Shown: positions 1 to 53,313 of the stretch, in pieces
Layout of the letters: the number at the start of each line of letters is the position of its first letter
Position numbering within the stretch: the stretch's first letter is position 1
Virus record (IMG/VR): IMGVR_UViG_3300009164_000103
Span: 1 to 53,313 of that record
Direction: 5' to 3' (one strand)
Length of the DNA stretch: 53,313 nucleotides
From: a virus
Lineage: Duplodnaviria > Caudoviricetes
Position numbers and translations under genes: made by a program
The notes under the pieces: generated by a model
Told to the model about the DNA's origin: nothing
The model's database searches: none
Seen by the model: only the letters and a program-made list of their open reading frames with translations

Positions 1-837
1 AACGCTGGACTAAAGATATACGGAACCGCGACTAATGCAACAAGCCCGGAATTCCTCAATGTTGGATATGACCCAACGCTATTAGTTGGGTACGTGCAAG
101 CGGTCAGAACTGGGACCGGTGGAGCGTATTTGCCATTGTCTCTAAATCCAAATGGCAATAACGTGGGCATCGGAACGACGAATCCCGCCTACAAACTTGA
201 AATATCTACCGATTCCGCAGGCAAACCAGGCGTAGGTGGATTGTGGACAGTTGTATCAGATGAGCGTATCAAGACTGACATCATTCCCGCTAACCTTGAT
301 CGTTGCTACGATATTGTTAAATCAGTCCCGCTGAAACACTTTGGCTTTGCTCCTGGTGTCTACACTGACGATCAGATTAACGACAAGCACAGCCTTGGCT
401 GGATTGCTCAAGACGTGCAGAAGTTCTTCTCAAAGGCAGTATCTGTTAAGCCATTCACGTTCAAGACTGAGATCCCTGACGGAACTGAAGAATATACAGA
501 GCAAGACTTCACGCTGGAAACAGTAGAGAAGACAGAGACAAGCATTCAGGTAATCGACGGCAAGCCTGTGCAAGTATCGAAAGTGGTTACGTCTGAGAAT
601 AAGGTGCTGCTATTCGATAGCGTTGATGTAGTGGACGAAGCTGGTGTTGTGGTGATGGATGGTGATAAGCCATTGACCTATCAAATGCCACGCATGGTCA
701 CGAAGACGCGCAATAAAGTTCGACATGATGTGATTGAAGACTGCCTTGACTTGAACGGTGGGCAGATGATTGCAGCATTATATGGTGCGGTACAAGCTCT
801 GATGTTGCAAGTAGAAAGTTTGACGGCAAGTAAATAA
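1..837 (+). CDS. Tail fibre, C-terminal part, with Peptidase S74-type intramolecular chaperone domain (5' partial)
   Basis: Frame is open from base 1. Contains a GNVGIGTTNP fibre repeat, then SDERIKTDI...LGWIAQDV...LYGAVQAL chaperone signature and a coiled-coil end. Confidence 0.85.
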   Translation, partial: NAGLKIYGTATNATSPEFLNVGYDPTLLVGYVQAVRTGTGGAYLPLSLNPNGNNVGIGTTNPAYKLEISTDSAGKPGVGGLWTVVSDERIKTDIIPANLDRCYDIVKSVPLKHFGFAPGVYTDDQINDKHSLGWIAQDVQKFFSKAVSVKPFTFKTEIPDGTEEYTEQDFTLETVEKTETSIQVIDGKPVQVSKVVTSENKVLLFDSVDVVDEAGVVVMDGDKPLTYQMPRMVTKTRNKVRHDVIEDCLDLNGGQMIAALYGAVQALMLQVESLTASK

Positions 838-854
838 TAAGGATAATTTCTGAC

Positions 855-1175
855 ATGAAAAAGCTAAAGTCTTTCTTTAAGAATTTGTTCTCGCCCACGT
901 TCTCTTCTCGCTTCATGAGATGCGTTTCCGTGGCGTACCCAATCGTTAAGATCGTGGCACTGTATACGCCTAATAAGATGGATGATGAAATCCTCGATTT
1001 AAGTGATAGGCTTGGCGTTAAGTCTATGCTTGATGGGGCTGCTACAAAGGGTGAGGTTCTTAAGAACATCGCTGTTTTAGCTGCTCATCGCAATCTACCA
1101 AACGTGCCGAAAGAACTCGTAACACGCGCCGTTGAAGTAGCATATCAGCAAATGATGGCAGAAAAGGTCCAGTAG
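855..1175 (+). CDS. Hypothetical protein (106 aa)
   Basis: AAGGA RBS upstream; co-oriented within the tail module. Confidence 0.65.
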   Translation: MKKLKSFFKNLFSPTFSSRFMRCVSVAYPIVKIVALYTPNKMDDEILDLSDRLGVKSMLDGAATKGEVLKNIAVLAAHRNLPNVPKELVTRAVEVAYQQMMAEKVQ

Positions 1176-1192
1176 CAGTAAGATAGTAGAGT

Positions 1193-1414
1193 ATGACTCA
1201 AGAACAATACATCTACATTGACAATGACAAAGTGGCAATCAGCGACCTTAGTGACAGACAGAAGTATCTGGTGTCTCAGGTTACTGATATCAACGCAAAG
1301 ATTTATCAGTTGCAATTGAGCGCCGATCAATTGAATATTGCTTTGACCTCGTTTAGCCAAGAGCTATTGCGTAGTCGCGCCAAGGACGATATCGTACCCG
1401 ATGCCATTAGTTAA
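1193..1414 (+). CDS. Small coiled-coil protein typical of tail-fibre modules
   Basis: IYIDNDKVAISDLSD followed by a heptad pattern; overlaps the next start. Confidence 0.65.
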   Translation: MTQEQYIYIDNDKVAISDLSDRQKYLVSQVTDINAKIYQLQLSADQLNIALTSFSQELLRSRAKDDIVPDAIS

Positions 1415-3311
1415 ACTCCAATTCAAACCTGGGATTGTTAAAGACGTAACAGAGTACTCTGCTGAAGGGTTATGGTACGACTCTGACAAGATCAGGTTTC
1501 GACTTGGATACCCTGAAGTGATTGGTGGTTGGCAGGCTTACGCTGATGCTGAAACCATTTATGGAACTTGCAGGGCGTTGATTCAGTGGACCTCCCTATC
1601 CCTTGAACGATTCATTGGGATAGGGACAAATCAAAAGTATTACATTGAGTCTGGTCAGTTCATTAACGACATCACCCCTATTCGCACTACGATTGCGTTA
1701 GGCAACAATCCTTTCCAGACGCAAGTAATAGGCACTGGGAAGATGAAGGTTACGACGCCATCTGGTCACGATGCGCTTCAATGCGACTGGGTTACCTTCT
1801 CTGGTGCCGTTGGATTTGATGGCTTCACTACTGCTGAGTTGAACGTAGAGGTTCAAGTCACAGAAGTGATTGATGCCACAAACTTCTATGTAGTGTTCCC
1901 TTCTGGCGCAACGATTACGGCGTCTACCTCTGGTGGTGGTGCTTCTATAAGCGCTGCTTTTCAATTGAATGTTGGGTTGAATAGTCAGGTGTACGCTACT
2001 GGATGGGGTTCTGGTCCTTGGGGTAGAGGCCCTTGGGGGAGTTCGTTCTCGCCTCTAAGCCCTACGGATAATCTCAGGATATGGTCGAACTCTAACTATG
2101 GGCAAGACCTACTAATCAATATCAGGTATGGCAATATCTATTATTGGTCAGCTTCTGGGCTTGATCCTACTAATACTAGGGCCGTCACGTTGTCTTCTGT
2201 GAGTGGAGCAAATGGTGTTCCTACGGTTGCGTCTGAGATATTAGTCTCTGATAACGATAGGCACGTTATTGCTTTTGGTTGTAATGAAATAGGATCTGCC
2301 TCGCAGAACTTATTGCTTGTCCGTTGGTCTTCTCAGGAAGACCTTTTAGACTGGGAACCAAGAACAGACAATACCGCTGGTGGGTTTACCGTATCGAGCG
2401 GGTCTGAGATCGTAGCCGCAATACCTACGCAGCAGCAGATACTTGTGTTCACTGATAAGTCTCTGTTTGCGATGGCCTACACTGGGCCTCCTTACACCTT
2501 TAGCTTTACTCGTATTGGCGAGTCTGTGTCGATCATTGGGCCTAATGCTGGAGTAGATGCTAGGGGCACAGTGTACTGGATGGACAACAACAACTTCTAT
2601 CAATACAACGGCAACGTAGTAAAGATGAACTGTACGGTCTTGAGCTATGTGTTCTCTGATTTGAATTGGGATCAGAAGACAAAGGTATGTGCCGGGGTGA
2701 ATGCTCAGTTCAATGAGATTTACTGGTGGTACCCAAGCGTTACCGACGACACCGGAGAGAACAGCAGGTACGTGGCTTACAACTACGTTGAAGACCTGTG
2801 GACGATTGGCACAATGGAGCGCACGGCTTGGTTGGATCTAGCTACTGGTGGATTCCCAATTGGTGCTATGCCAGAAGGGACTGATCTGGAAACCTCCAAT
2901 ACTGAGACGTATCTATATCAGCACGAGTATGGCTATACGGCAGATGGATCTAACATTGAAGCCTATGTGACTTCTGGCGCAATTGATATTGAAGACGGGG
3001 AGCAGTTCTCCTTCGTTAGTCGAATCATCCCTGACGTTCAGTTCGTGACTGACCCTAGGGTTAGCTCTGCTGGGATTATCAAGAAGGTCAATGTTCATGT
3101 GTCTGGTGTGAACTATCCCATGAGTCAGGCTGGGTATCAGACAAACACTGTATTGGTTCAAGGCGAAGCGCCTATTACTACACAGAATAACCTTAGGATT
3201 CGATCACGTCAGCTTGCATTGAAGGTTGAGTCGTTCCAAGGTGGAGATCCTGTATACAAGTGGCGTCTTGGTTCTAATCGAATCCAGATCCAACCGGATG
3301 GTATGCGATGA
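1401..3311 (+). CDS. Tail tube/nozzle (packaged-DNA stabilisation, P22 gp10-like) protein
   Basis: MPLVKLQFKPGI start, beta-rich, VRWSSQED and EIYWWYPS motifs, C-terminal WRLG...IQPDGMR; lies just before the ejection genes. Confidence 0.75.
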   Translation: MPLVKLQFKPGIVKDVTEYSAEGLWYDSDKIRFRLGYPEVIGGWQAYADAETIYGTCRALIQWTSLSLERFIGIGTNQKYYIESGQFINDITPIRTTIALGNNPFQTQVIGTGKMKVTTPSGHDALQCDWVTFSGAVGFDGFTTAELNVEVQVTEVIDATNFYVVFPSGATITASTSGGGASISAAFQLNVGLNSQVYATGWGSGPWGRGPWGSSFSPLSPTDNLRIWSNSNYGQDLLINIRYGNIYYWSASGLDPTNTRAVTLSSVSGANGVPTVASEILVSDNDRHVIAFGCNEIGSASQNLLLVRWSSQEDLLDWEPRTDNTAGGFTVSSGSEIVAAIPTQQQILVFTDKSLFAMAYTGPPYTFSFTRIGESVSIIGPNAGVDARGTVYWMDNNNFYQYNGNVVKMNCTVLSYVFSDLNWDQKTKVCAGVNAQFNEIYWWYPSVTDDTGENSRYVAYNYVEDLWTIGTMERTAWLDLATGGFPIGAMPEGTDLETSNTETYLYQHEYGYTADGSNIEAYVTSGAIDIEDGEQFSFVSRIIPDVQFVTDPRVSSAGIIKKVNVHVSGVNYPMSQAGYQTNTVLVQGEAPITTQNNLRIRSRQLALKVESFQGGDPVYKWRLGSNRIQIQPDGMR

Positions 3312-3604
3312 ACCGTAATACCCCAATACAGAATCTTCCTAAGCCACCTGCTGAGTACAATCAATTGTACTTTGACTCGTTGGTTCGTAATATCGGCATT
3401 CATATATTCAATCAACGTGTTCCTGGTGAACTTGTTGGAAGTTCTCTAATGCTGCTGCAATGCCCTAGCAGTGGGTATGGCTTGCGTGATGGCATGACTT
3501 GGGCAGATGGAAGTGGTGTGCTAAGAGTTGTACTACCAGACCAAGTATTTGCGCCAAGTAACAAAATCAAGATTAAACTAGGTACTGTAACGGTTACTAC
3601 ATGA
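3308..3604 (+). CDS. Small virion-associated protein
   Basis: LPKPPAEYNQ motif; ATGA overlaps at both ends. Confidence 0.65.
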   Translation: MNRNTPIQNLPKPPAEYNQLYFDSLVRNIGIHIFNQRVPGELVGSSLMLLQCPSSGYGLRDGMTWADGSGVLRVVLPDQVFAPSNKIKIKLGTVTVTT

Positions 3605-4809
3605 GTAAAGGTATTGCATCTCTCGCTAGACAGGTTGCTTCTAAAGGCAGGGGTGGGGATTCCACCCTTTTACATATTCATCCCAGTGAATTGATGGGGA
3701 TGCGTACGCTTCTGAAACAGATTGATCCTGACATTGAGATCACTCTTAACCCTGAGACGGGTATGTACGAGGCTTTTAGCTGGAAGAAGTTACTAGCTGC
3801 GGTTGGGTTGGGGGCCAGTGTTGCTTTGATGTTTACTCCTTTTGCTGGATTAGGCGCAGCTGGGGCCAAGGGAAGCCTTGCCGCTATGACTGGTCTTGCC
3901 GGTAAGGTTATTTCATCAGCGGTTGTCCCTGCTTTAATTAGTGGTACAGCGGCAACTGCCGTTAGTGCATTCAAGCCAGATGAAAAGAAGGAAAGTCAGC
4001 AAGCCCTTACTGCCTTAGATAAATACAAGGCAGCTGAAAAGGAAAAAAACGATAAGAGCATTATTATCCCTCTATTGAGGTCAGCAAATACTGCACCTAC
4101 GATCTCACAACCGACGACAGCGAAATCTGCTCCTGTATCCACTAGCACTACTACGGCACAGCCTACAGGGGGGATAGCCTCTGCTCTTACGGCTGGAGTT
4201 ATGCCTAAATCGCAGCTTGCGCCAGTACCGCAGAAAGGTATAGCTTCTGTTTTCCAACCTTCCGTTGCTTCAGCGCCTGTTGTTCCTGAGGAAGAAGAAG
4301 ACGATGTGTTGCGCGAAGCGGAGAGTCCCTACAAGGCGTCTGGATATGCCGAAGGTGGCTCTCTTGAACCTGAAGAAAAGAAGGCCCGTCAGATCGTGCA
4401 GGATGCCATGGAAGCGATCCGTGGCGAAGGAGATGACCCTGAGGGTTCCCTCAATACCTACCTTGCTTATTACGGCAAAGACGCTTTGAAAGACTTGTAC
4501 AAGCGTATGTCTGGCAAGGAAGAGGTTGAAGAAGAAGACAACTACGAACCGCCTGAGGGGATGATTAAAGGCCCCGGCAATGGCATGGACGACATGGCTA
4601 CGGCTCGTATGGCTCATGGTGGTCAGAAGGTTCTTCTATCCAACGATGAGTTCATTATCCCTGCTGATGTCGTAAGCGGTTTGGGTGATGGCAGTAGTGA
4701 GTCAGGTGCCAGAAAGCTGTACGCCATGATGGACAGAGTTCGCATGGACAGGACTGGCAACAAGAAGCAACCTGGAAAGGTTAAAGACGTTCGGGTTCTA
4801 CCCGCTTAG
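3601..4809 (+). CDS. Internal virion / DNA-ejection protein
   Basis: GRGGDSTLLHIHP...NPETG N-terminus, hydrophobic Gly/Ala segment, C-terminal GPGNGMDD...LSNDEFIIPADVV domain. Confidence 0.7.
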   Translation: MSKGIASLARQVASKGRGGDSTLLHIHPSELMGMRTLLKQIDPDIEITLNPETGMYEAFSWKKLLAAVGLGASVALMFTPFAGLGAAGAKGSLAAMTGLAGKVISSAVVPALISGTAATAVSAFKPDEKKESQQALTALDKYKAAEKEKNDKSIIIPLLRSANTAPTISQPTTAKSAPVSTSTTTAQPTGGIASALTAGVMPKSQLAPVPQKGIASVFQPSVASAPVVPEEEEDDVLREAESPYKASGYAEGGSLEPEEKKARQIVQDAMEAIRGEGDDPEGSLNTYLAYYGKDALKDLYKRMSGKEEVEEEDNYEPPEGMIKGPGNGMDDMATARMAHGGQKVLLSNDEFIIPADVVSGLGDGSSESGARKLYAMMDRVRMDRTGNKKQPGKVKDVRVLPA

Positions 4810-4817
4810 GAATTAAT

Positions 4818-7800
4818 ATGGCAGATCCACTTAGCTCAACATATCAGACGCAGGACATTCCCGAATACCTTAGACCATTCAGGAACGCTCTACTGTCTTC
4901 TGCATTCAGCAGTGTGTACACTCCAGAGGCAATGAAGAACTTCTTGCCTAATGCCACTTACTTCAATGCGTATACTCAGAATCAGCCTAACCAGCAGCAG
5001 AATACTTCTGGTAATACTGGAGACACTGGCACAACTGGCAACGAGAGAAATGATGCGGCTAGTAATGAAGAGAGCAATAAGAACGCCATCTTCAATGCGT
5101 TGAATATGGTTTCTGGCAAGATGCCTAAGTTGCCTGGATTAGTTTGGGATACTAATACTCGCACTTATGTACCAGAAGCGTACAAGACGATTAAGTCTGC
5201 TAAGGGTGGTGAGCTGAATCCTAAAGAGGATCCTATCCAGAAGATCCTGGATGAGTATCAAAGTCTTCGAGAGAAGATGCCCGTTGGTTTTAATCAAGCT
5301 GCTAGCCCTGCTGATGATGCTAACAAACTCACTGGAAGCGTTACCTCTCCTGGTTTCAAGAATCCATTTGGCGTCACTAGAGACCCTTCTCAAACCTCTA
5401 GCTACACAATCGGTAACAATATCAGCCCTGATATAACTCGCGTCAATCCTCGTCCTGTTATTGCTCCTGGGGTTGTTCCTCCTGTCAGTACTGATGTACG
5501 CCCTCCCACTGTTCCAATTTATCCCGGTACCCCGACGGTTACTCCTGGAGTACCACCACGCCCAGCTACACCAAGGACAGCTACTCCTGGAACACCCACG
5601 GCCCCTCCTGTTATACCGATACGCCCTCCTGGTTCCCCGACAGCCACTCCCAGCACTGGAGTTCCAGTCAGCGGCACTGGTGGTGGAGGCGGTATTGGTA
5701 ATCTTGCTCAGATTTTTTCCGATGGTTTTGCTGGGACTACTACTGCTAATCAAGGTGCTGGTGGGTATAACCCACTTCAGTATGCTACTGACGATCAGGC
5801 TAGAGGACTTGCCTCGTTGCTTGGTGGTACCAACCAGAGGACGAATACATCTGGTCCACTTAATGTTCCCTCACAGAATTCGCTTGGCTTTGGTGGCAGT
5901 GACACGTTCAATGCTGGGTTAATCCAGCAGCAGCTTCGTCCTGGTCAGACTCCTAGTGAGATGACTTCATCTCTAGCTCGACTAAGGGCTGAGGTTTCTG
6001 GTTCTGGAGGCGACACTTCTTCAATCGACAGATTGATTCAACAGAATAATCAGGCTTATGCTTCTGGCGCTAGAGTGTCTCCTGTTGGGCAACCTCCTGC
6101 AACTACTGCTCCTCCTGCGACTAGTAAGCCTCCTGCGACAACTACTCCTCCTGCGACTGAACAGAGAACTACTGGTCGTGGATCGCAGAATCAAAGCCAA
6201 GATCCTGATATTGACAGATCTCCTTACACTGCTCCTCCTGCTACCAATACTCCTCCTCCTCAGTTTTCGACTAGGGGAGAGATGGCTACGAATGATGTGG
6301 ACCGTGGTGGTGGTCCCGCCGTGCGTACTGCGGATAGGTCTTCCAATTCTGCGCCACCCTTAAGGGGCAGTTCCCCGCGCAATACCCCCGATGAAACTGA
6401 GTTAGAAAGTAAACGTGCTCTTGAGCTAGATGCTCCTCCACCGATTATTCCTGAGCCTGAAGCATACAATCCTGAAACGTACTCGCCAGAGACATCTGTG
6501 CCTGAGCCTGATGGTGGTGGCATTGCCTCTCTCTTAGGTTCAAATCAGTCGAATACTCCTGAGTCGAATACTCCTGAATCTTATACGCCTGACTCTTACA
6601 CTCCTGAGTCCTATACGCCAGAAGCGTCTGCCCCAGACTCCTATACTCCTGAGTCTTATACTCCTGAAGTATATGCTCCTGAGTCCTACGCTCCTGAATC
6701 GTACACGCCTGAGTACTATAATCCTGAAGCATCTGCTCCTGAATCGTACACCCCTGATTATGGGTCGGATCAATCTCTTGCTAGTTTTGATATTGGCGAC
6801 GATGGCAGGGTGAATAACTATCGTAAGGGTGGAGCTGTTCGTAGGTTTGATGAGGGTGGGCCTGTTGCTCTTAGCACTCCTCCTCCTGCTCCTCCTTTTA
6901 GCTTGGGTGGATTTGGTGCGCCACAAACTCCTCTTGCTGGTGGATTTGGTGGTCCTGGTGGTGGTGCCTCTCTGTTCAAAGCTGCTAATCCAAAAGCAGG
7001 AGATATTTCTCAGAACCTATTCAACGCTCCTCCTGTGTATGCTGGACAGCGGACGATGTTGTTTGGTCAAGACTTTGGACAAGGTAATGCAGATACTGGA
7101 TATACCGCAAGCAATCTAACCAGGAATGCGTTGTCTGGTGTTGCTGGCTTAGGCAAAACAAGTATATTTGATGACGAGGGGCAGATCCGTGAAGGCACTG
7201 ACTTTAAAAAGGGAGTTTCTGCCATTAACTCTGCAACTGATTTGTCAGGTGGTGCCGCTGAAGAAGGTGCTAATCTAATCGGCGCATCTAAACTTCCTCC
7301 AGAGCAAAGCTACCTGATGAGTCTCATGCCGGGGATTCAGGGGATGGGATTCAAGGACGCCATTAAGGTGAATCCTATCCAAGCTCCCAACATGATTAAT
7401 CCAATGGGAGTAACTGCTGCTAACTTACAAGGTTATCAGATGGCACAGCCCATGGGAGTGAGTGGTCAGAACATTGACGTTCTTGGTCAGTTAGGTAGTT
7501 TATCTGGAACAACAGTTCAGGGAGTCCCTCAACTACAGCAGTTCCAGATGCAAGGTCCAGAGAAAGTCACTGGTCAGACAAGAGATATTCTTTCTACCTT
7601 AGGTGGTTTGTCTAGCTCGAAAGTTCAAGGCGTACCTCAAGTACAGCAGTTCCAGATGCAAGGCCCTGAGAAAGTGGCGTCTGGTCAAACTCAGGTAGAT
7701 CAGTTCGGTCAACAGCAAGCACAACAGTATATGTCTCCTTATATGGATGCAGTTACTGAGATGCAGAAGCGTGATGCTTCTCGTACTGCTGGAATGCAGA

Positions 7801-9089
7801 AGGCTGGTCGTGGTGCTGCTGCTGTTCGTGCTGGTGCATTCGGTGGTTCTCGTCAGGCTATTCAGGAAGGAATGGCTGAAGAGGCGTTACAGCGACAGCT
7901 TGGGGACATTGATGCAGTTGGTCGTCAGAAAGCATTTGAGAATGCTCAGTCTCAGTTTGATCGTGATCGTGCTGCTTCTCTTGCTTCTCAACAGACTAAT
8001 GTGCAATCTGCATTGCAGGCTGCTCTTGCTAATCAACAATCTGGTCTTACTACAGGTCGAGAGAATCTTGGAGCTAACCTTTCTACTCAACAGCTTGGCG
8101 CTCAAACTGGATTACAAGCTGCGCTTGCTAATCAACAAGCAGAACAACAGTCAGCTCTAACTGGTTATGGTACGAGAGCTGATATTCTTCGCTCTCAATC
8201 TGCACAAGACCTTCAGGCATCTCTGGCAAATCAACAAGCTGCACTTGCTACAGGTAGAGAGAACTTAGGCGCTAATCTCAATACTCAGCAACTGGGCGCT
8301 CAACAAGCGTTGCAGGCCGCTCTTGCTAATCAGCAATCGGCACAACAAGCTGCTCTCACTGGGTATGGGACTAGAGCGGATGTCCTTCGTTCTCAATCTG
8401 CACAAAACTTACAGGCAGACCTTGCTAACCAGCAGGCTGGCCTTACCGCTGGCAGAGAGAACCTTGGAGCACAGCTCAGTACGCAACAGCTTGGCGCTCA
8501 ACAAGCCCTACAGGCACAGCTTGCTAATCAGCAGGCAGGTCTTACCGCTGGTCAGGCTAACCTACAGTCTTCTCTTGCCACACAACAGCTTGGTGTTCAG
8601 TCTGGTTTAGAGGCAGCTAAGGCTACTCAGTACGGCGACATATCAATGACGCAGATGCAGTTGGATGCTGCGAAGCAGGCTTCACAAGAACAGGAAGCAG
8701 CTAGACAGCGTCAGTTCAATAATAGGTTGGCTGCAATTCAGCAGGGGTCAGCATCTGCTGGCGCACTAGCTGGGATGGGTGGTCAAATGATGAGCATCAA
8801 TCCTGCGGCACAACAGCTTGAGATTCAACGTCTTGCCGCTATGCAGCAGGCAGGTGGTGCCGTTGACGCTCGTACTCAAGAAGCGATGAACCTTCAGTAT
8901 CAAGACTTCATCAATCAGCAAAACGCTCCTTATCAGCAGATGAACTTCTTGCAAGGTATTATGTCTGGTATACCCACTGGTATGCAGACAGAGAATGTAC
9001 AGTTCGCTCGACCTGCTTCTGGTGGCTTGAGTGGTCTGTTGACCGCTGGTGCTGGGCTGGCTTCTAACTACTACGCAAACCAAAAATAA
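4818..9089 (+). CDS. Large repeat-rich internal virion / DNA-transfer protein (1423 aa)
   Basis: YMSPY...AGAFGGSRQ core, Q/A-rich repeats, C-terminal YQDFINQQNAPYQQMNFL and a Gly-rich hydrophobic tail. Confidence 0.7.
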   Translation: MADPLSSTYQTQDIPEYLRPFRNALLSSAFSSVYTPEAMKNFLPNATYFNAYTQNQPNQQQNTSGNTGDTGTTGNERNDAASNEESNKNAIFNALNMVSGKMPKLPGLVWDTNTRTYVPEAYKTIKSAKGGELNPKEDPIQKILDEYQSLREKMPVGFNQAASPADDANKLTGSVTSPGFKNPFGVTRDPSQTSSYTIGNNISPDITRVNPRPVIAPGVVPPVSTDVRPPTVPIYPGTPTVTPGVPPRPATPRTATPGTPTAPPVIPIRPPGSPTATPSTGVPVSGTGGGGGIGNLAQIFSDGFAGTTTANQGAGGYNPLQYATDDQARGLASLLGGTNQRTNTSGPLNVPSQNSLGFGGSDTFNAGLIQQQLRPGQTPSEMTSSLARLRAEVSGSGGDTSSIDRLIQQNNQAYASGARVSPVGQPPATTAPPATSKPPATTTPPATEQRTTGRGSQNQSQDPDIDRSPYTAPPATNTPPPQFSTRGEMATNDVDRGGGPAVRTADRSSNSAPPLRGSSPRNTPDETELESKRALELDAPPPIIPEPEAYNPETYSPETSVPEPDGGGIASLLGSNQSNTPESNTPESYTPDSYTPESYTPEASAPDSYTPESYTPEVYAPESYAPESYTPEYYNPEASAPESYTPDYGSDQSLASFDIGDDGRVNNYRKGGAVRRFDEGGPVALSTPPPAPPFSLGGFGAPQTPLAGGFGGPGGGASLFKAANPKAGDISQNLFNAPPVYAGQRTMLFGQDFGQGNADTGYTASNLTRNALSGVAGLGKTSIFDDEGQIREGTDFKKGVSAINSATDLSGGAAEEGANLIGASKLPPEQSYLMSLMPGIQGMGFKDAIKVNPIQAPNMINPMGVTAANLQGYQMAQPMGVSGQNIDVLGQLGSLSGTTVQGVPQLQQFQMQGPEKVTGQTRDILSTLGGLSSSKVQGVPQVQQFQMQGPEKVASGQTQVDQFGQQQAQQYMSPYMDAVTEMQKRDASRTAGMQKAGRGAAAVRAGAFGGSRQAIQEGMAEEALQRQLGDIDAVGRQKAFENAQSQFDRDRAASLASQQTNVQSALQAALANQQSGLTTGRENLGANLSTQQLGAQTGLQAALANQQAEQQSALTGYGTRADILRSQSAQDLQASLANQQAALATGRENLGANLNTQQLGAQQALQAALANQQSAQQAALTGYGTRADVLRSQSAQNLQADLANQQAGLTAGRENLGAQLSTQQLGAQQALQAQLANQQAGLTAGQANLQSSLATQQLGVQSGLEAAKATQYGDISMTQMQLDAAKQASQEQEAARQRQFNNRLAAIQQGSASAGALAGMGGQMMSINPAAQQLEIQRLAAMQQAGGAVDARTQEAMNLQYQDFINQQNAPYQQMNFLQGIMSGIPTGMQTENVQFARPASGGLSGLLTAGAGLASNYYANQK
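6551..6760 (+). repeat. Coding 15-bp tandem repeat encoding (T/A)PE(S/A)Y-like pentapeptides
   Basis: NTPESNTPESYTPDSYTPESYTPEASAPDSYTPESYTPEVYAPESY... visible in both DNA and protein. Confidence 0.9.
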
Positions 9090-9094
9090 GTAAG

Positions 9095-10489
9095 ATGAAT
9101 ATATTAAAAGCAGCAGACGATATCAAGAACTTCTCAGACCAGCAGCTACTCTCTGCTGGCGAGAACCCTGTGATGCTACCGCCTTACTTGGTCCTTGCTG
9201 AGATGAAGCGCCGTGAACAAATTAGAGCTGAGTTTGCTAAGTCACAACAACAGCAGCAACCTCCTACAGTGATACAGCAGACAGCGCAGGGCCTTGCACA
9301 GTCTCAGCAGCAACAGGGTCAGCCACAGCAGGGTATGCCACAACAGGGGATGCCACAGCAGCCTCAGGCTCAAGGGATCATGCAGGGAGCGCCACAGCAG
9401 GTTGTGGCTATGGCAAGTGGGGGGTATGTTCCTAGGTATGCGGCAGGTACGCCTAACTACGGTGCGCTTCTAGCTAGAGAGATGAATACCCCGCCTCCTG
9501 CTCCTCGTCCTCCCGCACAAGCACCTCCTTCACTAGCAATGTCTAATGAGGATATTGCTAAACGATATCCAGACAAGCCCCTCGCTGGATACATTGATGA
9601 GCTTAGGTCTGCGTATGGGCCACGGGATTACAGCGCAGAGAAGAAGCTCGTAGATTATCAAACCCAGATGGCTGAAAGCAAGAAGCCTCGTCTGGGCGAT
9701 GCCTTGATTGCTGCTGGTGCAGCGATGGCTTCTAATCGAGATAACAAAGTTGGTCTGGCTAATCTATTGGCGCAGGCTATTGGCGTTGGATCTCAATCAT
9801 ACGACGCAGCAAAAGAGAATCAAAACAAACTCAGAAACCTAGCGATGATGGGTCAGGTTGCTCTGCAAAGGCAGCAGCAAAAAGACTCTGACGATATTAT
9901 TGGTAAGGCCATGGAGTCTAAGAGATCTGATGTTGGTGTAAATCTTGGCAAGCTACAGACTATTGAGGCGAATATTCGTTCAATTAGTGAAGCGCTTAGT
10001 AGAGCGCAGAGTGACACTGATAAAATGATGCTTCAACGTGAACTGAACCGTTTTGAGGCCATTAAGTCTATGGCCGTGGCCGAAGCGAATAATGCTTCCG
10101 ATGAACGGCGAGCTGCAAGTACAAACTACGCACGTAATCAACCCAGGCCTTCAGAGAAAGACATTAAAAATACTAGGGGTTTGTCATTAGCGCAAAGCTC
10201 CCTGATGTATGCAGGAGATTATCTGCAAAATAATCCCCAAATAAAATCTGATGAACCGACATTAGCTTTAAGTAATTTGAAAAATCCAGCATTCTTCAAA
10301 GACTACAATCTTGAGGAAAGGATGATAGCAGGTAAATTTATCCGAGACTTGGTTAGCCAAAATATTAGGGACGCAAAGAGTCAGGCAGCTATTGATAAAA
10401 ACAGAAACCAATTTGGCGGTTTAGGTACTCAGATTAATCCAGCTGCAGCCGAAGAAAACATCTATATGCAGTTCGGCGCTCAAAAGTAA
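9095..10489 (+). CDS. Internal virion / ejection protein (464 aa)
   Basis: PPYLVLAEMKRR, Q-rich tract, MASGG motif; lies between two ejection genes. Confidence 0.65.
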   Translation: MNILKAADDIKNFSDQQLLSAGENPVMLPPYLVLAEMKRREQIRAEFAKSQQQQQPPTVIQQTAQGLAQSQQQQGQPQQGMPQQGMPQQPQAQGIMQGAPQQVVAMASGGYVPRYAAGTPNYGALLAREMNTPPPAPRPPAQAPPSLAMSNEDIAKRYPDKPLAGYIDELRSAYGPRDYSAEKKLVDYQTQMAESKKPRLGDALIAAGAAMASNRDNKVGLANLLAQAIGVGSQSYDAAKENQNKLRNLAMMGQVALQRQQQKDSDDIIGKAMESKRSDVGVNLGKLQTIEANIRSISEALSRAQSDTDKMMLQRELNRFEAIKSMAVAEANNASDERRAASTNYARNQPRPSEKDIKNTRGLSLAQSSLMYAGDYLQNNPQIKSDEPTLALSNLKNPAFFKDYNLEERMIAGKFIRDLVSQNIRDAKSQAAIDKNRNQFGGLGTQINPAAAEENIYMQFGAQK

Positions 10490-10505
10490 TCTGTGAGGAT
10501 ATAAC

Positions 10506-13500
10506 ATGGCAGAAGTTTCTAGAATACTTAATGGGAAGACTTTTGTTTTCCCTGACGAGGAAACCGCAAGGCGAGCTGATGCTGCGTTAGAGGCCTCTCG
10601 TATAGCAAGAGCACAAAAAGAAGAGAGCTTCTTTGATGCTGGTGCTTTTCTTAAGTCTATAATTCCTGGTGCTATTAGAGGCACTGGTCTTGCCGCTACT
10701 GGAATCGGATCTGTATTCGATTCTGATACGGCGCGTAAAGTTGGCGAGTACTTGGAGGATAAGTCCAAGCAAACCTCAGAGTTTCTCATGGAGCCTTATC
10801 GGCGTTATACCAAAGGCGCAATGATTGGAGAGACAGCGGGTGGGATTATTCCTGGCATGGCTGCTACTGCTGCTATTGCTGCTGCTGCACCTGAGACGGG
10901 TGGTGCATCTCTTGCTTTACTGCCTGCCGTTGTTGGAGGTTTGTTTGGCGCTGCTCAAGGAGCAGGTGAAGTTGGTAGTGATATTCGTGAAGCTAGGGCC
11001 AAAGGCGCTCAGATCTCTCCAGAGCAGGAAAGGAATCTTGCTCTTATCCAAGGTGGGATTACTGGCGTTCTAGAAGGCGGGATCGCGGGTAAAGTTGGTA
11101 AGGGGATAAGGGGAATTTCTGCCGCAGGAAGGCTTGCAGCACAAGCTCCAGAAACGGAAGCCATTCAGGAACTTCTGAAGAGCGGATATGGAGGTGCTCT
11201 TCGTAGGGGCGCAGGTTTAGCTGCCGCAGAAGGTGCAGGTGAAGGCGTTCAACAACTCTCGCAGAATGTATTGGCGCGAGGAGATGTCTCTGCGCTTGGA
11301 CCTGGATACGATCCTCAGCGTGAACTTTTAGCAGGAGTGCCTGAGTCTGTTCTTGTCGGTGGTTTATTTGGTGGAGTGCTTGGCGGTGGCATTGAACTAT
11401 ACAAGCAGAAGACTCTCCAGAAAAGGCAAGCGCAAATTAGGGAGGCTCAGAGAGAAAGCGCCCCGGTTCAGCAAGAGATTGAAGATGCGCTTGCTACACG
11501 AGAGATCGAAGGCCAACCGCAACAGGAGATTATTCAAGGCACCCTTTCAGAGAAAGAGCAGGCTAGGCTTGACGATGAAGCGAAGAAGGAAGCCAAGAAG
11601 AATGATGCTGCCCTTACGAGTGCAGTAAATCTCTTTGATAATGAGAAGGCAACTGTAGATCAGAAGCAGAGAGCGTATAAAGAGATAGCCGCGCAAGAAC
11701 TTTTCTCTCAGACGTTTGCGGATCTAACTGGGAATAAAATCATCGAGGCAAACAGGAAAGCCACTGAACTATTTCGAGACAATGTAGATCCTAAGTCCAG
11801 TGCGCTGTATATTCAGATGAAGGAAAGGGCAGAGCAGGAAGCTGCATTGCCTTCAGGAGTAGCTGGTCCTACGCAGGAGCCTTCTGCCTTTATTCAGAGC
11901 AAAGAAGTCGAAATCAATCGGCTTGCTGATGAGATTAGCAAAGCGCCTGAAGTACCCGAAGGAGGCAATGTAACTCTACCTACTCCTCTCGACGAGGTAG
12001 CCGTGCCTACTACGAAGGTAGAGGCCACTGCTTCAGGAGAAGGTCGGATCCCGGCATTCCAAGAAATGGCCTCTAGAAAGATTTATAAGATACCGTATGC
12101 CAAGCTGACTGAGGATCAGCAGAGTATTGTAGATAAGGAAGCTGAGGACCAGACTGGGATCTCGATTATTCAGCCTAAGATTGAAGCGAAGCAGCAGGCT
12201 GCTGACCTTGAAACGCAACGAAAAAAGATAACTGGTCTAGTTGATTTTGTTTCCCGTCAGCGCCAGCAGGAACGATCTGTTCAAGAAGAAGAGTTCAACA
12301 ATGAACTGGCCCTAGAAGCGCAGCAAAGAGCAGAGCAGAAGACTTTAGAAGATCAAAAGAATGCAGAAGAAAAACAACGTCTACTTAATTCGTCTTTCGA
12401 TTCTGCTTTTTCTATAGCCTCTCAAGATGGGATCAAAAAGCCTGAGTTACGAAATGCGTACAAAAACATTATCGCCGTATCGGAGAAAGGATCTTTATAT
12501 GAAGACTTGATGGGCAAGGACAGAATTGAAGTAAACAAGAAAGTCAATGAGGTTATCTCCATGAACGGAGACATCAGCGGCCTTCCCTCTGTCAAGAAGT
12601 TCCGTGCTGCTCAAGCCCTTACTGCTCCTACTGTTACAGAGACACCAGCGCCTTCTATCGTTCCTGAAATTACTCTGGCCCCTGAGGTCTCTCCTATTGC
12701 AGAGCAGCAGGCTACTGAGACTGTTCCTATTACGGAACAGCCTACTGTAGAGCCTGCGGTACAGCCTGAATCTGTTGTCCCTAGTGAGATCGTAGAGACT
12801 CCTATTGAAAAGTCGTTGCCTTCAGAAGAAGGTATGGCAAAGCTGAAGGAGAAGAAGGGTGCTATTGCTCCCTCTACTCCAGTACAAGAAGCTGTTGTTG
12901 AACCTGAGCGTGGCACTCCTGTAGAAAGAACACCTATACGAAAAGAAGTCCCTCTGAATCTTGATGTCGATGCAGCTAGGGCCGTATCAGAAAAGGCTTA
13001 TCAGCAACTTGTGGATCTGAGCGTCAGCGATATCTATTCCCTCATGGTAGTGGATAGAGTTTTAGATGAGAAGGGGAACCCTAAGCCTACAGCTGCACGG
13101 TTCCTGAATAGCGTAATCAAGCTAGCATCGAAGGATGGGGATAGCCTCATCACCGAAGACAACATTATCAGGACAGTCAACCACGAAGTTGTTCACGGGA
13201 TGAAGGAGTCTGGGTTCTTTACCGATTCGGAATGGAAGCTGCTGACTAACAAGTTCACTCCCATTTCAGAGATGGACGACGAAACGATTGCCGCATATGA
13301 AAAACTGTACACCGATCAAGGTAATAGTCCTGAGGTAGTTCAAGAGAAGATTAAGGAAGAAGCTATTGCTGTTGCAATTGAGCGCCTGTCAGATATGCCT
13401 GCCAAGTCTCTCGACATTCCTAGCGTCTCTTTGTTAAGCAAGGTCAAGTCTCTCGCTCGTTTGGGTACTGCTGCGAATAATCTTGGGTACACCGCTGAGG

Positions 13501-16500
13501 ATTTGATCTCTGCTGTTCGTGCTGGAGATGTAGGCCGCAGGGCTATATCAGGCAAGCCTACCATGCTGGATGCAATAAGGCGGGGAGGAAGTATACCCGT
13601 TGAAACACGGGTCGATCCTGAGTCTTCTACGGCGCAACCAAAGGGTGTTTCTGTTCAACCTTCTGAGGAGACTACTCCTGAGGAAATTGATTTGGTTGAG
13701 GATACTACGATCCCTGAAGATCTTCGCGGCACTACTCCTTCGCAATTGCCTGAAGAATCTAAGGGTACGAAAGCGCAGGCCGATGCTTCGATGTATAAGG
13801 TGATAAAGCAGAATCCGTCAAAGCTCTTCAAGGTTAATAACAGCGGAAATGTTCTTGATCTTCTCTTTAGAAAAGAAACAATTAAAAAACCAGGAGATAC
13901 AGTAAACGAACTAAAGTCAAGATTCTTTCAGTCTAAGGCAGTTAAAGATATTGCAGGAGATAGATCTAAGCTGGGATCTATCCGTCTTGGTTTGCGCCAG
14001 AGGACTCTTGATTCTGCTGCTTCAGTTCTTAAACAGGCAGAGAATCTTTTCAGGAAAGATGGTAACCCTGTATGGGTTGAAACTTCTACGAGTGCTATCA
14101 CTGCGATTCGTGATTCCTATAAATCAAACGAACTCCTTAGCCAAGCTCTAAACGTAGGCTATATCTACCTTGACAGGAAGACTGGATTCTTTATGGTGAA
14201 GGAAGACAAGAACTACGCCATGATGCCAGCCATGAAGAACCTTTCATCCAAAGGCAAGCTGTATCAGGGTTGGGATGCTGCTATCGCTCAAAGGTTTGTT
14301 GATGTTGATAGCTCTGGTCGTGACGCCAAGAAGATGCTTGGTGGAGATTTCACTCTTAAACAAGCCCAGGATACTGTCAACTCTTACAAGAACGATGCAG
14401 ACATTCAAGAGTTTCTGAAAGTATACAAGAACTTCAATAATTCATTGATCGACTTGAATCAGTATGTTGGGAACTTTGATCCAAAGATGGCAGCAATGCT
14501 TAAGTCTTGGTACTACTCTCCATATTACAGAGTTCCTCTCGATGAGAATGGATATCTAGAAGCGCCGAATGTTGGATCTTCCAGGATTACCAACCTTTCT
14601 TCTGCTAAGAAGATATCTGGCCGGGAGATAGCGATTAACGATATGATACAAAACTTTATCGTTAACGCTCAGTACATGGCTGGTTATGCAATGAAGAACG
14701 AAGCGGCAATAAGGACGATCAGGGATTCTGTTGCTGCTGGAAATGCTAAGAGGGTTGCCTCTCCTAGTAATGCCACGCTAAATAATCAAGTTGTCAGGGT
14801 TAATGATAAGGGCGGTAAGGCTTATTACGAGATTCAAGACCCTCTTCTCTATCAGTCGATGAACTCGTCACAGGTCAGGCTGGATTCGATGGTGGTGTTA
14901 GGACGTGGATTCGCGCAAGCACTTCGTAGCGGCGTAACCTCTGCGCCAACCTTCATGTTCAATAATATGTTCTTGGATTCCTTCCGGTTGTACTACATGG
15001 GAATCTATCAAGACAACTTCTTTAAATCAGTTGCTGGGAATATCGTTCAAGGTATTGGATCTGTATATAAAGGGATGAGATACGGGACGGATCCCGTGTA
15101 CAACAAGCTGTTGAATGCTGGATTGATTACCAATAACTTTGCATCGAGAGATTCAGTGCAAGCGGCTAAGGAAATCAAGAGGCAGCTTGCTGTCGAGCAG
15201 GGTAGTGAGATTGCCAACGCCTTGAGGGCATTGAAGAACTACACCCTTGGCGGTCTGGAAACATTAAGCCGTGCATCAGAAGCCGTTAACAGAGTTCAGG
15301 TGTATAAGAATGTGTACAATAACCTGAAGAAACAAGGAGCAATGGACTCTGAGGCAGAGAGTTCTGCTTTGTTTGCTGCTATGCAATATCCTGTCAACTT
15401 CGATGTCAGGGGTTCAGGAGATTTAGTTCAGTACGCTGCTGCTTTAATTCCGTTCGTGAATGCCAGCGCCCAAGGTACGGATGTCTTCTACACGAATGTT
15501 AAAGAGTTTTGGAAGACGCAAGCCAAAGGGATGAAGCCCATTAACAAACTTCAGGCGTCTTCTCTTAGCGCCACAAAGAGAACTATGCTTAGTTCTTTTG
15601 GCTTGGCGACTCTCTATGCTTTCGGGATGGCTCTTTCTGATAACGAAGAGTACAAGAAGCTAACTTTAGATGAGCGGTTCAGGACTCTTCTAATACCTAT
15701 TCCTGGATCAGCAATAAAGATTCCAGTGCCTCCTGAGATTGGCGCTGTTACGCTGATGATCCCAGTTGCTGCCGCTGAAGCTATCGTGGGCATGGAAAAC
15801 GGTCCTCAGATTGCTAAAGCGATGCTTTCTTATTTCACTAATCTGTTTACGTTTAATCTAACCCCTCAGGCTGTTAAACCGGGCTTAGAGGTTCTTATCA
15901 ACAAAGACTTCTATACGGGAAGGGCGATTGAGAATCAGTCAATGCAGAGGGTTCTCCCTCAGTACCGATACGATGAAAGTAGCAGTAGCTTGAGCAAGGG
16001 GATTTCTGAATTTGCTAATTTTGCCACGCTGCCAATCTCTCCGATTCAGTTTGACCATCTTATCCGTGGATACTTTGGTACGTTGGGGATGTATGTGTCG
16101 GACGTTACCAATCAGCTTTACGATCCACAGAATAAGGACATCGACAGGATGAAGTTGTCGGATCCTTACCTATTGCCATTTATTGGCAAGAAGTTCGCTT
16201 CTCCTGTAGATCGCAAAGCGATGGAAGACTATTACGCTATCCGTAATTATGCAACGCAAGCCGCCAATACCTTGAAGATGATTGAAGCCTCCAAGGTATA
16301 CGAGGATAACCCTGAGAAGCTGAGAGAGATGTCATACATGGCTCTAGTCAATCAGGCAATGGAGGCTGGCCCTGAAAAGGAAATGCAGCAACTTAGAAAG
16401 GTGAAGCAGCAGGTTCTCTCTGCGCCAGGAGATCATATCAGTCCTTCTAAGAAGACTGATATCATCAAGCAGATCAATCTAAGAATGAATGAAGTGGCGA

Positions 16501-16547
16501 GGAAAGTGCAGCCCCTGAAGAGGTACGTGCCGTTCACCTTGTTTTAA
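10506..16547 (+). CDS. Very large internal virion protein (2013 aa) with a central HExxH motif and an LPD38-like C-terminal region
   Basis: Gly/Ala-rich hydrophobic N-terminus; VNHEVVH; VNFDVRG, IPFVNASAQG, NKDFYTGRAIE and SPIQFDHLIRGYFGTLG resemble LPD38 of large polyvalent proteins. Confidence 0.7.
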   Translation: MAEVSRILNGKTFVFPDEETARRADAALEASRIARAQKEESFFDAGAFLKSIIPGAIRGTGLAATGIGSVFDSDTARKVGEYLEDKSKQTSEFLMEPYRRYTKGAMIGETAGGIIPGMAATAAIAAAAPETGGASLALLPAVVGGLFGAAQGAGEVGSDIREARAKGAQISPEQERNLALIQGGITGVLEGGIAGKVGKGIRGISAAGRLAAQAPETEAIQELLKSGYGGALRRGAGLAAAEGAGEGVQQLSQNVLARGDVSALGPGYDPQRELLAGVPESVLVGGLFGGVLGGGIELYKQKTLQKRQAQIREAQRESAPVQQEIEDALATREIEGQPQQEIIQGTLSEKEQARLDDEAKKEAKKNDAALTSAVNLFDNEKATVDQKQRAYKEIAAQELFSQTFADLTGNKIIEANRKATELFRDNVDPKSSALYIQMKERAEQEAALPSGVAGPTQEPSAFIQSKEVEINRLADEISKAPEVPEGGNVTLPTPLDEVAVPTTKVEATASGEGRIPAFQEMASRKIYKIPYAKLTEDQQSIVDKEAEDQTGISIIQPKIEAKQQAADLETQRKKITGLVDFVSRQRQQERSVQEEEFNNELALEAQQRAEQKTLEDQKNAEEKQRLLNSSFDSAFSIASQDGIKKPELRNAYKNIIAVSEKGSLYEDLMGKDRIEVNKKVNEVISMNGDISGLPSVKKFRAAQALTAPTVTETPAPSIVPEITLAPEVSPIAEQQATETVPITEQPTVEPAVQPESVVPSEIVETPIEKSLPSEEGMAKLKEKKGAIAPSTPVQEAVVEPERGTPVERTPIRKEVPLNLDVDAARAVSEKAYQQLVDLSVSDIYSLMVVDRVLDEKGNPKPTAARFLNSVIKLASKDGDSLITEDNIIRTVNHEVVHGMKESGFFTDSEWKLLTNKFTPISEMDDETIAAYEKLYTDQGNSPEVVQEKIKEEAIAVAIERLSDMPAKSLDIPSVSLLSKVKSLARLGTAANNLGYTAEDLISAVRAGDVGRRAISGKPTMLDAIRRGGSIPVETRVDPESSTAQPKGVSVQPSEETTPEEIDLVEDTTIPEDLRGTTPSQLPEESKGTKAQADASMYKVIKQNPSKLFKVNNSGNVLDLLFRKETIKKPGDTVNELKSRFFQSKAVKDIAGDRSKLGSIRLGLRQRTLDSAASVLKQAENLFRKDGNPVWVETSTSAITAIRDSYKSNELLSQALNVGYIYLDRKTGFFMVKEDKNYAMMPAMKNLSSKGKLYQGWDAAIAQRFVDVDSSGRDAKKMLGGDFTLKQAQDTVNSYKNDADIQEFLKVYKNFNNSLIDLNQYVGNFDPKMAAMLKSWYYSPYYRVPLDENGYLEAPNVGSSRITNLSSAKKISGREIAINDMIQNFIVNAQYMAGYAMKNEAAIRTIRDSVAAGNAKRVASPSNATLNNQVVRVNDKGGKAYYEIQDPLLYQSMNSSQVRLDSMVVLGRGFAQALRSGVTSAPTFMFNNMFLDSFRLYYMGIYQDNFFKSVAGNIVQGIGSVYKGMRYGTDPVYNKLLNAGLITNNFASRDSVQAAKEIKRQLAVEQGSEIANALRALKNYTLGGLETLSRASEAVNRVQVYKNVYNNLKKQGAMDSEAESSALFAAMQYPVNFDVRGSGDLVQYAAALIPFVNASAQGTDVFYTNVKEFWKTQAKGMKPINKLQASSLSATKRTMLSSFGLATLYAFGMALSDNEEYKKLTLDERFRTLLIPIPGSAIKIPVPPEIGAVTLMIPVAAAEAIVGMENGPQIAKAMLSYFTNLFTFNLTPQAVKPGLEVLINKDFYTGRAIENQSMQRVLPQYRYDESSSSLSKGISEFANFATLPISPIQFDHLIRGYFGTLGMYVSDVTNQLYDPQNKDIDRMKLSDPYLLPFIGKKFASPVDRKAMEDYYAIRNYATQAANTLKMIEASKVYEDNPEKLREMSYMALVNQAMEAGPEKEMQQLRKVKQQVLSAPGDHISPSKKTDIIKQINLRMNEVARKVQPLKRYVPFTLF

Positions 16548-17044
16548 TTGATCTCCATTTCTGGCGCTGGATTACCAGCCTTTACTGGCTCGACCAATAG
16601 AACAACCTTGCATCTATCGCTCTTGATACATTCAATCTCTACTCCCTTTACTGCACTCCCGCTGGTATCCTCTATCACCCCGGCACGATAGAGGATACGC
16701 AAGCAGACATCTAAGAGTCCAGAGTAGTCTTTGACTGAATACAATCCATAGCGAACGATCTTAAGTTTCACCTTAGGCATTGGTAGGAACTTCAGCTTTA
16801 CAGCGATTGATGCTGCAATGCGATACATGATTCTGGTCGCAAGTAGGACCATCACTGGATTACCTGACTCATCCTTTGAGAACAAAGTTTCAGGCATATC
16901 CTTATCGCTAATCACGATGCGGATGCAGGTATCTCTAACTGGTAGATCTTCTTCTGGCTCTTCGGGTTGATCTACTTCTGGTACTACTTGTGGCTTTCCC
17001 ATCTGCCACCCTGATGGGTATGATCTCTTTGATTTCCTCTTCAT
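16544..17044 (-). CDS. Hypothetical protein; C-terminal half resembles a degenerate RusA fold
   Basis: DYSGLLDVCLRILYRAGVIEDT resembles the RusA pattern DxDNLxK...L..AGV..DD. Confidence 0.55.
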   Translation of the reverse strand: MKRKSKRSYPSGWQMGKPQVVPEVDQPEEPEEDLPVRDTCIRIVISDKDMPETLFSKDESGNPVMVLLATRIMYRIAASIAVKLKFLPMPKVKLKIVRYGLYSVKDYSGLLDVCLRILYRAGVIEDTSGSAVKGVEIECIKSDRCKVVLLVEPVKAGNPAPEMEIN

Positions 17045-17046
17045 AG

Positions 17047-17496
17047 TTATGCCCCTGTCGATCCGAATCCACTCTCTCCTCGTTCACTACTAGACAGGTC
17101 ACCTGTCGTGTCGATCTCTACTCTCTCGTACTGTGCCACTACCATCTGAGCAATGCGCGTACCCTTCTCGACTACAAAGGGCTGACCACCTACCTGACGA
17201 TATCCATTCCAGTTCAGGATGACACCGATCTCCCCACGGTATGAGGGATCAATAGTGCCGGGACTATTCAACACGCTGATACCATGCTTGAGGGCCATGC
17301 CAGAGCGAGTTCTAATCTGTGCCTCGAACCCAGGAGGTAGTTCAATGCACAGCCCTGTCTTAACTGCCAACGGTTGGTTTGGGTATAGCCATACCTGCTC
17401 GTCTGCATGTAGGTCCATGCCTGCATCTTCTTCTGGGCCGTGCGCATACACGGGGATCTTCACACTGGCATTAAGAGTTTTCAATTTTATAGTCAT
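17047..17496 (-). CDS. dut: Trimeric dUTPase
   Basis: All five motifs present: AGMDL, RSGMA, GTIDPSYRGEI, RIAQMV, RGESGFGSTG. Confidence 0.97.
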   Translation of the reverse strand: MTIKLKTLNASVKIPVYAHGPEEDAGMDLHADEQVWLYPNQPLAVKTGLCIELPPGFEAQIRTRSGMALKHGISVLNSPGTIDPSYRGEIGVILNWNGYRQVGGQPFVVEKGTRIAQMVVAQYERVEIDTTGDLSSSERGESGFGSTGA

Positions 17497-17767
17497 CGGC
17501 TTCCTCCCTAATTGAGTTCATCATCTTGGACAATTCAAACTGTCGTCCCATTTGAAACGCAGCTACGAACGTGCTGACTATTTTAGTCACGGCATCTAAG
17601 TGTTTGTCTGTCATTATTTCATCGACAAGACTAAAGACGCCGTCGTTCTCCATTACTTCTGTGCCTATCAAGCAGGCTTGTTCTTGACTGTAATCGCTTC
17701 TTACTTGAAGATTCAATCTGCTCATGAACAGGACTACTTCTTCTTTCGTTATATCTTTTAGTTTCAT
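17471..17767 (-). CDS. Hypothetical protein
   Basis: Tightly packed in the minus-strand operon. Confidence 0.6.
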   Translation of the reverse strand: MKLKDITKEEVVLFMSRLNLQVRSDYSQEQACLIGTEVMENDGVFSLVDEIMTDKHLDAVTKIVSTFVAAFQMGRQFELSKMMNSIREEADDYKIENS

Positions 17768-17773
17768 TTACTC

Positions 17774-18190
17774 TTAATCCTTTACTGACCACAAACGAAT
17801 GAACACGCCAGGAACGTCTAGGGCGTGTAATGCTTCGTTAGGGTAGACCTTCATAGCTACTAGATCAATGACTCGCGCATCGTCCTCCCAGACCCCGCCA
17901 GTAGTGAGTCCATCGCAGGTTGATCTCACTAGCTTGTCTAGGTCAGGCGTTCGATCAGGATAAGTTCTCTTCGTCTTAGGTGCGCTCTTAGGCTTAGGCA
18001 AAGTAAAGATCATGTAGGCTTGTATTGGACCTACGATCATCCCGTGCGTAACCACTGCCTCACGCGCTGCCCATGCTACTGAGTCGCGCCAAGGTTTAAC
18101 CTTCTTGCTACTCTCGACCATGCGCCCATTGCCTACATGCCTCTTACTTCCTTGAGGTCCAGGCATTCCTAATACAGTTATCTCAATCAT
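17774..18190 (-). CDS. rusA: RusA-family Holliday junction resolvase
   Basis: PGPQGSKR, PDLDKLVRSTCDGL, WEDDARV. Start reassigned to MIEITV at 18190 after an AGGAG RBS. Confidence 0.9.
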   Translation of the reverse strand: MIEITVLGMPGPQGSKRHVGNGRMVESSKKVKPWRDSVAWAAREAVVTHGMIVGPIQAYMIFTLPKPKSAPKTKRTYPDRTPDLDKLVRSTCDGLTTGGVWEDDARVIDLVAMKVYPNEALHALDVPGVFIRLWSVKD

Positions 18191-18617
18191 CTCTTCTCCT
18201 CTTACTTGGCATTGCCGTAAAAGAACTAATATGGTCTTTGCCACGATAGTATTCAATCCATTCTGGATGCTCAAGTTTCACATCCATTGGTGCGTCCGCT
18301 GGTGGTATGACTCGACCACGTTGATTGATTGGTTGGACAGGGACATAGGTTATTAGTGGTACTCCGAAGTCCATCTTCGGTAGCTTAGGAACAAACTCAC
18401 GCAAAGGTCTTAGCGGTGGAGGTGTCTTAGCTTTACCCTTCGCTCTGTCTCGCTGGTATGCCAAGTACTTCTCTTCACCCATCTCAGCGCGTAGCTTGAT
18501 AACTTGTTTGCGTTTCTTATCTGCATCAAACTCTCGACGATGTGTTTCGCATCGTCCTCGGTCTACATTGTTTTCTGATCCACACACTCGGCATTGTGTA
18601 GCCTTAGCTGGTGGCAT
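18183..18617 (-). CDS. Hypothetical protein with N-terminal CxxC...CxxH zinc motif
   Basis: CRVCGS...GRCETH followed by a basic helix. Confidence 0.6.
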   Translation of the reverse strand: MPPAKATQCRVCGSENNVDRGRCETHRREFDADKKRKQVIKLRAEMGEEKYLAYQRDRAKGKAKTPPPLRPLREFVPKLPKMDFGVPLITYVPVQPINQRGRVIPPADAPMDVKLEHPEWIEYYRGKDHISSFTAMPSKRRRDD

Positions 18618-18736
18618 CTTGTTCGTCTACCCACCTGTCGTATAGGCGGTCTTCGCGGTCCCCGTAATCTTCTCTATCCTCGGCATAGGCAGGGTGATCT
18701 TTGCCTGGAATTACCATATGATTCTCTTGTTCCATG

Positions 18737-18934
18737 TTAGTTTCCTTGTTTGTCTATCAAACCCATTAACTCTTTTGCGTACTTCGACATCCACTTTGCA
18801 TCTTCTCTGGCTTCATCACGCTCCCGCTTCGCCACTTCCAATGCCAGTTTCAGTTCCTCGTTCCGCTTCTCCACAACTCCTAGGTGATTGCGAATTTCTT
18901 TATTGATTACTTCAGTCAAAGCATCCCAATTCAT
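18737..18934 (-). CDS. Small coiled-coil protein
   Basis: AKRERDEARE motif; ATGA overlap with the upstream gene (start MNWDAL). Confidence 0.6.
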   Translation of the reverse strand: MNWDALTEVINKEIRNHLGVVEKRNEELKLALEVAKRERDEAREDAKWMSKYAKELMGLIDKQGN

Positions 18935-19449
18935 ACATTTCTCCAATGATTGTTTGGCATCTCCCACCAAAAGGTGAGGTCTTCAGTCTCGCCGTTATAG
19001 TATTCACCTACGAAGTCGCACTTCCATTTACTGTGCTCGTTCTCATACATGGTGAGGGTCATAACTGGTTGAGTTATTCTCAAGTCGTTGTGTATTACGT
19101 CAAAGACCTTTGTATAATTGCCGCCTCGTATCACTCCTGCCTCAACCAACAGGATCGTCTTGCCCACTAAGCTGTCTGCGTGGGTCGTAAACATATTGCA
19201 TACTTTCTTTACAGATATTTCATCAAAGGTTTGATCTGGATAGGGTACGTCTATGCCGAAGCCATCACAGATCTCCCCATCTTTTGTTAATTGATGACGA
19301 AGGTATTGCCCGATGACAGAAGAGTAATCAGTTGATACCGTAACTATCACTGTATTCGATGAGTTCAATCCTTTGAGCAACAGCTCATCCCTCAACTTGT
19401 TCATCAAGTAAAGTTCATGCGTTCTGTTTACCTTTAGTTCCTTTCTCAT
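18931..19449 (-). CDS. Type I phosphoribosyltransferase-like protein
   Basis: GKTILLVEAGVIRGGNY occupies the PRPP-loop position; C-terminal CDFVG...FWWE; TAATG-coupled start at 19449. Confidence 0.6.
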   Translation of the reverse strand: MRKELKVNRTHELYLMNKLRDELLLKGLNSSNTVIVTVSTDYSSVIGQYLRHQLTKDGEICDGFGIDVPYPDQTFDEISVKKVCNMFTTHADSLVGKTILLVEAGVIRGGNYTKVFDVIHNDLRITQPVMTLTMYENEHSKWKCDFVGEYYNGETEDLTFWWEMPNNHWRNV

Positions 19450-19898
19450 TAGTCCTCTGGTGGATTTGGAATCGGTCGGTAGTGGGTAAAGTAGTCTAGC
19501 GGATAGCATTCATTTGATGCGCCCTGTAGTGCCCAACAAGGGATCCAATTTGGTGGATAACCCCCTTTGTAGTAGTCAACTACGCGCACAAATCCAGTAC
19601 TGCTGTCGATAGCCTCGATACCATCGTTATCTTTTGGAGCCTCCGCAATCGGTCGCCATCGGTTAGCCTCCCGAAACTCTCGCAGTTCAGCGATAAGGGC
19701 TGGGGCGGCGTTGTGAAGGGCAGCAATAGCTGCTGAGTTAGCAGGCCAAGCTGCGTGACTTTCTGCATAGAATACTGGCGGTCGATCACAGATTATTAGC
19801 GCATGAGTTCGCAACGCAAACCAATCGTGGCTTGATGCAGTCCACTCCCCCGGTGTCGCCTTCTCTAGCAGCGCCTCAAGCGCGTCGAGGTCAAGCAT
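19449..19898 (-). CDS. Ead/Ea22-like N-terminal domain fused to a WRPI...THYRP (DUF551-like) domain
   Basis: LEKATPGEW...IAALHNAAPALIAEL and RWRPIAEAPKD...THYRPIP. Confidence 0.65.
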   Translation of the reverse strand: MLDLDALEALLEKATPGEWTASSHDWFALRTHALIICDRPPVFYAESHAAWPANSAAIAALHNAAPALIAELREFREANRWRPIAEAPKDNDGIEAIDSSTGFVRVVDYYKGGYPPNWIPCWALQGASNECYPLDYFTHYRPIPNPPED

Positions 19899-20202
19899 TA
19901 GGGGCCTCCAGTATCGCGGCGTCTATGGCGGTGTCGAGCACATTGCACGCCGGATCCTTGCCCTTCTCGATAGCAGATACAGTTAGTGGCGAAAAACCGA
20001 CCCGGTAGTGTCCGTCCAAAATGTCGCGCCATACGTTGGTCCTGCCACGCAGCCACCGATACCGCGCCGCATCCCGCCGCAGTGCCGCCACTTCGTCGAG
20101 CGCTGCGGCCCCGGCCATAAGTGCGTCGTAAACGCAGCCTTGCGGATACAACATCTCGTCAGCCATTGACTCCAGTTCCTTCGCGTATCTTTCATTCGTC
20201 AT
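19891..20202 (-). CDS. Hypothetical phage protein (DAARYRWLR motif)
   Basis: DAARYRWLR...LDTAIDAAI motif common in phage accessory genes. Confidence 0.65.
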   Translation of the reverse strand: MTNERYAKELESMADEMLYPQGCVYDALMAGAAALDEVAALRRDAARYRWLRGRTNVWRDILDGHYRVGFSPLTVSAIEKGKDPACNVLDTAIDAAILEAPNA

Positions 20203-20461
20203 TGCAACCTCTCCTCATCTCTTCGTAACATCCATCACAAAACGGTAATCCGCACTGATCTTGCTTTGCTTGCAGGGGCTGATCTCCACATGCCGTACAC
20301 TTCGGGCGGCAGTTAGTCGGCGGGATTGCCGCGATCGCGGCGTCAATGACGGCGTCGAAATCTCGCTGCTCCATCCACTGAACGTCGAACAGGCCTACGG
20401 CAAATCTGGGGTGCTCCTTCGCCCATCGCCACCGCTCCGAATCTCTTTCGTCAATCATCAT
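20192..20461 (-). CDS. Hypothetical protein with DxxRWRW...IDAAI motif and C-terminal zinc finger
   Basis: DSERWRW, FDAVIDAAI, CTACG...FCDGC. Confidence 0.55.
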   Translation of the reverse strand: MMIDERDSERWRWAKEHPRFAVGLFDVQWMEQRDFDAVIDAAIAAIPPTNCRPKCTACGDQPLQAKQDQCGLPFCDGCYEEMRRGCNDE

Positions 20462-20520
20462 AAGTTTCCCCCTGTAGTAGCGTGGCCGCACAGAAGCACG
20501 GCCACTAGTTGTTGTTAGTC

Positions 20521-20718
20521 TTACTCTGCAACCTTGGCTTGCTTCAGGCCATGCCGTATACCAGCAGCATAGGCTTTGCCTAGCTCTTCTTCAGCATGTT
20601 CAGGCCCGAAGGTTCCCTCGTCGATTAAATCCAAGAGAGCATTCATCCCACGCGCAATCACTTTCTGCTTGTCTGTCAAAGTTTTGGTTTTGATTTCCAT
20701 CTTATCCTCTATAGCCAT
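20521..20718 (-). CDS. Hypothetical protein
   Basis: Operon context; the true start may be MEIKT after GAGGA. Confidence 0.5.
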   Translation of the reverse strand: MAIEDKMEIKTKTLTDKQKVIARGMNALLDLIDEGTFGPEHAEEELGKAYAAGIRHGLKQAKVAE

Positions 20719-20894
20719 TGCTTGATTAGTTGTTGGTCTACTTGTTCCCGCACAATCGAGGCTTCATGATTAGCCTTAGCTCGTGCGGCTATGCGTCCCC
20801 AGAAATATGCTCTGCCAATATTCCTGATGTATAACCACGCAGTTATACATAAAGACATTACGATCAATAGAAGTCCTGCGATGAGTCCTTCCAT
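20709..20894 (-). CDS. Small membrane protein
   Basis: N-terminal hydrophobic helix; TAATG coupling to the upstream gene. Confidence 0.55.
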   Translation of the reverse strand: MEGLIAGLLLIVMSLCITAWLYIRNIGRAYFWGRIAARAKANHEASIVREQVDQQLIKQWL

Positions 20895-21169
20895 TATTCC
20901 CAGAAACCCTTGTCAGGTTGTTTGGTCTGTGTCTGCTTCGACACATAAGGGGTGCTGGCCTTGATGGAGATGAACGTGTTCCCGTTCTTGCTGACCTTGT
21001 TCCACCCAGCGAGAGAAATCTTAGCTGGATTGCCAGCCTTTAGCTCTGTGGCTAGCGCCTTTAGTAGTTCAGGGCTGATCTCGATGTCGCCCTTCCATTC
21101 AGGGGCCTTGAGGTTCTGCTTACGGTCATTGGCGAATAGAGCGCCAGAGTCTAGGTATTTGTTTTCCAT
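20894..21169 (-). CDS. Single-stranded DNA-binding protein-like (DUF736-like)
   Basis: SGALFANDRK...APEWKG...LAGW...GNTFISI; acidic/aromatic C-terminus; follows ERF. Confidence 0.7.
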   Translation of the reverse strand: MENKYLDSGALFANDRKQNLKAPEWKGDIEISPELLKALATELKAGNPAKISLAGWNKVSKNGNTFISIKASTPYVSKQTQTKQPDKGFWE

Positions 21170-21190
21170 TTTCTTGTCCTTATATCCTTG

Positions 21191-21850
21191 TTATTTGAGG
21201 TTTTCTACAGCTTTAGCGAACAACGCACCGATCTCGGCCTCTCGATTAGGAACCTGTAATTTAGCACTGTTGATTGAGCTTTTGTACCTAGTCCAAACGC
21301 TTCGAGCTTCGACCTTGGAGCTGCAATGCACCAGTTCATCTTGAATCTGGGCAATGAGTTGGTCGATATCAATCGACTGCTTAGGCTGCTCGATTACTGT
21401 AGCCTTTTGTTCAGTCGGGGGCTTGATTTGATCCCTGACATAGTTTTCATCGCGCTCAGGGTCGTCACCAGTCTCTAGCTGGAACGTCTTGAGCAAGAAG
21501 TACTTGTTGGCCCCGGTCAGCGCCTTGTATAGGCCCTTGTCTCCAACGCCGTTCTTGTTGCGGTCGTTACCACATCCAAAGAAGTGGCAGGTCAGGCTCT
21601 CACCTGTCTCGTGAAAGATTGTGTAGGCTACGCGCACGGTTGTGTTGCCGTGTTCGTCTGGTCCCTTGCATTCGAGCACATCTGATACGATAACCAGCCC
21701 ATTCTCGATTAAATGTGGGCGCAATCCATTGATTGCATCGCCTTCAGTGGCGTACTTGTAGCCATGGAACTCATTCTTCCCAGCTTTCTGAACGAAGCCA
21801 ACGCCAGCCATTACTTTACCTATGGCAGCGATAATATTCATGTTAGACAT
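21191..21850 (-). CDS. erf: ERF-family single-strand annealing protein
   Basis: KAGKNEFHGYKYA...DKGLYKALTGANKYFLLKTFQLETGDDPE. Start uncertain (21850, 21862 or 21907). Confidence 0.9.
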   Translation of the reverse strand: MSNMNIIAAIGKVMAGVGFVQKAGKNEFHGYKYATEGDAINGLRPHLIENGLVIVSDVLECKGPDEHGNTTVRVAYTIFHETGESLTCHFFGCGNDRNKNGVGDKGLYKALTGANKYFLLKTFQLETGDDPERDENYVRDQIKPPTEQKATVIEQPKQSIDIDQLIAQIQDELVHCSSKVEARSVWTRYKSSINSAKLQVPNREAEIGALFAKAVENLK

Positions 21851-22751
21851 ACGGTGTGACATCTCCTCTGGTTGTTTTTTCTTTAATCTCTCTGGCGCGT
21901 TGCTCACATTTCAGTGCCACGCCACAGTAGTTGCCTTCGCACTTTCTTGCTATGCCTGAACGGACTTCTATCCATCCGTTCTCTATTTGCACTAGCCTGT
22001 CAGACGCTTCCTCTTGCGTATCGAATACTTTGACAGCTCTAGTTCCTCCTTCTTTCATCACTGCAAACTTGTCGGGCATTCTCCACTGCTCCTGCTCTGT
22101 GCAGTCTGGCAGCTTCTCACCAAACACATGGGCCTCTTCGGCCTGCTGGTGGAGCTTTACCCTTTGGTTTATGTATTCAGCCTGTTGTTTGACAGGCCAA
22201 AGCCTGATGTCCATGATCTGTATTGGTCCACTTTGACGTGGCACAAAGACGTTCCTCTTATGATCTCGTATCACAGCGATCACTTGCGCCTTTGATATTG
22301 TCCTACCTGTGGTTTGATTTATCAAGTAGGCGTAGCAATTTAATTGCTCCTCCCATTCAGCGGCAACACCTCGTTCGATCTTCGATTCGGTGGTGACTTT
22401 CCAGTCATAAATGCACCACGTCCCATCTTCTAGTGGGGTCTGAATATCTACCTGACCTGACACGATCCAGTCGAGGACATTGTGGTAGTATCGTTCCTCC
22501 ACTATGTAATTAGGCAATCCCTGGAGGGCTTGTTCAGCGTATTGATGCCAAGCGGTCCCAAGAGAAGACCACAATCTGTCGATCACATCCTCATGTATGC
22601 CATCCTTACGGAGGATACGGATCTTAGGGCCTTGCAGGAGTTCTGTCACGCTACAATGTGACGCTCCCTTGGAGTACCTATCCGTTGTCAGTACTGCTGC
22701 TACTGGATCTGGCAGTTTGTGCCTGTTTCCGTAGCTCTTCCTCAATTGCAT
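21843..22751 (-). CDS. PD-(D/E)xK exonuclease (Cas4/RecB-like)
   Basis: GTAWH, EER, SGQVD, IYDWKVT, QLNCY motifs and C-terminal Cys cluster; adjacent to ERF. Confidence 0.85.
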   Translation of the reverse strand: MQLRKSYGNRHKLPDPVAAVLTTDRYSKGASHCSVTELLQGPKIRILRKDGIHEDVIDRLWSSLGTAWHQYAEQALQGLPNYIVEERYYHNVLDWIVSGQVDIQTPLEDGTWCIYDWKVTTESKIERGVAAEWEEQLNCYAYLINQTTGRTISKAQVIAVIRDHKRNVFVPRQSGPIQIMDIRLWPVKQQAEYINQRVKLHQQAEEAHVFGEKLPDCTEQEQWRMPDKFAVMKEGGTRAVKVFDTQEEASDRLVQIENGWIEVRSGIARKCEGNYCGVALKCEQRAREIKEKTTRGDVTPYV

Positions 22752-22848
22752 GCGTTACGAACCTCCTTAATGTTGTTTTCCCATCAACGACTTGGTGTTT
22801 TAGTAGTCGATGGAGTTCTTCGGTTATGTTTATCGTAAGCCGTGCCAT
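22678..22848 (-). CDS. Ribbon-helix-helix (ParG/CopG-like) DNA-binding protein
   Basis: MARLTINITEELHRLLK...TLRRFVTHAIEE fits the RHH pattern; ATG lies 7 nt after a TATGAT -10. Confidence 0.75.
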   Translation of the reverse strand: MARLTINITEELHRLLKHQVVDGKTTLRRFVTHAIEEELRKQAQTARSSSSSTDNG

Positions 22849-22855
22849 CAGTATA

Positions 22856-22903
22856 ATCATACACATTTTTACATTTGCGCGCAAATCTTTTATCATGTAG
22901 GAT
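22856..22903. promoter_or_regulatory. Divergent sigma70-type promoter pair sharing a palindromic -35 region
   Basis: Plus: TTGCGC(22875-80)-17-TAGGAT(22898-903). Minus: TTGCGC(22884-79)-17-TATGAT(22861-56). Palindrome ATTTGCGCGCAAAT at 22873-22886. Confidence 0.7.
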
Positions 22904-22909
22904 CATAGA

Positions 22910-24715
22910 GTGCCTAGTTTCGATAGCCTTGGATCACAGTTTGAGTACTCGGGCCGCAGTATCTGGAGAACTATTTGTCCAGATTGTAGTCCAGGTCGTC
23001 ATAAAGAGAACGTAAACCTACCCGTCCTGTCCTGGTCCAGAGGGGATCTTGGGCCTGTCTACCACTGCCATCATTGCGGATCGAAGGGAGTTGTACTCCC
23101 CCCGAAGGACAATTATCGAAACGTATACGAATACCGGGAGAGCAAAAGCGAAGTGATTGATTTAAGTGATCTTGATTTTCTATTTGATAATGATCCTCCC
23201 GTACCTGCGGTAGTGATTGATCCAATACCTGCACAGCCAACAGTAGAGGTGAAGCCTGAGAGGAAGCTGATGCAACAGCATCTCGACTACCTCTTGAGGC
23301 GTGGGATATCGGAAGAGACTGCCGATCTAGGCAGGTTGAGCAGTACACGCAAGTTCTTGCGCTCTGGTGGAGGAGATCAGGAGGTGATTGCCTTCCCCTT
23401 CTACGACCTTGATGGCAACCTAGCCAGTAGCAAGTATCGTTCATCAGCTACGAAGGCATTCGCCCAGGATACTGGGGCTGGGGGCCTGCTGTACGGGTTG
23501 CATCAGAAGTTTGATACTACCAGACCTCTTGTGATCTGCGAAGGCGAGATGGACGCCGTATCAGTAGCACAGGCAGGTATACCCAATTGGGTATCGGTCC
23601 CAGCGGGTGCGCCAGTTAAGGCAGAGAAGGGAAACAGCCAGCGGTTCTCTTGGATTGCAGAGCTAGAAGAATTCCTTGGTCGGTTTAGCATGTATATCCT
23701 TTGTGTTGATGCTGATACTCCAGGTAAAAACCTGGGTGAAGAGTTAGCGCGAAGGCTAGGACGTAGCCGTTGCATGTCCGTTGCCTACCCGTCTGATAGT
23801 AAAGATGCAAACGATGTACTGGTTAAACATGGGCAGGATGTCCTGCGTCAGGTTCTGTTAGACGCCAGACCCATACCTCTTACGGCACTGCATACGGCAG
23901 ATCACTACGCAGATCAAGTCATGGATCTATTCATCAAAGGCGATGGTCGAGGTGAGAGTACTGGGTTCGCCGGCGTGGATCAACTCTACACTGTGGCGCG
24001 TGGTCAGATGACAGTGGTGACGGGTATACCCTCGTCGGGCAAGTCTAATTTCCTGGATCAGATCATGGTCAATCTGGCACATCGAGAAGGATGGAAGTTC
24101 GCTATCGCATCCATGGAAAACGAACCAGCCAAACATATATCCAAGCTCTCTGAGATGCACATCAAGAAGCCGTTCTATAATCAATGGCCTGGAAGCATGA
24201 CCAAGTCCGAAGCTCAAGCGGAGATCGCTTGGTGTCACAAACACTTTACGTTTATCGACTTCGCAAGTAGCCGTGAGCTTCCTACAGTAGATGCTATGCT
24301 CGACCGCGCCAACGCCGCTGTGCTGCGGTATGGGGTTGATGGATTAGTGATTGATCCATACAACTGCTTGGACCTTGGACGTAATCAAACGCAGAGCGAA
24401 ACAGAATCAGTCTCGCTTATGTTAAGCAAGGTGTCAGCGTTCGCCAAGGCAAGCAATGTGCATGTCTGGTTTGTCGCGCACCCTGCTAAGATGATGAACC
24501 AAGGTACAGCGCCAATCGTTCCAGGTGGGTACGAGATCAGCGGTTCGGCTCACTGGTATAACAAAACAGATTGTGGTTTAACCGTACACCGGAAAGACCA
24601 GGATGGTTACGTCGAACTGCACGTCTGGAAGTGCAGGTTCAAGTGGGTAGGCAAGCAAGGGATGACGCGCCTGAAGTACGACATCCCCACTGGCACATAC
24701 TACGAGATCATTTGA
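22910..24715 (+). CDS. Primase-helicase (T7 gp4/Twinkle-like)
   Basis: Zinc finger CPDC...CHHC, TOPRIM EGEMD and DAD, KDAND, SF4 Walker A GIPSSGKS, VIDPYN, VAHP, ISGSAHW. Confidence 0.93.
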   Translation: MPSFDSLGSQFEYSGRSIWRTICPDCSPGRHKENVNLPVLSWSRGDLGPVYHCHHCGSKGVVLPPKDNYRNVYEYRESKSEVIDLSDLDFLFDNDPPVPAVVIDPIPAQPTVEVKPERKLMQQHLDYLLRRGISEETADLGRLSSTRKFLRSGGGDQEVIAFPFYDLDGNLASSKYRSSATKAFAQDTGAGGLLYGLHQKFDTTRPLVICEGEMDAVSVAQAGIPNWVSVPAGAPVKAEKGNSQRFSWIAELEEFLGRFSMYILCVDADTPGKNLGEELARRLGRSRCMSVAYPSDSKDANDVLVKHGQDVLRQVLLDARPIPLTALHTADHYADQVMDLFIKGDGRGESTGFAGVDQLYTVARGQMTVVTGIPSSGKSNFLDQIMVNLAHREGWKFAIASMENEPAKHISKLSEMHIKKPFYNQWPGSMTKSEAQAEIAWCHKHFTFIDFASSRELPTVDAMLDRANAAVLRYGVDGLVIDPYNCLDLGRNQTQSETESVSLMLSKVSAFAKASNVHVWFVAHPAKMMNQGTAPIVPGGYEISGSAHWYNKTDCGLTVHRKDQDGYVELHVWKCRFKWVGKQGMTRLKYDIPTGTYYEII

Positions 24716-25832
24716 GGTTGATGACCGTTCCAAAGGGTGGGGTTGTCTGATACTTCCCCACTCGCATCCATATCGTAGGTACACCTGGATCAGTGCCGAA
24801 GTTGCTGCACTCCATGTCTGTCAGGTAGACAAACGCTTTAGGCTTTAGCTGGTGCTTCTGTGCGTAGTCAAACACTGGCGCGAATCGAGTGCCGCCACGT
24901 TGGGCTACGAATCCGCTCAGGTCCATCGGCTTCCCCGGCTTGAGCTTGTCATGCTTGTATACGTCAGTGTCGCAGTACAATACATGCGTCACCTCAGGTC
25001 TGACTTTACCTAGGAAGTGATTGATAAGTCCCAGGAATCGTTCCAGGTCTTCGTTCGCTACGCTGGCAGAGGTATCCACGCCAACTACTAGAGCGCCTAC
25101 TCCGGTCTTCATTACGCTGGGCAGGTACATACCCTGTCCCATGAATCGTCGAGAAGGTCTGGCCCAAGTGTAGTCGGTAGCGAAGATAGGCGACATGAAC
25201 TTCTGGAATAGATACTGGTAGTTCTCTTCTGGCTCACGAGTCTTGACAACCATGGCGCGTAAGGGTCCAGGCATATGGCCCATGGCCTTAGCCTTCTGCT
25301 CACCTTGAGCCACGCTAACCTTAGCATTCTCCTTAGCAGTAGCCTGCTGCTCTTCGTTGCCGGGAGTGGGCCTCACGTCACCGTTGTTGCCGTTGCTGCT
25401 ACTACCACTACCACCATTGCCCTGCTCTTGTTTCTGCTCAGGCAATAGTTTGTATATCTGCTGCCAGGACATGTCTTTGTACCTGCTATCGAGTAGCGCA
25501 CATGAGGGTAGCTTATACCCGCAATCGTATATCAATAGGTTGATGGCATAGTCCATGGCAATGTTAGCTCGTCGTGGTTCGTAGCCCTTCATGCTCATTG
25601 GGTGCAGCAAAGCAACGTGCATGATCTCATGGATAGCTACAGCCTTGACCTCCTCGTTGGTCATAGACTCGACGAACTTAGGGTTGTAAAAGAATGCAGT
25701 GCCGTCCGTTGCCATGGTAGGGCAAGACTCATCTGCAATCCAGGGGTAGCGAAGGGCGAGGGTTCCGAAGAACACCTCGCTGCCCATCGCCAGCTTCACA
25801 TTGTTGCGTACAATCTTGTCTGCTGGTGTCAT
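24708..25832 (-). CDS. Metallopeptidase-like plus VWA domain protein (DUF2201-like)
   Basis: TMATDG, HEIMH (HExxH), NIAMDYAIN, MIDAS-like VDTSAS, GGTRF, YLTD. Confidence 0.88.
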   Translation of the reverse strand: MTPADKIVRNNVKLAMGSEVFFGTLALRYPWIADESCPTMATDGTAFFYNPKFVESMTNEEVKAVAIHEIMHVALLHPMSMKGYEPRRANIAMDYAINLLIYDCGYKLPSCALLDSRYKDMSWQQIYKLLPEQKQEQGNGGSGSSSNGNNGDVRPTPGNEEQQATAKENAKVSVAQGEQKAKAMGHMPGPLRAMVVKTREPEENYQYLFQKFMSPIFATDYTWARPSRRFMGQGMYLPSVMKTGVGALVVGVDTSASVANEDLERFLGLINHFLGKVRPEVTHVLYCDTDVYKHDKLKPGKPMDLSGFVAQRGGTRFAPVFDYAQKHQLKPKAFVYLTDMECSNFGTDPGVPTIWMRVGKYQTTPPFGTVINLK

Positions 25833-25840
25833 GTTTCCCT

Positions 25841-26728
25841 CTATGCGAACATCCCGCTCATCTGCTTCAGTATGTCTTCAGTCTGTTGAGCAATGGCCTT
25901 AGCGTCTACGGTAACCTCAGCCCTTGCAGCATCGTTCTCTCGCAGGATCTGTGCGCTGTACTGGCACAGCTTCTGGTCAATGTCACGGGCCAGAGCATCA
26001 AGTCGAGCATCGCCACCCACGTTGAGACGTGGCAGCAACTCAGCCAGCTCTCTGGCATTGTCCACGAGGGAGTCGTTGAATCTCCCACTGCGAGTGCCGT
26101 TGTAGTTTGCCAGACGATCAGCCATGTGGCTGGCCTGCTTGTATACACGGTCGAACAAGTCTCGACAGGCTTCAGTGTAGTTACTGGCGAGTCGCTTCTC
26201 CAGGTCCAACTCCATCTGCTGCACTACTTCTTGCGACAGAGATACCCTGAAGTCCCCTGTCTCAGGCAGGGGAGAGAACGAGATCTCCCAAGAGAACTTG
26301 CTACGAATATCAGCCAGCAATGGGAAGTCCTCACTGTTGAACAACCCATTGAGGCGATACTTTGCTTCGTTGATGAGGTCAGGGTACTCCTGTACAAACC
26401 TGTCGAGTGCCTGCTCATGCTTGCTTCGGTACTCAGACATTGCTTGCTGGTAGTTCTGATAGTTCTTCACAGGCAGGATACGAACACCGTCAGCATCCTG
26501 CCAAGGCAGGGTCTGATCGTAGTGATACGTCCTGGCATTAGTGATGTTGCTGGAGATGTACTTCATGTACTTCTTAGAAGCCAACTGCTTATTGAATCGG
26601 CCCACCTCCCCGGCGTGATTGTTTGCGCCATGATTCGCTTCGACTTCTTCAGTCGCCTTCTTGTCGAACTTGTACCCTGTCCACTGAGCGACAGACAAAC
26701 GAACTAACACTGCTTGATTCGATAACAT
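25841..26728 (-). CDS. Helical protein associated with MoxR/VWA modules (DUF3150-like)
   Basis: WTGYKFD, TLPW..GVRILP, LFNSEDFP; sits between the AAA and VWA genes. Confidence 0.65.
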   Translation of the reverse strand: MLSNQAVLVRLSVAQWTGYKFDKKATEEVEANHGANNHAGEVGRFNKQLASKKYMKYISSNITNARTYHYDQTLPWQDADGVRILPVKNYQNYQQAMSEYRSKHEQALDRFVQEYPDLINEAKYRLNGLFNSEDFPLLADIRSKFSWEISFSPLPETGDFRVSLSQEVVQQMELDLEKRLASNYTEACRDLFDRVYKQASHMADRLANYNGTRSGRFNDSLVDNARELAELLPRLNVGGDARLDALARDIDQKLCQYSAQILRENDAARAEVTVDAKAIAQQTEDILKQMSGMFA

Positions 26729-26782
26729 GATTGATCTCCTTGATCGTTGGTTAGGTTATGGTTTTGTCTCAGAATGAGACAG

Positions 26783-27805
26783 TTAGAAGATGTCTTGGTA
26801 CTTGGCATTGTTGAGCATAGCCATCACAGATGGGACTGTAATGGATTCTGGCTTACGCTGGTGGGTATCCCTGAGGAACAAGCACCCATACTCAGGAGAC
26901 ATACGCTGTATGTACTCGCACAGTGCGCCAGAGTTAGTGGGGTTCCAGTTAGCGGACAGATAGGTGGCGGTTGCGTAGCATTCGCTTAATGCTATCGGCA
27001 GTGGCGCAGAACTAGGCGATGCCTCAATCGCTGAGATGTTAGGTAGGCTTCTCCAGACACGCATGAAGCCCAGGAACTCAGTGCCTGTGCCTTGTCCAAT
27101 GCATCCGTTGATTAACTCCCCGGCAATGTCAGTGTCAGGCTGCTGGTCCATGATGCGAGACAGCATCTCGACAGAGCGTGGGGTACAGAAAGCGAACTCG
27201 CTTTTGTTAGGTTGTGCCACTAGTAGTGGCTTGCGGAACTCAAAGAACCCTATGATCTCTGGCCGAATAGATGGACTGATAGGCTTAGGCGCAACTAACT
27301 CAACCTTGAGGTTGTCGCCGCTGATTGCCCAATCCTTCCAGGAATCGAAGCTCGATTCGAGATTGATATGCAAGAAGCGATTCAACAATGGCGCAGGTGG
27401 CTGGTTGTAATTGCCGCCGTCCTCTGCTCTGTTGCCAGTTGCGCATATGTACGCACCCTTGGGTAGAGTATAGTCGCCTAGCTTACGCTCTAATACTAAC
27501 TGATAGAAGGCGCATTGCATAGACACTGGCGCATCTGGTAACTCCTCAATTACCATGATGGTGTTGTCTTGCGTAGGCAACCAAGAGGGAATGGCTCTCT
27601 TGCAGATGCCGTTCTCGATGTAAGGTATACCCATATCTACTGGGTCCATCGTTGTTGGTCGTGCGTCGATGTGTATATACTTCCACGCCCTACTGACACA
27701 GGAGAGTCCTGAAGTCTTACCCACTCCCGTCTGCCCCCATACCCATGCAGGTACTTTAGCGTTGATGCAGACCTGTATTGCCTTCATGAATTGCTTTGAG
27801 TACAT
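26783..27805 (-). CDS. MoxR-like AAA+ ATPase
   Basis: Walker A GQTGVGKT, Walker B-like VIEEL, ATGNR, LLNRF, TPRS. Confidence 0.9.
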   Translation of the reverse strand: MYSKQFMKAIQVCINAKVPAWVWGQTGVGKTSGLSCVSRAWKYIHIDARPTTMDPVDMGIPYIENGICKRAIPSWLPTQDNTIMVIEELPDAPVSMQCAFYQLVLERKLGDYTLPKGAYICATGNRAEDGGNYNQPPAPLLNRFLHINLESSFDSWKDWAISGDNLKVELVAPKPISPSIRPEIIGFFEFRKPLLVAQPNKSEFAFCTPRSVEMLSRIMDQQPDTDIAGELINGCIGQGTGTEFLGFMRVWRSLPNISAIEASPSSAPLPIALSECYATATYLSANWNPTNSGALCEYIQRMSPEYGCLFLRDTHQRKPESITVPSVMAMLNNAKYQDIF

Positions 27806-27828
27806 AGTAATCTCCCTTTGGTTGGTTG

Positions 27829-27945
27829 TTAGATACAGCTTGCGATGTAGCTGATAGCTACTACGAAAACGATTGCCATTGCTAGACTGATTAGCTCAGT
27901 TAGCAGGTTGTTTGTGTCAGATAGAACGGAGAAGGCTTTCTTCAC
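27829..27945 (-). CDS. Small membrane peptide (38 aa, not in ORF track)
   Basis: GTGA overlap with the upstream ORF; hydrophobic LISLAMAIVFVVAISYIA. Confidence 0.45.
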   Translation of the reverse strand: MKKAFSVLSDTNNLLTELISLAMAIVFVVAISYIASCI

Positions 27946-28115
27946 AGTGCCTCCCCGTTGTTCTCCCTCTCCAGCATCATGAGTTCTGCCGCTCGATACC
28001 TAGTCTTAGAGTTGAGTATCATTGCATGCAACATCTCTTGCTGCAACTCATCCTCGATCTGAAAGATGCCGCTATCGTCATCCCATACGAATCGAACATC
28101 CAAACATATCTTCAT
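27942..28115 (-). CDS. Hypothetical protein (57 aa, not in ORF track)
   Basis: GGAGG RBS; MKICLDVRFVWDDD...; start/stop overlaps at both ends. Confidence 0.55.
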   Translation of the reverse strand: MKICLDVRFVWDDDSGIFQIEDELQQEMLHAMILNSKTRYRAAELMMLERENNGEAL

Positions 28116-28234
28116 GACTTGCCCTCCATTATGTTCAAGTACACTGCTCCAGCAGTAGCCAGCACAGCCACCAGATAGTCTCCGGTTATCACTCCAACCA
28201 GTACACCCAAAGTTGCTATTGCATAGCGAATCAT
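28112..28234 (-). CDS. Small membrane peptide (40 aa, not in ORF track)
   Basis: ATGA overlaps at both ends; MIRYAIATLGVLVGVITGDYLVAVLATAGAVYL. Confidence 0.5.
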   Translation of the reverse strand: MIRYAIATLGVLVGVITGDYLVAVLATAGAVYLNIMEGKS

Positions 28235-28398
28235 TGGCTCAACTCCTGTGCCACAAGGGCATCCAGACCAAGCGCGTAGATGATACCCCCCGCCCTGTAG
28301 TAGTTCATAATCACAGCCGCATCTCTAGACTTAGCTGCCTCCAGTAGTACATAGTCAAACACTCGCCCTAATAGAGCTGCTGCATCTGCATGGTTCAT
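28231..28398 (-). CDS. Hypothetical protein
   Basis: GGAGGT RBS; ATGA-coupled start MNHAD. Confidence 0.55.
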   Translation of the reverse strand: MNHADAAALLGRVFDYVLLEAAKSRDAAVIMNYYRAGGIIYALGLDALVAQELSQ

Positions 28399-28832
28399 GC
28401 GTTCACCTCCCGCTCGACTGAATAGCACCTTGCCAAGTCCTCTGCGATCTGAACTGGATTGAATTCGTTTTGTCGGGCCACCTCATCCTTGTCATCTTCG
28501 TCAATATTGGCGTCCATCCACTCGATAACATCGGTTGGGCTGAATGTCTCGTTGTCTCGCTGGATAATCCGCGCCAGCTCCATCGTCAGCCGCTCTCTGA
28601 TTGGGTAGAGGCTGACCTTCCACCCCATCTCTTTCTGCACCGCACGGGCAGCGCGGAATCTGTAGCCAGACCCGCTGAATACCAGCGCATTCGTCTCGTC
28701 CTGGTCAAGTGTCCAGGCATCGTAGTCCCCGCATTCGGAAACCGGACGACCAAATACTTCGTCGTCTATGTTGGCAGTTTTGAGTAGGCATGATTCACTC
28801 GTAACGTAGCAATAAATCTTTTGATTGGTCAT
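28395..28832 (-). CDS. Hypothetical early protein
   Basis: GAGGA RBS directly after a palindrome copy. Confidence 0.65.
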   Translation of the reverse strand: MTNQKIYCYVTSESCLLKTANIDDEVFGRPVSECGDYDAWTLDQDETNALVFSGSGYRFRAARAVQKEMGWKVSLYPIRERLTMELARIIQRDNETFSPTDVIEWMDANIDEDDKDEVARQNEFNPVQIAEDLARCYSVEREVNA

Positions 28833-28842
28833 GTCTCGTCCT

Positions 28843-29298
28843 CTACTTGTGTCTCACAGTGAGACAGTTTAGTATCCAGTATCCATAGACACACCGACTC
28901 CCATTACGGCTTGGGTTGTAAGTGTCTCTTATCACGCCATCAATCATGCAAGTGAGATGATTGGTCACCCTGATGACTATCCTGCCCATAGGTAGTTCGT
29001 CTGCCTTCAGGTGAACACGGCAACCATCTCCAACCTGCATGGTAGGGGTCCAGGTGAAGCCCAGACCTACCATGTAATCGCGGAACCACTTGCGCCTTGT
29101 GTATATACCAGCGTCAGCGGTTTGTTCTGTAGCTTTGCTACGTTTAGTCTTTCGCTGTGCATAGTTACCTTGCGCCAGCGATTCATGTACTTGTGCGTAT
29201 GGTAAACCTGTAGCTATGGCTACCGCACGGGCAGCGCAATCTTTCGCCTTGCCCTTGAATCCAGCGGCCTTACGACCACCATCGTCATATACCCACAC
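28843..29298 (-). CDS. Conserved phage protein with DC...H...DT motif set (possible papain-like fold)
   Basis: YDDGGR, DCAARAVAIATG, HLTCMIDGVIRDT, CVYGYW. GTG start reassigned after GAGGT. Confidence 0.7.
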   Translation of the reverse strand: MWVYDDGGRKAAGFKGKAKDCAARAVAIATGLPYAQVHESLAQGNYAQRKTKRSKATEQTADAGIYTRRKWFRDYMVGLGFTWTPTMQVGDGCRVHLKADELPMGRIVIRVTNHLTCMIDGVIRDTYNPSRNGSRCVYGYWILNCLTVRHK

Positions 29299-29302
29299 GT
29301 TG

Positions 29303-29647
29303 TTAGACCTCGCTGCTACCCATGAACTTATCGAATCCCGCACGTTGTACCGGGGGAAGGTTATCAATCTCTGAAGGCGAGGCGTTGACCATGATCCAGG
29401 CGTATGCTTTGTTGTCTGACATAAACCTGTAGGTATCGTTGCTGCCCTGCCAGTTAGACCAAGCATTCAGCACCCACTTACCGCTGGCAGTCAGGAACAG
29501 GGCCTCATGATCCCACTGTCCCCCAGTAGCTTTGCTGATCTGGTTACGACCATCGAAGGTCGTGTCTTCGTCTATCTTGATAGCCTTGCTTTCATCGAAC
29601 CAAGCAAGCGTCTCGTTCTGTTCGTTAGTGATGATTCTCTTTTTCAT
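29303..29647 (-). CDS. Hypothetical early protein
   Basis: GAGGA RBS; WFD...HEALFLTASGKWVL...WSNWQG. Confidence 0.7.
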   Translation of the reverse strand: MKKRIITNEQNETLAWFDESKAIKIDEDTTFDGRNQISKATGGQWDHEALFLTASGKWVLNAWSNWQGSNDTYRFMSDNKAYAWIMVNASPSEIDNLPPVQRAGFDKFMGSSEV

Positions 29648-29680
29648 GTATCCTCTTTTGTGTCTCACTGTGAGACAGTT

Positions 29681-29737
29681 TGGCTGTTGCCTACGCCTTA
29701 CGGCGTTTCGTCCGGGCCGGGGGACTCATCAGGGCTA
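29681..29737 (-). ncRNA. Type I hammerhead ribozyme (HHR-1)
   Basis: Minus strand reads GCC-CUGAUGA-GUCC(CCCGGCCC)GGAC-GAA-ACGCC(GUAA)GGCGU-A/GGC. Complete core; predicted cleavage between 29692 and 29691. Confidence 0.92.
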
Positions 29738-29754
29738 GGTCCACGTCATGATAG

Positions 29755-30156
29755 TCATAAGATCTCCCTACCACAATCGTCGAACCGTTCGCCCGTCTCT
29801 TCGCCCCACTGGGATGGATGGGCCAGCTCCTGACCGTAGCCGTTGTAAAACCTACCGCACCGACAGCCGTTGGTCGTGGCGTCGTCTAGATGTACGTATA
29901 AGCCGCAAGTGCACCTACCTCCGCCAGCCATCATGTAGCTATGCTTGCGCGCTTCTAAGGCCGGGGTGTAGCGGTCTGGCTGGAAAAGCATGGAACACAG
30001 ATTGCGGATAGCTGCATCCGATAGCGCCAATGGATCCAAAACACAGCCATCAACATCACAATCAAAACCTATGCCACAGCCTGGATTATGTTTATCCCAC
30101 GCTGATAAGCTGTAAGTTGTCCTGATTCCCCTTCGTCTTGGTCTTATATCCTTCAT
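29755..30156 (-). CDS. Hypothetical Cys-rich protein
   Basis: AGGAG RBS; start MKDIRP; CTCG...CRCGRFYNGYGQEL...QWGEETGE. Confidence 0.7.
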   Translation of the reverse strand: MKDIRPRRRGIRTTYSLSAWDKHNPGCGIGFDCDVDGCVLDPLALSDAAIRNLCSMLFQPDRYTPALEARKHSYMMAGGGRCTCGLYVHLDDATTNGCRCGRFYNGYGQELAHPSQWGEETGERFDDCGREIL

Positions 30157-30171
30157 TTCATATCTCCTGGT

Positions 30172-30229
30172 TGGCTGTTGCCGACCCCCGTAAGGGGTTT
30201 CGTCCCGTGCCAGGGGACTCATCAGGGCG
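30172..30229 (-). ncRNA. Type I hammerhead ribozyme (HHR-2)
   Basis: Minus strand reads GCC-CUGAUGA-GUCCC(CUGGCAC)GGGAC-GAA-ACCCC(UUACG)GGGGU-C/GGC. Predicted cleavage between 30183 and 30182. Confidence 0.92.
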
Positions 30230-30232
30230 GGG

Positions 30233-30490
30233 TTAGCAGCCGCAGCAAGGGTAATCCTCGCAGCCGCATCTGATGCGCCCGATCTCTCGCCCATCGTAAG
30301 CGTACAGCCCGTTGGGGTCACGCATGGAGGCGTAGTATCCCGCTGGACGTGGGCGGATTGGTCTATCTGGTCCTGCCTTGCAACCTAGGCAGTACAGCTT
30401 TGAGTTGCTGTAGTTTGCCTTGGACCCGGCCTGTATCTGTGTACCGCAAGCACGACAGGGCGCGGAGTATCTTACTGTGATCGTAGCCAT
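30233..30490 (-). CDS. Small Cys-rich protein ending in CEDYPCCGC
   Basis: RYSAPCRACG..I..G, CLGC, CGCEDYPCCGC; TAATG-coupled start. Confidence 0.7.
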   Translation of the reverse strand: MATITVRYSAPCRACGTQIQAGSKANYSNSKLYCLGCKAGPDRPIRPRPAGYYASMRDPNGLYAYDGREIGRIRCGCEDYPCCGC

Positions 30491-30732
30491 TACAGCCCCC
30501 CATCCCGTTGCTTGATCTCTAGAGTTAGTTCTTCCCATCGGTAGGAGTCACCATCTAGACTTGCCATGTCTAGTTCGTATTTCATCTCGTCACCGTGCCG
30601 TAAGGCATTCCGTAAGATTCGGACCTTGTCCGATAGGTAGCAACTCCAAAGTCCCCCATCGTTCATCGGCGCTTCTAGTTCTGCCAGTTCGGCAGATACC
30701 CACTGCGTAAACTTCTCTACTGATTTGTTCAT
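30490..30732 (-). CDS. Hypothetical early protein
   Basis: AGGAG RBS before MNKSVEKF. Confidence 0.6.
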   Translation of the reverse strand: MNKSVEKFTQWVSAELAELEAPMNDGGLWSCYLSDKVRILRNALRHGDEMKYELDMASLDGDSYRWEELTLEIKQRDGGL

Positions 30733-30802
30733 CTCATCTCCTGATTTGATTGTGATAGTGGGGGAGTATCTCCCCCCCACGTTTGTCTCACTGTGAGACA
30801 GT

Positions 30803-31513
30803 CTAGGTTAGAACCACGAACGGATTGTTTGCGGCTTTCTTGAAGCTGCCCTTGATGCGTAGTCCTACTACCACGCCTGGATTGTCGAGGAATCGAGCGT
30901 CTGATTTGTCCCCGTCTATCACGGGGTAACCATTCCATGTTTCAGGCAATGCGCCGTGACGTTTGACAGCGAAGCATACAGCTACAGTCCCGCCCTCTCG
31001 CAAGTACTTGAGTGCCGTTGGTAGTGCTTCAGGGCGCTCACTGTACGAATAGACGAGGTGGTAGCCGTCTATCTTCTTAGGCGGTAGCTTGGTATAGTCG
31101 TATACCCGCGCCTCAGGGTGATGCTTTTTGCAATAGTTCACCACCCATAACCCAAGGTCGCGCCTATCTGTTGCGCCGTTGGGACGGAATGCTGGAGCGT
31201 ATCCCTTGCGCTTACAGCGCCTAACATGAGCGTCAATCTCACGTGCATAGTCGAGGAGAAAGTTCTCACGGTCATTCAAGTAGCGTAGGGTACGGTTCAC
31301 CCGTGCGGCTTTGTTCTTAGGCATGACCATGCGCCCGGAGTTGTTGCCCAAGCATATAGTGGCGCAACTCCCAGCGTTGGCGCACATATTCACGCCGCCA
31401 TATGGGACGGATTCCGTAGCTGGAGACATGTAAGATACTGCAGGCCATGCGTTATCCCATGATTTGCCTTTAGTAATCTTTGACGAGTCTATCGTTATCA
31501 ACTTCTTGTTCAT
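30803..31513 (-). CDS. Gp88-like protein
   Basis: C..A..C...CL...GR, FRPNGATD, YDYTK, VIDGDKSDARFLD, VVGLRIKG; AAGGA RBS after a palindrome. Confidence 0.8.
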   Translation of the reverse strand: MNKKLITIDSSKITKGKSWDNAWPAVSYMSPATESVPYGGVNMCANAGSCATICLGNNSGRMVMPKNKAARVNRTLRYLNDRENFLLDYAREIDAHVRRCKRKGYAPAFRPNGATDRRDLGLWVVNYCKKHHPEARVYDYTKLPPKKIDGYHLVYSYSERPEALPTALKYLREGGTVAVCFAVKRHGALPETWNGYPVIDGDKSDARFLDNPGVVVGLRIKGSFKKAANNPFVVLT

Positions 31514-31570
31514 TTTTGTATCCTTATGTCTCACTGTGAGACAGTTTCAAGTTGTCTCACTGTGAGACAG

Positions 31571-31855
31571 TTAGTATTCTCGGCTCAACTTGAATAACTC
31601 ATGAGCCGTCTTAACACGCTGATCCACTAATGATTGGACCGCTACCAGCAACTCTCGCCTATTGATACACAGGTTAGCCAATTGTTTATGTTCATTCGTA
31701 GGCTCACTAGTTGCCACGATATAGTTATCGCTAGCGTGGAACGAGTTGTTCCATTCGGAGTATACGTATACCGGATACTCTTTCACGGCTTTGGCGAATG
31801 ATCTAGCTAAGGATACATCAGGATCCTCTATCATGTATTCCGTAACATACGTCAT
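31571..31855 (-). CDS. Hypothetical early protein
   Basis: AGGAG RBS; flanked on both sides by palindrome pairs. Confidence 0.65.
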   Translation of the reverse strand: MTYVTEYMIEDPDVSLARSFAKAVKEYPVYVYSEWNNSFHASDNYIVATSEPTNEHKQLANLCINRRELLVAVQSLVDQRVKTAHELFKLSREY

Positions 31856-31914
31856 GGCGTACTCCTAAGGTTGTCTCACTGTGAGACAGTTTGTCTAGTC
31901 TTGAGGTTGTCTCA

Positions 31915-32469
31915 TTATGAGACAACTCGTAGGACTTCAGAAACGAAGCGGTCGGCTTCATATTGTGGGGCTAGTTTTTTCATGCGCTTAATGAGCGCGT
32001 CATACTTTTCTTGCCAATCGTCACTCTCACTCTCACCCGCTCCCTCGCCATCTTTCTCTTTCTTCTCTTTCCCTAGCAATGCGTCAACCTTAATTTTAAG
32101 GTCAGCCACTGTCGCGATGCTCTTATCAATGCGCCCATTGATAAGGTTGGGGATATCCCCAGACTCCCAGAATTTAGTGGCAGTATCGTGGTCGGTACCA
32201 AGTCTAGCTAGCTGATACATGCTAGCCTCACCTACTAATGCGAGATCAGTATCGGAGATCTCTACATACTTCAGGAGTAACCCTAAAGACTTCATCCGAT
32301 AAAACGTAGGACGCGAGATATCCACGTCATTCCCCACTAGCCACTTCTCGACACTGTCGTAAGGCGCATATAGTTCCTGCGCCGATACCTCATATAGCGC
32401 CCGGCTTAGTACGCCGAACATCTTAGCGCGGCTGAGCGCCGCCGTCTTGATTACTGTAATGTAGTTCAC
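31915..32469 (-). CDS. First gene of the early operon; possible HTH-containing DNA-binding protein
   Basis: AAGGA RBS; SVEKWL...DISRPTFYRMK resembles a recognition helix; its stop codon is the spacer of a palindrome copy. Confidence 0.55.
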   Translation of the reverse strand: MNYITVIKTAALSRAKMFGVLSRALYEVSAQELYAPYDSVEKWLVGNDVDISRPTFYRMKSLGLLLKYVEISDTDLALVGEASMYQLARLGTDHDTATKFWESGDIPNLINGRIDKSIATVADLKIKVDALLGKEKKEKDGEGAGESESDDWQEKYDALIKRMKKLAPQYEADRFVSEVLRVVS

Positions 32470-32599
32470 GTTTGTATCCTTTATGTCTCACTGTGAGACA
32501 ATCTGGGGAAGTGTAGGCTTCGAGCAGTTTCTGTGTTGTTTAACTCTCCAGTGCACTCAGTGCTCCCGGGTTGCATTCTGTGCTATCTGCTACTCCTCT

Positions 32600-32628
32600 A
32601 TAATAACAAGTATCAGTGGGTATGTCAA
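32600..32628 (-). promoter_or_regulatory. Strong sigma70-type early promoter
   Basis: TTGACA(32628-23)-17 bp-TATTAT(32605-00) with extended TG; inverted repeat ATGTCA-N6-TGACAT (32622-32639) overlaps the -35. Confidence 0.85.
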
Positions 32629-32722
32629 TACTCTGACATCGTTTTTTTAGATAATCTTTTATGGTACGTTTTGGGCTGAGGTACTAGAGGGATAATGGGT
32701 GATGTTGGGTTAAAATGATGGC

Positions 32723-33304
32723 ATGAGTAAGCCAACGTTGGCGGAGATAATCGGAAAGTTAACGGCGAAACAACGCAAGTTTGCAGAAGGGCTGGTTTTT
32801 GGGGGATTGTCCAAAGCAGAGTCTTACCGGCAGGCTTATCGCTGGAATGGGAACAGCGCAAAGGGAATGGGAGTTGATGCGGTGAAGACCTCGCAGAAAC
32901 CTAGGGTGGCCCTAGCAATGAAAGCAATGGAAGAAGAAAAAACTGCGCGTTGGTGGGCGGACAAGACCAGGCTTCAAAACTTTGTCATGGAAGGTCTAAC
33001 CAGTACCGCATCAACCGCTGAGTCAGACATAACCAAACTCAAGGCATATGAACTACTGGGGCGTACCCGCTACGCTTCAATCTTCGAAGAACCTCAAGCG
33101 AACGAGTCTACGACGGAGTTGCACGGTTCAATCATTGATACAATCCAGACTCGTTTGGCGATGTTGCTTTCATCCGCTGACACTATCGACATCACGCCAT
33201 CGGCTGCACGTGGCAAGGCAAGGCGTGTTCAGGAGTCGAAGGCTATCCCGGTCGATTCAGGTCAGGATGGGGAGACCCTCACGGGGGGAGGGGAGGGCGG
33301 TTAG
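32723..33304 (+). CDS. terS: Terminase small subunit
   Basis: LTAKQRKFAEGL...SKAESYRQAY...KLKAYELLGR fits the HTH-type TerS pattern. Confidence 0.8.
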   Translation: MSKPTLAEIIGKLTAKQRKFAEGLVFGGLSKAESYRQAYRWNGNSAKGMGVDAVKTSQKPRVALAMKAMEEEKTARWWADKTRLQNFVMEGLTSTASTAESDITKLKAYELLGRTRYASIFEEPQANESTTELHGSIIDTIQTRLAMLLSSADTIDITPSAARGKARRVQESKAIPVDSGQDGETLTGGGEGG

Positions 33305-33874
33305 TGGGGTCGCGCGTACCTGCGTAATGCATACTATTCTACTCATCCCATCTCACCCATAAAACTTTTCATGTCTTTCATACACACAACCACATTTGGC
33401 ACATACATTGTCTTTATCAACAACAGACGACAAGGTACATACTTTAGTCAAGCTAGTGCTCAACGTGCTCTTGACGAGTGCCTATCTGAATTAGTGTTTC
33501 CTTGCAACACATAGTCTTTTCAAGACTATAGGCCACCCCCTTTAATTTACAGGATGGCACTGTGTAATACTTTGCCTATATAGAAACACCCCCCTATGTT
33601 TTGTGGTACCATGTGCCATGGTATATATTTCATATACTTAGGTTCTAGAGGACCGATGTAAGGTTTGTATTGAAGGAGTTGTCTCTATAGCTGTATTCGT
33701 TCACTGTGTGGAAATGGTGCATCGAGGCGCAGGCGCTACAAGCGTCTGGGCTTGGGGGCATCCCCCGACAGGGCAGACTTATCATCTGACTATTACATAA
33801 CGGAGATAGCGCTATAAACGAGGAGGCCAACGCCCTTGAACGAGAGAGCCGACGGGCACGTTGGGAATATTAAC

Positions 33875-34552
33875 ATGACGACTACAGGCACAAACACGAA
33901 CAATGTATCGAATCTTTCGATTGATCGTAAGAAGTTTGCTCTTGCTCAAGGTCAATTCTTTACACAGCAGCATCCTAAGGATCTGATTGTGTTGCACTTT
34001 ACGGCTGGTCAGTCAGCTCGTAGTGCGTATGAATACTGGCTTAGTACGCCATTGCAAGTTGCGACATCGTACTTGGTTGATGTTGATGGCTTGATCTATG
34101 AGTGTTTTGATCCTAGTAGATGGGCTTATCATCTTGGGATCACTGGCGCTGATAGCGCTAATTGGAAGCATGACAAGAGGTCTATTGGGATTGAGATAGC
34201 TAATCCAGGTCCACTTGTCATTGATAAGGTTAATCCTAAACAGCTTAACTGGTGGCCTGGAGGGTTCACTGCTAAGTGGTGTACTTTGTCTGAGACCACC
34301 AAGTATGTTGTTGCGCCTTATCGAGGTTATTCTTACTTTGCTTCTTTCCCAAAGGAGCAATCTAGCGCCGTTGTTTCTCTTGTAGATAAACTATGTAAGG
34401 ACTTTTCCATCCCAAAGGTGCTGCCTCCTGTGCCTAAGAGGACAGAGTTTGACATGAAGTTCTTCAATGGATTCAAGGGTATTGCCTCTCATCAAAACTT
34501 CCGTAAGGATAAGTTTGATATTGGTCCAGCGTTTCCTGTTGAGCTACTATGA
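33875..34552 (+). CDS. N-acetylmuramoyl-L-alanine amidase (Amidase_2) endolysin
   Basis: IVLHFTAG, AYHLG, SIGIEIAN, SHQNFRKDKFDIGP zinc-amidase motifs. Start could be 33836. Confidence 0.9.
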   Translation: MTTTGTNTNNVSNLSIDRKKFALAQGQFFTQQHPKDLIVLHFTAGQSARSAYEYWLSTPLQVATSYLVDVDGLIYECFDPSRWAYHLGITGADSANWKHDKRSIGIEIANPGPLVIDKVNPKQLNWWPGGFTAKWCTLSETTKYVVAPYRGYSYFASFPKEQSSAVVSLVDKLCKDFSIPKVLPPVPKRTEFDMKFFNGFKGIASHQNFRKDKFDIGPAFPVELL

Positions 34553-34731
34553 TCTGTATCTTGTTGATTGTATTGGGTTGTTTGTCTATTTGGTTTGGCG
34601 CTGTACTAGCTGACTTCTCTATAATGGCAAGGAACTTCACTAAGATTGAGAAGGTGTCATTCTTCTCAGTCTCAGTGTTCTGGTTATTTGTTGGGCTGAA
34701 GATGTTTATTGCAGCCTGGGAAGAGCTATAG
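34549..34731 (+). CDS. Two-TM membrane protein, holin candidate
   Basis: Two hydrophobic helices; ATGA overlap with the amidase. Confidence 0.5.
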   Translation: MICILLIVLGCLSIWFGAVLADFSIMARNFTKIEKVSFFSVSVFWLFVGLKMFIAAWEEL

Positions 34732-34941
34732 GCTCTTGTCTACTGGCGCTGTTGTGCCAAAGGTTAAGTTCATATCAGACTTCAACCAAGTCCAAGGGAC
34801 TCTGTATACCTTACCTATGCGCCGATAGGGTATGTTTCCTGAGCGAATCATTTTGTGTACCATGCCAGTGCTGATGTTCAAGTACTTAGCTACTTCGTTT
34901 ACCTTGGCGTACCCTACTGAGTTTTCAATGTTGTCTGACAT
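34726..34941 (-). CDS. Excisionase-like HTH (HTH_17) protein
   Basis: VNEVAKYLNISTGMVHKMIRSGNIPYRRIGKVYRVP. Confidence 0.85.
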   Translation of the reverse strand: MSDNIENSVGYAKVNEVAKYLNISTGMVHKMIRSGNIPYRRIGKVYRVPWTWLKSDMNLTFGTTAPVDKSL

Positions 34942-35165
34942 TACTGTACTGTCTCGTCGACGATTGGATTTTTGACGTGTTCGACTAGTCTTGACTTAAG
35001 ATATTCGTTGATGTCGTCAACGTGATATCGAACTGAGTGCCCAATCTTAGTGTAGACTGGTCCAACCTTTTTGATTCTCCACTGACGCACCATGCTAGTG
35101 CTGATGTTTAAGTACTCTGCAAGTTGAATGTCCGTAAGGTAAGGAGACTGAGTATGGTCTATCAT
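34941..35165 (-). CDS. AlpA/Xis-like HTH protein
   Basis: LTDIQLAEYLNISTSMVRQWRIKKVGPVYTKIGHSVRY. Confidence 0.85.
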   Translation of the reverse strand: MIDHTQSPYLTDIQLAEYLNISTSMVRQWRIKKVGPVYTKIGHSVRYHVDDINEYLKSRLVEHVKNPIVDETVQ

Positions 35166-35167
35166 GG

Positions 35168-35530
35168 TTAGCTCGCCTCTTCAATGTTTGGGTTGAAGAT
35201 GTCCTGCAACAGAATCTTTGGCGCAGATGCCTTATTAGGTTCGATTGAACTCTCTTCACGATTAAGAGGCCTCTGTGCCCGAGTTGTAATCGATGGAATC
35301 TCAACACGAACTACCTTCGGCGCGTTAGATAAGGAGGTGATGTAGTCTTTCACACTATCAATCGTATATCGAATGCTGCTCCCTATTCTAATGAAGGCAG
35401 GGCCTTCCCCTGTCCTTCGCATAAGTCTAATCTTTGCAATAGATACAGTCAGGTACTGCGCCACAGCATGTTCTTTCAACAAGAACGATTCAGCTAATGA
35501 GCTAGGTAATGCTTCTCTTGTCTTTTGCAT
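35168..35530 (-). CDS. AlpA/Xis-like HTH protein with C-terminal extension
   Basis: LLKEHAVAQYLTVSIAKIRLMRRTGEGPAFIRIGSSIRY. Confidence 0.85.
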   Translation of the reverse strand: MQKTREALPSSLAESFLLKEHAVAQYLTVSIAKIRLMRRTGEGPAFIRIGSSIRYTIDSVKDYITSLSNAPKVVRVEIPSITTRAQRPLNREESSIEPNKASAPKILLQDIFNPNIEEAS

Positions 35531-35744
35531 CTTTGATGCTCCTCTTTGATCTTAGTCCTGTTTCGCTATATAGCTTACCAGACTGAACATAGTGTAGCAC
35601 ATCCTGTTCTTTGTACCTTATAGAGTTACCTAGTCTTAAGTACAATGGACCTCGTCCTTGCACTCTCCATTTCCTTACACTTGATACAGAGAACTTTGTA
35701 ATCTTAGCAACTTCTGAGTCAATCAATAATGGCTTGCCTAACAT
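35502..35744 (-). CDS. AlpA/Xis-like HTH protein
   Basis: LLIDSEVAKITKFSVSSVRKWRVQGRGPLYLRLGNSIRY; start reassigned to MLGKP. Confidence 0.82.
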   Translation of the reverse strand: MLGKPLLIDSEVAKITKFSVSSVRKWRVQGRGPLYLRLGNSIRYKEQDVLHYVQSGKLYSETGLRSKRSIKDAKDKRSIT

Positions 35745-35789
35745 AATCACTCTAACGCCATTGAACCTTGTTTGATGTATGTACCTTGT

Positions 35790-36480
35790 TGCTAATATAC
35801 TATATCTCTTAATGTATCTCTTATAAGTCCTAGAGCGGCTCCTCGCCGCCTTACTTGATTGTTTTTTGTTTGTTTGTTTTTGTTTCACGAACAAAGCAAA
35901 CAAGTACTGATGTATGGTCCTTGAGGTGCCATCGAGCCTACAGGCTTACAGTCGTAAGCCTTCCGCGCCTCGATGCGTTGATAAGAGCCTTTGGCTCTTG
36001 ATCTAACACTTCTGTAAGAGAAGTCTTATAGCGTCGATTATCGACGCATTGTTATGTGTATCCCTTATGGTGAACCTGAGAGAAGGCACAAGAAGGGTAT
36101 CCCCCCCCTTTAGTTGTGATGATTGTGTATCCCTTATGGAGCCACCTTCGATCAGCACAGGTACCTTGTCTGGTTTGGTACCAACCTGTCCTCTTGGCAG
36201 TAGACCTGGATTTTCACCTTTGTCTTAGCGTTATCGCTTCGACCACCGCTCTACTGCAACCTCACCTAAGCTCTTACGTCTTGCCTTTCGGCGAACCGCT
36301 AAATCAGGTTGTTTCTCCCAATAGAACTGCGCGGCGCTTAAGCTGTATCGGGCACTGGGTTTACCACGCAGTAGGCTCTCATTGCTTCCTGCAACCCCGC
36401 ACAACCGAAAACAGGACTGGTTGTATCCACGGTGGAATACAAGGACTTCTGTTCTCTCCGGCAAGCCGAAGTTTCCGTCC
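35790..36480 (-). ncRNA. Putative large structured non-coding RNA or leader (alternatively a replication origin)
   Basis: At least eight inverted repeats, a GCC-GAAA-GGC tetraloop on the minus strand, a 16-bp direct repeat (36055, 36124) and no credible ORF. Confidence 0.45.
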
Positions 36481-36747
36481 AATAATTCTACCTCCATTGT
36501 ACAATGGATTCGAGAATCGTGGTACACTTATTTTTAGCATCTTTACCCAGGTGCTTGCTGGGGAAGGGACTGTATCCCTCTTTCTTGGCTATATCCTCCT
36601 TCATGGCGTGGTGTTTCACGCGCCACGTTGGGGGTTATATGTTGAACAATGAGAAGGCCGTCATCATGTTGTCGAGACTCTGTGACGGTCTTTTTCTTTT
36701 GCGGTAGATTCTGCAAGCTGGCGCAACACCATGCTACACTATGTGCC

Positions 36748-37005
36748 ATGATGAACGATACGAGAGAGCAATTGATTGATCGTGAGGCGCGTAGGGTGGC
36801 TATTGAGGTACTGAATGGCGTCAAGGATGACGGCGCTGTGTACGATGCTGCAAGGGCTAAGGAAGAGGCCAAGGTAGCAGAGGGAGAGGAGTGGGCGCGT
36901 TCTATGTCAGGGTTCGTGCAAGAGCTTACGGGGCAAAAGATCGACGACGTGAACTACGTTGGGTTCAGTACAGGACGCCGTACGTTCAAATTGATATGCT
37001 CGTAG
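36748..37005 (+). CDS. Hypothetical protein, probably leaderless
   Basis: TGcTACACT extended -10 lies 7 nt before the ATG at 36748. Confidence 0.6.
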   Translation: MMNDTREQLIDREARRVAIEVLNGVKDDGAVYDAARAKEEAKVAEGEEWARSMSGFVQELTGQKIDDVNYVGFSTGRRTFKLICS

Positions 37006-37269
37006 TTGGATCACGAACAGAACATAACAGATAAGGAGTTGTCTGCATACCTGAGGATCTCTGTCTCTCACCTCAAGTACTGGCGCTCTGTTGGTTATGG
37101 GCCTGTTTATTCTAAGAGCAGACGTGGATTGGTAGAGTACGAGCCTATCTATATTGATATGTGGTTGAGGTCTTGTATGGTTGATCCAGCAAAGGATCCA
37201 GCACAAGAAGAAGAGATCTCTTTAGTGAATGGCGCTTTTGAGATTTATGTTGGACGACCAGGAAGATAG
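37006..37269 (+). CDS. AlpA/Xis-like HTH protein
   Basis: ITDKELSAYLRISVSHLKYWRSVGYGPVYSK...VEY...IDMWL. Confidence 0.75.
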   Translation: MDHEQNITDKELSAYLRISVSHLKYWRSVGYGPVYSKSRRGLVEYEPIYIDMWLRSCMVDPAKDPAQEEEISLVNGAFEIYVGRPGR

Positions 37270-37326
37270 TTGTGCTATACTGAGGTTAGGCGATTCTAGT
37301 ATCGCTTATCCCCCTTGGTTGTCATT

Positions 37327-37356
37327 AAAGGCTCTCTTCCTCAGAGGGCCTTTTTT
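37327..37356. terminator. Intrinsic terminator, probably bidirectional
   Basis: AAAGGCTCTC-loop-GAGGGCC-TTTTTT between convergent genes. Confidence 0.8.
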
Positions 37357-37362
37357 GTTGGC

Positions 37363-37611
37363 CTAGTTTTTGAAGATGAATGCTTTGTATGCCCAGGATA
37401 GCAAGGCCCCTACAAATGATGATAAGGCTACTATCGTTCCCCATATCGTCTTTATTTTGTTGTGGTTACGCTCTAATTCTGAAACCTTATCCTCACACTT
37501 TTCAGTACGCCCATTTAGCTTGATGAGGTGTTCTGAAATGTGTTGTAGGTGTATCCTGCTTTCAGCGGCTTCGACCCTTAAGTCGGAAAGTATCTGTTCA
37601 ATGTTTCCCAT
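37363..37611 (-). CDS. Coiled-coil protein with C-terminal TM (XhlA-like holin/lysis accessory)
   Basis: LIKLNGRTEKCEDKVSELE followed by a hydrophobic helix. Confidence 0.6.
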   Translation of the reverse strand: MGNIEQILSDLRVEAAESRIHLQHISEHLIKLNGRTEKCEDKVSELERNHNKIKTIWGTIVALSSFVGALLSWAYKAFIFKN

Positions 37612-37694
37612 TAAGGCTCTTCTCGTCTGAAAGTTTTGGCTGGCACATACTTAACATTGTACTGAATTCTCATTGTTTGATAGATTGTTGAGTA

Positions 37695-40241
37695 GTGAAT
37701 ATAAGCAATATCCTTGCTGGTCAGTACACTCCGCAACAGATCACTAAGATAATAGCCAAGGCAAAGCAGCTCCCTTATGATGAACAGGTTGAGCTAGCGA
37801 ACTTGCTTGGGCAGTACGAGAATATTCTCAAGGTGCAGAAGTGCCAGAAGAACTTTATTGATTTCGTCAAAGAGATGTGGCCTGCCTTTATTCCCGGTAG
37901 GCATCATGATATCATGGCCGACGCCTTTGAGCGGGTAGCAAACGGAACCTGTAAGCGCCTGATTATCAACATGGCACCTCGCCATACAAAATCGGAATTC
38001 AGTTCGTACCTGCTCCCAGCTTGGTTCCTTGGCAAGTATCCAGACAAGAAGATTATCCAAACGGCACACACAGCAGAACTTGCTGTAGGGTTTGGTCGAA
38101 AGGTAAGGAACCTAGTCGGAAACCCGCACTACCAGAAGATCTTCCCTAACGTGTCTCTTTCGTCAGACTCCAAGGCCGCTGGTCGATGGAATACGAATAA
38201 GGGAGGAGATTACTTTGCCATAGGCGTCGGAGGCGCGGTTACTGGAAAAGGTGCAGATTGTGCATACTTTGCTTGTAAGTGCTTGACTCTTAATGGTATG
38301 CTACCTATATCCCAAGTGAAAGTTGGGCAGGAGGTATATGGATATAATCACAAACTGGGAAGATCAGAATGGACAAGAGTCCTTGCAGTCTCTACCCAAT
38401 ACAAACCTGAGCTTGTTTCCGTTGGAGGATTCATCTGCACCCCAGATCACAGAATCTACGACGGATCAGACTACACAAAAGCATCTGAAGCACGTTCCGC
38501 TACAGTGCTGCCGATGTGGGAAAGACTTTCTTCGCTTGAGGAAGGAGCACGAAAGATCACTGAGGAGAAGGGGGACGACCAAGGAGTCGAGGTATTACTG
38601 CTCGAACGCTTGCCGGGAGGTAGGGGGAATCTACAACAAGTGTCCACTCTGCGACGAATGGAAAGCGCAGATGGCAGTAACATGCAAGGCATGTTATCTG
38701 AAGGACAAGCATGTGAAGGTCAATTGCTCTCACTGCAAGAAGGACTTCATGAAGGTTTCCTCGGAGTTCAAGAAGGGAGAGGAGAGAAGCGGAAACAAGA
38801 ATCACTTCTGCACGAAGGCGTGTTATTCGGACTGGAAGGCGACCAGACCAAAAACGTCAGTTCCACTTACCGGGACGTGCAATACTTGCAAATCTCAGTG
38901 CCTTGGGAAGAAAAGGTATTGCAGCAGGGATTGCTACTCGAAGAGGAAGGCCAAGAGCACTACCTACGTCGGGGCTTGGGGCGAGAGGAAGAGATTCGTA
39001 AGGAAGAGGGACAACGGGGTCTGTGCCTATTGCCAACGAGTAAAGGACAGGTCAGCGGTACATCACATCAACCAGGACGCGACGGACAACAGGTTGGAGA
39101 ACATGATACTACTCTGCGAGCCGTGTCACAACCATTATCATCATACAGCGTCGGAACCTGTGCAGAGGATCTTAAGAGCCTACTTCGAGGGTCTGGTCAC
39201 TGGGTAGTTGATATTCAAACTGAGAGCAAGAACTTCTTCTGTGAGGGGGTTCTTGCTCATAATTGCCTCATCATTGACGACCCGCACAGTGAGCAAGAGG
39301 CCGCTATAGCTGCCGCAAATCCTAGCATTTACGACGGCGTGTACGAGTGGTATACGTCTGGTCCTCGTCAGCGTTTGCAGCCTGGAGGGGCCATTGTTAT
39401 CGTCATGACTCGCTGGAGCAAGCGAGATCTATGCGGTCAAATCCTAAAGGCATCGTCTCAGAAAGATGGCTTAGATGAATGGGAAGTGATTGAGTTCCCC
39501 GCTATCATGCCGTCTGGCAATCCGTTATGGCCTGAGTTCTGGCCTCTGGAAGAACTGGAAAAGATCAAGGCTGAACTTCCCGTCGCCAAGTGGAATGCAC
39601 AGTATCAGCAAAATCCTACCTCTGAAGAGGGTGCTCTTGTAAAAAGAGAGTGGTGGAAGATATGGGAAAAGGACGAGCCGCCAGTCTGTGAGTACATCAT
39701 TCAGTCCTGGGACACCGCACTAACCAAAGGCACTCGATCAGATTATTCAGCCTGTACGACATGGGGAATATTCTACGAGAAAGATAATGATGGTAAAAGG
39801 GTAGCTAAGATTATACTCTTGAATGCGTATCAAGATAAGCTAGAGTTCCCTGAACTTAAGCAAAAGGCGCTAGAGGAGTATCGTTATTGGAAGCCAGACT
39901 GTTGCATCATTGAAGCAAAGGCTGCTGGTGGACCACTTGTGTTTGAGTTACGCAAGATGGGCATACCAATTCAAGATTACACTCCATCTCGTGGTAATGA
40001 TAAGATTGTTCGTGTAAATGCTGTTAGTGATATATTCGCTTCAGGTTTTGTTTACGCACCTCCTTTGCGCTGGGCAGAGGAGCTTATTGAACAGTTCGCT
40101 TCGTTTCCTAACTCTGACCATGATGACCTTGTTGACAGTTCAACGCAGGCCCTGTTGCGATTCAGGCAGGGCGGGTTTATATCAACACAGAGCGATGAAG
40201 ACGAAGAGTACGTTCCCAACAAGAAAGCAGATTACTACTAA
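37695..40241 (+). CDS. terL: Terminase large subunit precursor containing an intein (513 aa after splicing)
   Basis: MAPRHTKSE (Walker A), GKGAD|CLIIDDPH (Walker B restored on splicing), VMTRW, YQQNP, QSWDTA, DYSACTTWG, HDDLVDS. Confidence 0.95.
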   Translation: MNISNILAGQYTPQQITKIIAKAKQLPYDEQVELANLLGQYENILKVQKCQKNFIDFVKEMWPAFIPGRHHDIMADAFERVANGTCKRLIINMAPRHTKSEFSSYLLPAWFLGKYPDKKIIQTAHTAELAVGFGRKVRNLVGNPHYQKIFPNVSLSSDSKAAGRWNTNKGGDYFAIGVGGAVTGKGADCAYFACKCLTLNGMLPISQVKVGQEVYGYNHKLGRSEWTRVLAVSTQYKPELVSVGGFICTPDHRIYDGSDYTKASEARSATVLPMWERLSSLEEGARKITEEKGDDQGVEVLLLERLPGGRGNLQQVSTLRRMESADGSNMQGMLSEGQACEGQLLSLQEGLHEGFLGVQEGRGEKRKQESLLHEGVLFGLEGDQTKNVSSTYRDVQYLQISVPWEEKVLQQGLLLEEEGQEHYLRRGLGREEEIRKEEGQRGLCLLPTSKGQVSGTSHQPGRDGQQVGEHDTTLRAVSQPLSSYSVGTCAEDLKSLLRGSGHWVVDIQTESKNFFCEGVLAHNCLIIDDPHSEQEAAIAAANPSIYDGVYEWYTSGPRQRLQPGGAIVIVMTRWSKRDLCGQILKASSQKDGLDEWEVIEFPAIMPSGNPLWPEFWPLEELEKIKAELPVAKWNAQYQQNPTSEEGALVKREWWKIWEKDEPPVCEYIIQSWDTALTKGTRSDYSACTTWGIFYEKDNDGKRVAKIILLNAYQDKLEFPELKQKALEEYRYWKPDCCIIEAKAAGGPLVFELRKMGIPIQDYTPSRGNDKIVRVNAVSDIFASGFVYAPPLRWAEELIEQFASFPNSDHDDLVDSSTQALLRFRQGGFISTQSDEDEEYVPNKKADYY
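38259..39263 (+). mobile_element. Intein (335 aa, TerL residues 189-523)
   Basis: N-terminal Cys, ISQVKVGQEV, block B CTPDHRI, block F VVDIQTESKNFF, block G VLAHN, then +1 Cys. Confidence 0.92.
38338..39207 (+). CDS. Zinc-finger-rich HNH homing endonuclease nested in the +1 frame of the intein
   Basis: Eight CxxC/CxxxC units, then VRKRDNGVCAYC...VHHINQDATDNRLENMILLCEPCHNHYH; AGGAGG just before the ATG at 38338. Confidence 0.85.
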   Translation: MDIITNWEDQNGQESLQSLPNTNLSLFPLEDSSAPQITESTTDQTTQKHLKHVPLQCCRCGKDFLRLRKEHERSLRRRGTTKESRYYCSNACREVGGIYNKCPLCDEWKAQMAVTCKACYLKDKHVKVNCSHCKKDFMKVSSEFKKGEERSGNKNHFCTKACYSDWKATRPKTSVPLTGTCNTCKSQCLGKKRYCSRDCYSKRKAKSTTYVGAWGERKRFVRKRDNGVCAYCQRVKDRSAVHHINQDATDNRLENMILLCEPCHNHYHHTASEPVQRILRAYFEGLVTG

Positions 40242-40249
40242 GGTCAACT

Positions 40250-40540
40250 ATGTCTTTTAACCCTAATCAACTTACTACGATGGAACAGGTAGATGAAGTT
40301 GTTGCTAAACTAAATGCTGCCGGGATTGGAGGTGGAGTATCTTCTATCTACCTTCCTGTGTGGTCTGGACCTTTTCCTGAACCTAGTGATGGCGTGTCGC
40401 GCCAGTATTGTGTAACTTATTCAAACGGATCGACTGGTCACAATGTTGGTCTGATTCGCATTACAATTGAAAACAACCCTCAAGGTTGGCAGCAGATGCT
40501 TCAAGATGATGCGTCTCAGGGCGCGAAGAAAGAAGATTAA
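40250..40540 (+). CDS. Small protein between TerL and portal
   Basis: AAGG RBS; resembles a segment of the 1423-aa protein. Confidence 0.65.
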   Translation: MSFNPNQLTTMEQVDEVVAKLNAAGIGGGVSSIYLPVWSGPFPEPSDGVSRQYCVTYSNGSTGHNVGLIRITIENNPQGWQQMLQDDASQGAKKED

Positions 40541-40543
40541 CTT

Positions 40544-43117
40544 ATGATTGATAAGCCTTTGGAAGAAACAAACTTTTACCCCGGCAACAGGGTAGAAACT
40601 GAAATTGAGATCGAGATATCGGATCCAGAGGCTGTATCAATTGAAACCGAAGACGGTGGGATGATTATTGAGTTCGGTCCTCCTGAAGACGAAGAAGGTG
40701 GTTTAGCTGATCTTCCTCACTCTGTGAACTTGGCAGAGCATATTGAAGACTCAGAGTTGTCAACCATTGGGAGTAAGATCCTGGATGTATATCAGGAGGA
40801 TCTGGACTCTAGACAGGATTGGGAACGCGCCTATAAAGAAGGTCTCGATTACCTTGGCGTAAAGACGGAAGATCGGAATAAACCTTGGGCTGGGGCCTGT
40901 GGCTTGTTCCACAACATGATTATGGAAGCTGCTGTGCGGTTCCAGTCAAACGCAATCATGGAGATCTTCCCGGCTACTGGTCCAGTAAAGACTCAGATCA
41001 TTGGTGAAGTTACCGAAGAGAAAGAGGATCAAGCCCTTCGTATTCAAGCAGATATGAACTATTTGCTCACCCAAGACTTGAAGGATTATCGTCCTGAAAC
41101 TGAGCGGATGTTGTTTGGGCTAGCGTTGTGTGGCAGCGCTTTCAAGAAGATCTGCTTTGATCCGTTGACTGATTCACCGGATATCAAGTATGTCCCGGCA
41201 CAAGACTTCATCATGCCGTATGGGGCTACTAGTCTCAAGACGGCAAGCCGATACATCCACGTCATAACGAAGAACATTAACGAAGTCAAGAAGCTACAGT
41301 TCAATAACTTCTATCGAGACATTGAAATACGCCCTGACTTTGATTCTAGTTCTCAGTTGAAAGAGAAGATAGACAAGATCAGCTATGAGTACAAGCAGAA
41401 CGACGAAGACTCTGTCACCTTGCTTGAGGCTCATATTGACTTGGATATTGCTGGTCTTGAGCATGTAGACGAGGATGGTGAGCCTACTGGTATTGCTCTT
41501 CCGTATGTTGTGACGGTGGAGAAGTCCACTGGTGATGTCTTGTCGATCTATAGGAATTGGGACGAAGACAACCCTAAGAAAACAAAGCTGATTTGGTTCT
41601 CGTCCTATAACTATGTTCCTGGCATGGGCGCGTATGGGTATGGTCTAATCCATCTCATTGGCTCAAACGCCAAGGCTTCGACTGCTATCCTGCGCCAGTT
41701 GATTGATGCTGGAACCTTAGCCAACCTTCCTGGTGGGTTAAAGGCCAAGGGTATGCGTGTGGCTGGGGACGACAGTCCTATTCAACCTGGAGAGTGGCGC
41801 GATGTTGATGTCGCTAATGGAGACATTGCACGGTCGTTGTATCCCCTCCCGTATAAAGAGCCTTCGCAAACTCTACTGCAACTTCTAGGAATTGTAGTTG
41901 AAGATGGTCGTCGATTGGCTTCTATCGCAGATACTGAGATTGGTAATGCTAGTGCTCAGGCCCCTGTAGGGACCACACTAGCCTTGATGGAACGTGCGCT
42001 CAAAGTGATGAGTGCTATTCAAGCTAGACTGCATTCGTCTTTGCAGGAAGAGTTTTCCATCCTGGTACGAGTGATCCGTGATAGCGGGTCTGACCGATAC
42101 AAGATTGATTTTGGCAGTATGGGAGGGAGCAAGCGCTCCGACTTCGATAACCGTATCGACGTTGTTCCTGTATCTGACCCCAATGCGGCCACTATGTCGC
42201 AGCGAGTGATGCAGTATCAAGCTGCTATTCAACTCGCCGCACAAGCACCGCAATTCTACGATCTGCCTGAGTTGCATCGAAAGATGCTGGAAGTCCTTGG
42301 TATAAAGGATGTTAAGAAGATTATCCCTGATAAAGTAGATGCCCCTCTACTTGATCCTCTTTCGGAAAATCAAAACATCACAAATATGAAACCTGCTAAA
42401 GCGTACTTAACGCAGGACCATGATTCTCATATAACCGCTCACATGTCGTATGTGCAGAATCCTACGGTCCAACAGCAGTTGGGACAGAATCCTCAGGCAA
42501 ACGTAATCTTTGCTGCTTTCATGGCTCATATCGCAGAGCATGTTGGCTTTGCGTATCGCTCACAGATGGAGAAACAGTTGGGCATTCCTCTCCCCTTACC
42601 GGGAGAACCGATGCCAGCAGACGTGGAATCCAATCTATCCAAGGCGATTGCCGATGCTTCTCGTATGCTTTTACAGCAGGCGCAGGGTCAACAGGCAGCA
42701 CAGCAATCCCAGCAGCAGGCGCAAGATCCAGTATTGCAACTCCAGCAGGCAGAGTTGCAGTTGAAGCAAGCCGAATTACAGCAAAAGGCCCAAGAAGCCC
42801 AGCAGAAATCGCAGCTTGAGCTGGTAAAAAGCAACCAGAGGAACCAATTAGAGGCTACGCGAATCGCTTCGCAGACTCAAATGGCGCAACAATCCTCTGC
42901 ACAGAAGGCACAGCAGTCCCAAAGCGAACTGGCGATTGAGAACCAACGTCTACAGTTGGATATTCAACGCCTGCAAAATGACAAGATTGAGTCGGATGCT
43001 CGTACCCAAGCAGAAATGCAACGGATCCAGACCGATAACGACATGGCAAAGGCTAAAATCGCAGAGATATTAGCGAAGATGGACACCATGGGAGGTGCCA
43101 TTGGACCTACGATCTAA
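40544..43117 (+). CDS. Portal protein
   Basis: Follows TerL; DLDSRQDWE, GSAFKK, YGYGLIHLIG, LRQLIDAGTLANLPGG, PLPYKEPS; long Q-rich coiled-coil C-terminus. Confidence 0.9.
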   Translation: MIDKPLEETNFYPGNRVETEIEIEISDPEAVSIETEDGGMIIEFGPPEDEEGGLADLPHSVNLAEHIEDSELSTIGSKILDVYQEDLDSRQDWERAYKEGLDYLGVKTEDRNKPWAGACGLFHNMIMEAAVRFQSNAIMEIFPATGPVKTQIIGEVTEEKEDQALRIQADMNYLLTQDLKDYRPETERMLFGLALCGSAFKKICFDPLTDSPDIKYVPAQDFIMPYGATSLKTASRYIHVITKNINEVKKLQFNNFYRDIEIRPDFDSSSQLKEKIDKISYEYKQNDEDSVTLLEAHIDLDIAGLEHVDEDGEPTGIALPYVVTVEKSTGDVLSIYRNWDEDNPKKTKLIWFSSYNYVPGMGAYGYGLIHLIGSNAKASTAILRQLIDAGTLANLPGGLKAKGMRVAGDDSPIQPGEWRDVDVANGDIARSLYPLPYKEPSQTLLQLLGIVVEDGRRLASIADTEIGNASAQAPVGTTLALMERALKVMSAIQARLHSSLQEEFSILVRVIRDSGSDRYKIDFGSMGGSKRSDFDNRIDVVPVSDPNAATMSQRVMQYQAAIQLAAQAPQFYDLPELHRKMLEVLGIKDVKKIIPDKVDAPLLDPLSENQNITNMKPAKAYLTQDHDSHITAHMSYVQNPTVQQQLGQNPQANVIFAAFMAHIAEHVGFAYRSQMEKQLGIPLPLPGEPMPADVESNLSKAIADASRMLLQQAQGQQAAQQSQQQAQDPVLQLQQAELQLKQAELQQKAQEAQQKSQLELVKSNQRNQLEATRIASQTQMAQQSSAQKAQQSQSELAIENQRLQLDIQRLQNDKIESDARTQAEMQRIQTDNDMAKAKIAEILAKMDTMGGAIGPTI

Positions 43118-43295
43118 GTTCTTTGCTCGACTTGACGATCTTTCAGAGACAAGCTCCACTTATGTAGTCTCTGGTTTTTGCGTAGACTACGCAGAATACA
43201 AAAACATAGTGGGAAAACTATCAGGACTTCAACAAGCACGTCAGGAGTTCCAGGAAATCTGGGGCAAACTGTCGCAAGACGCCGAAGAAGACTGA
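43095..43295 (+). CDS. Small conserved head-module protein
   Basis: DYAEYKNIVGKLSGL; lies between portal and GroES. Confidence 0.65.
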   Translation: MPLDLRSKFFARLDDLSETSSTYVVSGFCVDYAEYKNIVGKLSGLQQARQEFQEIWGKLSQDAEED

Positions 43296-43334
43296 AGCAA
43301 ACGCTAAATTAGCGCAAGGATGAACGAAACATAA

Positions 43335-43670
43335 ATGCAAAACCTACCAATTCCTGTAGGGTATAAAATCCTCGTCAAGATGCGTAAGGCTATTGACGAA
43401 AAGACCAAGGGCGGTATCTATATTCCTGACCAAATCAAGCAGGATGAGAACACGGCTTCCCTAATTGCTAAAGTTTTGGCAATTGGACCAGATGCATATA
43501 AGGATATGTCCAAATTCTCTAGTGGGCCTTGGTGCTCAGTAGGGGATTACATCATGGTTCGTAGTTATAGCGGTACTCGCTTCAAGATTGAAGGCGATGA
43601 ATACCGTTTTATCAACGATGACACTCCTGAAGCTGTTGTTTCTGATCCAGATAGTGTGGAGAGGATCTAG
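43335..43670 (+). CDS. groES: Co-chaperonin GroES-like protein
   Basis: PVGYKILVK, KTKGGIYIP, VLAIGPDAY, VGDYI...YSGTRF...YRFINDD. Confidence 0.88.
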   Translation: MQNLPIPVGYKILVKMRKAIDEKTKGGIYIPDQIKQDENTASLIAKVLAIGPDAYKDMSKFSSGPWCSVGDYIMVRSYSGTRFKIEGDEYRFINDDTPEAVVSDPDSVERI

Positions 43671-44653
43671 TGCCAGAAGAATACATGGAATCAGAGCTAA
43701 TCGTACCGAAGGGTGGGGACTCGGAAGAGTCTTATGATGACGATAAGGACTCTGATGTAGATATTGAGATCGTTGACGACACCCCGCCAGCAGATCGTCG
43801 CGCTCCCCGCGATGAATCAGTAAGAGCTACCCCAGAAGACGACGATGACGAGCTGAAGAACTACTCTGAAGGCGTACAGAAGCGCATTAAACGTCTTAAG
43901 TACGAGTTTCATGAGGAGCGCCGTGAAAAAGAGAAGGTAACTAGACAGGCCCAGGAGGCATTTAACTACGCCTCTGCTCTGCAAAAACAAGTTGAGGTAT
44001 ATCGTCAGCAAACCGACAGCAGTAATCGGGCGCTCATCTATACTTCGGCGATCCAGAAGGGTTCTGAGCTAAAAGACGCCAAGCGGATGCTGAAAGAAGC
44101 ATACGAAGTTGGCGATACGGACAAGATGGCGACTGCTCAAGAGCAAATCGCAATTCTTGCTAATGAAAAGCGAGCACTTGACTCATATACACCACCTGCA
44201 CCTGAAAGCGTAAACTATCAGCAACAACAGGAAAACATACAGCCCGTAGCTTACCAACCTGCACAACCTCAGGTGTCTGCCAAAGCTGTCCTCTGGAAAG
44301 ATAAAAACAAGTGGTTCGGAAAAGACATGGCTCTTACCGGCCATGCGATAGACATTCACAATAAACTGGTTGATGCCGGTGTGGATGCTGAAAGTGAGCA
44401 GTACTACAATGCCATTGATAGTGCTGTATACAAGTTTCATCAAACTATTTCTGGTAATCGGGGCAATGCCCAAGAGCCTGCACAAAACAAACAAAAAAAC
44501 GGAGTAGTCGTTAGTTCTTCTCGAACTCCTAACGGCCAAACCCGCACAAAAGTCCAACTAACGGAATCAGCTCTTGCTGTTGCCAAACGCTTAGGGATCA
44601 CCCCACAACAGTATGCTAAGGAATTACTTAAGCAGCAAAAGGAAAATCAGTAA
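43670..44653 (+). CDS. Capsid scaffolding protein
   Basis: Acidic N-terminus, YSEGVQKRI coiled coil, W..KNKWFG, C-terminal VQLT...AKRLGITPQQYAK. Confidence 0.75.
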   Translation: MPEEYMESELIVPKGGDSEESYDDDKDSDVDIEIVDDTPPADRRAPRDESVRATPEDDDDELKNYSEGVQKRIKRLKYEFHEERREKEKVTRQAQEAFNYASALQKQVEVYRQQTDSSNRALIYTSAIQKGSELKDAKRMLKEAYEVGDTDKMATAQEQIAILANEKRALDSYTPPAPESVNYQQQQENIQPVAYQPAQPQVSAKAVLWKDKNKWFGKDMALTGHAIDIHNKLVDAGVDAESEQYYNAIDSAVYKFHQTISGNRGNAQEPAQNKQKNGVVVSSSRTPNGQTRTKVQLTESALAVAKRLGITPQQYAKELLKQQKENQ

Positions 44654-45093
44654 TGAAGCCAGACCGTGAATTGGAAACCCGTGAAGCTGAATCTCGTGTA
44701 GAGTCATGGAAGCCTCCCTCGTTGTTACCGGATCCGACTCCTAGTGAAGACTGGGTATACCGTTGGGTTCGCAAATCTGTTCGTGGCGAGTCTGACCCCT
44801 CAAATGTTTCCATCCGAATGCGCGAAGGATGGGTAATTGTGAGAGCGGAAGACCACCCCGATGTCGTTTTGGAAGTCGCATTTAACGAATCCCGAAATGG
44901 AACGATTGAGATGGGCGGTTTGATTCTATGTAAAGCGGATCGTCGAGCAATGGAGAGTCGTAATCGTTATTACGAGACGATGACCAGTAAGCAGACCGAT
45001 GCCGTAAACAATAATCTAATGAAGGAAAACGATAGTCGTATGCCTCTCTTTCAAGAGAACAGGACTAAAGTCTCCTTCGGAACAGGAACTTAA
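44653..45093 (+). CDS. Conserved head-module protein
   Basis: WKPPSLLP, YRWVR, REGW, GGLILCK. Confidence 0.7.
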   Translation: MKPDRELETREAESRVESWKPPSLLPDPTPSEDWVYRWVRKSVRGESDPSNVSIRMREGWVIVRAEDHPDVVLEVAFNESRNGTIEMGGLILCKADRRAMESRNRYYETMTSKQTDAVNNNLMKENDSRMPLFQENRTKVSFGTGT

Positions 45094-45105
45094 GAGGAAC
45101 TCTAT

Positions 45106-45702
45106 ATGGCTGCTACAGCTACTCCTTATGGCCTGATCCCGTATGAATTGGCGGGTGCCGCTCTTCGCGGTGCTGCTCGGAAATTCCCGATTGGTGCGAA
45201 CAACACCAATGCCATTTACTTCGGATCTGCCGTCAGCGTTAACTCCGGTGTCGTTACCATTATCGGTGCAACGCCTACCACGACTCGCAATACGAATACT
45301 CCGACTGGCATCTTTGTCGGCTGTGAGTATGTCGATCCTACTGGCCGTCCTAACTGGGCGCAGTATCTCCCGGCTGGAGCTACGAACGCTGGTTACACGA
45401 ACATTTATGTGTACGTTGTTGATGATCCTAGTGTCGTCTTCAAGGTTCAAGCGAATGCTACGGTTGCGACCACTGCTGTTGGTAATAATGCTCCTCTGGC
45501 TAACGTGACCTCTGGTTCCACGACCAGCGGAAACTCCAGCAGTGTTCTTAGTGCCGCTGGCATTACGACGACCAACACGTTGGCTGTAAAAATCATTGGC
45601 TTCGTTGACTCGGTTTACTCGACTCCCGGCGATGCTTTTACTGACTGTCTCTGCGTTTGGAATCACGGCGTTCATGCCTACACCAACGCAACTGGCGCAT
45701 AA
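45106..45702 (+). CDS. Capsid decoration/cement-like protein
   Basis: PYGL, GIFVGCEY, VVDDPSVVFKVQ; Thr-rich; immediately upstream of the major capsid gene. Confidence 0.65.
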   Translation: MAATATPYGLIPYELAGAALRGAARKFPIGANNTNAIYFGSAVSVNSGVVTIIGATPTTTRNTNTPTGIFVGCEYVDPTGRPNWAQYLPAGATNAGYTNIYVYVVDDPSVVFKVQANATVATTAVGNNAPLANVTSGSTTSGNSSSVLSAAGITTTNTLAVKIIGFVDSVYSTPGDAFTDCLCVWNHGVHAYTNATGA

Positions 45703-45729
45703 CTAGGAACAGGTTAAGGAACAAATACC

Positions 45730-46641
45730 ATGGCTATTACTCGTTCACAAATGTTGAAGGAGCTTGTTCCCGGTTTGAACGCTTTGTTCGGCTTGGAATA
45801 TGCTCGTTATGGTGAGGAACACAAAGAAATCTTTGAGATCACCAGCTCGGAACGTGCGTTTGAAGAGGAAGTCAAGCTCTCGGGCTTTGGCACTGCTCCT
45901 GTTAAGTCGGACGGTGGAGTTATCGCCTACGACAACGCTCAGGAAGCATACACCTCGCGCTACACGCATGAGACGATTGCTCTTGGCTTTGCAGTTACCG
46001 AAGAAGCGATGGAAGACAATCTGTATGTCTCCGTCTCTGAGCGGTACACCAAGGCGTTGGCTCGTGCTTTTGCCAACACCAAGCAGGTTAAAGGTGCGAA
46101 CGTGCTTAACAATGCTTTCAACTCCAGCTACACTGGCGGCGACGGCAAACGGCTTTGCGCTACGGACCATCCGCTTGTCACTGGCGGTAGCAACTCCAAT
46201 CGCCCCACGACTGGTGCTGACCTTAACGAGACTTCGCTTGAGGCGGCTATCATTCAAATTGCTGGCTGGACGGATGAGCGTGGTTTGCTCATTGCCGCAA
46301 AGGCTCGTAAGCTGATTGTTCCCCCGGCTCTCCAGTTCGTTTCTGAGCGGCTCCTGAAGTCTCTCTTGCGTACTGGAACTGCGGACAACGACATCAACGC
46401 CATGTACAACATGTCGTCGGTGCCTGAAGGCTATCGAGTTAACCACTACTTGACGGACACCAATGGTTGGTTCCTCAAGACTGACATACCCAATGGCTTG
46501 AAGATGTTTGAGCGCGTCAAGCTCAAGACTTCGGCTGAAGGCGACTTTGAAACTGGCAACATGCGGTACAAAGGACGTGAGCGTTATTCCGTAGGCTGGA
46601 GCGATCCGCTTGCGATCTTCGGTAGCCCCGGCGCTTCGTAG
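45730..46641 (+). CDS. Major capsid protein
   Basis: MAITRSQMLKELVPGLNALFGLEY, SERAFEEEV, RYTHETIALGF, LIVPPAL, GDFETGNMRYKGRERYS. Confidence 0.92.
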   Translation: MAITRSQMLKELVPGLNALFGLEYARYGEEHKEIFEITSSERAFEEEVKLSGFGTAPVKSDGGVIAYDNAQEAYTSRYTHETIALGFAVTEEAMEDNLYVSVSERYTKALARAFANTKQVKGANVLNNAFNSSYTGGDGKRLCATDHPLVTGGSNSNRPTTGADLNETSLEAAIIQIAGWTDERGLLIAAKARKLIVPPALQFVSERLLKSLLRTGTADNDINAMYNMSSVPEGYRVNHYLTDTNGWFLKTDIPNGLKMFERVKLKTSAEGDFETGNMRYKGRERYSVGWSDPLAIFGSPGAS

Positions 46642-46651
46642 TCAACTTAAC

Positions 46652-46677
46652 ACAGGGGGAAGGAAACTTCCCCTTGT
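46652..46677 (+). terminator. GAAA-capped hairpin after the major capsid gene (weak terminator or stabilising hairpin)
   Basis: GGGGAAG-GAAA-CTTCCCC with a poor U-tract. Confidence 0.5.
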
Positions 46678-46761
46678 CCCTTGTAGCGAAACATCTCATT
46701 TGACTGGCTACACAGACGTTCAAGAGACAAATGAGTTAACCTTTCTTGAAGGAGTATTTTA

Positions 46762-47259
46762 ATGGCTAACACTTCATTTACTGGGCCTGTACGAAGCCAA
46801 AATGGTTTCGCGGGTTACAGCCCAACTGATGCGAATAATGCTTCGCTTACGCTTTCTGCCCAAGGCACTGGTGTTGTACTCAACACTTCTAGCGTTACGT
46901 TCTTTGAGGCAAACCCCACTGCGGTAACGACTACTGCGGCGGTTACTTATACGCCTGCTCAGTTGAAACTTGGATTCATCCTTCGTGACCCTAACGGCGG
47001 TGCACGTGCCGACTTGTTTCCTACGGCGGCTGATCTTCTGACCGCTGTTCCTAGTGCCGCTATTGGTACCTCTTTCATCGTTACCATTCGCAACACGGCT
47101 GATGCTGCTGAGACGATTACGATGACGACCAACACTGGACTGACTTTGAGCGGAACGATGACGATTGCTCAGAACGCGCAGAAGGACTTCTTCGTTAACT
47201 TCACCGACGTAACCACTGCTGCTGTAACGATCTACAGCATGGGCAGCACTACGTTCTAA
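46762..47259 (+). CDS. Virion structural protein
   Basis: AAGGAG RBS; MANTSFTGPVRSQNGF N-terminus; Thr-rich beta content. Confidence 0.7.
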   Translation: MANTSFTGPVRSQNGFAGYSPTDANNASLTLSAQGTGVVLNTSSVTFFEANPTAVTTTAAVTYTPAQLKLGFILRDPNGGARADLFPTAADLLTAVPSAAIGTSFIVTIRNTADAAETITMTTNTGLTLSGTMTIAQNAQKDFFVNFTDVTTAAVTIYSMGSTTF

Positions 47260-47266
47260 GTCTCCA

Positions 47267-47605
47267 ATGCGGAGTTTTAAGAAAACTTCTGGTGGTGGTA
47301 TTGAATACAGGGGACATACGTTCCCTGGTTTCAACAAGCCAATAGAGTCGAGCAAACCGGAAAAGAAGAAGATGGTACTCGCCAAGGAAGGCGACAAGGT
47401 GAAGTTGATTCACTTTGGCGATTCTAGTATGGGCCATAACTATTCTGCTGCTGCACGAAAGAGTTACATGGCACGTTCTGCTGGTATCAAGGGAGCCGAT
47501 TCTAAGTTGTCGGCAAACTATTGGTCACGAAAAGTATTGTGGTCTGGTCCTGGCGGGATTAAGAAACCTCCTCCAGCTAGCCAGAAGAGGAAATTATATG
47601 AATAG
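47267..47605 (+). CDS. Basic conserved phage protein
   Basis: FPGFNKP, KLIHFGD, ARKSYMAR, SANYWSRKVLW. Confidence 0.7.
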   Translation: MRSFKKTSGGGIEYRGHTFPGFNKPIESSKPEKKKMVLAKEGDKVKLIHFGDSSMGHNYSAAARKSYMARSAGIKGADSKLSANYWSRKVLWSGPGGIKKPPPASQKRKLYE

Positions 47606-47867
47606 CGATTTACAATGTAAGAAGTTGACCGCATCTGGCACTGTATTTAATGGGCCGGGGCGTGTCGTCAGTATAGTTTCTTATACTGGTCTAGCTGGTT
47701 CATTGCAGCTAAGAGATGGTGGGGCTAGTGGAACTATCCTAGTAGACATTGATTTTCCAGCTAGCACTACGAATAGTTTTTTCTTGGGCGGTAATGGTGT
47801 TAGGTTTTCAACTAACATTTATTTGACTGTTTCCAATGTTACTTCAGCTACTATTTGCTGGGGTTAA
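47598..47867 (+). CDS. Small beta-rich structural protein
   Basis: GAGGA RBS; start MNSDLQ; LQLRDGGASG, GVRFSTNIY. Confidence 0.65.
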   Translation: MNSDLQCKKLTASGTVFNGPGRVVSIVSYTGLAGSLQLRDGGASGTILVDIDFPASTTNSFFLGGNGVRFSTNIYLTVSNVTSATICWG

Positions 47868-47870
47868 TTC

Positions 47871-48035
47871 ATGAAAGGAAAGATCACTTCAGCCAAGCGG
47901 CAACAGAACAAAGTTGAAAAGGTAATGCACGAGTTTAAGTCTGGAAAGCTAAAGTCATCTTCTGGTGCCAAGGTTACCGATCCAAAACAGGGTATTGCTA
48001 TTGCATTGTCTGAGTCTCGGAGGCTTAAGCGATGA
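47871..48035 (+). CDS. DUF6496-like small basic protein (not in ORF track)
   Basis: KVEKVMHEFKSGKLKSSSGAKVTDPKQGIAIALSE. Confidence 0.7.
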   Translation: MKGKITSAKRQQNKVEKVMHEFKSGKLKSSSGAKVTDPKQGIAIALSESRRLKR

Positions 48036-48235
48036 TTGGAAGATTCAACATGGGCAAGGAGATCGGAACTCCTTCGATGTCAAAGAAGAAGTCCAGCACT
48101 GGCTCGTATCCTCCATCCGCTGTCTCTAGCAAGTTCTCCAGTATCAAAACTCCAAGCATCAAAACCCCTAGTATCAAAGCGCCTAAGGTAAAGATGTCCA
48201 AGATGCAAGCGCCTAAACTTAAGAAAGGGTTCTAA
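48032..48235 (+). CDS. Lys/Ser-rich hypothetical protein
   Basis: Start/stop overlaps at both ends; SIKTP repeats. Confidence 0.55.
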   Translation: MIGRFNMGKEIGTPSMSKKKSSTGSYPPSAVSSKFSSIKTPSIKTPSIKAPKVKMSKMQAPKLKKGF

Positions 48236-48630
48236 TGGGCTATACCAAGCCAGAGCTTAGAGAACGCATCAAGTCTCAGGTCATGGCCTCCAGTAAGGGA
48301 GGAGATCCTGGGCAGTGGTCTGCTCGTAAGGCGCAACTAGTAGCTCAGAAGTATGAGTCTGCTGGTGGTGGGTACTCCGGTAATAAGTCTAGCGCACAGA
48401 GTAGCTTGTCGAAATGGGGCAAGGAAGACTGGACCACTAAGAGTGGCAAGCCTTCTACACAAGGGCCTAAGGCTACTGGTGAGCGGTATCTCCCTAAGAA
48501 GGCGATTCAGTCCATGCCTTCTAGTGTGTATGCTGCTTCGACTAAGGCCAAGCGAGAAGACACAAAAGCAGGTAAGCAGTTTTCTAGTCAGCCAGAATCT
48601 GCGAAGAAGATTTCAAAGAGGTTCATGTAA
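48235..48630 (+). CDS. DUF5872-like basic protein
   Basis: YTKPELRERIK...KGG.PGQWSARKAQL...GGGY; ERYLP. Confidence 0.7.
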   Translation: MGYTKPELRERIKSQVMASSKGGDPGQWSARKAQLVAQKYESAGGGYSGNKSSAQSSLSKWGKEDWTTKSGKPSTQGPKATGERYLPKKAIQSMPSSVYAASTKAKREDTKAGKQFSSQPESAKKISKRFM

Positions 48631-49322
48631 TGGCTACTTCTGGAACTGCAAATTTCAACATCAACATCCTCGACATAATCGAAGAGGCTTACGAACGAAT
48701 TGGTGTTGAGATAAAGGGTGGCTACGAGATTCGTACTGCTCGTCGCAGTCTCAATCTCTTGTCGATGGAGTGGGCTAATCGTGGGTTAAACCTTTGGTGT
48801 GTTGACCAAGAGACCCTTACCCTAGTCGCAGGCACTGCTACCTATGCACTTGCCAGCGATACGATTGACGTGCTGGAGGGTGTGATTCGTACCTATGCTG
48901 GACAGACGAATCAGCAGACAGACATTGCAATTACTCCTATCTCTTTTGTTACCTACAACACGTTGCCTAATAAGCTTATCCTTGGTACACCGATTCAGTA
49001 CTACGTTGCTAGGGATCAGGCCAACCCTGAGATCACGTTCTGGCAGGTGCCAGACAATACGATCTCTCGTCAGTTTGTATACTATCGTTTGCGTCGTCAG
49101 CAGGATGTTGGAACTAATTCAGACAACAACATGGATGTACCGTTTCGGTTTATCCCTGCACTCATATCTGGGTTAGCGTATCAGTTAGCCAACAAGCGCC
49201 CAGAATCATTTGCTCGAATCCCTGAATTGAAAGCTATGTACGAGGAAGACTTCCAACGTGCAGCAGATGAAGATCGTCAAAGGACTTCTGTAAGATTGAT
49301 TCCTGGGGGGTATGGTTTCTAA
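48630..49322 (+). CDS. Head-tail adaptor protein
   Basis: ARRSLNLL..EWANRGLNLW, DVPFRFIPALISGLAY, RAADEDR. Confidence 0.72.
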   Translation: MATSGTANFNINILDIIEEAYERIGVEIKGGYEIRTARRSLNLLSMEWANRGLNLWCVDQETLTLVAGTATYALASDTIDVLEGVIRTYAGQTNQQTDIAITPISFVTYNTLPNKLILGTPIQYYVARDQANPEITFWQVPDNTISRQFVYYRLRRQQDVGTNSDNNMDVPFRFIPALISGLAYQLANKRPESFARIPELKAMYEEDFQRAADEDRQRTSVRLIPGGYGF

Positions 49323-49630
49323 TGTTTGCTGCTGGCAAACACGCAATCGCAATGTGCGACATCTGCGCTAGGCAGGTGAAGTACACTACGCTAAAGAAAT
49401 ACATATACAACGAGCAATGGAATGGATTGCTTGTATGTGATGAATGTTTTGATGTCGACAACCCACAACTTAAGATCGGTAAGTATGTGCGCGGTGAGTC
49501 GATTGCACTATCCAACCCGCGAACGGATTCAACGCAAAACCCTCCGACTCGTGAGTACTTTGGTTGGAACCCTGTTTTGCCCAACAAGATATACATAATC
49601 ATTGGAAAGGTTAGTATCTCTATCAGTTAA
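49322..49630 (+). CDS. Small zinc-binding virion-module protein
   Basis: CDIC...VCDECFD..NPQL...ALSNPR. Confidence 0.65.
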   Translation: MFAAGKHAIAMCDICARQVKYTTLKKYIYNEQWNGLLVCDECFDVDNPQLKIGKYVRGESIALSNPRTDSTQNPPTREYFGWNPVLPNKIYIIIGKVSISIS

Positions 49631-49639
49631 AAGGAATAT

Positions 49640-50863
49640 ATGCCCAAATTTAAAGATAAAGTAATTAGAAAAGCAGATGGTGGAAAGTATTTTCCAGGGG
49701 GAGACGAAGGTCCAGGCAACTACAACATGGCTGAAAGCGTCCGTGGGCTGTTTGCCAAAGGCTTGAACCAGAATCTTGAAAAAAAGATGTCTGACATCAA
49801 TAAATTCAATGATCGGGAGGGTGGACCCCTTTCAGGATTAAAGAATATTCGGAGTTCAGTTTATTCTCCAGGGATGGCGCGTGAAGGGATTGGTGGAGAC
49901 ATTATTCCACTAACTCGTTCCTCGTCTTCTGGTTTGTCTGGAATGAACCTTGCTCAGAAAGCGTTGGATCAATTTGCTAAAGGCTCTAATCGTTCTACTG
50001 CCAATGCAGCAAATACCGCCGCAAAGGCAAAGTCAACTCGTGCGGCTTCTCCTGAAATGGGCAGCATTTATAATGAGCCGATTTCTGTATCTGGAGAGGG
50101 AAGCGAGGTTGAGATGGAGCGCTCGCCAAATGATTATTTGACAGCTACCTCTGATGTTATGAACTTGCCTTCCCAAAGAAGGCAATCGGAAAGCGTTCTC
50201 CAAAACGCCATGTATGATGAGGCCCCAAACACCAGCTTTCCCTCTGCCAATGTCCCTAAGACCAAATCTGGGATGAAGAAATTCATGGACCAGTACGGAA
50301 AGTTCATTGCTCTTGGTGCGTTAGCTGGGGCTGGTGGGAAGAAAGGGATGATTGCTGCTCCTATTATAGCCGCGCTTCCTGGGATCATGAAGATGCTTCA
50401 GGGTCGAGGGAAGAAGACTACAGATACTCCTGAGAAGAAGATGGCTGGTGGCGCTATCCGCAAATTCAAAGGGGGTTCTATGAACACGATGAAAGAAAAT
50501 CTCGTCCCCAAGTACAAGAAGGGCGGCAACATGCCTAAGGGTATGCCTAAAGAAATGATGGCTATGATGGGCAAGAAGTATAAGAAGGGTGGTGAAATGT
50601 CTAAGGGCATGTCTCAAGGCATGATGGACATGATGGGCAAGAAGGGCAAAGCCACTGGCGACATGCCTGAGCACAAGAAGATGGATATGGGTATGCCTAT
50701 TGGCAAGATGCCTGATTCTAAGAAGATGGGTATGGCAAAGCCTAAGCCGTCGAGCATGGATCAGAAGTTTGCTAAGGGTGGTACCGCCAAGTATGCTAGC
50801 GGCGGTATGTGTAAGGGCTACGGTATCGCGAAGAAAATTCGTTCTACCGGAGTAATGAATTAA
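49640..50863 (+). CDS. Low-complexity Met/Lys/Gly-rich protein with repeated xxGG motifs
   Basis: AAGGA RBS; KYKKGG twice, FAKGG, YASGG, GYGIA. Confidence 0.65.
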   Translation: MPKFKDKVIRKADGGKYFPGGDEGPGNYNMAESVRGLFAKGLNQNLEKKMSDINKFNDREGGPLSGLKNIRSSVYSPGMAREGIGGDIIPLTRSSSSGLSGMNLAQKALDQFAKGSNRSTANAANTAAKAKSTRAASPEMGSIYNEPISVSGEGSEVEMERSPNDYLTATSDVMNLPSQRRQSESVLQNAMYDEAPNTSFPSANVPKTKSGMKKFMDQYGKFIALGALAGAGGKKGMIAAPIIAALPGIMKMLQGRGKKTTDTPEKKMAGGAIRKFKGGSMNTMKENLVPKYKKGGNMPKGMPKEMMAMMGKKYKKGGEMSKGMSQGMMDMMGKKGKATGDMPEHKKMDMGMPIGKMPDSKKMGMAKPKPSSMDQKFAKGGTAKYASGGMCKGYGIAKKIRSTGVMN

Positions 50864-50889
50864 TCAGTTACACTTGAGAGCAAGCCAGT

Positions 50890-51546
50890 ATGACATACGC
50901 TGAACTCAAAGAGCAAATACAAGATTACGTCCAGTCAAATGAAACAACCTTTCTTTCTAATCTGGATGGGATTATTCAGCTAGCTGAACAGCGTATCAAT
51001 AGTGATGTAAAATCTCCTGACTCTAGAGCTACCGCGACTGGAACTGTAACAACTCAAACGATCACAACTCCTAGCGATTTTGATACGGCATTGAGTTTGT
51101 TCGTGAGTATATCAGGTCTTCAAACTGGCTTGCTTCTTAAAGACCCTTCTTATCTTACTGAGGCGTATGGAGTCACCTCTTCCTCTGTAGGATCGACTGG
51201 AGCGCCTGCTTATTATGCAATTCAATCTGCTGGTGCTGCCTCTACAACTATAACTATCGCCCCATCGGCGAATCAGTCATACGCCTATACCTTGTATTAT
51301 TTGAGGGCACCAGTCACGATTGTTGGCGTTAGCAGCAATACTACTTGGTTAAGCACTAAATTCCCACAAACGCTGTTGTATGGTTGTCTGGTTGAGGCTT
51401 ATTCGTTCCTGAAGGGAGAGCCACAGATGCAACAGCAGTACGAGAAGCTATATCAGCTTGGCATGATTGAACTCAAGAAATTGTCTGAAGGCGATCAGCA
51501 CATGGATAACTACCGCAATACTGACATCAAGAGGAACATCGGATAA
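50890..51546 (+). CDS. Head-tail adaptor / tail protein
   Basis: MTYAELK..IQDY, AEQRI, PAYYA, TTWLS, LLYGCLVEAY.FLKG. Confidence 0.72.
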   Translation: MTYAELKEQIQDYVQSNETTFLSNLDGIIQLAEQRINSDVKSPDSRATATGTVTTQTITTPSDFDTALSLFVSISGLQTGLLLKDPSYLTEAYGVTSSSVGSTGAPAYYAIQSAGAASTTITIAPSANQSYAYTLYYLRAPVTIVGVSSNTTWLSTKFPQTLLYGCLVEAYSFLKGEPQMQQQYEKLYQLGMIELKKLSEGDQHMDNYRNTDIKRNIG

Positions 51547-51977
51547 TGGCTTTCACTGGAAGTTCTGTAACAAACTCATTCGAGAATCAGTTGTTCCTCG
51601 CGGTTCACGACTTCACTACTGATGTAATCAAGGTTGCACTGTACACGAGCAGCGCCACTATCGACAACTCTACTACTGCGTATAGCGCCACTAACGAAGT
51701 CTCTGGCACTGGTTACACTGCTGGGGGTAACACTCTTGCGCCTACTGTTACTCAAATAGGGAACTATGCGGTGCTGGATTTTGCAGACACTAGCTGGACT
51801 GCTGCTACGTTTACCTGTCGTGGTGCGTTGGTATACAACTCGTCGAAATCTAACAAGTCGATATTCGTCCTGGACTTTGGGACGAACAAGACTGTCACTG
51901 CTGGCACTCTGACTATTCAATTCCCAACTGCTGATGTGAACAACGCCATTGCCGTCATTAGCTCTGTGACCAATTAA
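51546..51977 (+). CDS. Tail-associated structural protein
   Basis: HDF, KVALYT, NEVSGTGYTAGG, RGALVYN, VLDFG, FTIQFP-like end. Confidence 0.7.
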   Translation: MAFTGSSVTNSFENQLFLAVHDFTTDVIKVALYTSSATIDNSTTAYSATNEVSGTGYTAGGNTLAPTVTQIGNYAVLDFADTSWTAATFTCRGALVYNSSKSNKSIFVLDFGTNKTVTAGTLTIQFPTADVNNAIAVISSVTN

Positions 51978-53313
51978 TGCCTTCTACATATACTTCAAAT
52001 AATAAGATTCAGAAGATTGCAACTGGAGAACAGTCCGGTACTTGGGGAAGCACTACCAATACCAACTTTGATTTGTTCGACACGGCGATAGATGGATTCG
52101 TTGCTGTTGCAATTACTGGCACAACGCACACGTTGAACATCCCTGATGGATCAGCAGCAGATGGGCGTAATAAGGTCTTGTCGTTTACTGGCGCACTCAC
52201 TGCTGCGAACACTGTCAGCGTCACGCCTAACACTGTCAAGAAGCATTATTTCGTACAGAACAACACGACTGGCTCTCAGAACGTAATCATCTATCAGGGG
52301 TCTGGTTCTACTGTAACGATCAAGCCTGGGTACTCTTCTGTTGTTTATCTTGATGGCGCTGGTGGTAGTGCCTCTGCTAAAGAGGTGCTTACTAGCCTTA
52401 AGCTGACTGCATTGCTTGAGGCTACTGGTGTGGTCTTTGTTGGATCTACCTCAGGCTCGACGACCTTACAGGCAACAGCTACTGCCTCTGGTACGCTTAC
52501 GATGCCTGCGGCTACAGATACTCTTGTTGGTAAAGCGACTACTGATACGTTCACGAACAAGACTCTGGATACCGCTGGCACAGGTAATGTCCTTCGTATT
52601 AATGGGACTCAGGTTAGTGCGGTAACAGGCACTGGATCTGTTGTGCTGGCAACGTCGCCTACTCTGGTCACTCCTGCTATTGGGACTCCAACGTCAGGTA
52701 CACTGACAAGCTGCACTGGTCTACCTATCTCTACCGGGGTATCTGGGCTTGGCAGTGGGGTAGCGACATTCCTTGCTACCCCTTCTAGTGCCAACTTAGC
52801 ATCTGCCGTAACGGATGAGACGGGTAGTGGAGCTTTGGTATTTGCTACCAGCCCGACCTTAGCCACTCCACTATTAGGCACCCCTACCTCTGGCACTCTG
52901 ACTAACTGTACTGGCTTACCAGTCTCTACTGGAGTAAGTGGATTAGGTACTGGAGTTGCAACATTCCTTGCAACACCTAGTTCAGCTAATCTTGCGACTG
53001 CTGTCACAGGAGAAACTGGGACTGGGGCGTTGGTGTTTGCTACTGGTCCAGTTTTAGTAAGTGCATCTCTTACTACATCTGATATTGGTACGCCTTCTTC
53101 TGGCGTTCTGACGAACTGCACGGGCCTCCCTATCGCTACTGGAGTGAGTGGGTTAGGTACTAGCGTAGCGACGTTCTTAGCTACGCCTTCTTCTGCTAAT
53201 CTAGCTGCTGCATTGACTGACGAGACAGGTACAGGTGCAAATGTATTTGCCACCTCGCCTACTCTGGTCACGCCTACGGTCACGACCAGCGCTGTGATCC
53301 CACTCGTCAACGG
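51977..53313 (+). CDS. Tail fibre, N-terminal part (3' partial; not in ORF track)
   Basis: TAATG-coupled start MPSTYTSNNKIQKIATGEQSGTWGSTTNTN; frame appears open to the window end; Thr/Gly-rich repeats. Confidence 0.85.
   Translation, partial: MPSTYTSNNKIQKIATGEQSGTWGSTTNTNFDLFDTAIDGFVAVAITGTTHTLNIPDGSAADGRNKVLSFTGALTAANTVSVTPNTVKKHYFVQNNTTGSQNVIIYQGSGSTVTIKPGYSSVVYLDGAGGSASAKEVLTSLKLTALLEATGVVFVGSTSGSTTLQATATASGTLTMPAATDTLVGKATTDTFTNKTLDTAGTGNVLRINGTQVSAVTGTGSVVLATSPTLVTPAIGTPTSGTLTSCTGLPISTGVSGLGSGVATFLATPSSANLASAVTDETGSGALVFATSPTLATPLLGTPTSGTLTNCTGLPVSTGVSGLGTGVATFLATPSSANLATAVTGETGTGALVFATGPVLVSASLTTSDIGTPSSGVLTNCTGLPIATGVSGLGTSVATFLATPSSANLAAALTDETGTGANVFATSPTLVTPTVTTSAVIPLVN
52626..53275 (+). 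repeat. Three-plus tandem ~62-67-aa repeats in the tail fibre
   Basis: TSPTLVTP..GTP.SG.LT.CTGLP..TGVSGLG..VATFLATPSSANLA.A.TDETG repeated. Confidence 0.85.

What the first reader, a model, noticed from the sequence alone, without database searches (positions are those of the whole stretch)
29681..30229. Two hammerhead ribozymes flank a single gene in the early operon
Seen: two minus-strand copies with a perfect CUGAUGA/GAAA/NUH core. Stems II and III differ in sequence but keep their pairing (ACGCC/GGCGU versus ACCCC/GGGGU). Both have a 3-bp stem I and a conserved 3' tail AACAGCCA that can pair with GGC/UGGC in loop II. Each lies between a stop codon and the next RBS. Known: type I hammerheads with loop II pseudoknots occur in bacterial and phage intergenic regions, with largely unknown function. 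Inference: cleavage at both would release a ~490-nt RNA holding only ORF 29755-30156, with 5'-OH and 2',3'-cyclic phosphate ends that RtcB-type ligases can join, so a circular mRNA is possible.
Basis: partly seen in the sequence, partly recalled or inferred. Interest (0 to 1): 0.82.

Follow-up and report, generated by a model that had tools for sequence, protein, structure and literature searches.

The report
Hammerhead ribozyme pair flanking phage gene
Two self-cutting RNA motifs (hammerhead ribozymes) really do bracket one small gene in a freshwater phage's early operon, but this arrangement in phages was described in 2011, so it is a new example of a known thing.

Summary
Two minus-strand type I hammerheads (30228-30172 and 29735-29681) have a complete catalytic core, a 3-bp stem I, stems II and III, and a 3' tail (GCCA) complementary to GGC in loop II. 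Each lies between a stop codon and the next ribosome-binding site. The predicted cuts (30183|30182 and 29692|29691) bracket a 491-nt RNA that carries only ORF 29755-30156. Rfam misses both at its gathering score (19 and 17 bits against 34). A model built here finds 25 copies (21 distinct) in related freshwater phage contigs. Only core position N7 varies, and pairs in all four helices change on both sides.

Relatives carry the ribozymes at several different gene junctions, around different genes, always just upstream of a ribosome-binding site. The best reading is intercistronic mRNA processing or insulation at the edges of exchangeable gene cassettes.

Perreault et al. 2011 already described several hammerheads flanking single genes in prophages, the pseudoknot, and the circular-RNA idea, which they looked for and did not detect. 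Nothing here supports a circular mRNA. No self-cleavage data exist for this locus. This is a new member of a known kind, of moderate-to-low interest.

The parts
30172..30228 (-). Hammerhead A (type I). Stem I is GCC/GGC, the core is CUGAUGA...GAAA, stem II is 5 bp with loop CUGGCAC, and stem III is 5-6 bp. Cleavage falls after C17 (30183|30182). The tail is AACA-GCCA.
   Evidence: Sequence read. Rfam RF00163 scores 19.0 bits, below the gathering score. Own model R1 scores 77 bits, though this copy was part of the model's seed.
29681..29735 (-). Hammerhead B (type I). Stem I is GCC/GGC, stem II is 4 bp with loop CCCGGCCC, and stem III is ACGCC/GGCGU. Cleavage falls after A17 (29692|29691). The tail is AACA-GCCA.
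   Evidence: Sequence read. Rfam RF00163 scores 17.0 bits, below the gathering score. R1 scores 79.1 bits, though this copy was part of the model's seed.
29692..30182 (-). Predicted 491-nt RNA between the two cleavage sites. Its 5'-OH end is G30182 and its 2',3'-cyclic phosphate end is A29692. It carries the ribosome-binding site, ORF P0001 and the body of hammerhead B at its 3' end.
   Evidence: Arithmetic. The end chemistry follows from the established hammerhead mechanism and was not measured.
29755..30156 (-). Flanked gene P0001, a 133-aa cysteine-rich protein with no Pfam or PHROG match. The protein-atlas search points to 'Phage gene 86 protein' clusters, which is a lead only.
   Evidence: Ninety-two relatives were found in viral contigs.
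30233..30538 (-). Upstream gene P0002, 101 aa and cysteine-rich. Its TAA stop ends 4 nt before stem I of hammerhead A.
29303..29647 (-). Downstream gene of 114 aa (MKKRIITNE...), preceded by hammerhead B, a hairpin and a ribosome-binding site.
   Evidence: Homologues in L197 and L209 have the same junction.
29661..29677 (-). Hairpin of 7 bp with a 3-nt loop (UGUCUCA-CAG-UGAGACA), lying between the tail of hammerhead B and the ribosome-binding site. It is one of 9 copies of this repeat in the operon.
30164..30168 (-). Shine-Dalgarno sequence AGGAG of P0001. It starts 3 nt after the pseudoknot tail GCCA of hammerhead A.
   Evidence: Relatives show the same tight spacing.
32600..32628 (-). Sigma-70-like promoter (TTGACA-17-TATTAT with an upstream TG), the likely start of the leftward operon.
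   Evidence: This is a consensus match only.

Best explanation
Both elements are functional type I hammerhead self-cleaving ribozymes. They belong to a subfamily with a very short stem I (3 bp) whose active fold is held by a 3-4-bp pseudoknot between GGC in loop II and GCC(A) four nucleotides 3' of stem I.

They are transcribed as part of a leftward polycistronic early mRNA and cut it in the intercistronic spacers, 26 and 44 nt upstream of the next start codon.

Inferred consequences:
- Each downstream cistron starts with a short, defined 5'-OH leader (tail, then an optional hairpin, then the ribosome-binding site) that does not depend on upstream RNA.
- Each upstream piece ends in a compact ribozyme fold with a 2',3'-cyclic phosphate.
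- Expression and decay of neighbouring cistrons are therefore uncoupled. The synthetic hammerhead-plus-hairpin insulator RiboJ does the same thing.

Because the ribozyme-plus-ribosome-binding-site unit is self-contained, it marks the borders of gene cassettes that relatives have swapped, gained or lost.

Shown here: motif, conservation, covariation, placement and cassette variation. Inferred: cleavage in vivo, end chemistry and the effects on stability and translation.
For: 1. The complete core and all three helices are read from the sequence. Rfam's type I model aligns over its full length.
2. Model R1 finds 25 copies (21 distinct) in 14 sources. Ten of these were not in its seed. It finds 7 more in 6 further viral contigs.
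3. As a negative control, R1 gives 0 matches at E<=0.1 in 456 kb of other phage DNA.
4. The only core position that varies is N7, which is U or C.
5. In the pair count, 96.6% of cells are paired. Six of 16 pairs show changes on both sides. None of 500 shuffles reaches this, and slid controls give 23-43% paired. Stem III pair 15.3-16.3 is G-C 12, C-G 7 and U-A 1.
6. For the pseudoknot, GGC/GCC is present in all 20 full-length distinct copies. L191 changes to UGGGC/GCCCA.
7. Of the 18 copies listed by the script, which left out five duplicate loci, 16 have a start codon 22-52 nt after the cleavage site that opens an ORF of 57 aa or more. The other two (window B and L197c) were assigned an in-frame GTG inside the hairpin. 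Their likely ATG, read by eye, lies 44 nt after the cleavage site. The Shine-Dalgarno sequence starts 3-6 nt after the tail in copies without a hairpin.
8. Cassette variation:
- L209, L200 and L232 have a 57-aa ORF between the two ribozymes where the window has P0001.
- L197 has a third ribozyme and an extra gene.
- L193 carries that same extra gene at another junction.
- L214 and L232 have a ribozyme at a junction where the window has only hairpins.
9. An unrelated hairpin lies between the tail and the ribosome-binding site in several divergent members.
10. Literature:
- PMC3088659 describes clustered prophage hammerheads flanking genes. It shows that pseudoknots are critical for fast cleavage and that three A. 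tumefaciens copies cleave in vivo.
- PMC7536230 describes RiboJ as a hammerhead plus a hairpin that normalises the 5' UTR, and states that uncleaved mRNA decays faster.
Against: - There is no cleavage assay and no RNA-end data for this locus.
- Rfam scores are below the gathering score for both copies. No copy in the 13 relatives' loci reaches it either.
- Nested thermodynamic folding does not recover stem I. It pairs GGC with the tail GCC as a mini-hairpin instead. The z-score is only -0.31 for hammerhead A and -2.15 for hammerhead B with its hairpin.
- The pseudoknot is supported by conservation and by a single covarying sequence (L191). The alignment used for the counts was fitted to the structure.
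- The stem I 3' strand and loop II have the same sequence, so alternative pairings cannot be excluded.
- The effects on stability and insulation are analogy, not data.
Confidence: 0.7

Rival explanations
1. Circular mRNA. The 491-nt fragment excised by both ribozymes has a 5'-OH end and a 2',3'-cyclic phosphate end. A host RtcB-type ligase, or the reverse hammerhead reaction, joins them to give a translatable circular mRNA for P0001.
For: - The end chemistry is right for RtcB, by the established hammerhead mechanism.
- The two ribozymes share identical stem I (GCC/GGC) and pseudoknot (GGC/GCCA) sequences. The 5' end left by hammerhead A could therefore dock on the body of hammerhead B and rebuild a complete hammerhead across the junction.
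- The ribosome-binding site lies inside the fragment.
- Stem I and pseudoknot sequences are nearly invariant across copies while stems II and III vary. Interchangeable ends would produce that pattern.
Against: - No junction evidence exists, and RNA-library contigs do not cover the gene.
- The phage record, 87% complete, has no RtcB or Rnl2-type ligase.
- Only 3 bp of stem I and 3-4 bp of pseudoknot hold the product, which favours release over re-ligation (inference).
- Perreault et al. 2011 looked for circular or spliced products from clustered prophage hammerheads and detected neither (PMC3088659; their data were not shown).
- Many relatives carry a single ribozyme at a junction (L191, L211, L224, L236, L215), which cannot make circles.
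- Shared stem sequences are equally explained by recent duplication.
Confidence: 0.06
2. A role mainly at the DNA level. The ribozyme sequences of about 58 nt, 80-93% identical to one another, and the 17-nt hairpin repeats serve mainly as short homologies. The phage's own recombination system uses them to exchange or delete gene cassettes. RNA cleavage would be secondary.
For: - Cassette gain, loss and replacement fall exactly at ribozyme borders in relatives.
- The phage encodes an Erf-like annealing protein, an exonuclease and RusA.
- Some copies are bracketed by a 6-nt direct repeat, CTAGCC. The ribozyme-less junction in the window (31889-31907) reads like what would remain after deletion between such repeats.
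Against: A recombination linker does not need an intact catalytic core, variation confined to N7, H17 held to C or A, or compensatory changes in stems. Those features show selection on the RNA fold. This reading is better seen as a consequence of repeated ribozymes than as an alternative function.
Confidence: 0.12
3. Cleavage as a switch. Ribosome or protein binding next to the pseudoknot tail, or alternative pairing of the duplicated GCC/GGC segments, tunes how much transcript is cut. The ratio of upstream to downstream gene expression would then be set conditionally, not constitutively.
For: - The Shine-Dalgarno sequence starts 3-6 nt after the tail, so a 30S subunit and the pseudoknot would compete.
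- The MFE fold prefers the competing GGC-AACA-GCC mini-hairpin.
- In L191 all four segments change together.
Against: - No ligand-binding or sensor element is visible.
- Only one sequence shows the concerted change.
- Hammerheads with pseudoknots are reported as fast constitutive cleavers (PMC3088659).
Confidence: 0.08
4. Chance motifs or inactive relics with no function.
For: - Rfam scores are below threshold.
- The bare core pattern is not rarer than chance.
- Stem I is only 3 bp.
Against: - The full pattern was absent from all 100 shuffles.
- There are 21 distinct conserved copies with covariation.
- The negative control gave 0 hits in 456 kb.
- Placement upstream of ribosome-binding sites is consistent.
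Confidence: 0.04

Closest known systems
Clustered hammerhead ribozymes flanking genes in prophages (Perreault et al. 2011, PLoS Comput Biol, PMC3088659; passages read)
   Same: - Several hammerheads sit close together and flank single genes or short gene blocks in phage DNA.
- The flanked genes are not constant.
- A pseudoknot between the stem I and stem II regions replaces the loop-loop contact.
- The authors proposed processing of long phage transcripts into single-gene mRNAs, and raised the circular or spliced product idea.
   Different: - This is a lytic-looking freshwater phage contig, not an annotated prophage.
- Every copy in this group is type I with a 3-bp stem I (4 bp in the wider family) and a fixed GGC/GCC pseudoknot.
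- The copies sit within 3-6 nt of a Shine-Dalgarno sequence.
- I could not see that paper's figures or supplementary alignments, so I cannot say whether this exact subfamily is already in their data set.
RiboJ synthetic insulator, a hammerhead plus a 23-nt hairpin (described in PMC7536230; passages read)
   Same: A hammerhead, then a hairpin, then a ribosome-binding site. Cleavage removes the upstream RNA and gives a fixed 5' leader. Hammerhead B with its hairpin has this layout, as do copies in L200, L237, L240 and L244.
   Different: - RiboJ is engineered from a plant satellite RNA ribozyme (that origin is recalled, not from a call) and sits behind promoters.
- These copies are natural, sit between cistrons, and many lack the hairpin.
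- The functional equivalence is an analogy and was not tested.
Rfam RF00163 Hammerhead_1 (type I)
   Same: Same core, same topology (stem I open, stems II and III capped), and a full-length alignment to the model.
   Different: The score is about half the gathering threshold (19 and 17 bits against 34) because 3 of the model's 6 stem I pairs are missing. No copy in the window or in 13 related loci reaches the threshold. Routine annotation would miss them.
Hammerhead-bounded circular RNAs (viroid-like agents, retrozymes) and type I hammerheads in 5' UTRs of RNA viruses (PMC7761336, passages read; PMC13725137, abstract read)
   Same: Pairs of same-sense hammerheads bracket a short RNA segment. 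In RNA viruses a 5'-UTR hammerhead whose cleavage enables translation has been shown in eukaryotic hosts.
   Different: Those are eukaryotic systems with replicating or retrotransposed circles. Here the elements are in a DNA phage operon, with ribosome-binding sites, and there is no evidence of circles.

Membership tests
Hammerhead ribozyme (type I) | Conserved core C3 U4 G5 A6 N7 G8 A9 ... G12 A13 A14 | tested here: met
   Both copies read CUGAUGA and GAAA. All 24 full-length aligned copies keep them, and only N7 varies between U and C.
Hammerhead ribozyme (type I) | Base pairs next to the core: 10.1-11.1, 1.1-2.1 and A15.1-U16.1. This is a rejection criterion in PMC3088659 Methods. | tested here: met
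   G-C, C-G and A-U are present in both copies and are invariant in the distinct rows that have letters at those columns: 21 of 21, 20 of 20 and 20 of 20.
Hammerhead ribozyme (type I) | Cleavage-site nucleotide H17 is not G | tested here: met
   C17 in hammerhead A and A17 in hammerhead B. Among the 16 distinct sequences, 13 have C and 3 have A.
Hammerhead ribozyme (type I) | Three helices around the core, with stems II and III capped and stem I open, supported by covariation | tested here: met
   96.6% of cells are paired, 6 pairs change on both sides, and 0 of 500 shuffles reach this. Stem I is only 3 bp.
Hammerhead ribozyme (type I) | Tertiary contact between the stem I and stem II regions (here a loop II to 3' tail pseudoknot) | tested here: inconclusive
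   GGC/GCC complementarity is present in all 20 distinct full-length copies, and L191 covaries once (GGGC/GCCC). The same tail can also pair with the stem I 3' strand. No structure probing was done.
Hammerhead ribozyme (type I) | Reaches the Rfam RF00163 gathering score (34 bits) | tested here: not met
   19.0 and 17.0 bits. No hit at the gathering score in the window or in 13 related loci. The shortfall is explained by the short stem I. This is an annotation threshold, not a biochemical definition.
Hammerhead ribozyme (type I) | Site-specific Mg2+-dependent self-cleavage giving 2',3'-cyclic phosphate and 5'-OH ends | not testable with these tools
   Needs in vitro transcription or end-specific RNA-seq. 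The contigs from RNA libraries were uninformative.
Hammerhead-derived circular RNA | A covalently joined junction between the two cleavage sites | not testable with these tools
   Only assembled contigs were available, and none covers 29692-30182 in an RNA library.

The most novel reading that the evidence does not exclude
The two ribozymes excise a 491-nt single-gene RNA whose ends are mutually compatible: the 5' end left by hammerhead A can rebuild a hammerhead with the body of hammerhead B. A host RtcB-type ligase or the reverse reaction then joins them. This would give a natural, translatable circular mRNA in a bacteriophage infection. The same would apply to the 241-540-nt ribozyme-bounded cassettes in relatives.
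Probability: 0.06. Interest if true: 0.85.

Novelty: new member of a known kind. Interest (0 to 1): 0.33.

Why it matters
The function of bacterial and phage hammerheads is still unproven. This phage group gives a clean comparative series:
- The same operon occurs with a ribozyme present or absent at given junctions.
- Different genes sit between the same pair of ribozymes.
- A ribosome-binding site always lies a few nucleotides after the ribozyme.

That makes the processing or insulation idea directly testable with reporters. It also suggests that natural phages use the same design that synthetic biologists built as RiboJ.

The practical point is that none of these copies reaches Rfam's threshold, so standard annotation overlooks this subfamily.

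Tried and rejected
- Rfam at the gathering score gave nothing in the window or in 13 related loci. Only the permissive scan showed the type I model.
- A blastn of 2.8 kb against the deposited phage collection gave no match.
- I tested whether the ribozymes travel with the P0001 gene family. None of the 80 viral loci encoding P0001 relatives has the strict motif or a model hit. That idea is rejected.
Parsing showed that nearly all hits were coding-sequence coincidences, and only the window, L083 and L084 were hammerheads. I abandoned it for core-anchored patterns.
- My first regex required U at N7 and so missed the C7 copies. The covariance model recovered them.
- The first genome-contig scan found 0. 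The second found 7 contigs in metagenome-assembled genomes labelled as five different bacterial groups. Binning of phage contigs is unreliable, so I infer no host.
- RNA evidence came to nothing.
  - One metatranscriptome run (X7) has two contigs at 100% identity covering 29300-29674. They end 17 nt short of the predicted 5' end at 29691.
  - No RNA-library contig covers either ribozyme or P0001.
  - These are contigs from one study, DNA carry-over is possible, and uncovered stretches prove nothing, so I draw no conclusion.
  - X23 and X24 hold only short or divergent pieces.
  - An apparent odd placement of X3 record 5 at 29661-29679 is the hairpin repeat at 30784-30800 of a colinear contig, not a variant.
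- Searches of the phage record for ligases found no RtcB and no RNA_ligase. The T4 Rnl1 search rang in no control genome and says nothing.
- No tRNA genes were found.
- Thermodynamic folding is not informative for stem I or the pseudoknot.
- I did not request supplementary files because the session states they are closed. Perreault's Dataset S1 and Figures 2, 3 and S4 may already include this subfamily.
- Literature searches for natural circular mRNAs made by phage hammerheads listed reviews and methods papers only (6 papers; 1 paper). These searches are limited, so this is not proof that nothing is in print.

Full report
**What is there**

The window is a 53,313-base virus record from IMG/VR, estimated 87% complete. 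It carries terminase, portal and virion genes on the plus strand. A leftward block on the minus strand holds small ORFs of unknown function, followed by an ATPase, an HNH endonuclease, an exonuclease, an Erf-like annealing protein, RusA and dUTPase. A sigma-70-like promoter (TTGACA-17-TATTAT, 11 of 12 matches, with TG) lies at 32628-32600 on the minus strand. 'Early operon' is therefore a fair label, though it is inferred.

Read on the minus strand, both elements have the full hammerhead core and type I topology. Exact positions are in the observation check and the parts list. Each lies between a stop codon (TAA 30235-30233; TGA 29757-29755) and the next ribosome-binding site. The predicted cuts (30183|30182 and 29692|29691) bracket 491 nt that hold only ORF 29755-30156.

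**Is it more than chance?**

- The bare core pattern is not significant: 3 matches against 1.35 expected.
- The full pattern with the tail occurs twice, and none of 100 shuffles gave any match.
- Rfam's type I model aligns end to end but scores 19.0 and 17.0 bits against a gathering score of 34. Nothing passes the gathering score in the window.

The decisive support is comparative. Core-anchored scans found related copies in viral contigs and in 45 metagenome stretches.

- A covariance model built from 16 distinct sequences finds 25 copies, 21 of them distinct, in 14 sources. These include copies that were not in its seed (L193:542, L209:7156, L200:1211, L208:13285).
- It finds 7 more in 6 further viral contigs.
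- It finds none at E<=0.1 in 456 kb of other phage DNA.
- Across copies the only core position that changes is N7, which is U or C.
- H17 is C or A.
- Pair counts give 96.6% paired cells, and 6 of 16 pairs change on both sides. None of 500 shuffles reaches this, and slid controls give 23-43% paired. The alignment was fitted to the model, which favours the structure somewhat.

**The pseudoknot**

- Loop II always contains GGC, and the tail always contains GCC(A), placed 3-4 nt after stem I.
- The one sequence that differs, L191, has UGGGC and GCCCA, and also a 4-bp stem I GCCC/GGGC.
- This fits the pseudoknot. But the stem I 3' strand and loop II have the same sequence, so the tail could also pair with the stem I 3' strand. 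Nested folding predicts exactly that mini-hairpin.
- I rate the pseudoknot likely but not shown.

**Context in relatives**

Contigs 81-92% identical to this operon show ribozymes at varying junctions.

- L209, L200 and L232 have the same two ribozymes, but with a 57-aa ORF between them in place of P0001.
- L197 has three ribozymes bracketing an extra gene and then P0001.
- L193 has that extra gene behind a ribozyme at a different junction.
- L214 and L232 have a ribozyme inserted between two hairpins, at a junction where the window has only the hairpins.
- More distant P0001 relatives (80 loci) have no ribozyme nearby.
- The ribozymes therefore mark cassette borders and do not serve one particular gene.
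- Of the 18 copies the script examined, 16 have a start codon opening an ORF of 57 aa or more 22-52 nt after the cut. For window B and L197c the script chose a GTG inside the hairpin, and the likely ATG is 44 nt after the cut.
- The Shine-Dalgarno sequence begins 3-6 nt after the tail.
- In several divergent members an unrelated hairpin sits between the tail and the ribosome-binding site.

**How it most likely works**

Co-transcriptional self-cleavage cuts the polycistronic RNA just upstream of each ribosome-binding site. The downstream cistron gets a short, fixed 5'-OH leader. The upstream piece ends in the folded ribozyme with a cyclic phosphate. The weak hold on the product (3 bp plus 3-4 bp) should favour release.

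This is the logic of the engineered RiboJ insulator, a hammerhead plus a hairpin that normalises the 5' UTR, where uncleaved mRNA decays faster (PMC7536230). These steps are inferred, and nothing here measures cleavage, stability or translation.

**Comparison with what is known**

Perreault et al. 2011 (PMC3088659; passages read) reported the following:
- Multiple hammerheads flank individual genes or short gene blocks in prophages, and the identities of those genes are not constant.
- They proposed processing into single-gene mRNAs.
- About 40% of hammerheads use a pseudoknot between the stem I and stem II regions, and this pseudoknot is critical for speed.
- Circular or spliced products were considered but not detected.

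The kind of arrangement and the circle idea are therefore both in print. Two searches for later reports of natural circular mRNAs from phage hammerheads listed nothing relevant.

The phage record has no RtcB or Rnl2-type ligase. Contigs from RNA libraries do not bear on cleavage or circles.

**Verdict**

This is a genuine pair of hammerheads and a new member of a known kind. Its useful extras are the ribozyme presence/absence series at cassette borders, the recurring ribozyme-hairpin-ribosome-binding-site layout, and the fact that Rfam misses the subfamily. Interest is moderate to low. The circular-mRNA reading remains possible but unsupported, at about 6%.

Noticed in passing
window 26765-32500 (copies at 26765, 28850, 29661, 30784, 31527, 31553, 31872, 31908, 32484): A 17-nt perfect palindrome or hairpin, TGTCTCA-CAG-TGAGACA, occurs 9 times. 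That is 18 strand matches with up to 3 mismatches, against 0.14 expected. All copies lie in the 5' UTR or in intercistronic spacers of the leftward operon, just before ribosome-binding sites. One follows hammerhead B directly. Relatives keep it (L209, L214, L227, L232). At the same spot L200 has a different hairpin, which hints at an RNA stem-loop rather than a fixed DNA operator. Its function was not resolved.
   Followed up: partly
window 31889-31907 compared with L214:860-930; L209:7150-7220: The ribozyme-less junction in the window reads ...ACTAGACAAAC+hairpin. L214 has a 60-nt hammerhead inserted at exactly that point. Some copies (L209, L200, L197b) are bracketed by a 6-nt direct repeat, CTAGCC, made of the 5' flank with the stem I strand and of the tail. 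Deletion between such repeats would leave the sequence seen in the window.
   Followed up: partly
L243-L249 (genome contigs) and L237-L242 (viral contigs): A wider family shows the same design: stem I CGCC/GGCG, GGC in loop II, a GCC(A) tail, and a ribosome-binding site downstream. It occurs in contigs binned to metagenome-assembled genomes labelled Saccharibacteria, Bryobacteraceae (two contigs of 66-70 kb), Bacillota, Clostridia and Dehalococcoidia. I draw no host inference.
   Followed up: partly
window 37695-40241 (+): The 848-aa large terminase matches terminase profiles in two separate stretches (residues 50-189 and 525-833), with about 335 unmatched residues between them. An intein or another insertion is possible.
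   Followed up: no
window 30233-30538 and 29755-30156 (-): Both small proteins beside hammerhead A are cysteine-rich, with CxxC- and CxC-type motifs. The C-terminal 45 residues of P0001 are 50-67% identical in dozens of otherwise unrelated viral contigs. The atlas search points to 'Phage gene 86 protein' clusters. The nearby 243-aa ORF matches Pfam GP88.
   Followed up: partly
window 29300-29674: Contigs from a lake metatranscriptome library (run X7) match at 100% and stop 17 nt short of the predicted 5' end produced by hammerhead B. This comes from one study and from contigs only, so it is not evidence.
   Followed up: no

What the first reader, a model, noticed from the sequence alone, without database searches (positions are those of the whole stretch)
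38259..39263. TerL intein whose HNH homing endonuclease is written in a different reading frame
Seen: an intein (Cys189 to His-Asn523, +1 Cys) interrupts TerL just before the Walker B strand (GKGAD|CLIIDD). Its central ~240 aa contain no endonuclease motif and read like a shadow frame. The +1 frame (38323-39207) encodes a clear multi-zinc-finger HNH nuclease whose TAG falls exactly where intein block F (HWVVDIQ) begins. About 885 nt are stop-free in both frames, and the nuclease codons visibly favour C/G third positions, unlike the T-rich third positions elsewhere. Known: canonical inteins carry in-frame endonucleases, mostly LAGLIDADG. Inference: a free-standing HNH gene invaded a mini-intein and is tolerated because the filler frame is spliced out, so splicing and homing come from two separate proteins. 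I recall that alternate-frame intein endonucleases have been noted in actinobacteriophage surveys, so this is rare and little characterised rather than certainly new.
Basis: partly seen in the sequence, partly recalled or inferred. Interest (0 to 1): 0.9.

Follow-up and report, generated by a model that had tools for sequence, protein, structure and literature searches.

The report
Terminase intein with overlapping-frame HNH nuclease
A self-splicing protein insert in a freshwater phage's DNA-packaging gene carries its own DNA-cutting enzyme written in a second, overlapping reading frame, a recently described arrangement that appears to be widespread among environmental phages.

Summary
The terminase large subunit (TerL) ORF 37695-40241 (848 aa) carries a 335-aa class-1 intein (38259-39263) at GKGAD|CLIIDD. 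Intein-less 513-aa alleles are 98-99% identical in the extein. Only intein residues 1-86 and 288-335 form the Hint splicing fold. Residues 87-287 are unconserved and predicted disordered. The +1 frame (ATG 38338 to TAG 39207) encodes a 289-aa protein with four Cys4 zinc ribbons and an HNH nuclease. Selection keeps both frames open. T is absent from the third codon position at 0 of 84 stop-prone junctions, against 38 of 156 elsewhere. Synonymous recoding never left the TerL frame open (0 of 20000). All 11 homologous loci show the same pattern. Against an 82%-identical relative, dN/dS in the nuclease core is 0.15 in the +1 frame and 0.94 in the TerL frame. Independent assemblies show no indels. 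The kind is already in print: out-of-frame endonucleases in inteins, and out-of-frame HNH genes in phage methylases (2025-26 papers). This HNH-in-intein form is a new variant, and it is common: 39 of 62 viral-contig relatives of the nuclease are nested. Translation, splicing and homing are inferred.

The parts
37695..40241 (+). TerL precursor gene (848 aa, frame 0), including the intein
   Evidence: ORF. phrog_38 terminase large subunit E 4.5e-98 and Pfam Terminase_6C. 8000 homologues.
37695..38258 (+). N-extein (188 aa), ending GKGAD
   Evidence: Alignment with the intein-less 513-aa alleles P0008 and P0009.
38259..39263 (+). Class-1 intein, 335 aa: Cys1, block B T61-x-x-H64, block F VVDIQT, terminal His-Asn, followed by Cys+1
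   Evidence: Precise insertion relative to P0008/P0009. Invariant C1, T61, H64, D318, N335 in 12 inteins. The profile hits the NrdJ-1 intein at E 2.3e-13 in two stretches, N and C. Foldseek top hits are inteins and Hint domains.
38259..38516 (+). Hint N-lobe (intein residues 1-86), frame 0 under purifying selection
   Evidence: pLDDT 82-92. dN/dS in frame 0 is 0.05-0.07 against L025.
38517..39119 (+). Frame-0 filler (intein residues 87-287): unconserved, predicted disordered, kept free of stops only
   Evidence: pLDDT below 50 throughout. Frame-0 dN/dS is 0.94. No conservation in A4. Zero stops against an expected 10-22.
39120..39263 (+). Hint C-lobe (intein residues 288-335, blocks F and G). 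Its first ~85 nt also encode the C-terminal helix of the nuclease, so that stretch is doubly constrained.
   Evidence: pLDDT 79-91. Conserved columns S295, G299, A302, L309, G311, G313 in frame 0 and Y267, H268 and later columns in +1.
38329..38334 (+). Shine-Dalgarno-like AGGAGG, 3 nt upstream of the +1 ATG, formed by the Q-E-V codons of the Hint domain
   Evidence: Sequence. GAGGT precedes the start in 10 of 12 loci.
38338..39207 (+). +1-frame gene for a 289-aa zinc-ribbon HNH endonuclease (ATG to TAG)
   Evidence: The start position is conserved at 79 or 85 nt into the intein in 12 of 12 loci (10 ATG, 2 TTG). A gene caller elsewhere predicted a 289-aa homologue from the same start (P0122).
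38338..38484 (+). Nuclease N-terminal leader (residues 1-49) overprinted on the Hint N-lobe: disordered and unconstrained
   Evidence: pLDDT 35-43. dN/dS in +1 is 0.85 here.
38485..39021 (+). Four Cys4 zinc ribbons (C57/60+C88/92, C102/105+C116/119, C130/133+C158/162, C181/184+C195/199), the presumed DNA-recognition array
   Evidence: All 16 Cys are invariant in 6 of 6 sequences at 29-44% identity. Folded in the model. Weak Pfam zf-FCS hit.
39022..39141 (+). HNH catalytic core: C229-x2-C232, H242-H243, N255, C260-x2-C263-H264, H268
   Evidence: Pfam PF01844 over residues 234-274 of the 294-aa form. Invariant columns. Foldseek hits to the HNH domains of Cap5, ScoMcrA, EcoKMcrA and IscB.
39264..40241 (+). 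C-extein, starting CLIIDDPH (Walker B strand), through the nuclease domain of TerL
   Evidence: Pfam Terminase_6C over residues 671-821.

Best explanation
This is a mobile intein made of two separately translated proteins that share about 870 nt of DNA. In frame 0, ribosomes make an 848-aa TerL precursor. The two Hint lobes (intein residues 1-86 and 288-335) fold together across a roughly 200-residue disordered filler. They excise the intein and ligate GKGAD to CLIIDD, restoring a 513-aa terminase. Ribosomes also start at an internal ribosome-binding site and ATG (38338) that lie inside the Hint N-lobe codons. They read the +1 frame and make a 289-aa protein: a disordered 49-residue leader, four Cys4 zinc ribbons and a C-terminal HNH nuclease. 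This protein most likely nicks or cuts intein-less TerL alleles near the Walker-B coding site during co-infection, so that repair copies the intein and nuclease in (homing). Selection on the nuclease's synonymous sites keeps the TerL frame free of stops, so the essential terminase is never truncated. Shown here: the intein anatomy, the two frames, purifying selection per frame, stop avoidance, conservation, and a patchy distribution. Inferred: internal initiation, splicing, cleavage specificity and homing.
For: Anatomy: the insertion is precise relative to the 513-aa alleles P0008 and P0009, which are 99% and 98% identical in shared columns. The intein profile hits the NrdJ-1 intein at E 2.3e-13 in separate N- and C-terminal stretches. 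The AlphaFold2 model has pLDDT above 80 for residues 1-86 and 288-335 and below 50 for 87-287. Foldseek top hits are NrdJ-1, BIL, DnaX, gp41-1, Hedgehog and RecA Hint domains, at probability 1.0 and E 1e-3 to 1e-1. Nuclease: Pfam HNH and 15 PHROG HNH families. All 16 ribbon Cys and the HNH residues are invariant at 29-44% identity. The model is folded from residue 50. Dual coding under selection: T3 occurs at 0 of 84 stop-prone junctions against 38 of 156 elsewhere, and 0 of 20000 synonymous recodings stay open. The same holds in 11 of 11 loci: 0 of 740 T3 at stop-prone junctions, and permutation gives an open frame in at most 20 of 5000 for each locus. Against L025, substitutions fall on frame-0 position 3 in the exteins (89 of 121 and 165 of 216) and in the Hint lobes. 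In the nuclease core they fall on frame-0 position 1, which is +1 position 3 (67 of 115). There dN/dS is 0.15 in +1 and 0.94 in frame 0. Start signal: ATG or TTG lies 79 or 85 nt into the intein in 12 of 12 loci. GAGGT lies upstream in 10 of 12. All 6 loci that start at 85 use TAT-GAC for Y-D, including three contigs with 62-63% GC. A +1 stop sits directly before the start in L024, L030 and L031. Not an artefact: contigs from two other studies (X8, X13) span the whole gene with 48 substitutions and 0 gaps, and X3 tiles it with no listed differences. Mobility: on an extein tree of 120 TerLs, the 13 intein-bearing rows need at least 8 gains or losses, and at least 5 are forced by starred branches. 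The smallest supported clade holding the window has 4 rows with the intein and 2 without. Hint third positions are less diverged than extein third positions (29 of 94 against 254 of 479, Fisher p 1e-4). The nuclease tree rejects the extein clade L020+L021 (p-AU 0.0055, group chosen after seeing the tree). L005/P0006 is a 162-aa derivative with an in-phase 519-nt deletion of the nuclease core. That is the decay stage expected of a homing cycle.
Against: Nothing here shows that the +1 protein is made. In the window the AGGAGG-to-ATG spacer is only 3 nt, which I recall to be shorter than optimal, and 2 of 12 loci lack GAGGT. The start and ribosome-binding site could partly be by-products of the conserved E-V-Y-G-Y-D peptide. 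The Pfam HNH score is marginal (22.5 against 21.4 bits) and the Foldseek E-values for both models are weak (0.02 and 0.001). The single-sequence intein gets no Pfam Hint hit. Extein and nuclease trees agree in broad outline (win+L025, L022+L032), which also fits long vertical co-inheritance. The lower synonymous divergence of the Hint lobes could partly reflect the overlap. The RNA-library contigs (X18) that cover 38611-39068 are unstranded and could be carried-over DNA. Two database proteins (P0146, P0147) read from TerL and Hint-N straight into the C-terminal part of a related nuclease. They could be errors, decayed copies, or a hint of frame-switching.
Confidence: 0.8

Rival explanations
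1. Assembly or sequencing artefact: two compensating indels put a normally in-frame HNH domain out of frame.
For: An out-of-frame domain flanked by in-frame Hint lobes is what two compensating indels would produce. Two database proteins (P0146, P0147) do run from Hint-N into a related nuclease frame.
Against: Contigs from other studies span the gene with 0 gaps. Eleven distinct loci at 30-84% nuclease identity have the same +1 offset. A randomly shifted frame would carry 10-22 stops, and none is seen. None of the best 150 profile hits is a TerL-length in-frame fusion.
Confidence: 0.01
2. The +1 ORF is a relic. The nuclease is no longer made or needed, and only the openness of the TerL frame is selected.
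For: No expression data. The ribosome-binding-site spacing in the window is weak. A decayed derivative exists (L005), and some distant relatives have stops in the nuclease frame (L105, L113, L134, L142).
Against: dN/dS is 0.15 in +1 against 0.94 in frame 0. All metal ligands and catalytic residues are invariant down to 29% identity. A relic would not stay open for about 290 codons in 11 of 11 loci.
Confidence: 0.05
3. The nuclease is made by a programmed +1 ribosomal frameshift from the TerL frame, as a TerL-N/Hint-N/HNH fusion, rather than by internal initiation.
For: The +1 frame is open from 25-82 nt into the intein in all loci. The fused forms P0146 and P0147 exist in the protein library.
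Against: A start codon is conserved at 79 or 85 nt, with GAGGT upstream. In L024, L030 and L031 a +1 stop lies immediately before that start, so any shift would have to occur downstream of it. The fusion points in P0146 and P0147 lie in the middle of the nuclease and would destroy the first zinc ribbons. I did not search for a slippery site.
Confidence: 0.06
4. The nested HNH has been domesticated as a packaging cofactor of the terminase rather than serving as a homing endonuclease. Terminase-associated HNH proteins are known in cos phages (recalled; PMC3592412 seen as a listing and abstract only).
For: It sits inside the terminase gene and has been retained across TerL lineages down to about 31% identity.
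Against: TerL alleles 98-99% identical in the extein lack the whole element. Relatives of the nuclease are nested in a DNA polymerase A intein and in C5-methylase genes, which have nothing to do with packaging. The distribution is patchy and there is a tree conflict.
Confidence: 0.08

Closest known systems
Actinobacteriophage inteins with out-of-frame or antisense homing endonucleases (Gosselin, Arsenault and Gogarten, bioRxiv 10.1101/2025.01.02.630785; abstract and sections 8 and 15 read)
   Same: An intein, including TerL inteins, whose endonuclease is encoded between the splicing blocks in a frame other than the extein and Hint frame. The host frame stays open. The authors explain it as invasion by a free-standing endonuclease gene.
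   Different: The out-of-frame case there is an endonuclease VII-like enzyme in frame 3. HNH is listed only as an in-frame intein domain. The authors say the second ORFs typically lie outside the splicing domain. Here the enzyme is a four-zinc-ribbon PF01844 HNH in frame +1. Its start and stop lie inside Hint motifs, and the phages are uncultured freshwater ones.
Cyanobacterial dnaX intein with an out-of-frame LAGLIDADG endonuclease (Phillips, DeSimone and Gogarten, bioRxiv 10.64898/2026.09.14.751524; abstract and passages read)
   Same: The filler is disordered in the intein frame and the endonuclease is well folded in an overlapping ORF. dN/dS depends on the frame. Shine-Dalgarno motifs lie upstream. 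Intein-free and intein-bearing alleles coexist.
   Different: LAGLIDADG rather than HNH. The ORF is labelled +2. The host gene is cellular (DNA polymerase III gamma/tau), not a phage terminase.
ShiLan-type hidden HNH in mycobacteriophage DNA methylases (Arsenault, Gosselin and Gogarten, Genes 2025, PMC11855218; abstract, section 19 and passages read)
   Same: An out-of-frame HNH with flanking zinc fingers sits inside an uninterrupted host ORF. The stop codon lies at the very end of the insert. The distribution among close relatives is disjunct. In my search, relatives of the window's nuclease were nested in C5-methylase ORFs (L107, L133, L141).
   Different: That element has no splicing domain, so the filler stays in the methylase. 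It is in frame 3 with a GTG start, no ribosome-binding site was detected, and leaderless initiation was proposed. Here a complete intein removes the filler and a Shine-Dalgarno-like site precedes an ATG.
Fractured genes: split inteins (NrdJ-1, gp41-1) with a free-standing endonuclease gene between the halves (Dassa et al., NAR 2009, PMC2677866; listing and abstract only; details recalled)
   Same: The nearest solved relatives of this Hint domain are the NrdJ-1 and gp41-1 inteins. In both arrangements the nuclease is a separate gene product located at the endonuclease-insertion point of the Hint fold.
   Different: There the host gene is physically split and splicing is in trans. Here the host frame reads through the nuclease gene and splicing is in cis.

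Membership tests
Intein (Hint splicing domain, class 1) | Precise in-frame insertion relative to intein-less homologues at a conserved site | tested here: met
   P0008 and P0009 (513 aa) align without the 335 residues, with GKGAD directly followed by CLIIDD.
Intein (Hint splicing domain, class 1) | Catalytic residues: Cys/Ser1, block B T-x-x-H, block F Asp, terminal His-Asn, +1 Cys/Ser/Thr | tested here: met
   C1, T61, H64, D318 and N335 are invariant in 12 of 12 inteins. H334 is present in at least 90%. Cys+1 is present.
Intein (Hint splicing domain, class 1) | Sequence and fold similarity to Hint domains | tested here: met
   The profile of 12 sequences hits the NrdJ-1 intein at E 2.3e-13 and Spl DnaX at 0.018. 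Foldseek top hits are all inteins or Hint domains. The single sequence gets no Pfam Hint hit.
Intein (Hint splicing domain, class 1) | Protein splicing that yields a ligated extein | not testable with these tools
   Inferred only, from TerL being essential and the catalytic residues being intact.
HNH endonuclease (Pfam PF01844, His-Me finger) | Profile match above the curated threshold | tested here: met
   22.5 bits against a cut-off of 21.4 (marginal) for the window. 23.5 and 23.7 bits for L022 and L003. phrog_1271 E 6e-13.
HNH endonuclease (Pfam PF01844, His-Me finger) | Catalytic His, Asn and His plus the CxxC...CxxC metal site | tested here: met
   C229, C232, H242, H243, N255, C260, C263, H264 and H268 are invariant in 6 of 6.
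HNH endonuclease (Pfam PF01844, His-Me finger) | Beta-beta-alpha-metal fold | tested here: inconclusive
   The model has strands 239-243 and 256-260 and helix 261-270 at pLDDT 80-89. Foldseek hits to the HNH domains of Cap5, McrA and IscB have probability about 1.0 but E only 0.02-0.25.
HNH endonuclease (Pfam PF01844, His-Me finger) | DNA nicking or cleavage activity | not testable with these tools
   Needs purified protein.
Homing endonuclease (functional class) | Encoded within a self-splicing element and patchily distributed among near-identical host alleles | tested here: met
   13 of 120 TerLs carry the element and need at least 8 changes on the extein tree. Alleles 98-99% identical in the extein lack it.
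Homing endonuclease (functional class) | History of the element incongruent with its host gene | tested here: inconclusive
   One supported conflict (L020/L021/L030, p-AU 0.0055, chosen post hoc). The rest of the nuclease tree is unresolved.
Homing endonuclease (functional class) | Cleaves the element-free allele and promotes copying of the element | not testable with these tools
   No cultured host. Needs in vitro cleavage and co-infection assays.
Intein with an out-of-frame endonuclease (as described in the 2025-26 preprints) | Endonuclease ORF on the same strand in another frame between the splicing blocks, with the host frame open throughout | tested here: met
Intein with an out-of-frame endonuclease (as described in the 2025-26 preprints) | Purifying selection on the endonuclease frame and relaxed selection on the host frame in the overlap | tested here: met
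   dN/dS 0.15 against 0.94. Among the 10 listed substitutions in the core between the window and a 98%-identical variant, 6 are synonymous in +1 and 2 in frame 0 (23 of that variant's 63 differences were not listed).

The most novel reading that the evidence does not exclude
The +1-nested state is the normal way of life of a whole clade of zinc-ribbon HNH homing endonucleases, not a rare accident. The gene has co-evolved with its Hint host so that the ribosome-binding site, start and stop are built from conserved splicing-motif codons. The same nuclease clade has spread, always overprinted, into inteins of different TerL families, a DNA polymerase A intein and intein-less C5-methylase inserts. 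Standard gene callers report one ORF per locus, so this large class of mobile nuclease genes goes almost unseen in phage annotation.
Probability: 0.45. Interest if true: 0.65.

Novelty: new variant of a known kind. Interest (0 to 1): 0.5.

Why it matters
The finding adds a clean, quantified case to a very recent idea: the splicing and homing functions of an intein can be two proteins sharing one stretch of DNA. Three points go beyond what I read in print. First, the enzyme is an HNH with a four-ribbon zinc array inside a genuine intein, which links the published intein cases (endonuclease VII-like, LAGLIDADG) to the published hidden HNH of methylases. Second, the signature of selection is explicit: no T at any stop-prone third position, in 11 of 11 loci. 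That signature could be turned into a detector for hidden overlapping genes. Third, the arrangement appears common in environmental phages: 39 of 62 viral-contig relatives of the nuclease are nested, 38 of them at +1. This suggests that annotation pipelines systematically miss these genes. It also offers a compact natural model for how two reading frames divide constraint. For intein engineers, it shows that a roughly 200-residue disordered filler appears to be tolerated at the endonuclease-insertion point.

Tried and rejected
Negative or uninformative results:

- Single-sequence searches of the frame-0 intein gave nothing useful (Pfam and PHROGs). Against the PDB, only NrdJ-1 appeared, at E 1.4. 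The profile of 12 inteins was needed.
- blastn of TerL against 50,697 phage records found only two distant matches, at 66-68% identity: phage 023Pt_psg01 and Pelagibacter phage HTVC027P. The host remains unknown.
- A single-protein scan of viral contigs with the nuclease found nothing.
- A degenerate block-F DNA pattern gave 18 loci, of which only 3 were true.
- The genome-contig scan with A3 found no relative in 185,579 species genomes. It used a single peptide pattern, so this is weak evidence of absence from prophages.
- A word-index search of 5.8 billion proteins found only 3 relatives of the nuclease. I take this as under-calling of nested ORFs, not rarity, because the exhaustive profile search found 22 clusters at E below 1e-30 and 1011 below 1e-10.
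- The joints in the read-laying table (skips of 76-1725 nt, sides of 36 nt or less, at 85% likeness) come from other TerL-bearing organisms. None is the exact 38258/39264 intein-less junction, so these four runs show no intein-less allele of this strain.
- The 0.58 word share of many runs reflects a 98%-identical variant, not the intein alone.
- Two other nested ORFs in the window (5437-5919 and 7699-8157, inside the 1434-aa ORF) have no family hits and look like chance.
- The literature search for intein + homing endonuclease + 'alternative reading frame' returned 0 papers. The relevant papers use 'out-of-frame'.
- I did not run complex prediction, because no binding claim is made.

Full report
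**What is there.** The window is a 53-kb IMG/VR virus record. Runs from freshwater and lake metagenomes hold it. ORF 37695-40241 (848 aa) is a terminase large subunit (TerL): phrog_38 scores E 4.5e-98 and Pfam Terminase_6C also matches. Alignment with homologues shows a 335-residue insertion between GKGAD and CLIIDD. The insertion begins with Cys and ends with His-Asn, and Cys follows it. The 513-aa alleles P0008 and P0009 lack it, and they are 99% and 98% identical to the window protein in shared columns.

**The insert is an intein, but only its ends.** As a single sequence, the frame-0 insert hits no Pfam or PHROG family. Against the PDB it hits only the NrdJ-1 intein, at E 1.4. A profile of 12 homologous inserts hits the NrdJ-1 intein at E 2.3e-13, in two separate stretches. 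Profile positions 7-88 match the N-terminal part of the intein and positions 322-339 match the C-terminal part. C1, T61, H64 (block B T-x-x-H), D318 (block F) and N335 are invariant. The AlphaFold2 model has pLDDT 82-92 for residues 1-86 and 79-91 for residues 288-335. Residues 87-287 are all below 50. Its best structural neighbours are inteins and other Hint domains: NrdJ-1, a bacterial intein-like domain, DnaX, gp41-1, Hedgehog and RecA. The E-values are modest because 200 of the 335 residues are disordered.

**The +1 frame encodes a real nuclease.** The +1 frame is open from 38320 to 39204. It scores as HNH in Pfam (22.5 bits against a cut-off of 21.4) and in 15 PHROG HNH families, the best at E 6e-13. 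Six homologues at 29-44% identity keep every Cys of four CxxC...CxxC ribbons. They also keep the HNH residues C229, C232, H242, H243, N255, C260, C263, H264 and H268. The model is disordered for residues 1-49 and folded after that. Its HNH part resembles the HNH domains of Cap5, McrA and IscB.

**Both frames are kept open by selection.**
- In the nuclease core (723 nt), the TerL frame has 0 stops and the third frame has 12.
- A stop in the TerL frame needs a T at a nuclease third position followed by AA, AG or GA.
- There are 84 such junctions and none has T. Of the other 156 junctions, 38 have T.
- Recoding the same protein with the phage's codon usage gives a mean of 22 stops, and 0 of 20000 recodings are open.
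- Shuffling the ORF's own synonymous codons gives a mean of 10.3 stops, again 0 of 20000 open.

The same holds in 11 of 11 distinct loci, with 0 of 740 T3 at stop-prone junctions.

**Constraint switches between frames along the element.** I compared the window with L025, an 82-83% identical relative with no gaps in the intein. In the exteins, substitutions fall on frame-0 third positions: 89 of 121 and 165 of 216. The same is true in the Hint N-lobe (24 of 35) and the Hint C-lobe (5 of 6). In the nuclease core, 67 of 115 fall on frame-0 first positions, which are +1 third positions.

| Region | dN/dS, frame 0 | dN/dS, +1 frame |
|---|---|---|
| Overlapped Hint N-lobe | 0.07 | 0.85 |
| Nuclease core | 0.94 | 0.15 |

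The first 49 nuclease residues are therefore a free-riding leader laid over the Hint domain. The 200-residue filler is a free-riding linker laid over the nuclease.

**How the nuclease is probably made.** In 12 of 12 loci a start codon lies 79 or 85 nt into the intein: 10 ATG and 2 TTG (L030 also has an ATG at 91). It is formed by the Tyr-Gly or Tyr-Asp codons of the conserved E-V-Y-G-Y-D-H motif. GAGGT, from Glu-Val, lies upstream in 10 of 12 loci. The spacer is about 7 nt for the start at 85. In the window type the spacer is 3 nt after AGGAGG. All six loci that start at 85 use TAT-GAC, and three of them are contigs with 62-63% GC. In L024, L030 and L031 a +1 stop directly precedes the start. 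A gene caller in another data set predicted a 289-aa homologue from the same start (P0122). Internal initiation is therefore the best reading, but it is an inference.

**Not an assembly artefact.** Contigs of 10.4 kb (X8) and 17.9 kb (X13), from other studies, span the whole gene with 48 substitutions and no gaps. X3 tiles it without listed differences. No insertions or deletions were reported. Of that variant's 63 differences, 40 were listed. Of the 10 listed in the nuclease core, 6 are synonymous in +1 and 2 in frame 0. Contigs from an RNA library (X18) match 38611-39068 exactly, but they are unstranded and could be DNA.

**Signs of mobility.**
- On an extein tree of the 120 best TerL homologues, the 13 rows with this intein need at least 8 gains or losses. 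At least 5 are forced by well-supported branches.
- The smallest supported clade around the window holds 4 rows with the intein and 2 without.
- Hint third positions are less diverged than extein third positions: 29 of 94 against 254 of 479, p 1e-4.
- The nuclease tree is mostly unresolved. It does reject the extein clade L020+L021, with p-AU 0.0055, for a group chosen after seeing the tree.
- L005/P0006 carries a 162-aa intein in which 519 nt of the nuclease core are deleted in phase. Both frames stay open.

**Breadth.**
- Every full-length relative of the nuclease that I could place in DNA is nested at +1 in a TerL intein at the same site. These are L003, L014/L020, L021, L022/L023, L024, L025, L028/L029, L030, L031 and L032/L033. 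Their TerL identity to the window falls as low as about 31%.
- None of the best 150 profile hits among 1.84 billion representatives is a TerL-length in-frame fusion.
- I searched viral contigs with a shorter three-ribbon subgroup of the nuclease. In 39 of 62 loci the match lies inside an ORF of at least 460 aa in another frame, and in 38 of those 39 it lies at +1.
- I checked ten of those host ORFs with Pfam. Five are TerLs, four of them with an Intein_splicing hit. One is a DNA polymerase A with a weak intein hit. Three are C5 DNA methylases without an intein. One has only an intein hit.
- L024 TerL carries a second intein, with a different HNH (HNH_3, E 1.3e-14) in the +2 frame.

**Comparison with the literature.** The kind is already described. 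An actinobacteriophage survey reports inteins with endonucleases in another frame or on the other strand. Its out-of-frame case is endonuclease VII-like in frame 3, and HNH is listed only in frame. A 2026 preprint describes an out-of-frame LAGLIDADG endonuclease in the cyanobacterial dnaX intein, with frame-dependent dN/dS and Shine-Dalgarno motifs. A 2025 paper describes an out-of-frame zinc-finger HNH in mycobacteriophage methylases that has no splicing domain. I found no description of an out-of-frame HNH inside an intein. That statement rests on searches and on the parts of the three papers I read. The supplements were closed.

**Verdict.** This is a new variant of a recently described kind. 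Its interest lies in how clean the evidence is and in how common the arrangement appears to be.

Noticed in passing
L024:1639-5307 (TerL, 1223 aa), second intein around residues 832-1182; nested ORF L024:4392-5105: One TerL gene carries two inteins. The second is near the C-terminus (PAG|C...VHN|S). It holds a different HNH (Pfam HNH_3, E 1.3e-14) in the +2 frame. The out-of-frame solution has therefore arisen with at least two HNH types.
   Followed up: partly
L107:2121-3614, L133:1824-3527, L141:1326-3497: Distant relatives of the nuclease lie at +1 inside C-5 cytosine DNA methylase ORFs that have no intein hit. This resembles the published ShiLan-type hidden HNH and suggests the two phenomena share a nuclease lineage.
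   Followed up: partly
L130:1203-4013: A family-A DNA polymerase ORF (Pfam E 4e-59) has a weak intein hit. An HNH-motif match lies at +1 inside the insert, but it covers only about 50 residues.
   Followed up: partly
Proteins P0146 (540 aa) and P0147 (442 aa): These library proteins start as TerL plus Hint N-lobe. They run through part of the filler, then continue in the frame of a related nuclease and end at its stop. They may be indel errors, decaying copies or frame-switched products. Their DNA could not be fetched.
   Followed up: no
Proteins P0018, P0019, P0021, P0026-P0029 (TerL homologues; P0018 and P0019 aligned): This TerL family carries other inteins at other ATPase-motif sites. P0018 has one at PRH|TKSE with a LAGLIDADG_3 domain, and P0019 has one just after LIIDDPH with a Hom_end domain. 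Up to 1382-aa forms carry several intein-type Pfam domains. P0029 (832 aa) has no annotated endonuclease domain and may hide another out-of-frame gene.
   Followed up: no
L005:8392-8877 (minus strand), same as protein P0006: A 162-aa mini-intein derived from this element by an in-phase 519-nt deletion of the nuclease core. A 133-codon remnant of the +1 ORF is still open.
   Followed up: yes
window 4785-9086, with nested ORFs 5437-5919 and 7699-8157: A 1434-aa ORF with no Pfam hit holds two same-strand nested ORFs of 161 and 153 codons. Neither matches a family, so they are probably chance.
   Followed up: partly
window 10497-16544 and 22901-24712: Context genes: a 2016-aa protein with an LPD38 'large polyvalent protein' domain (E 7.8e-32) and a Toprim/DnaB-type primase-helicase. 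The nearest named TerL relatives by DNA are phage 023Pt_psg01 and Pelagibacter phage HTVC027P, at 66-68% identity.
   Followed up: no
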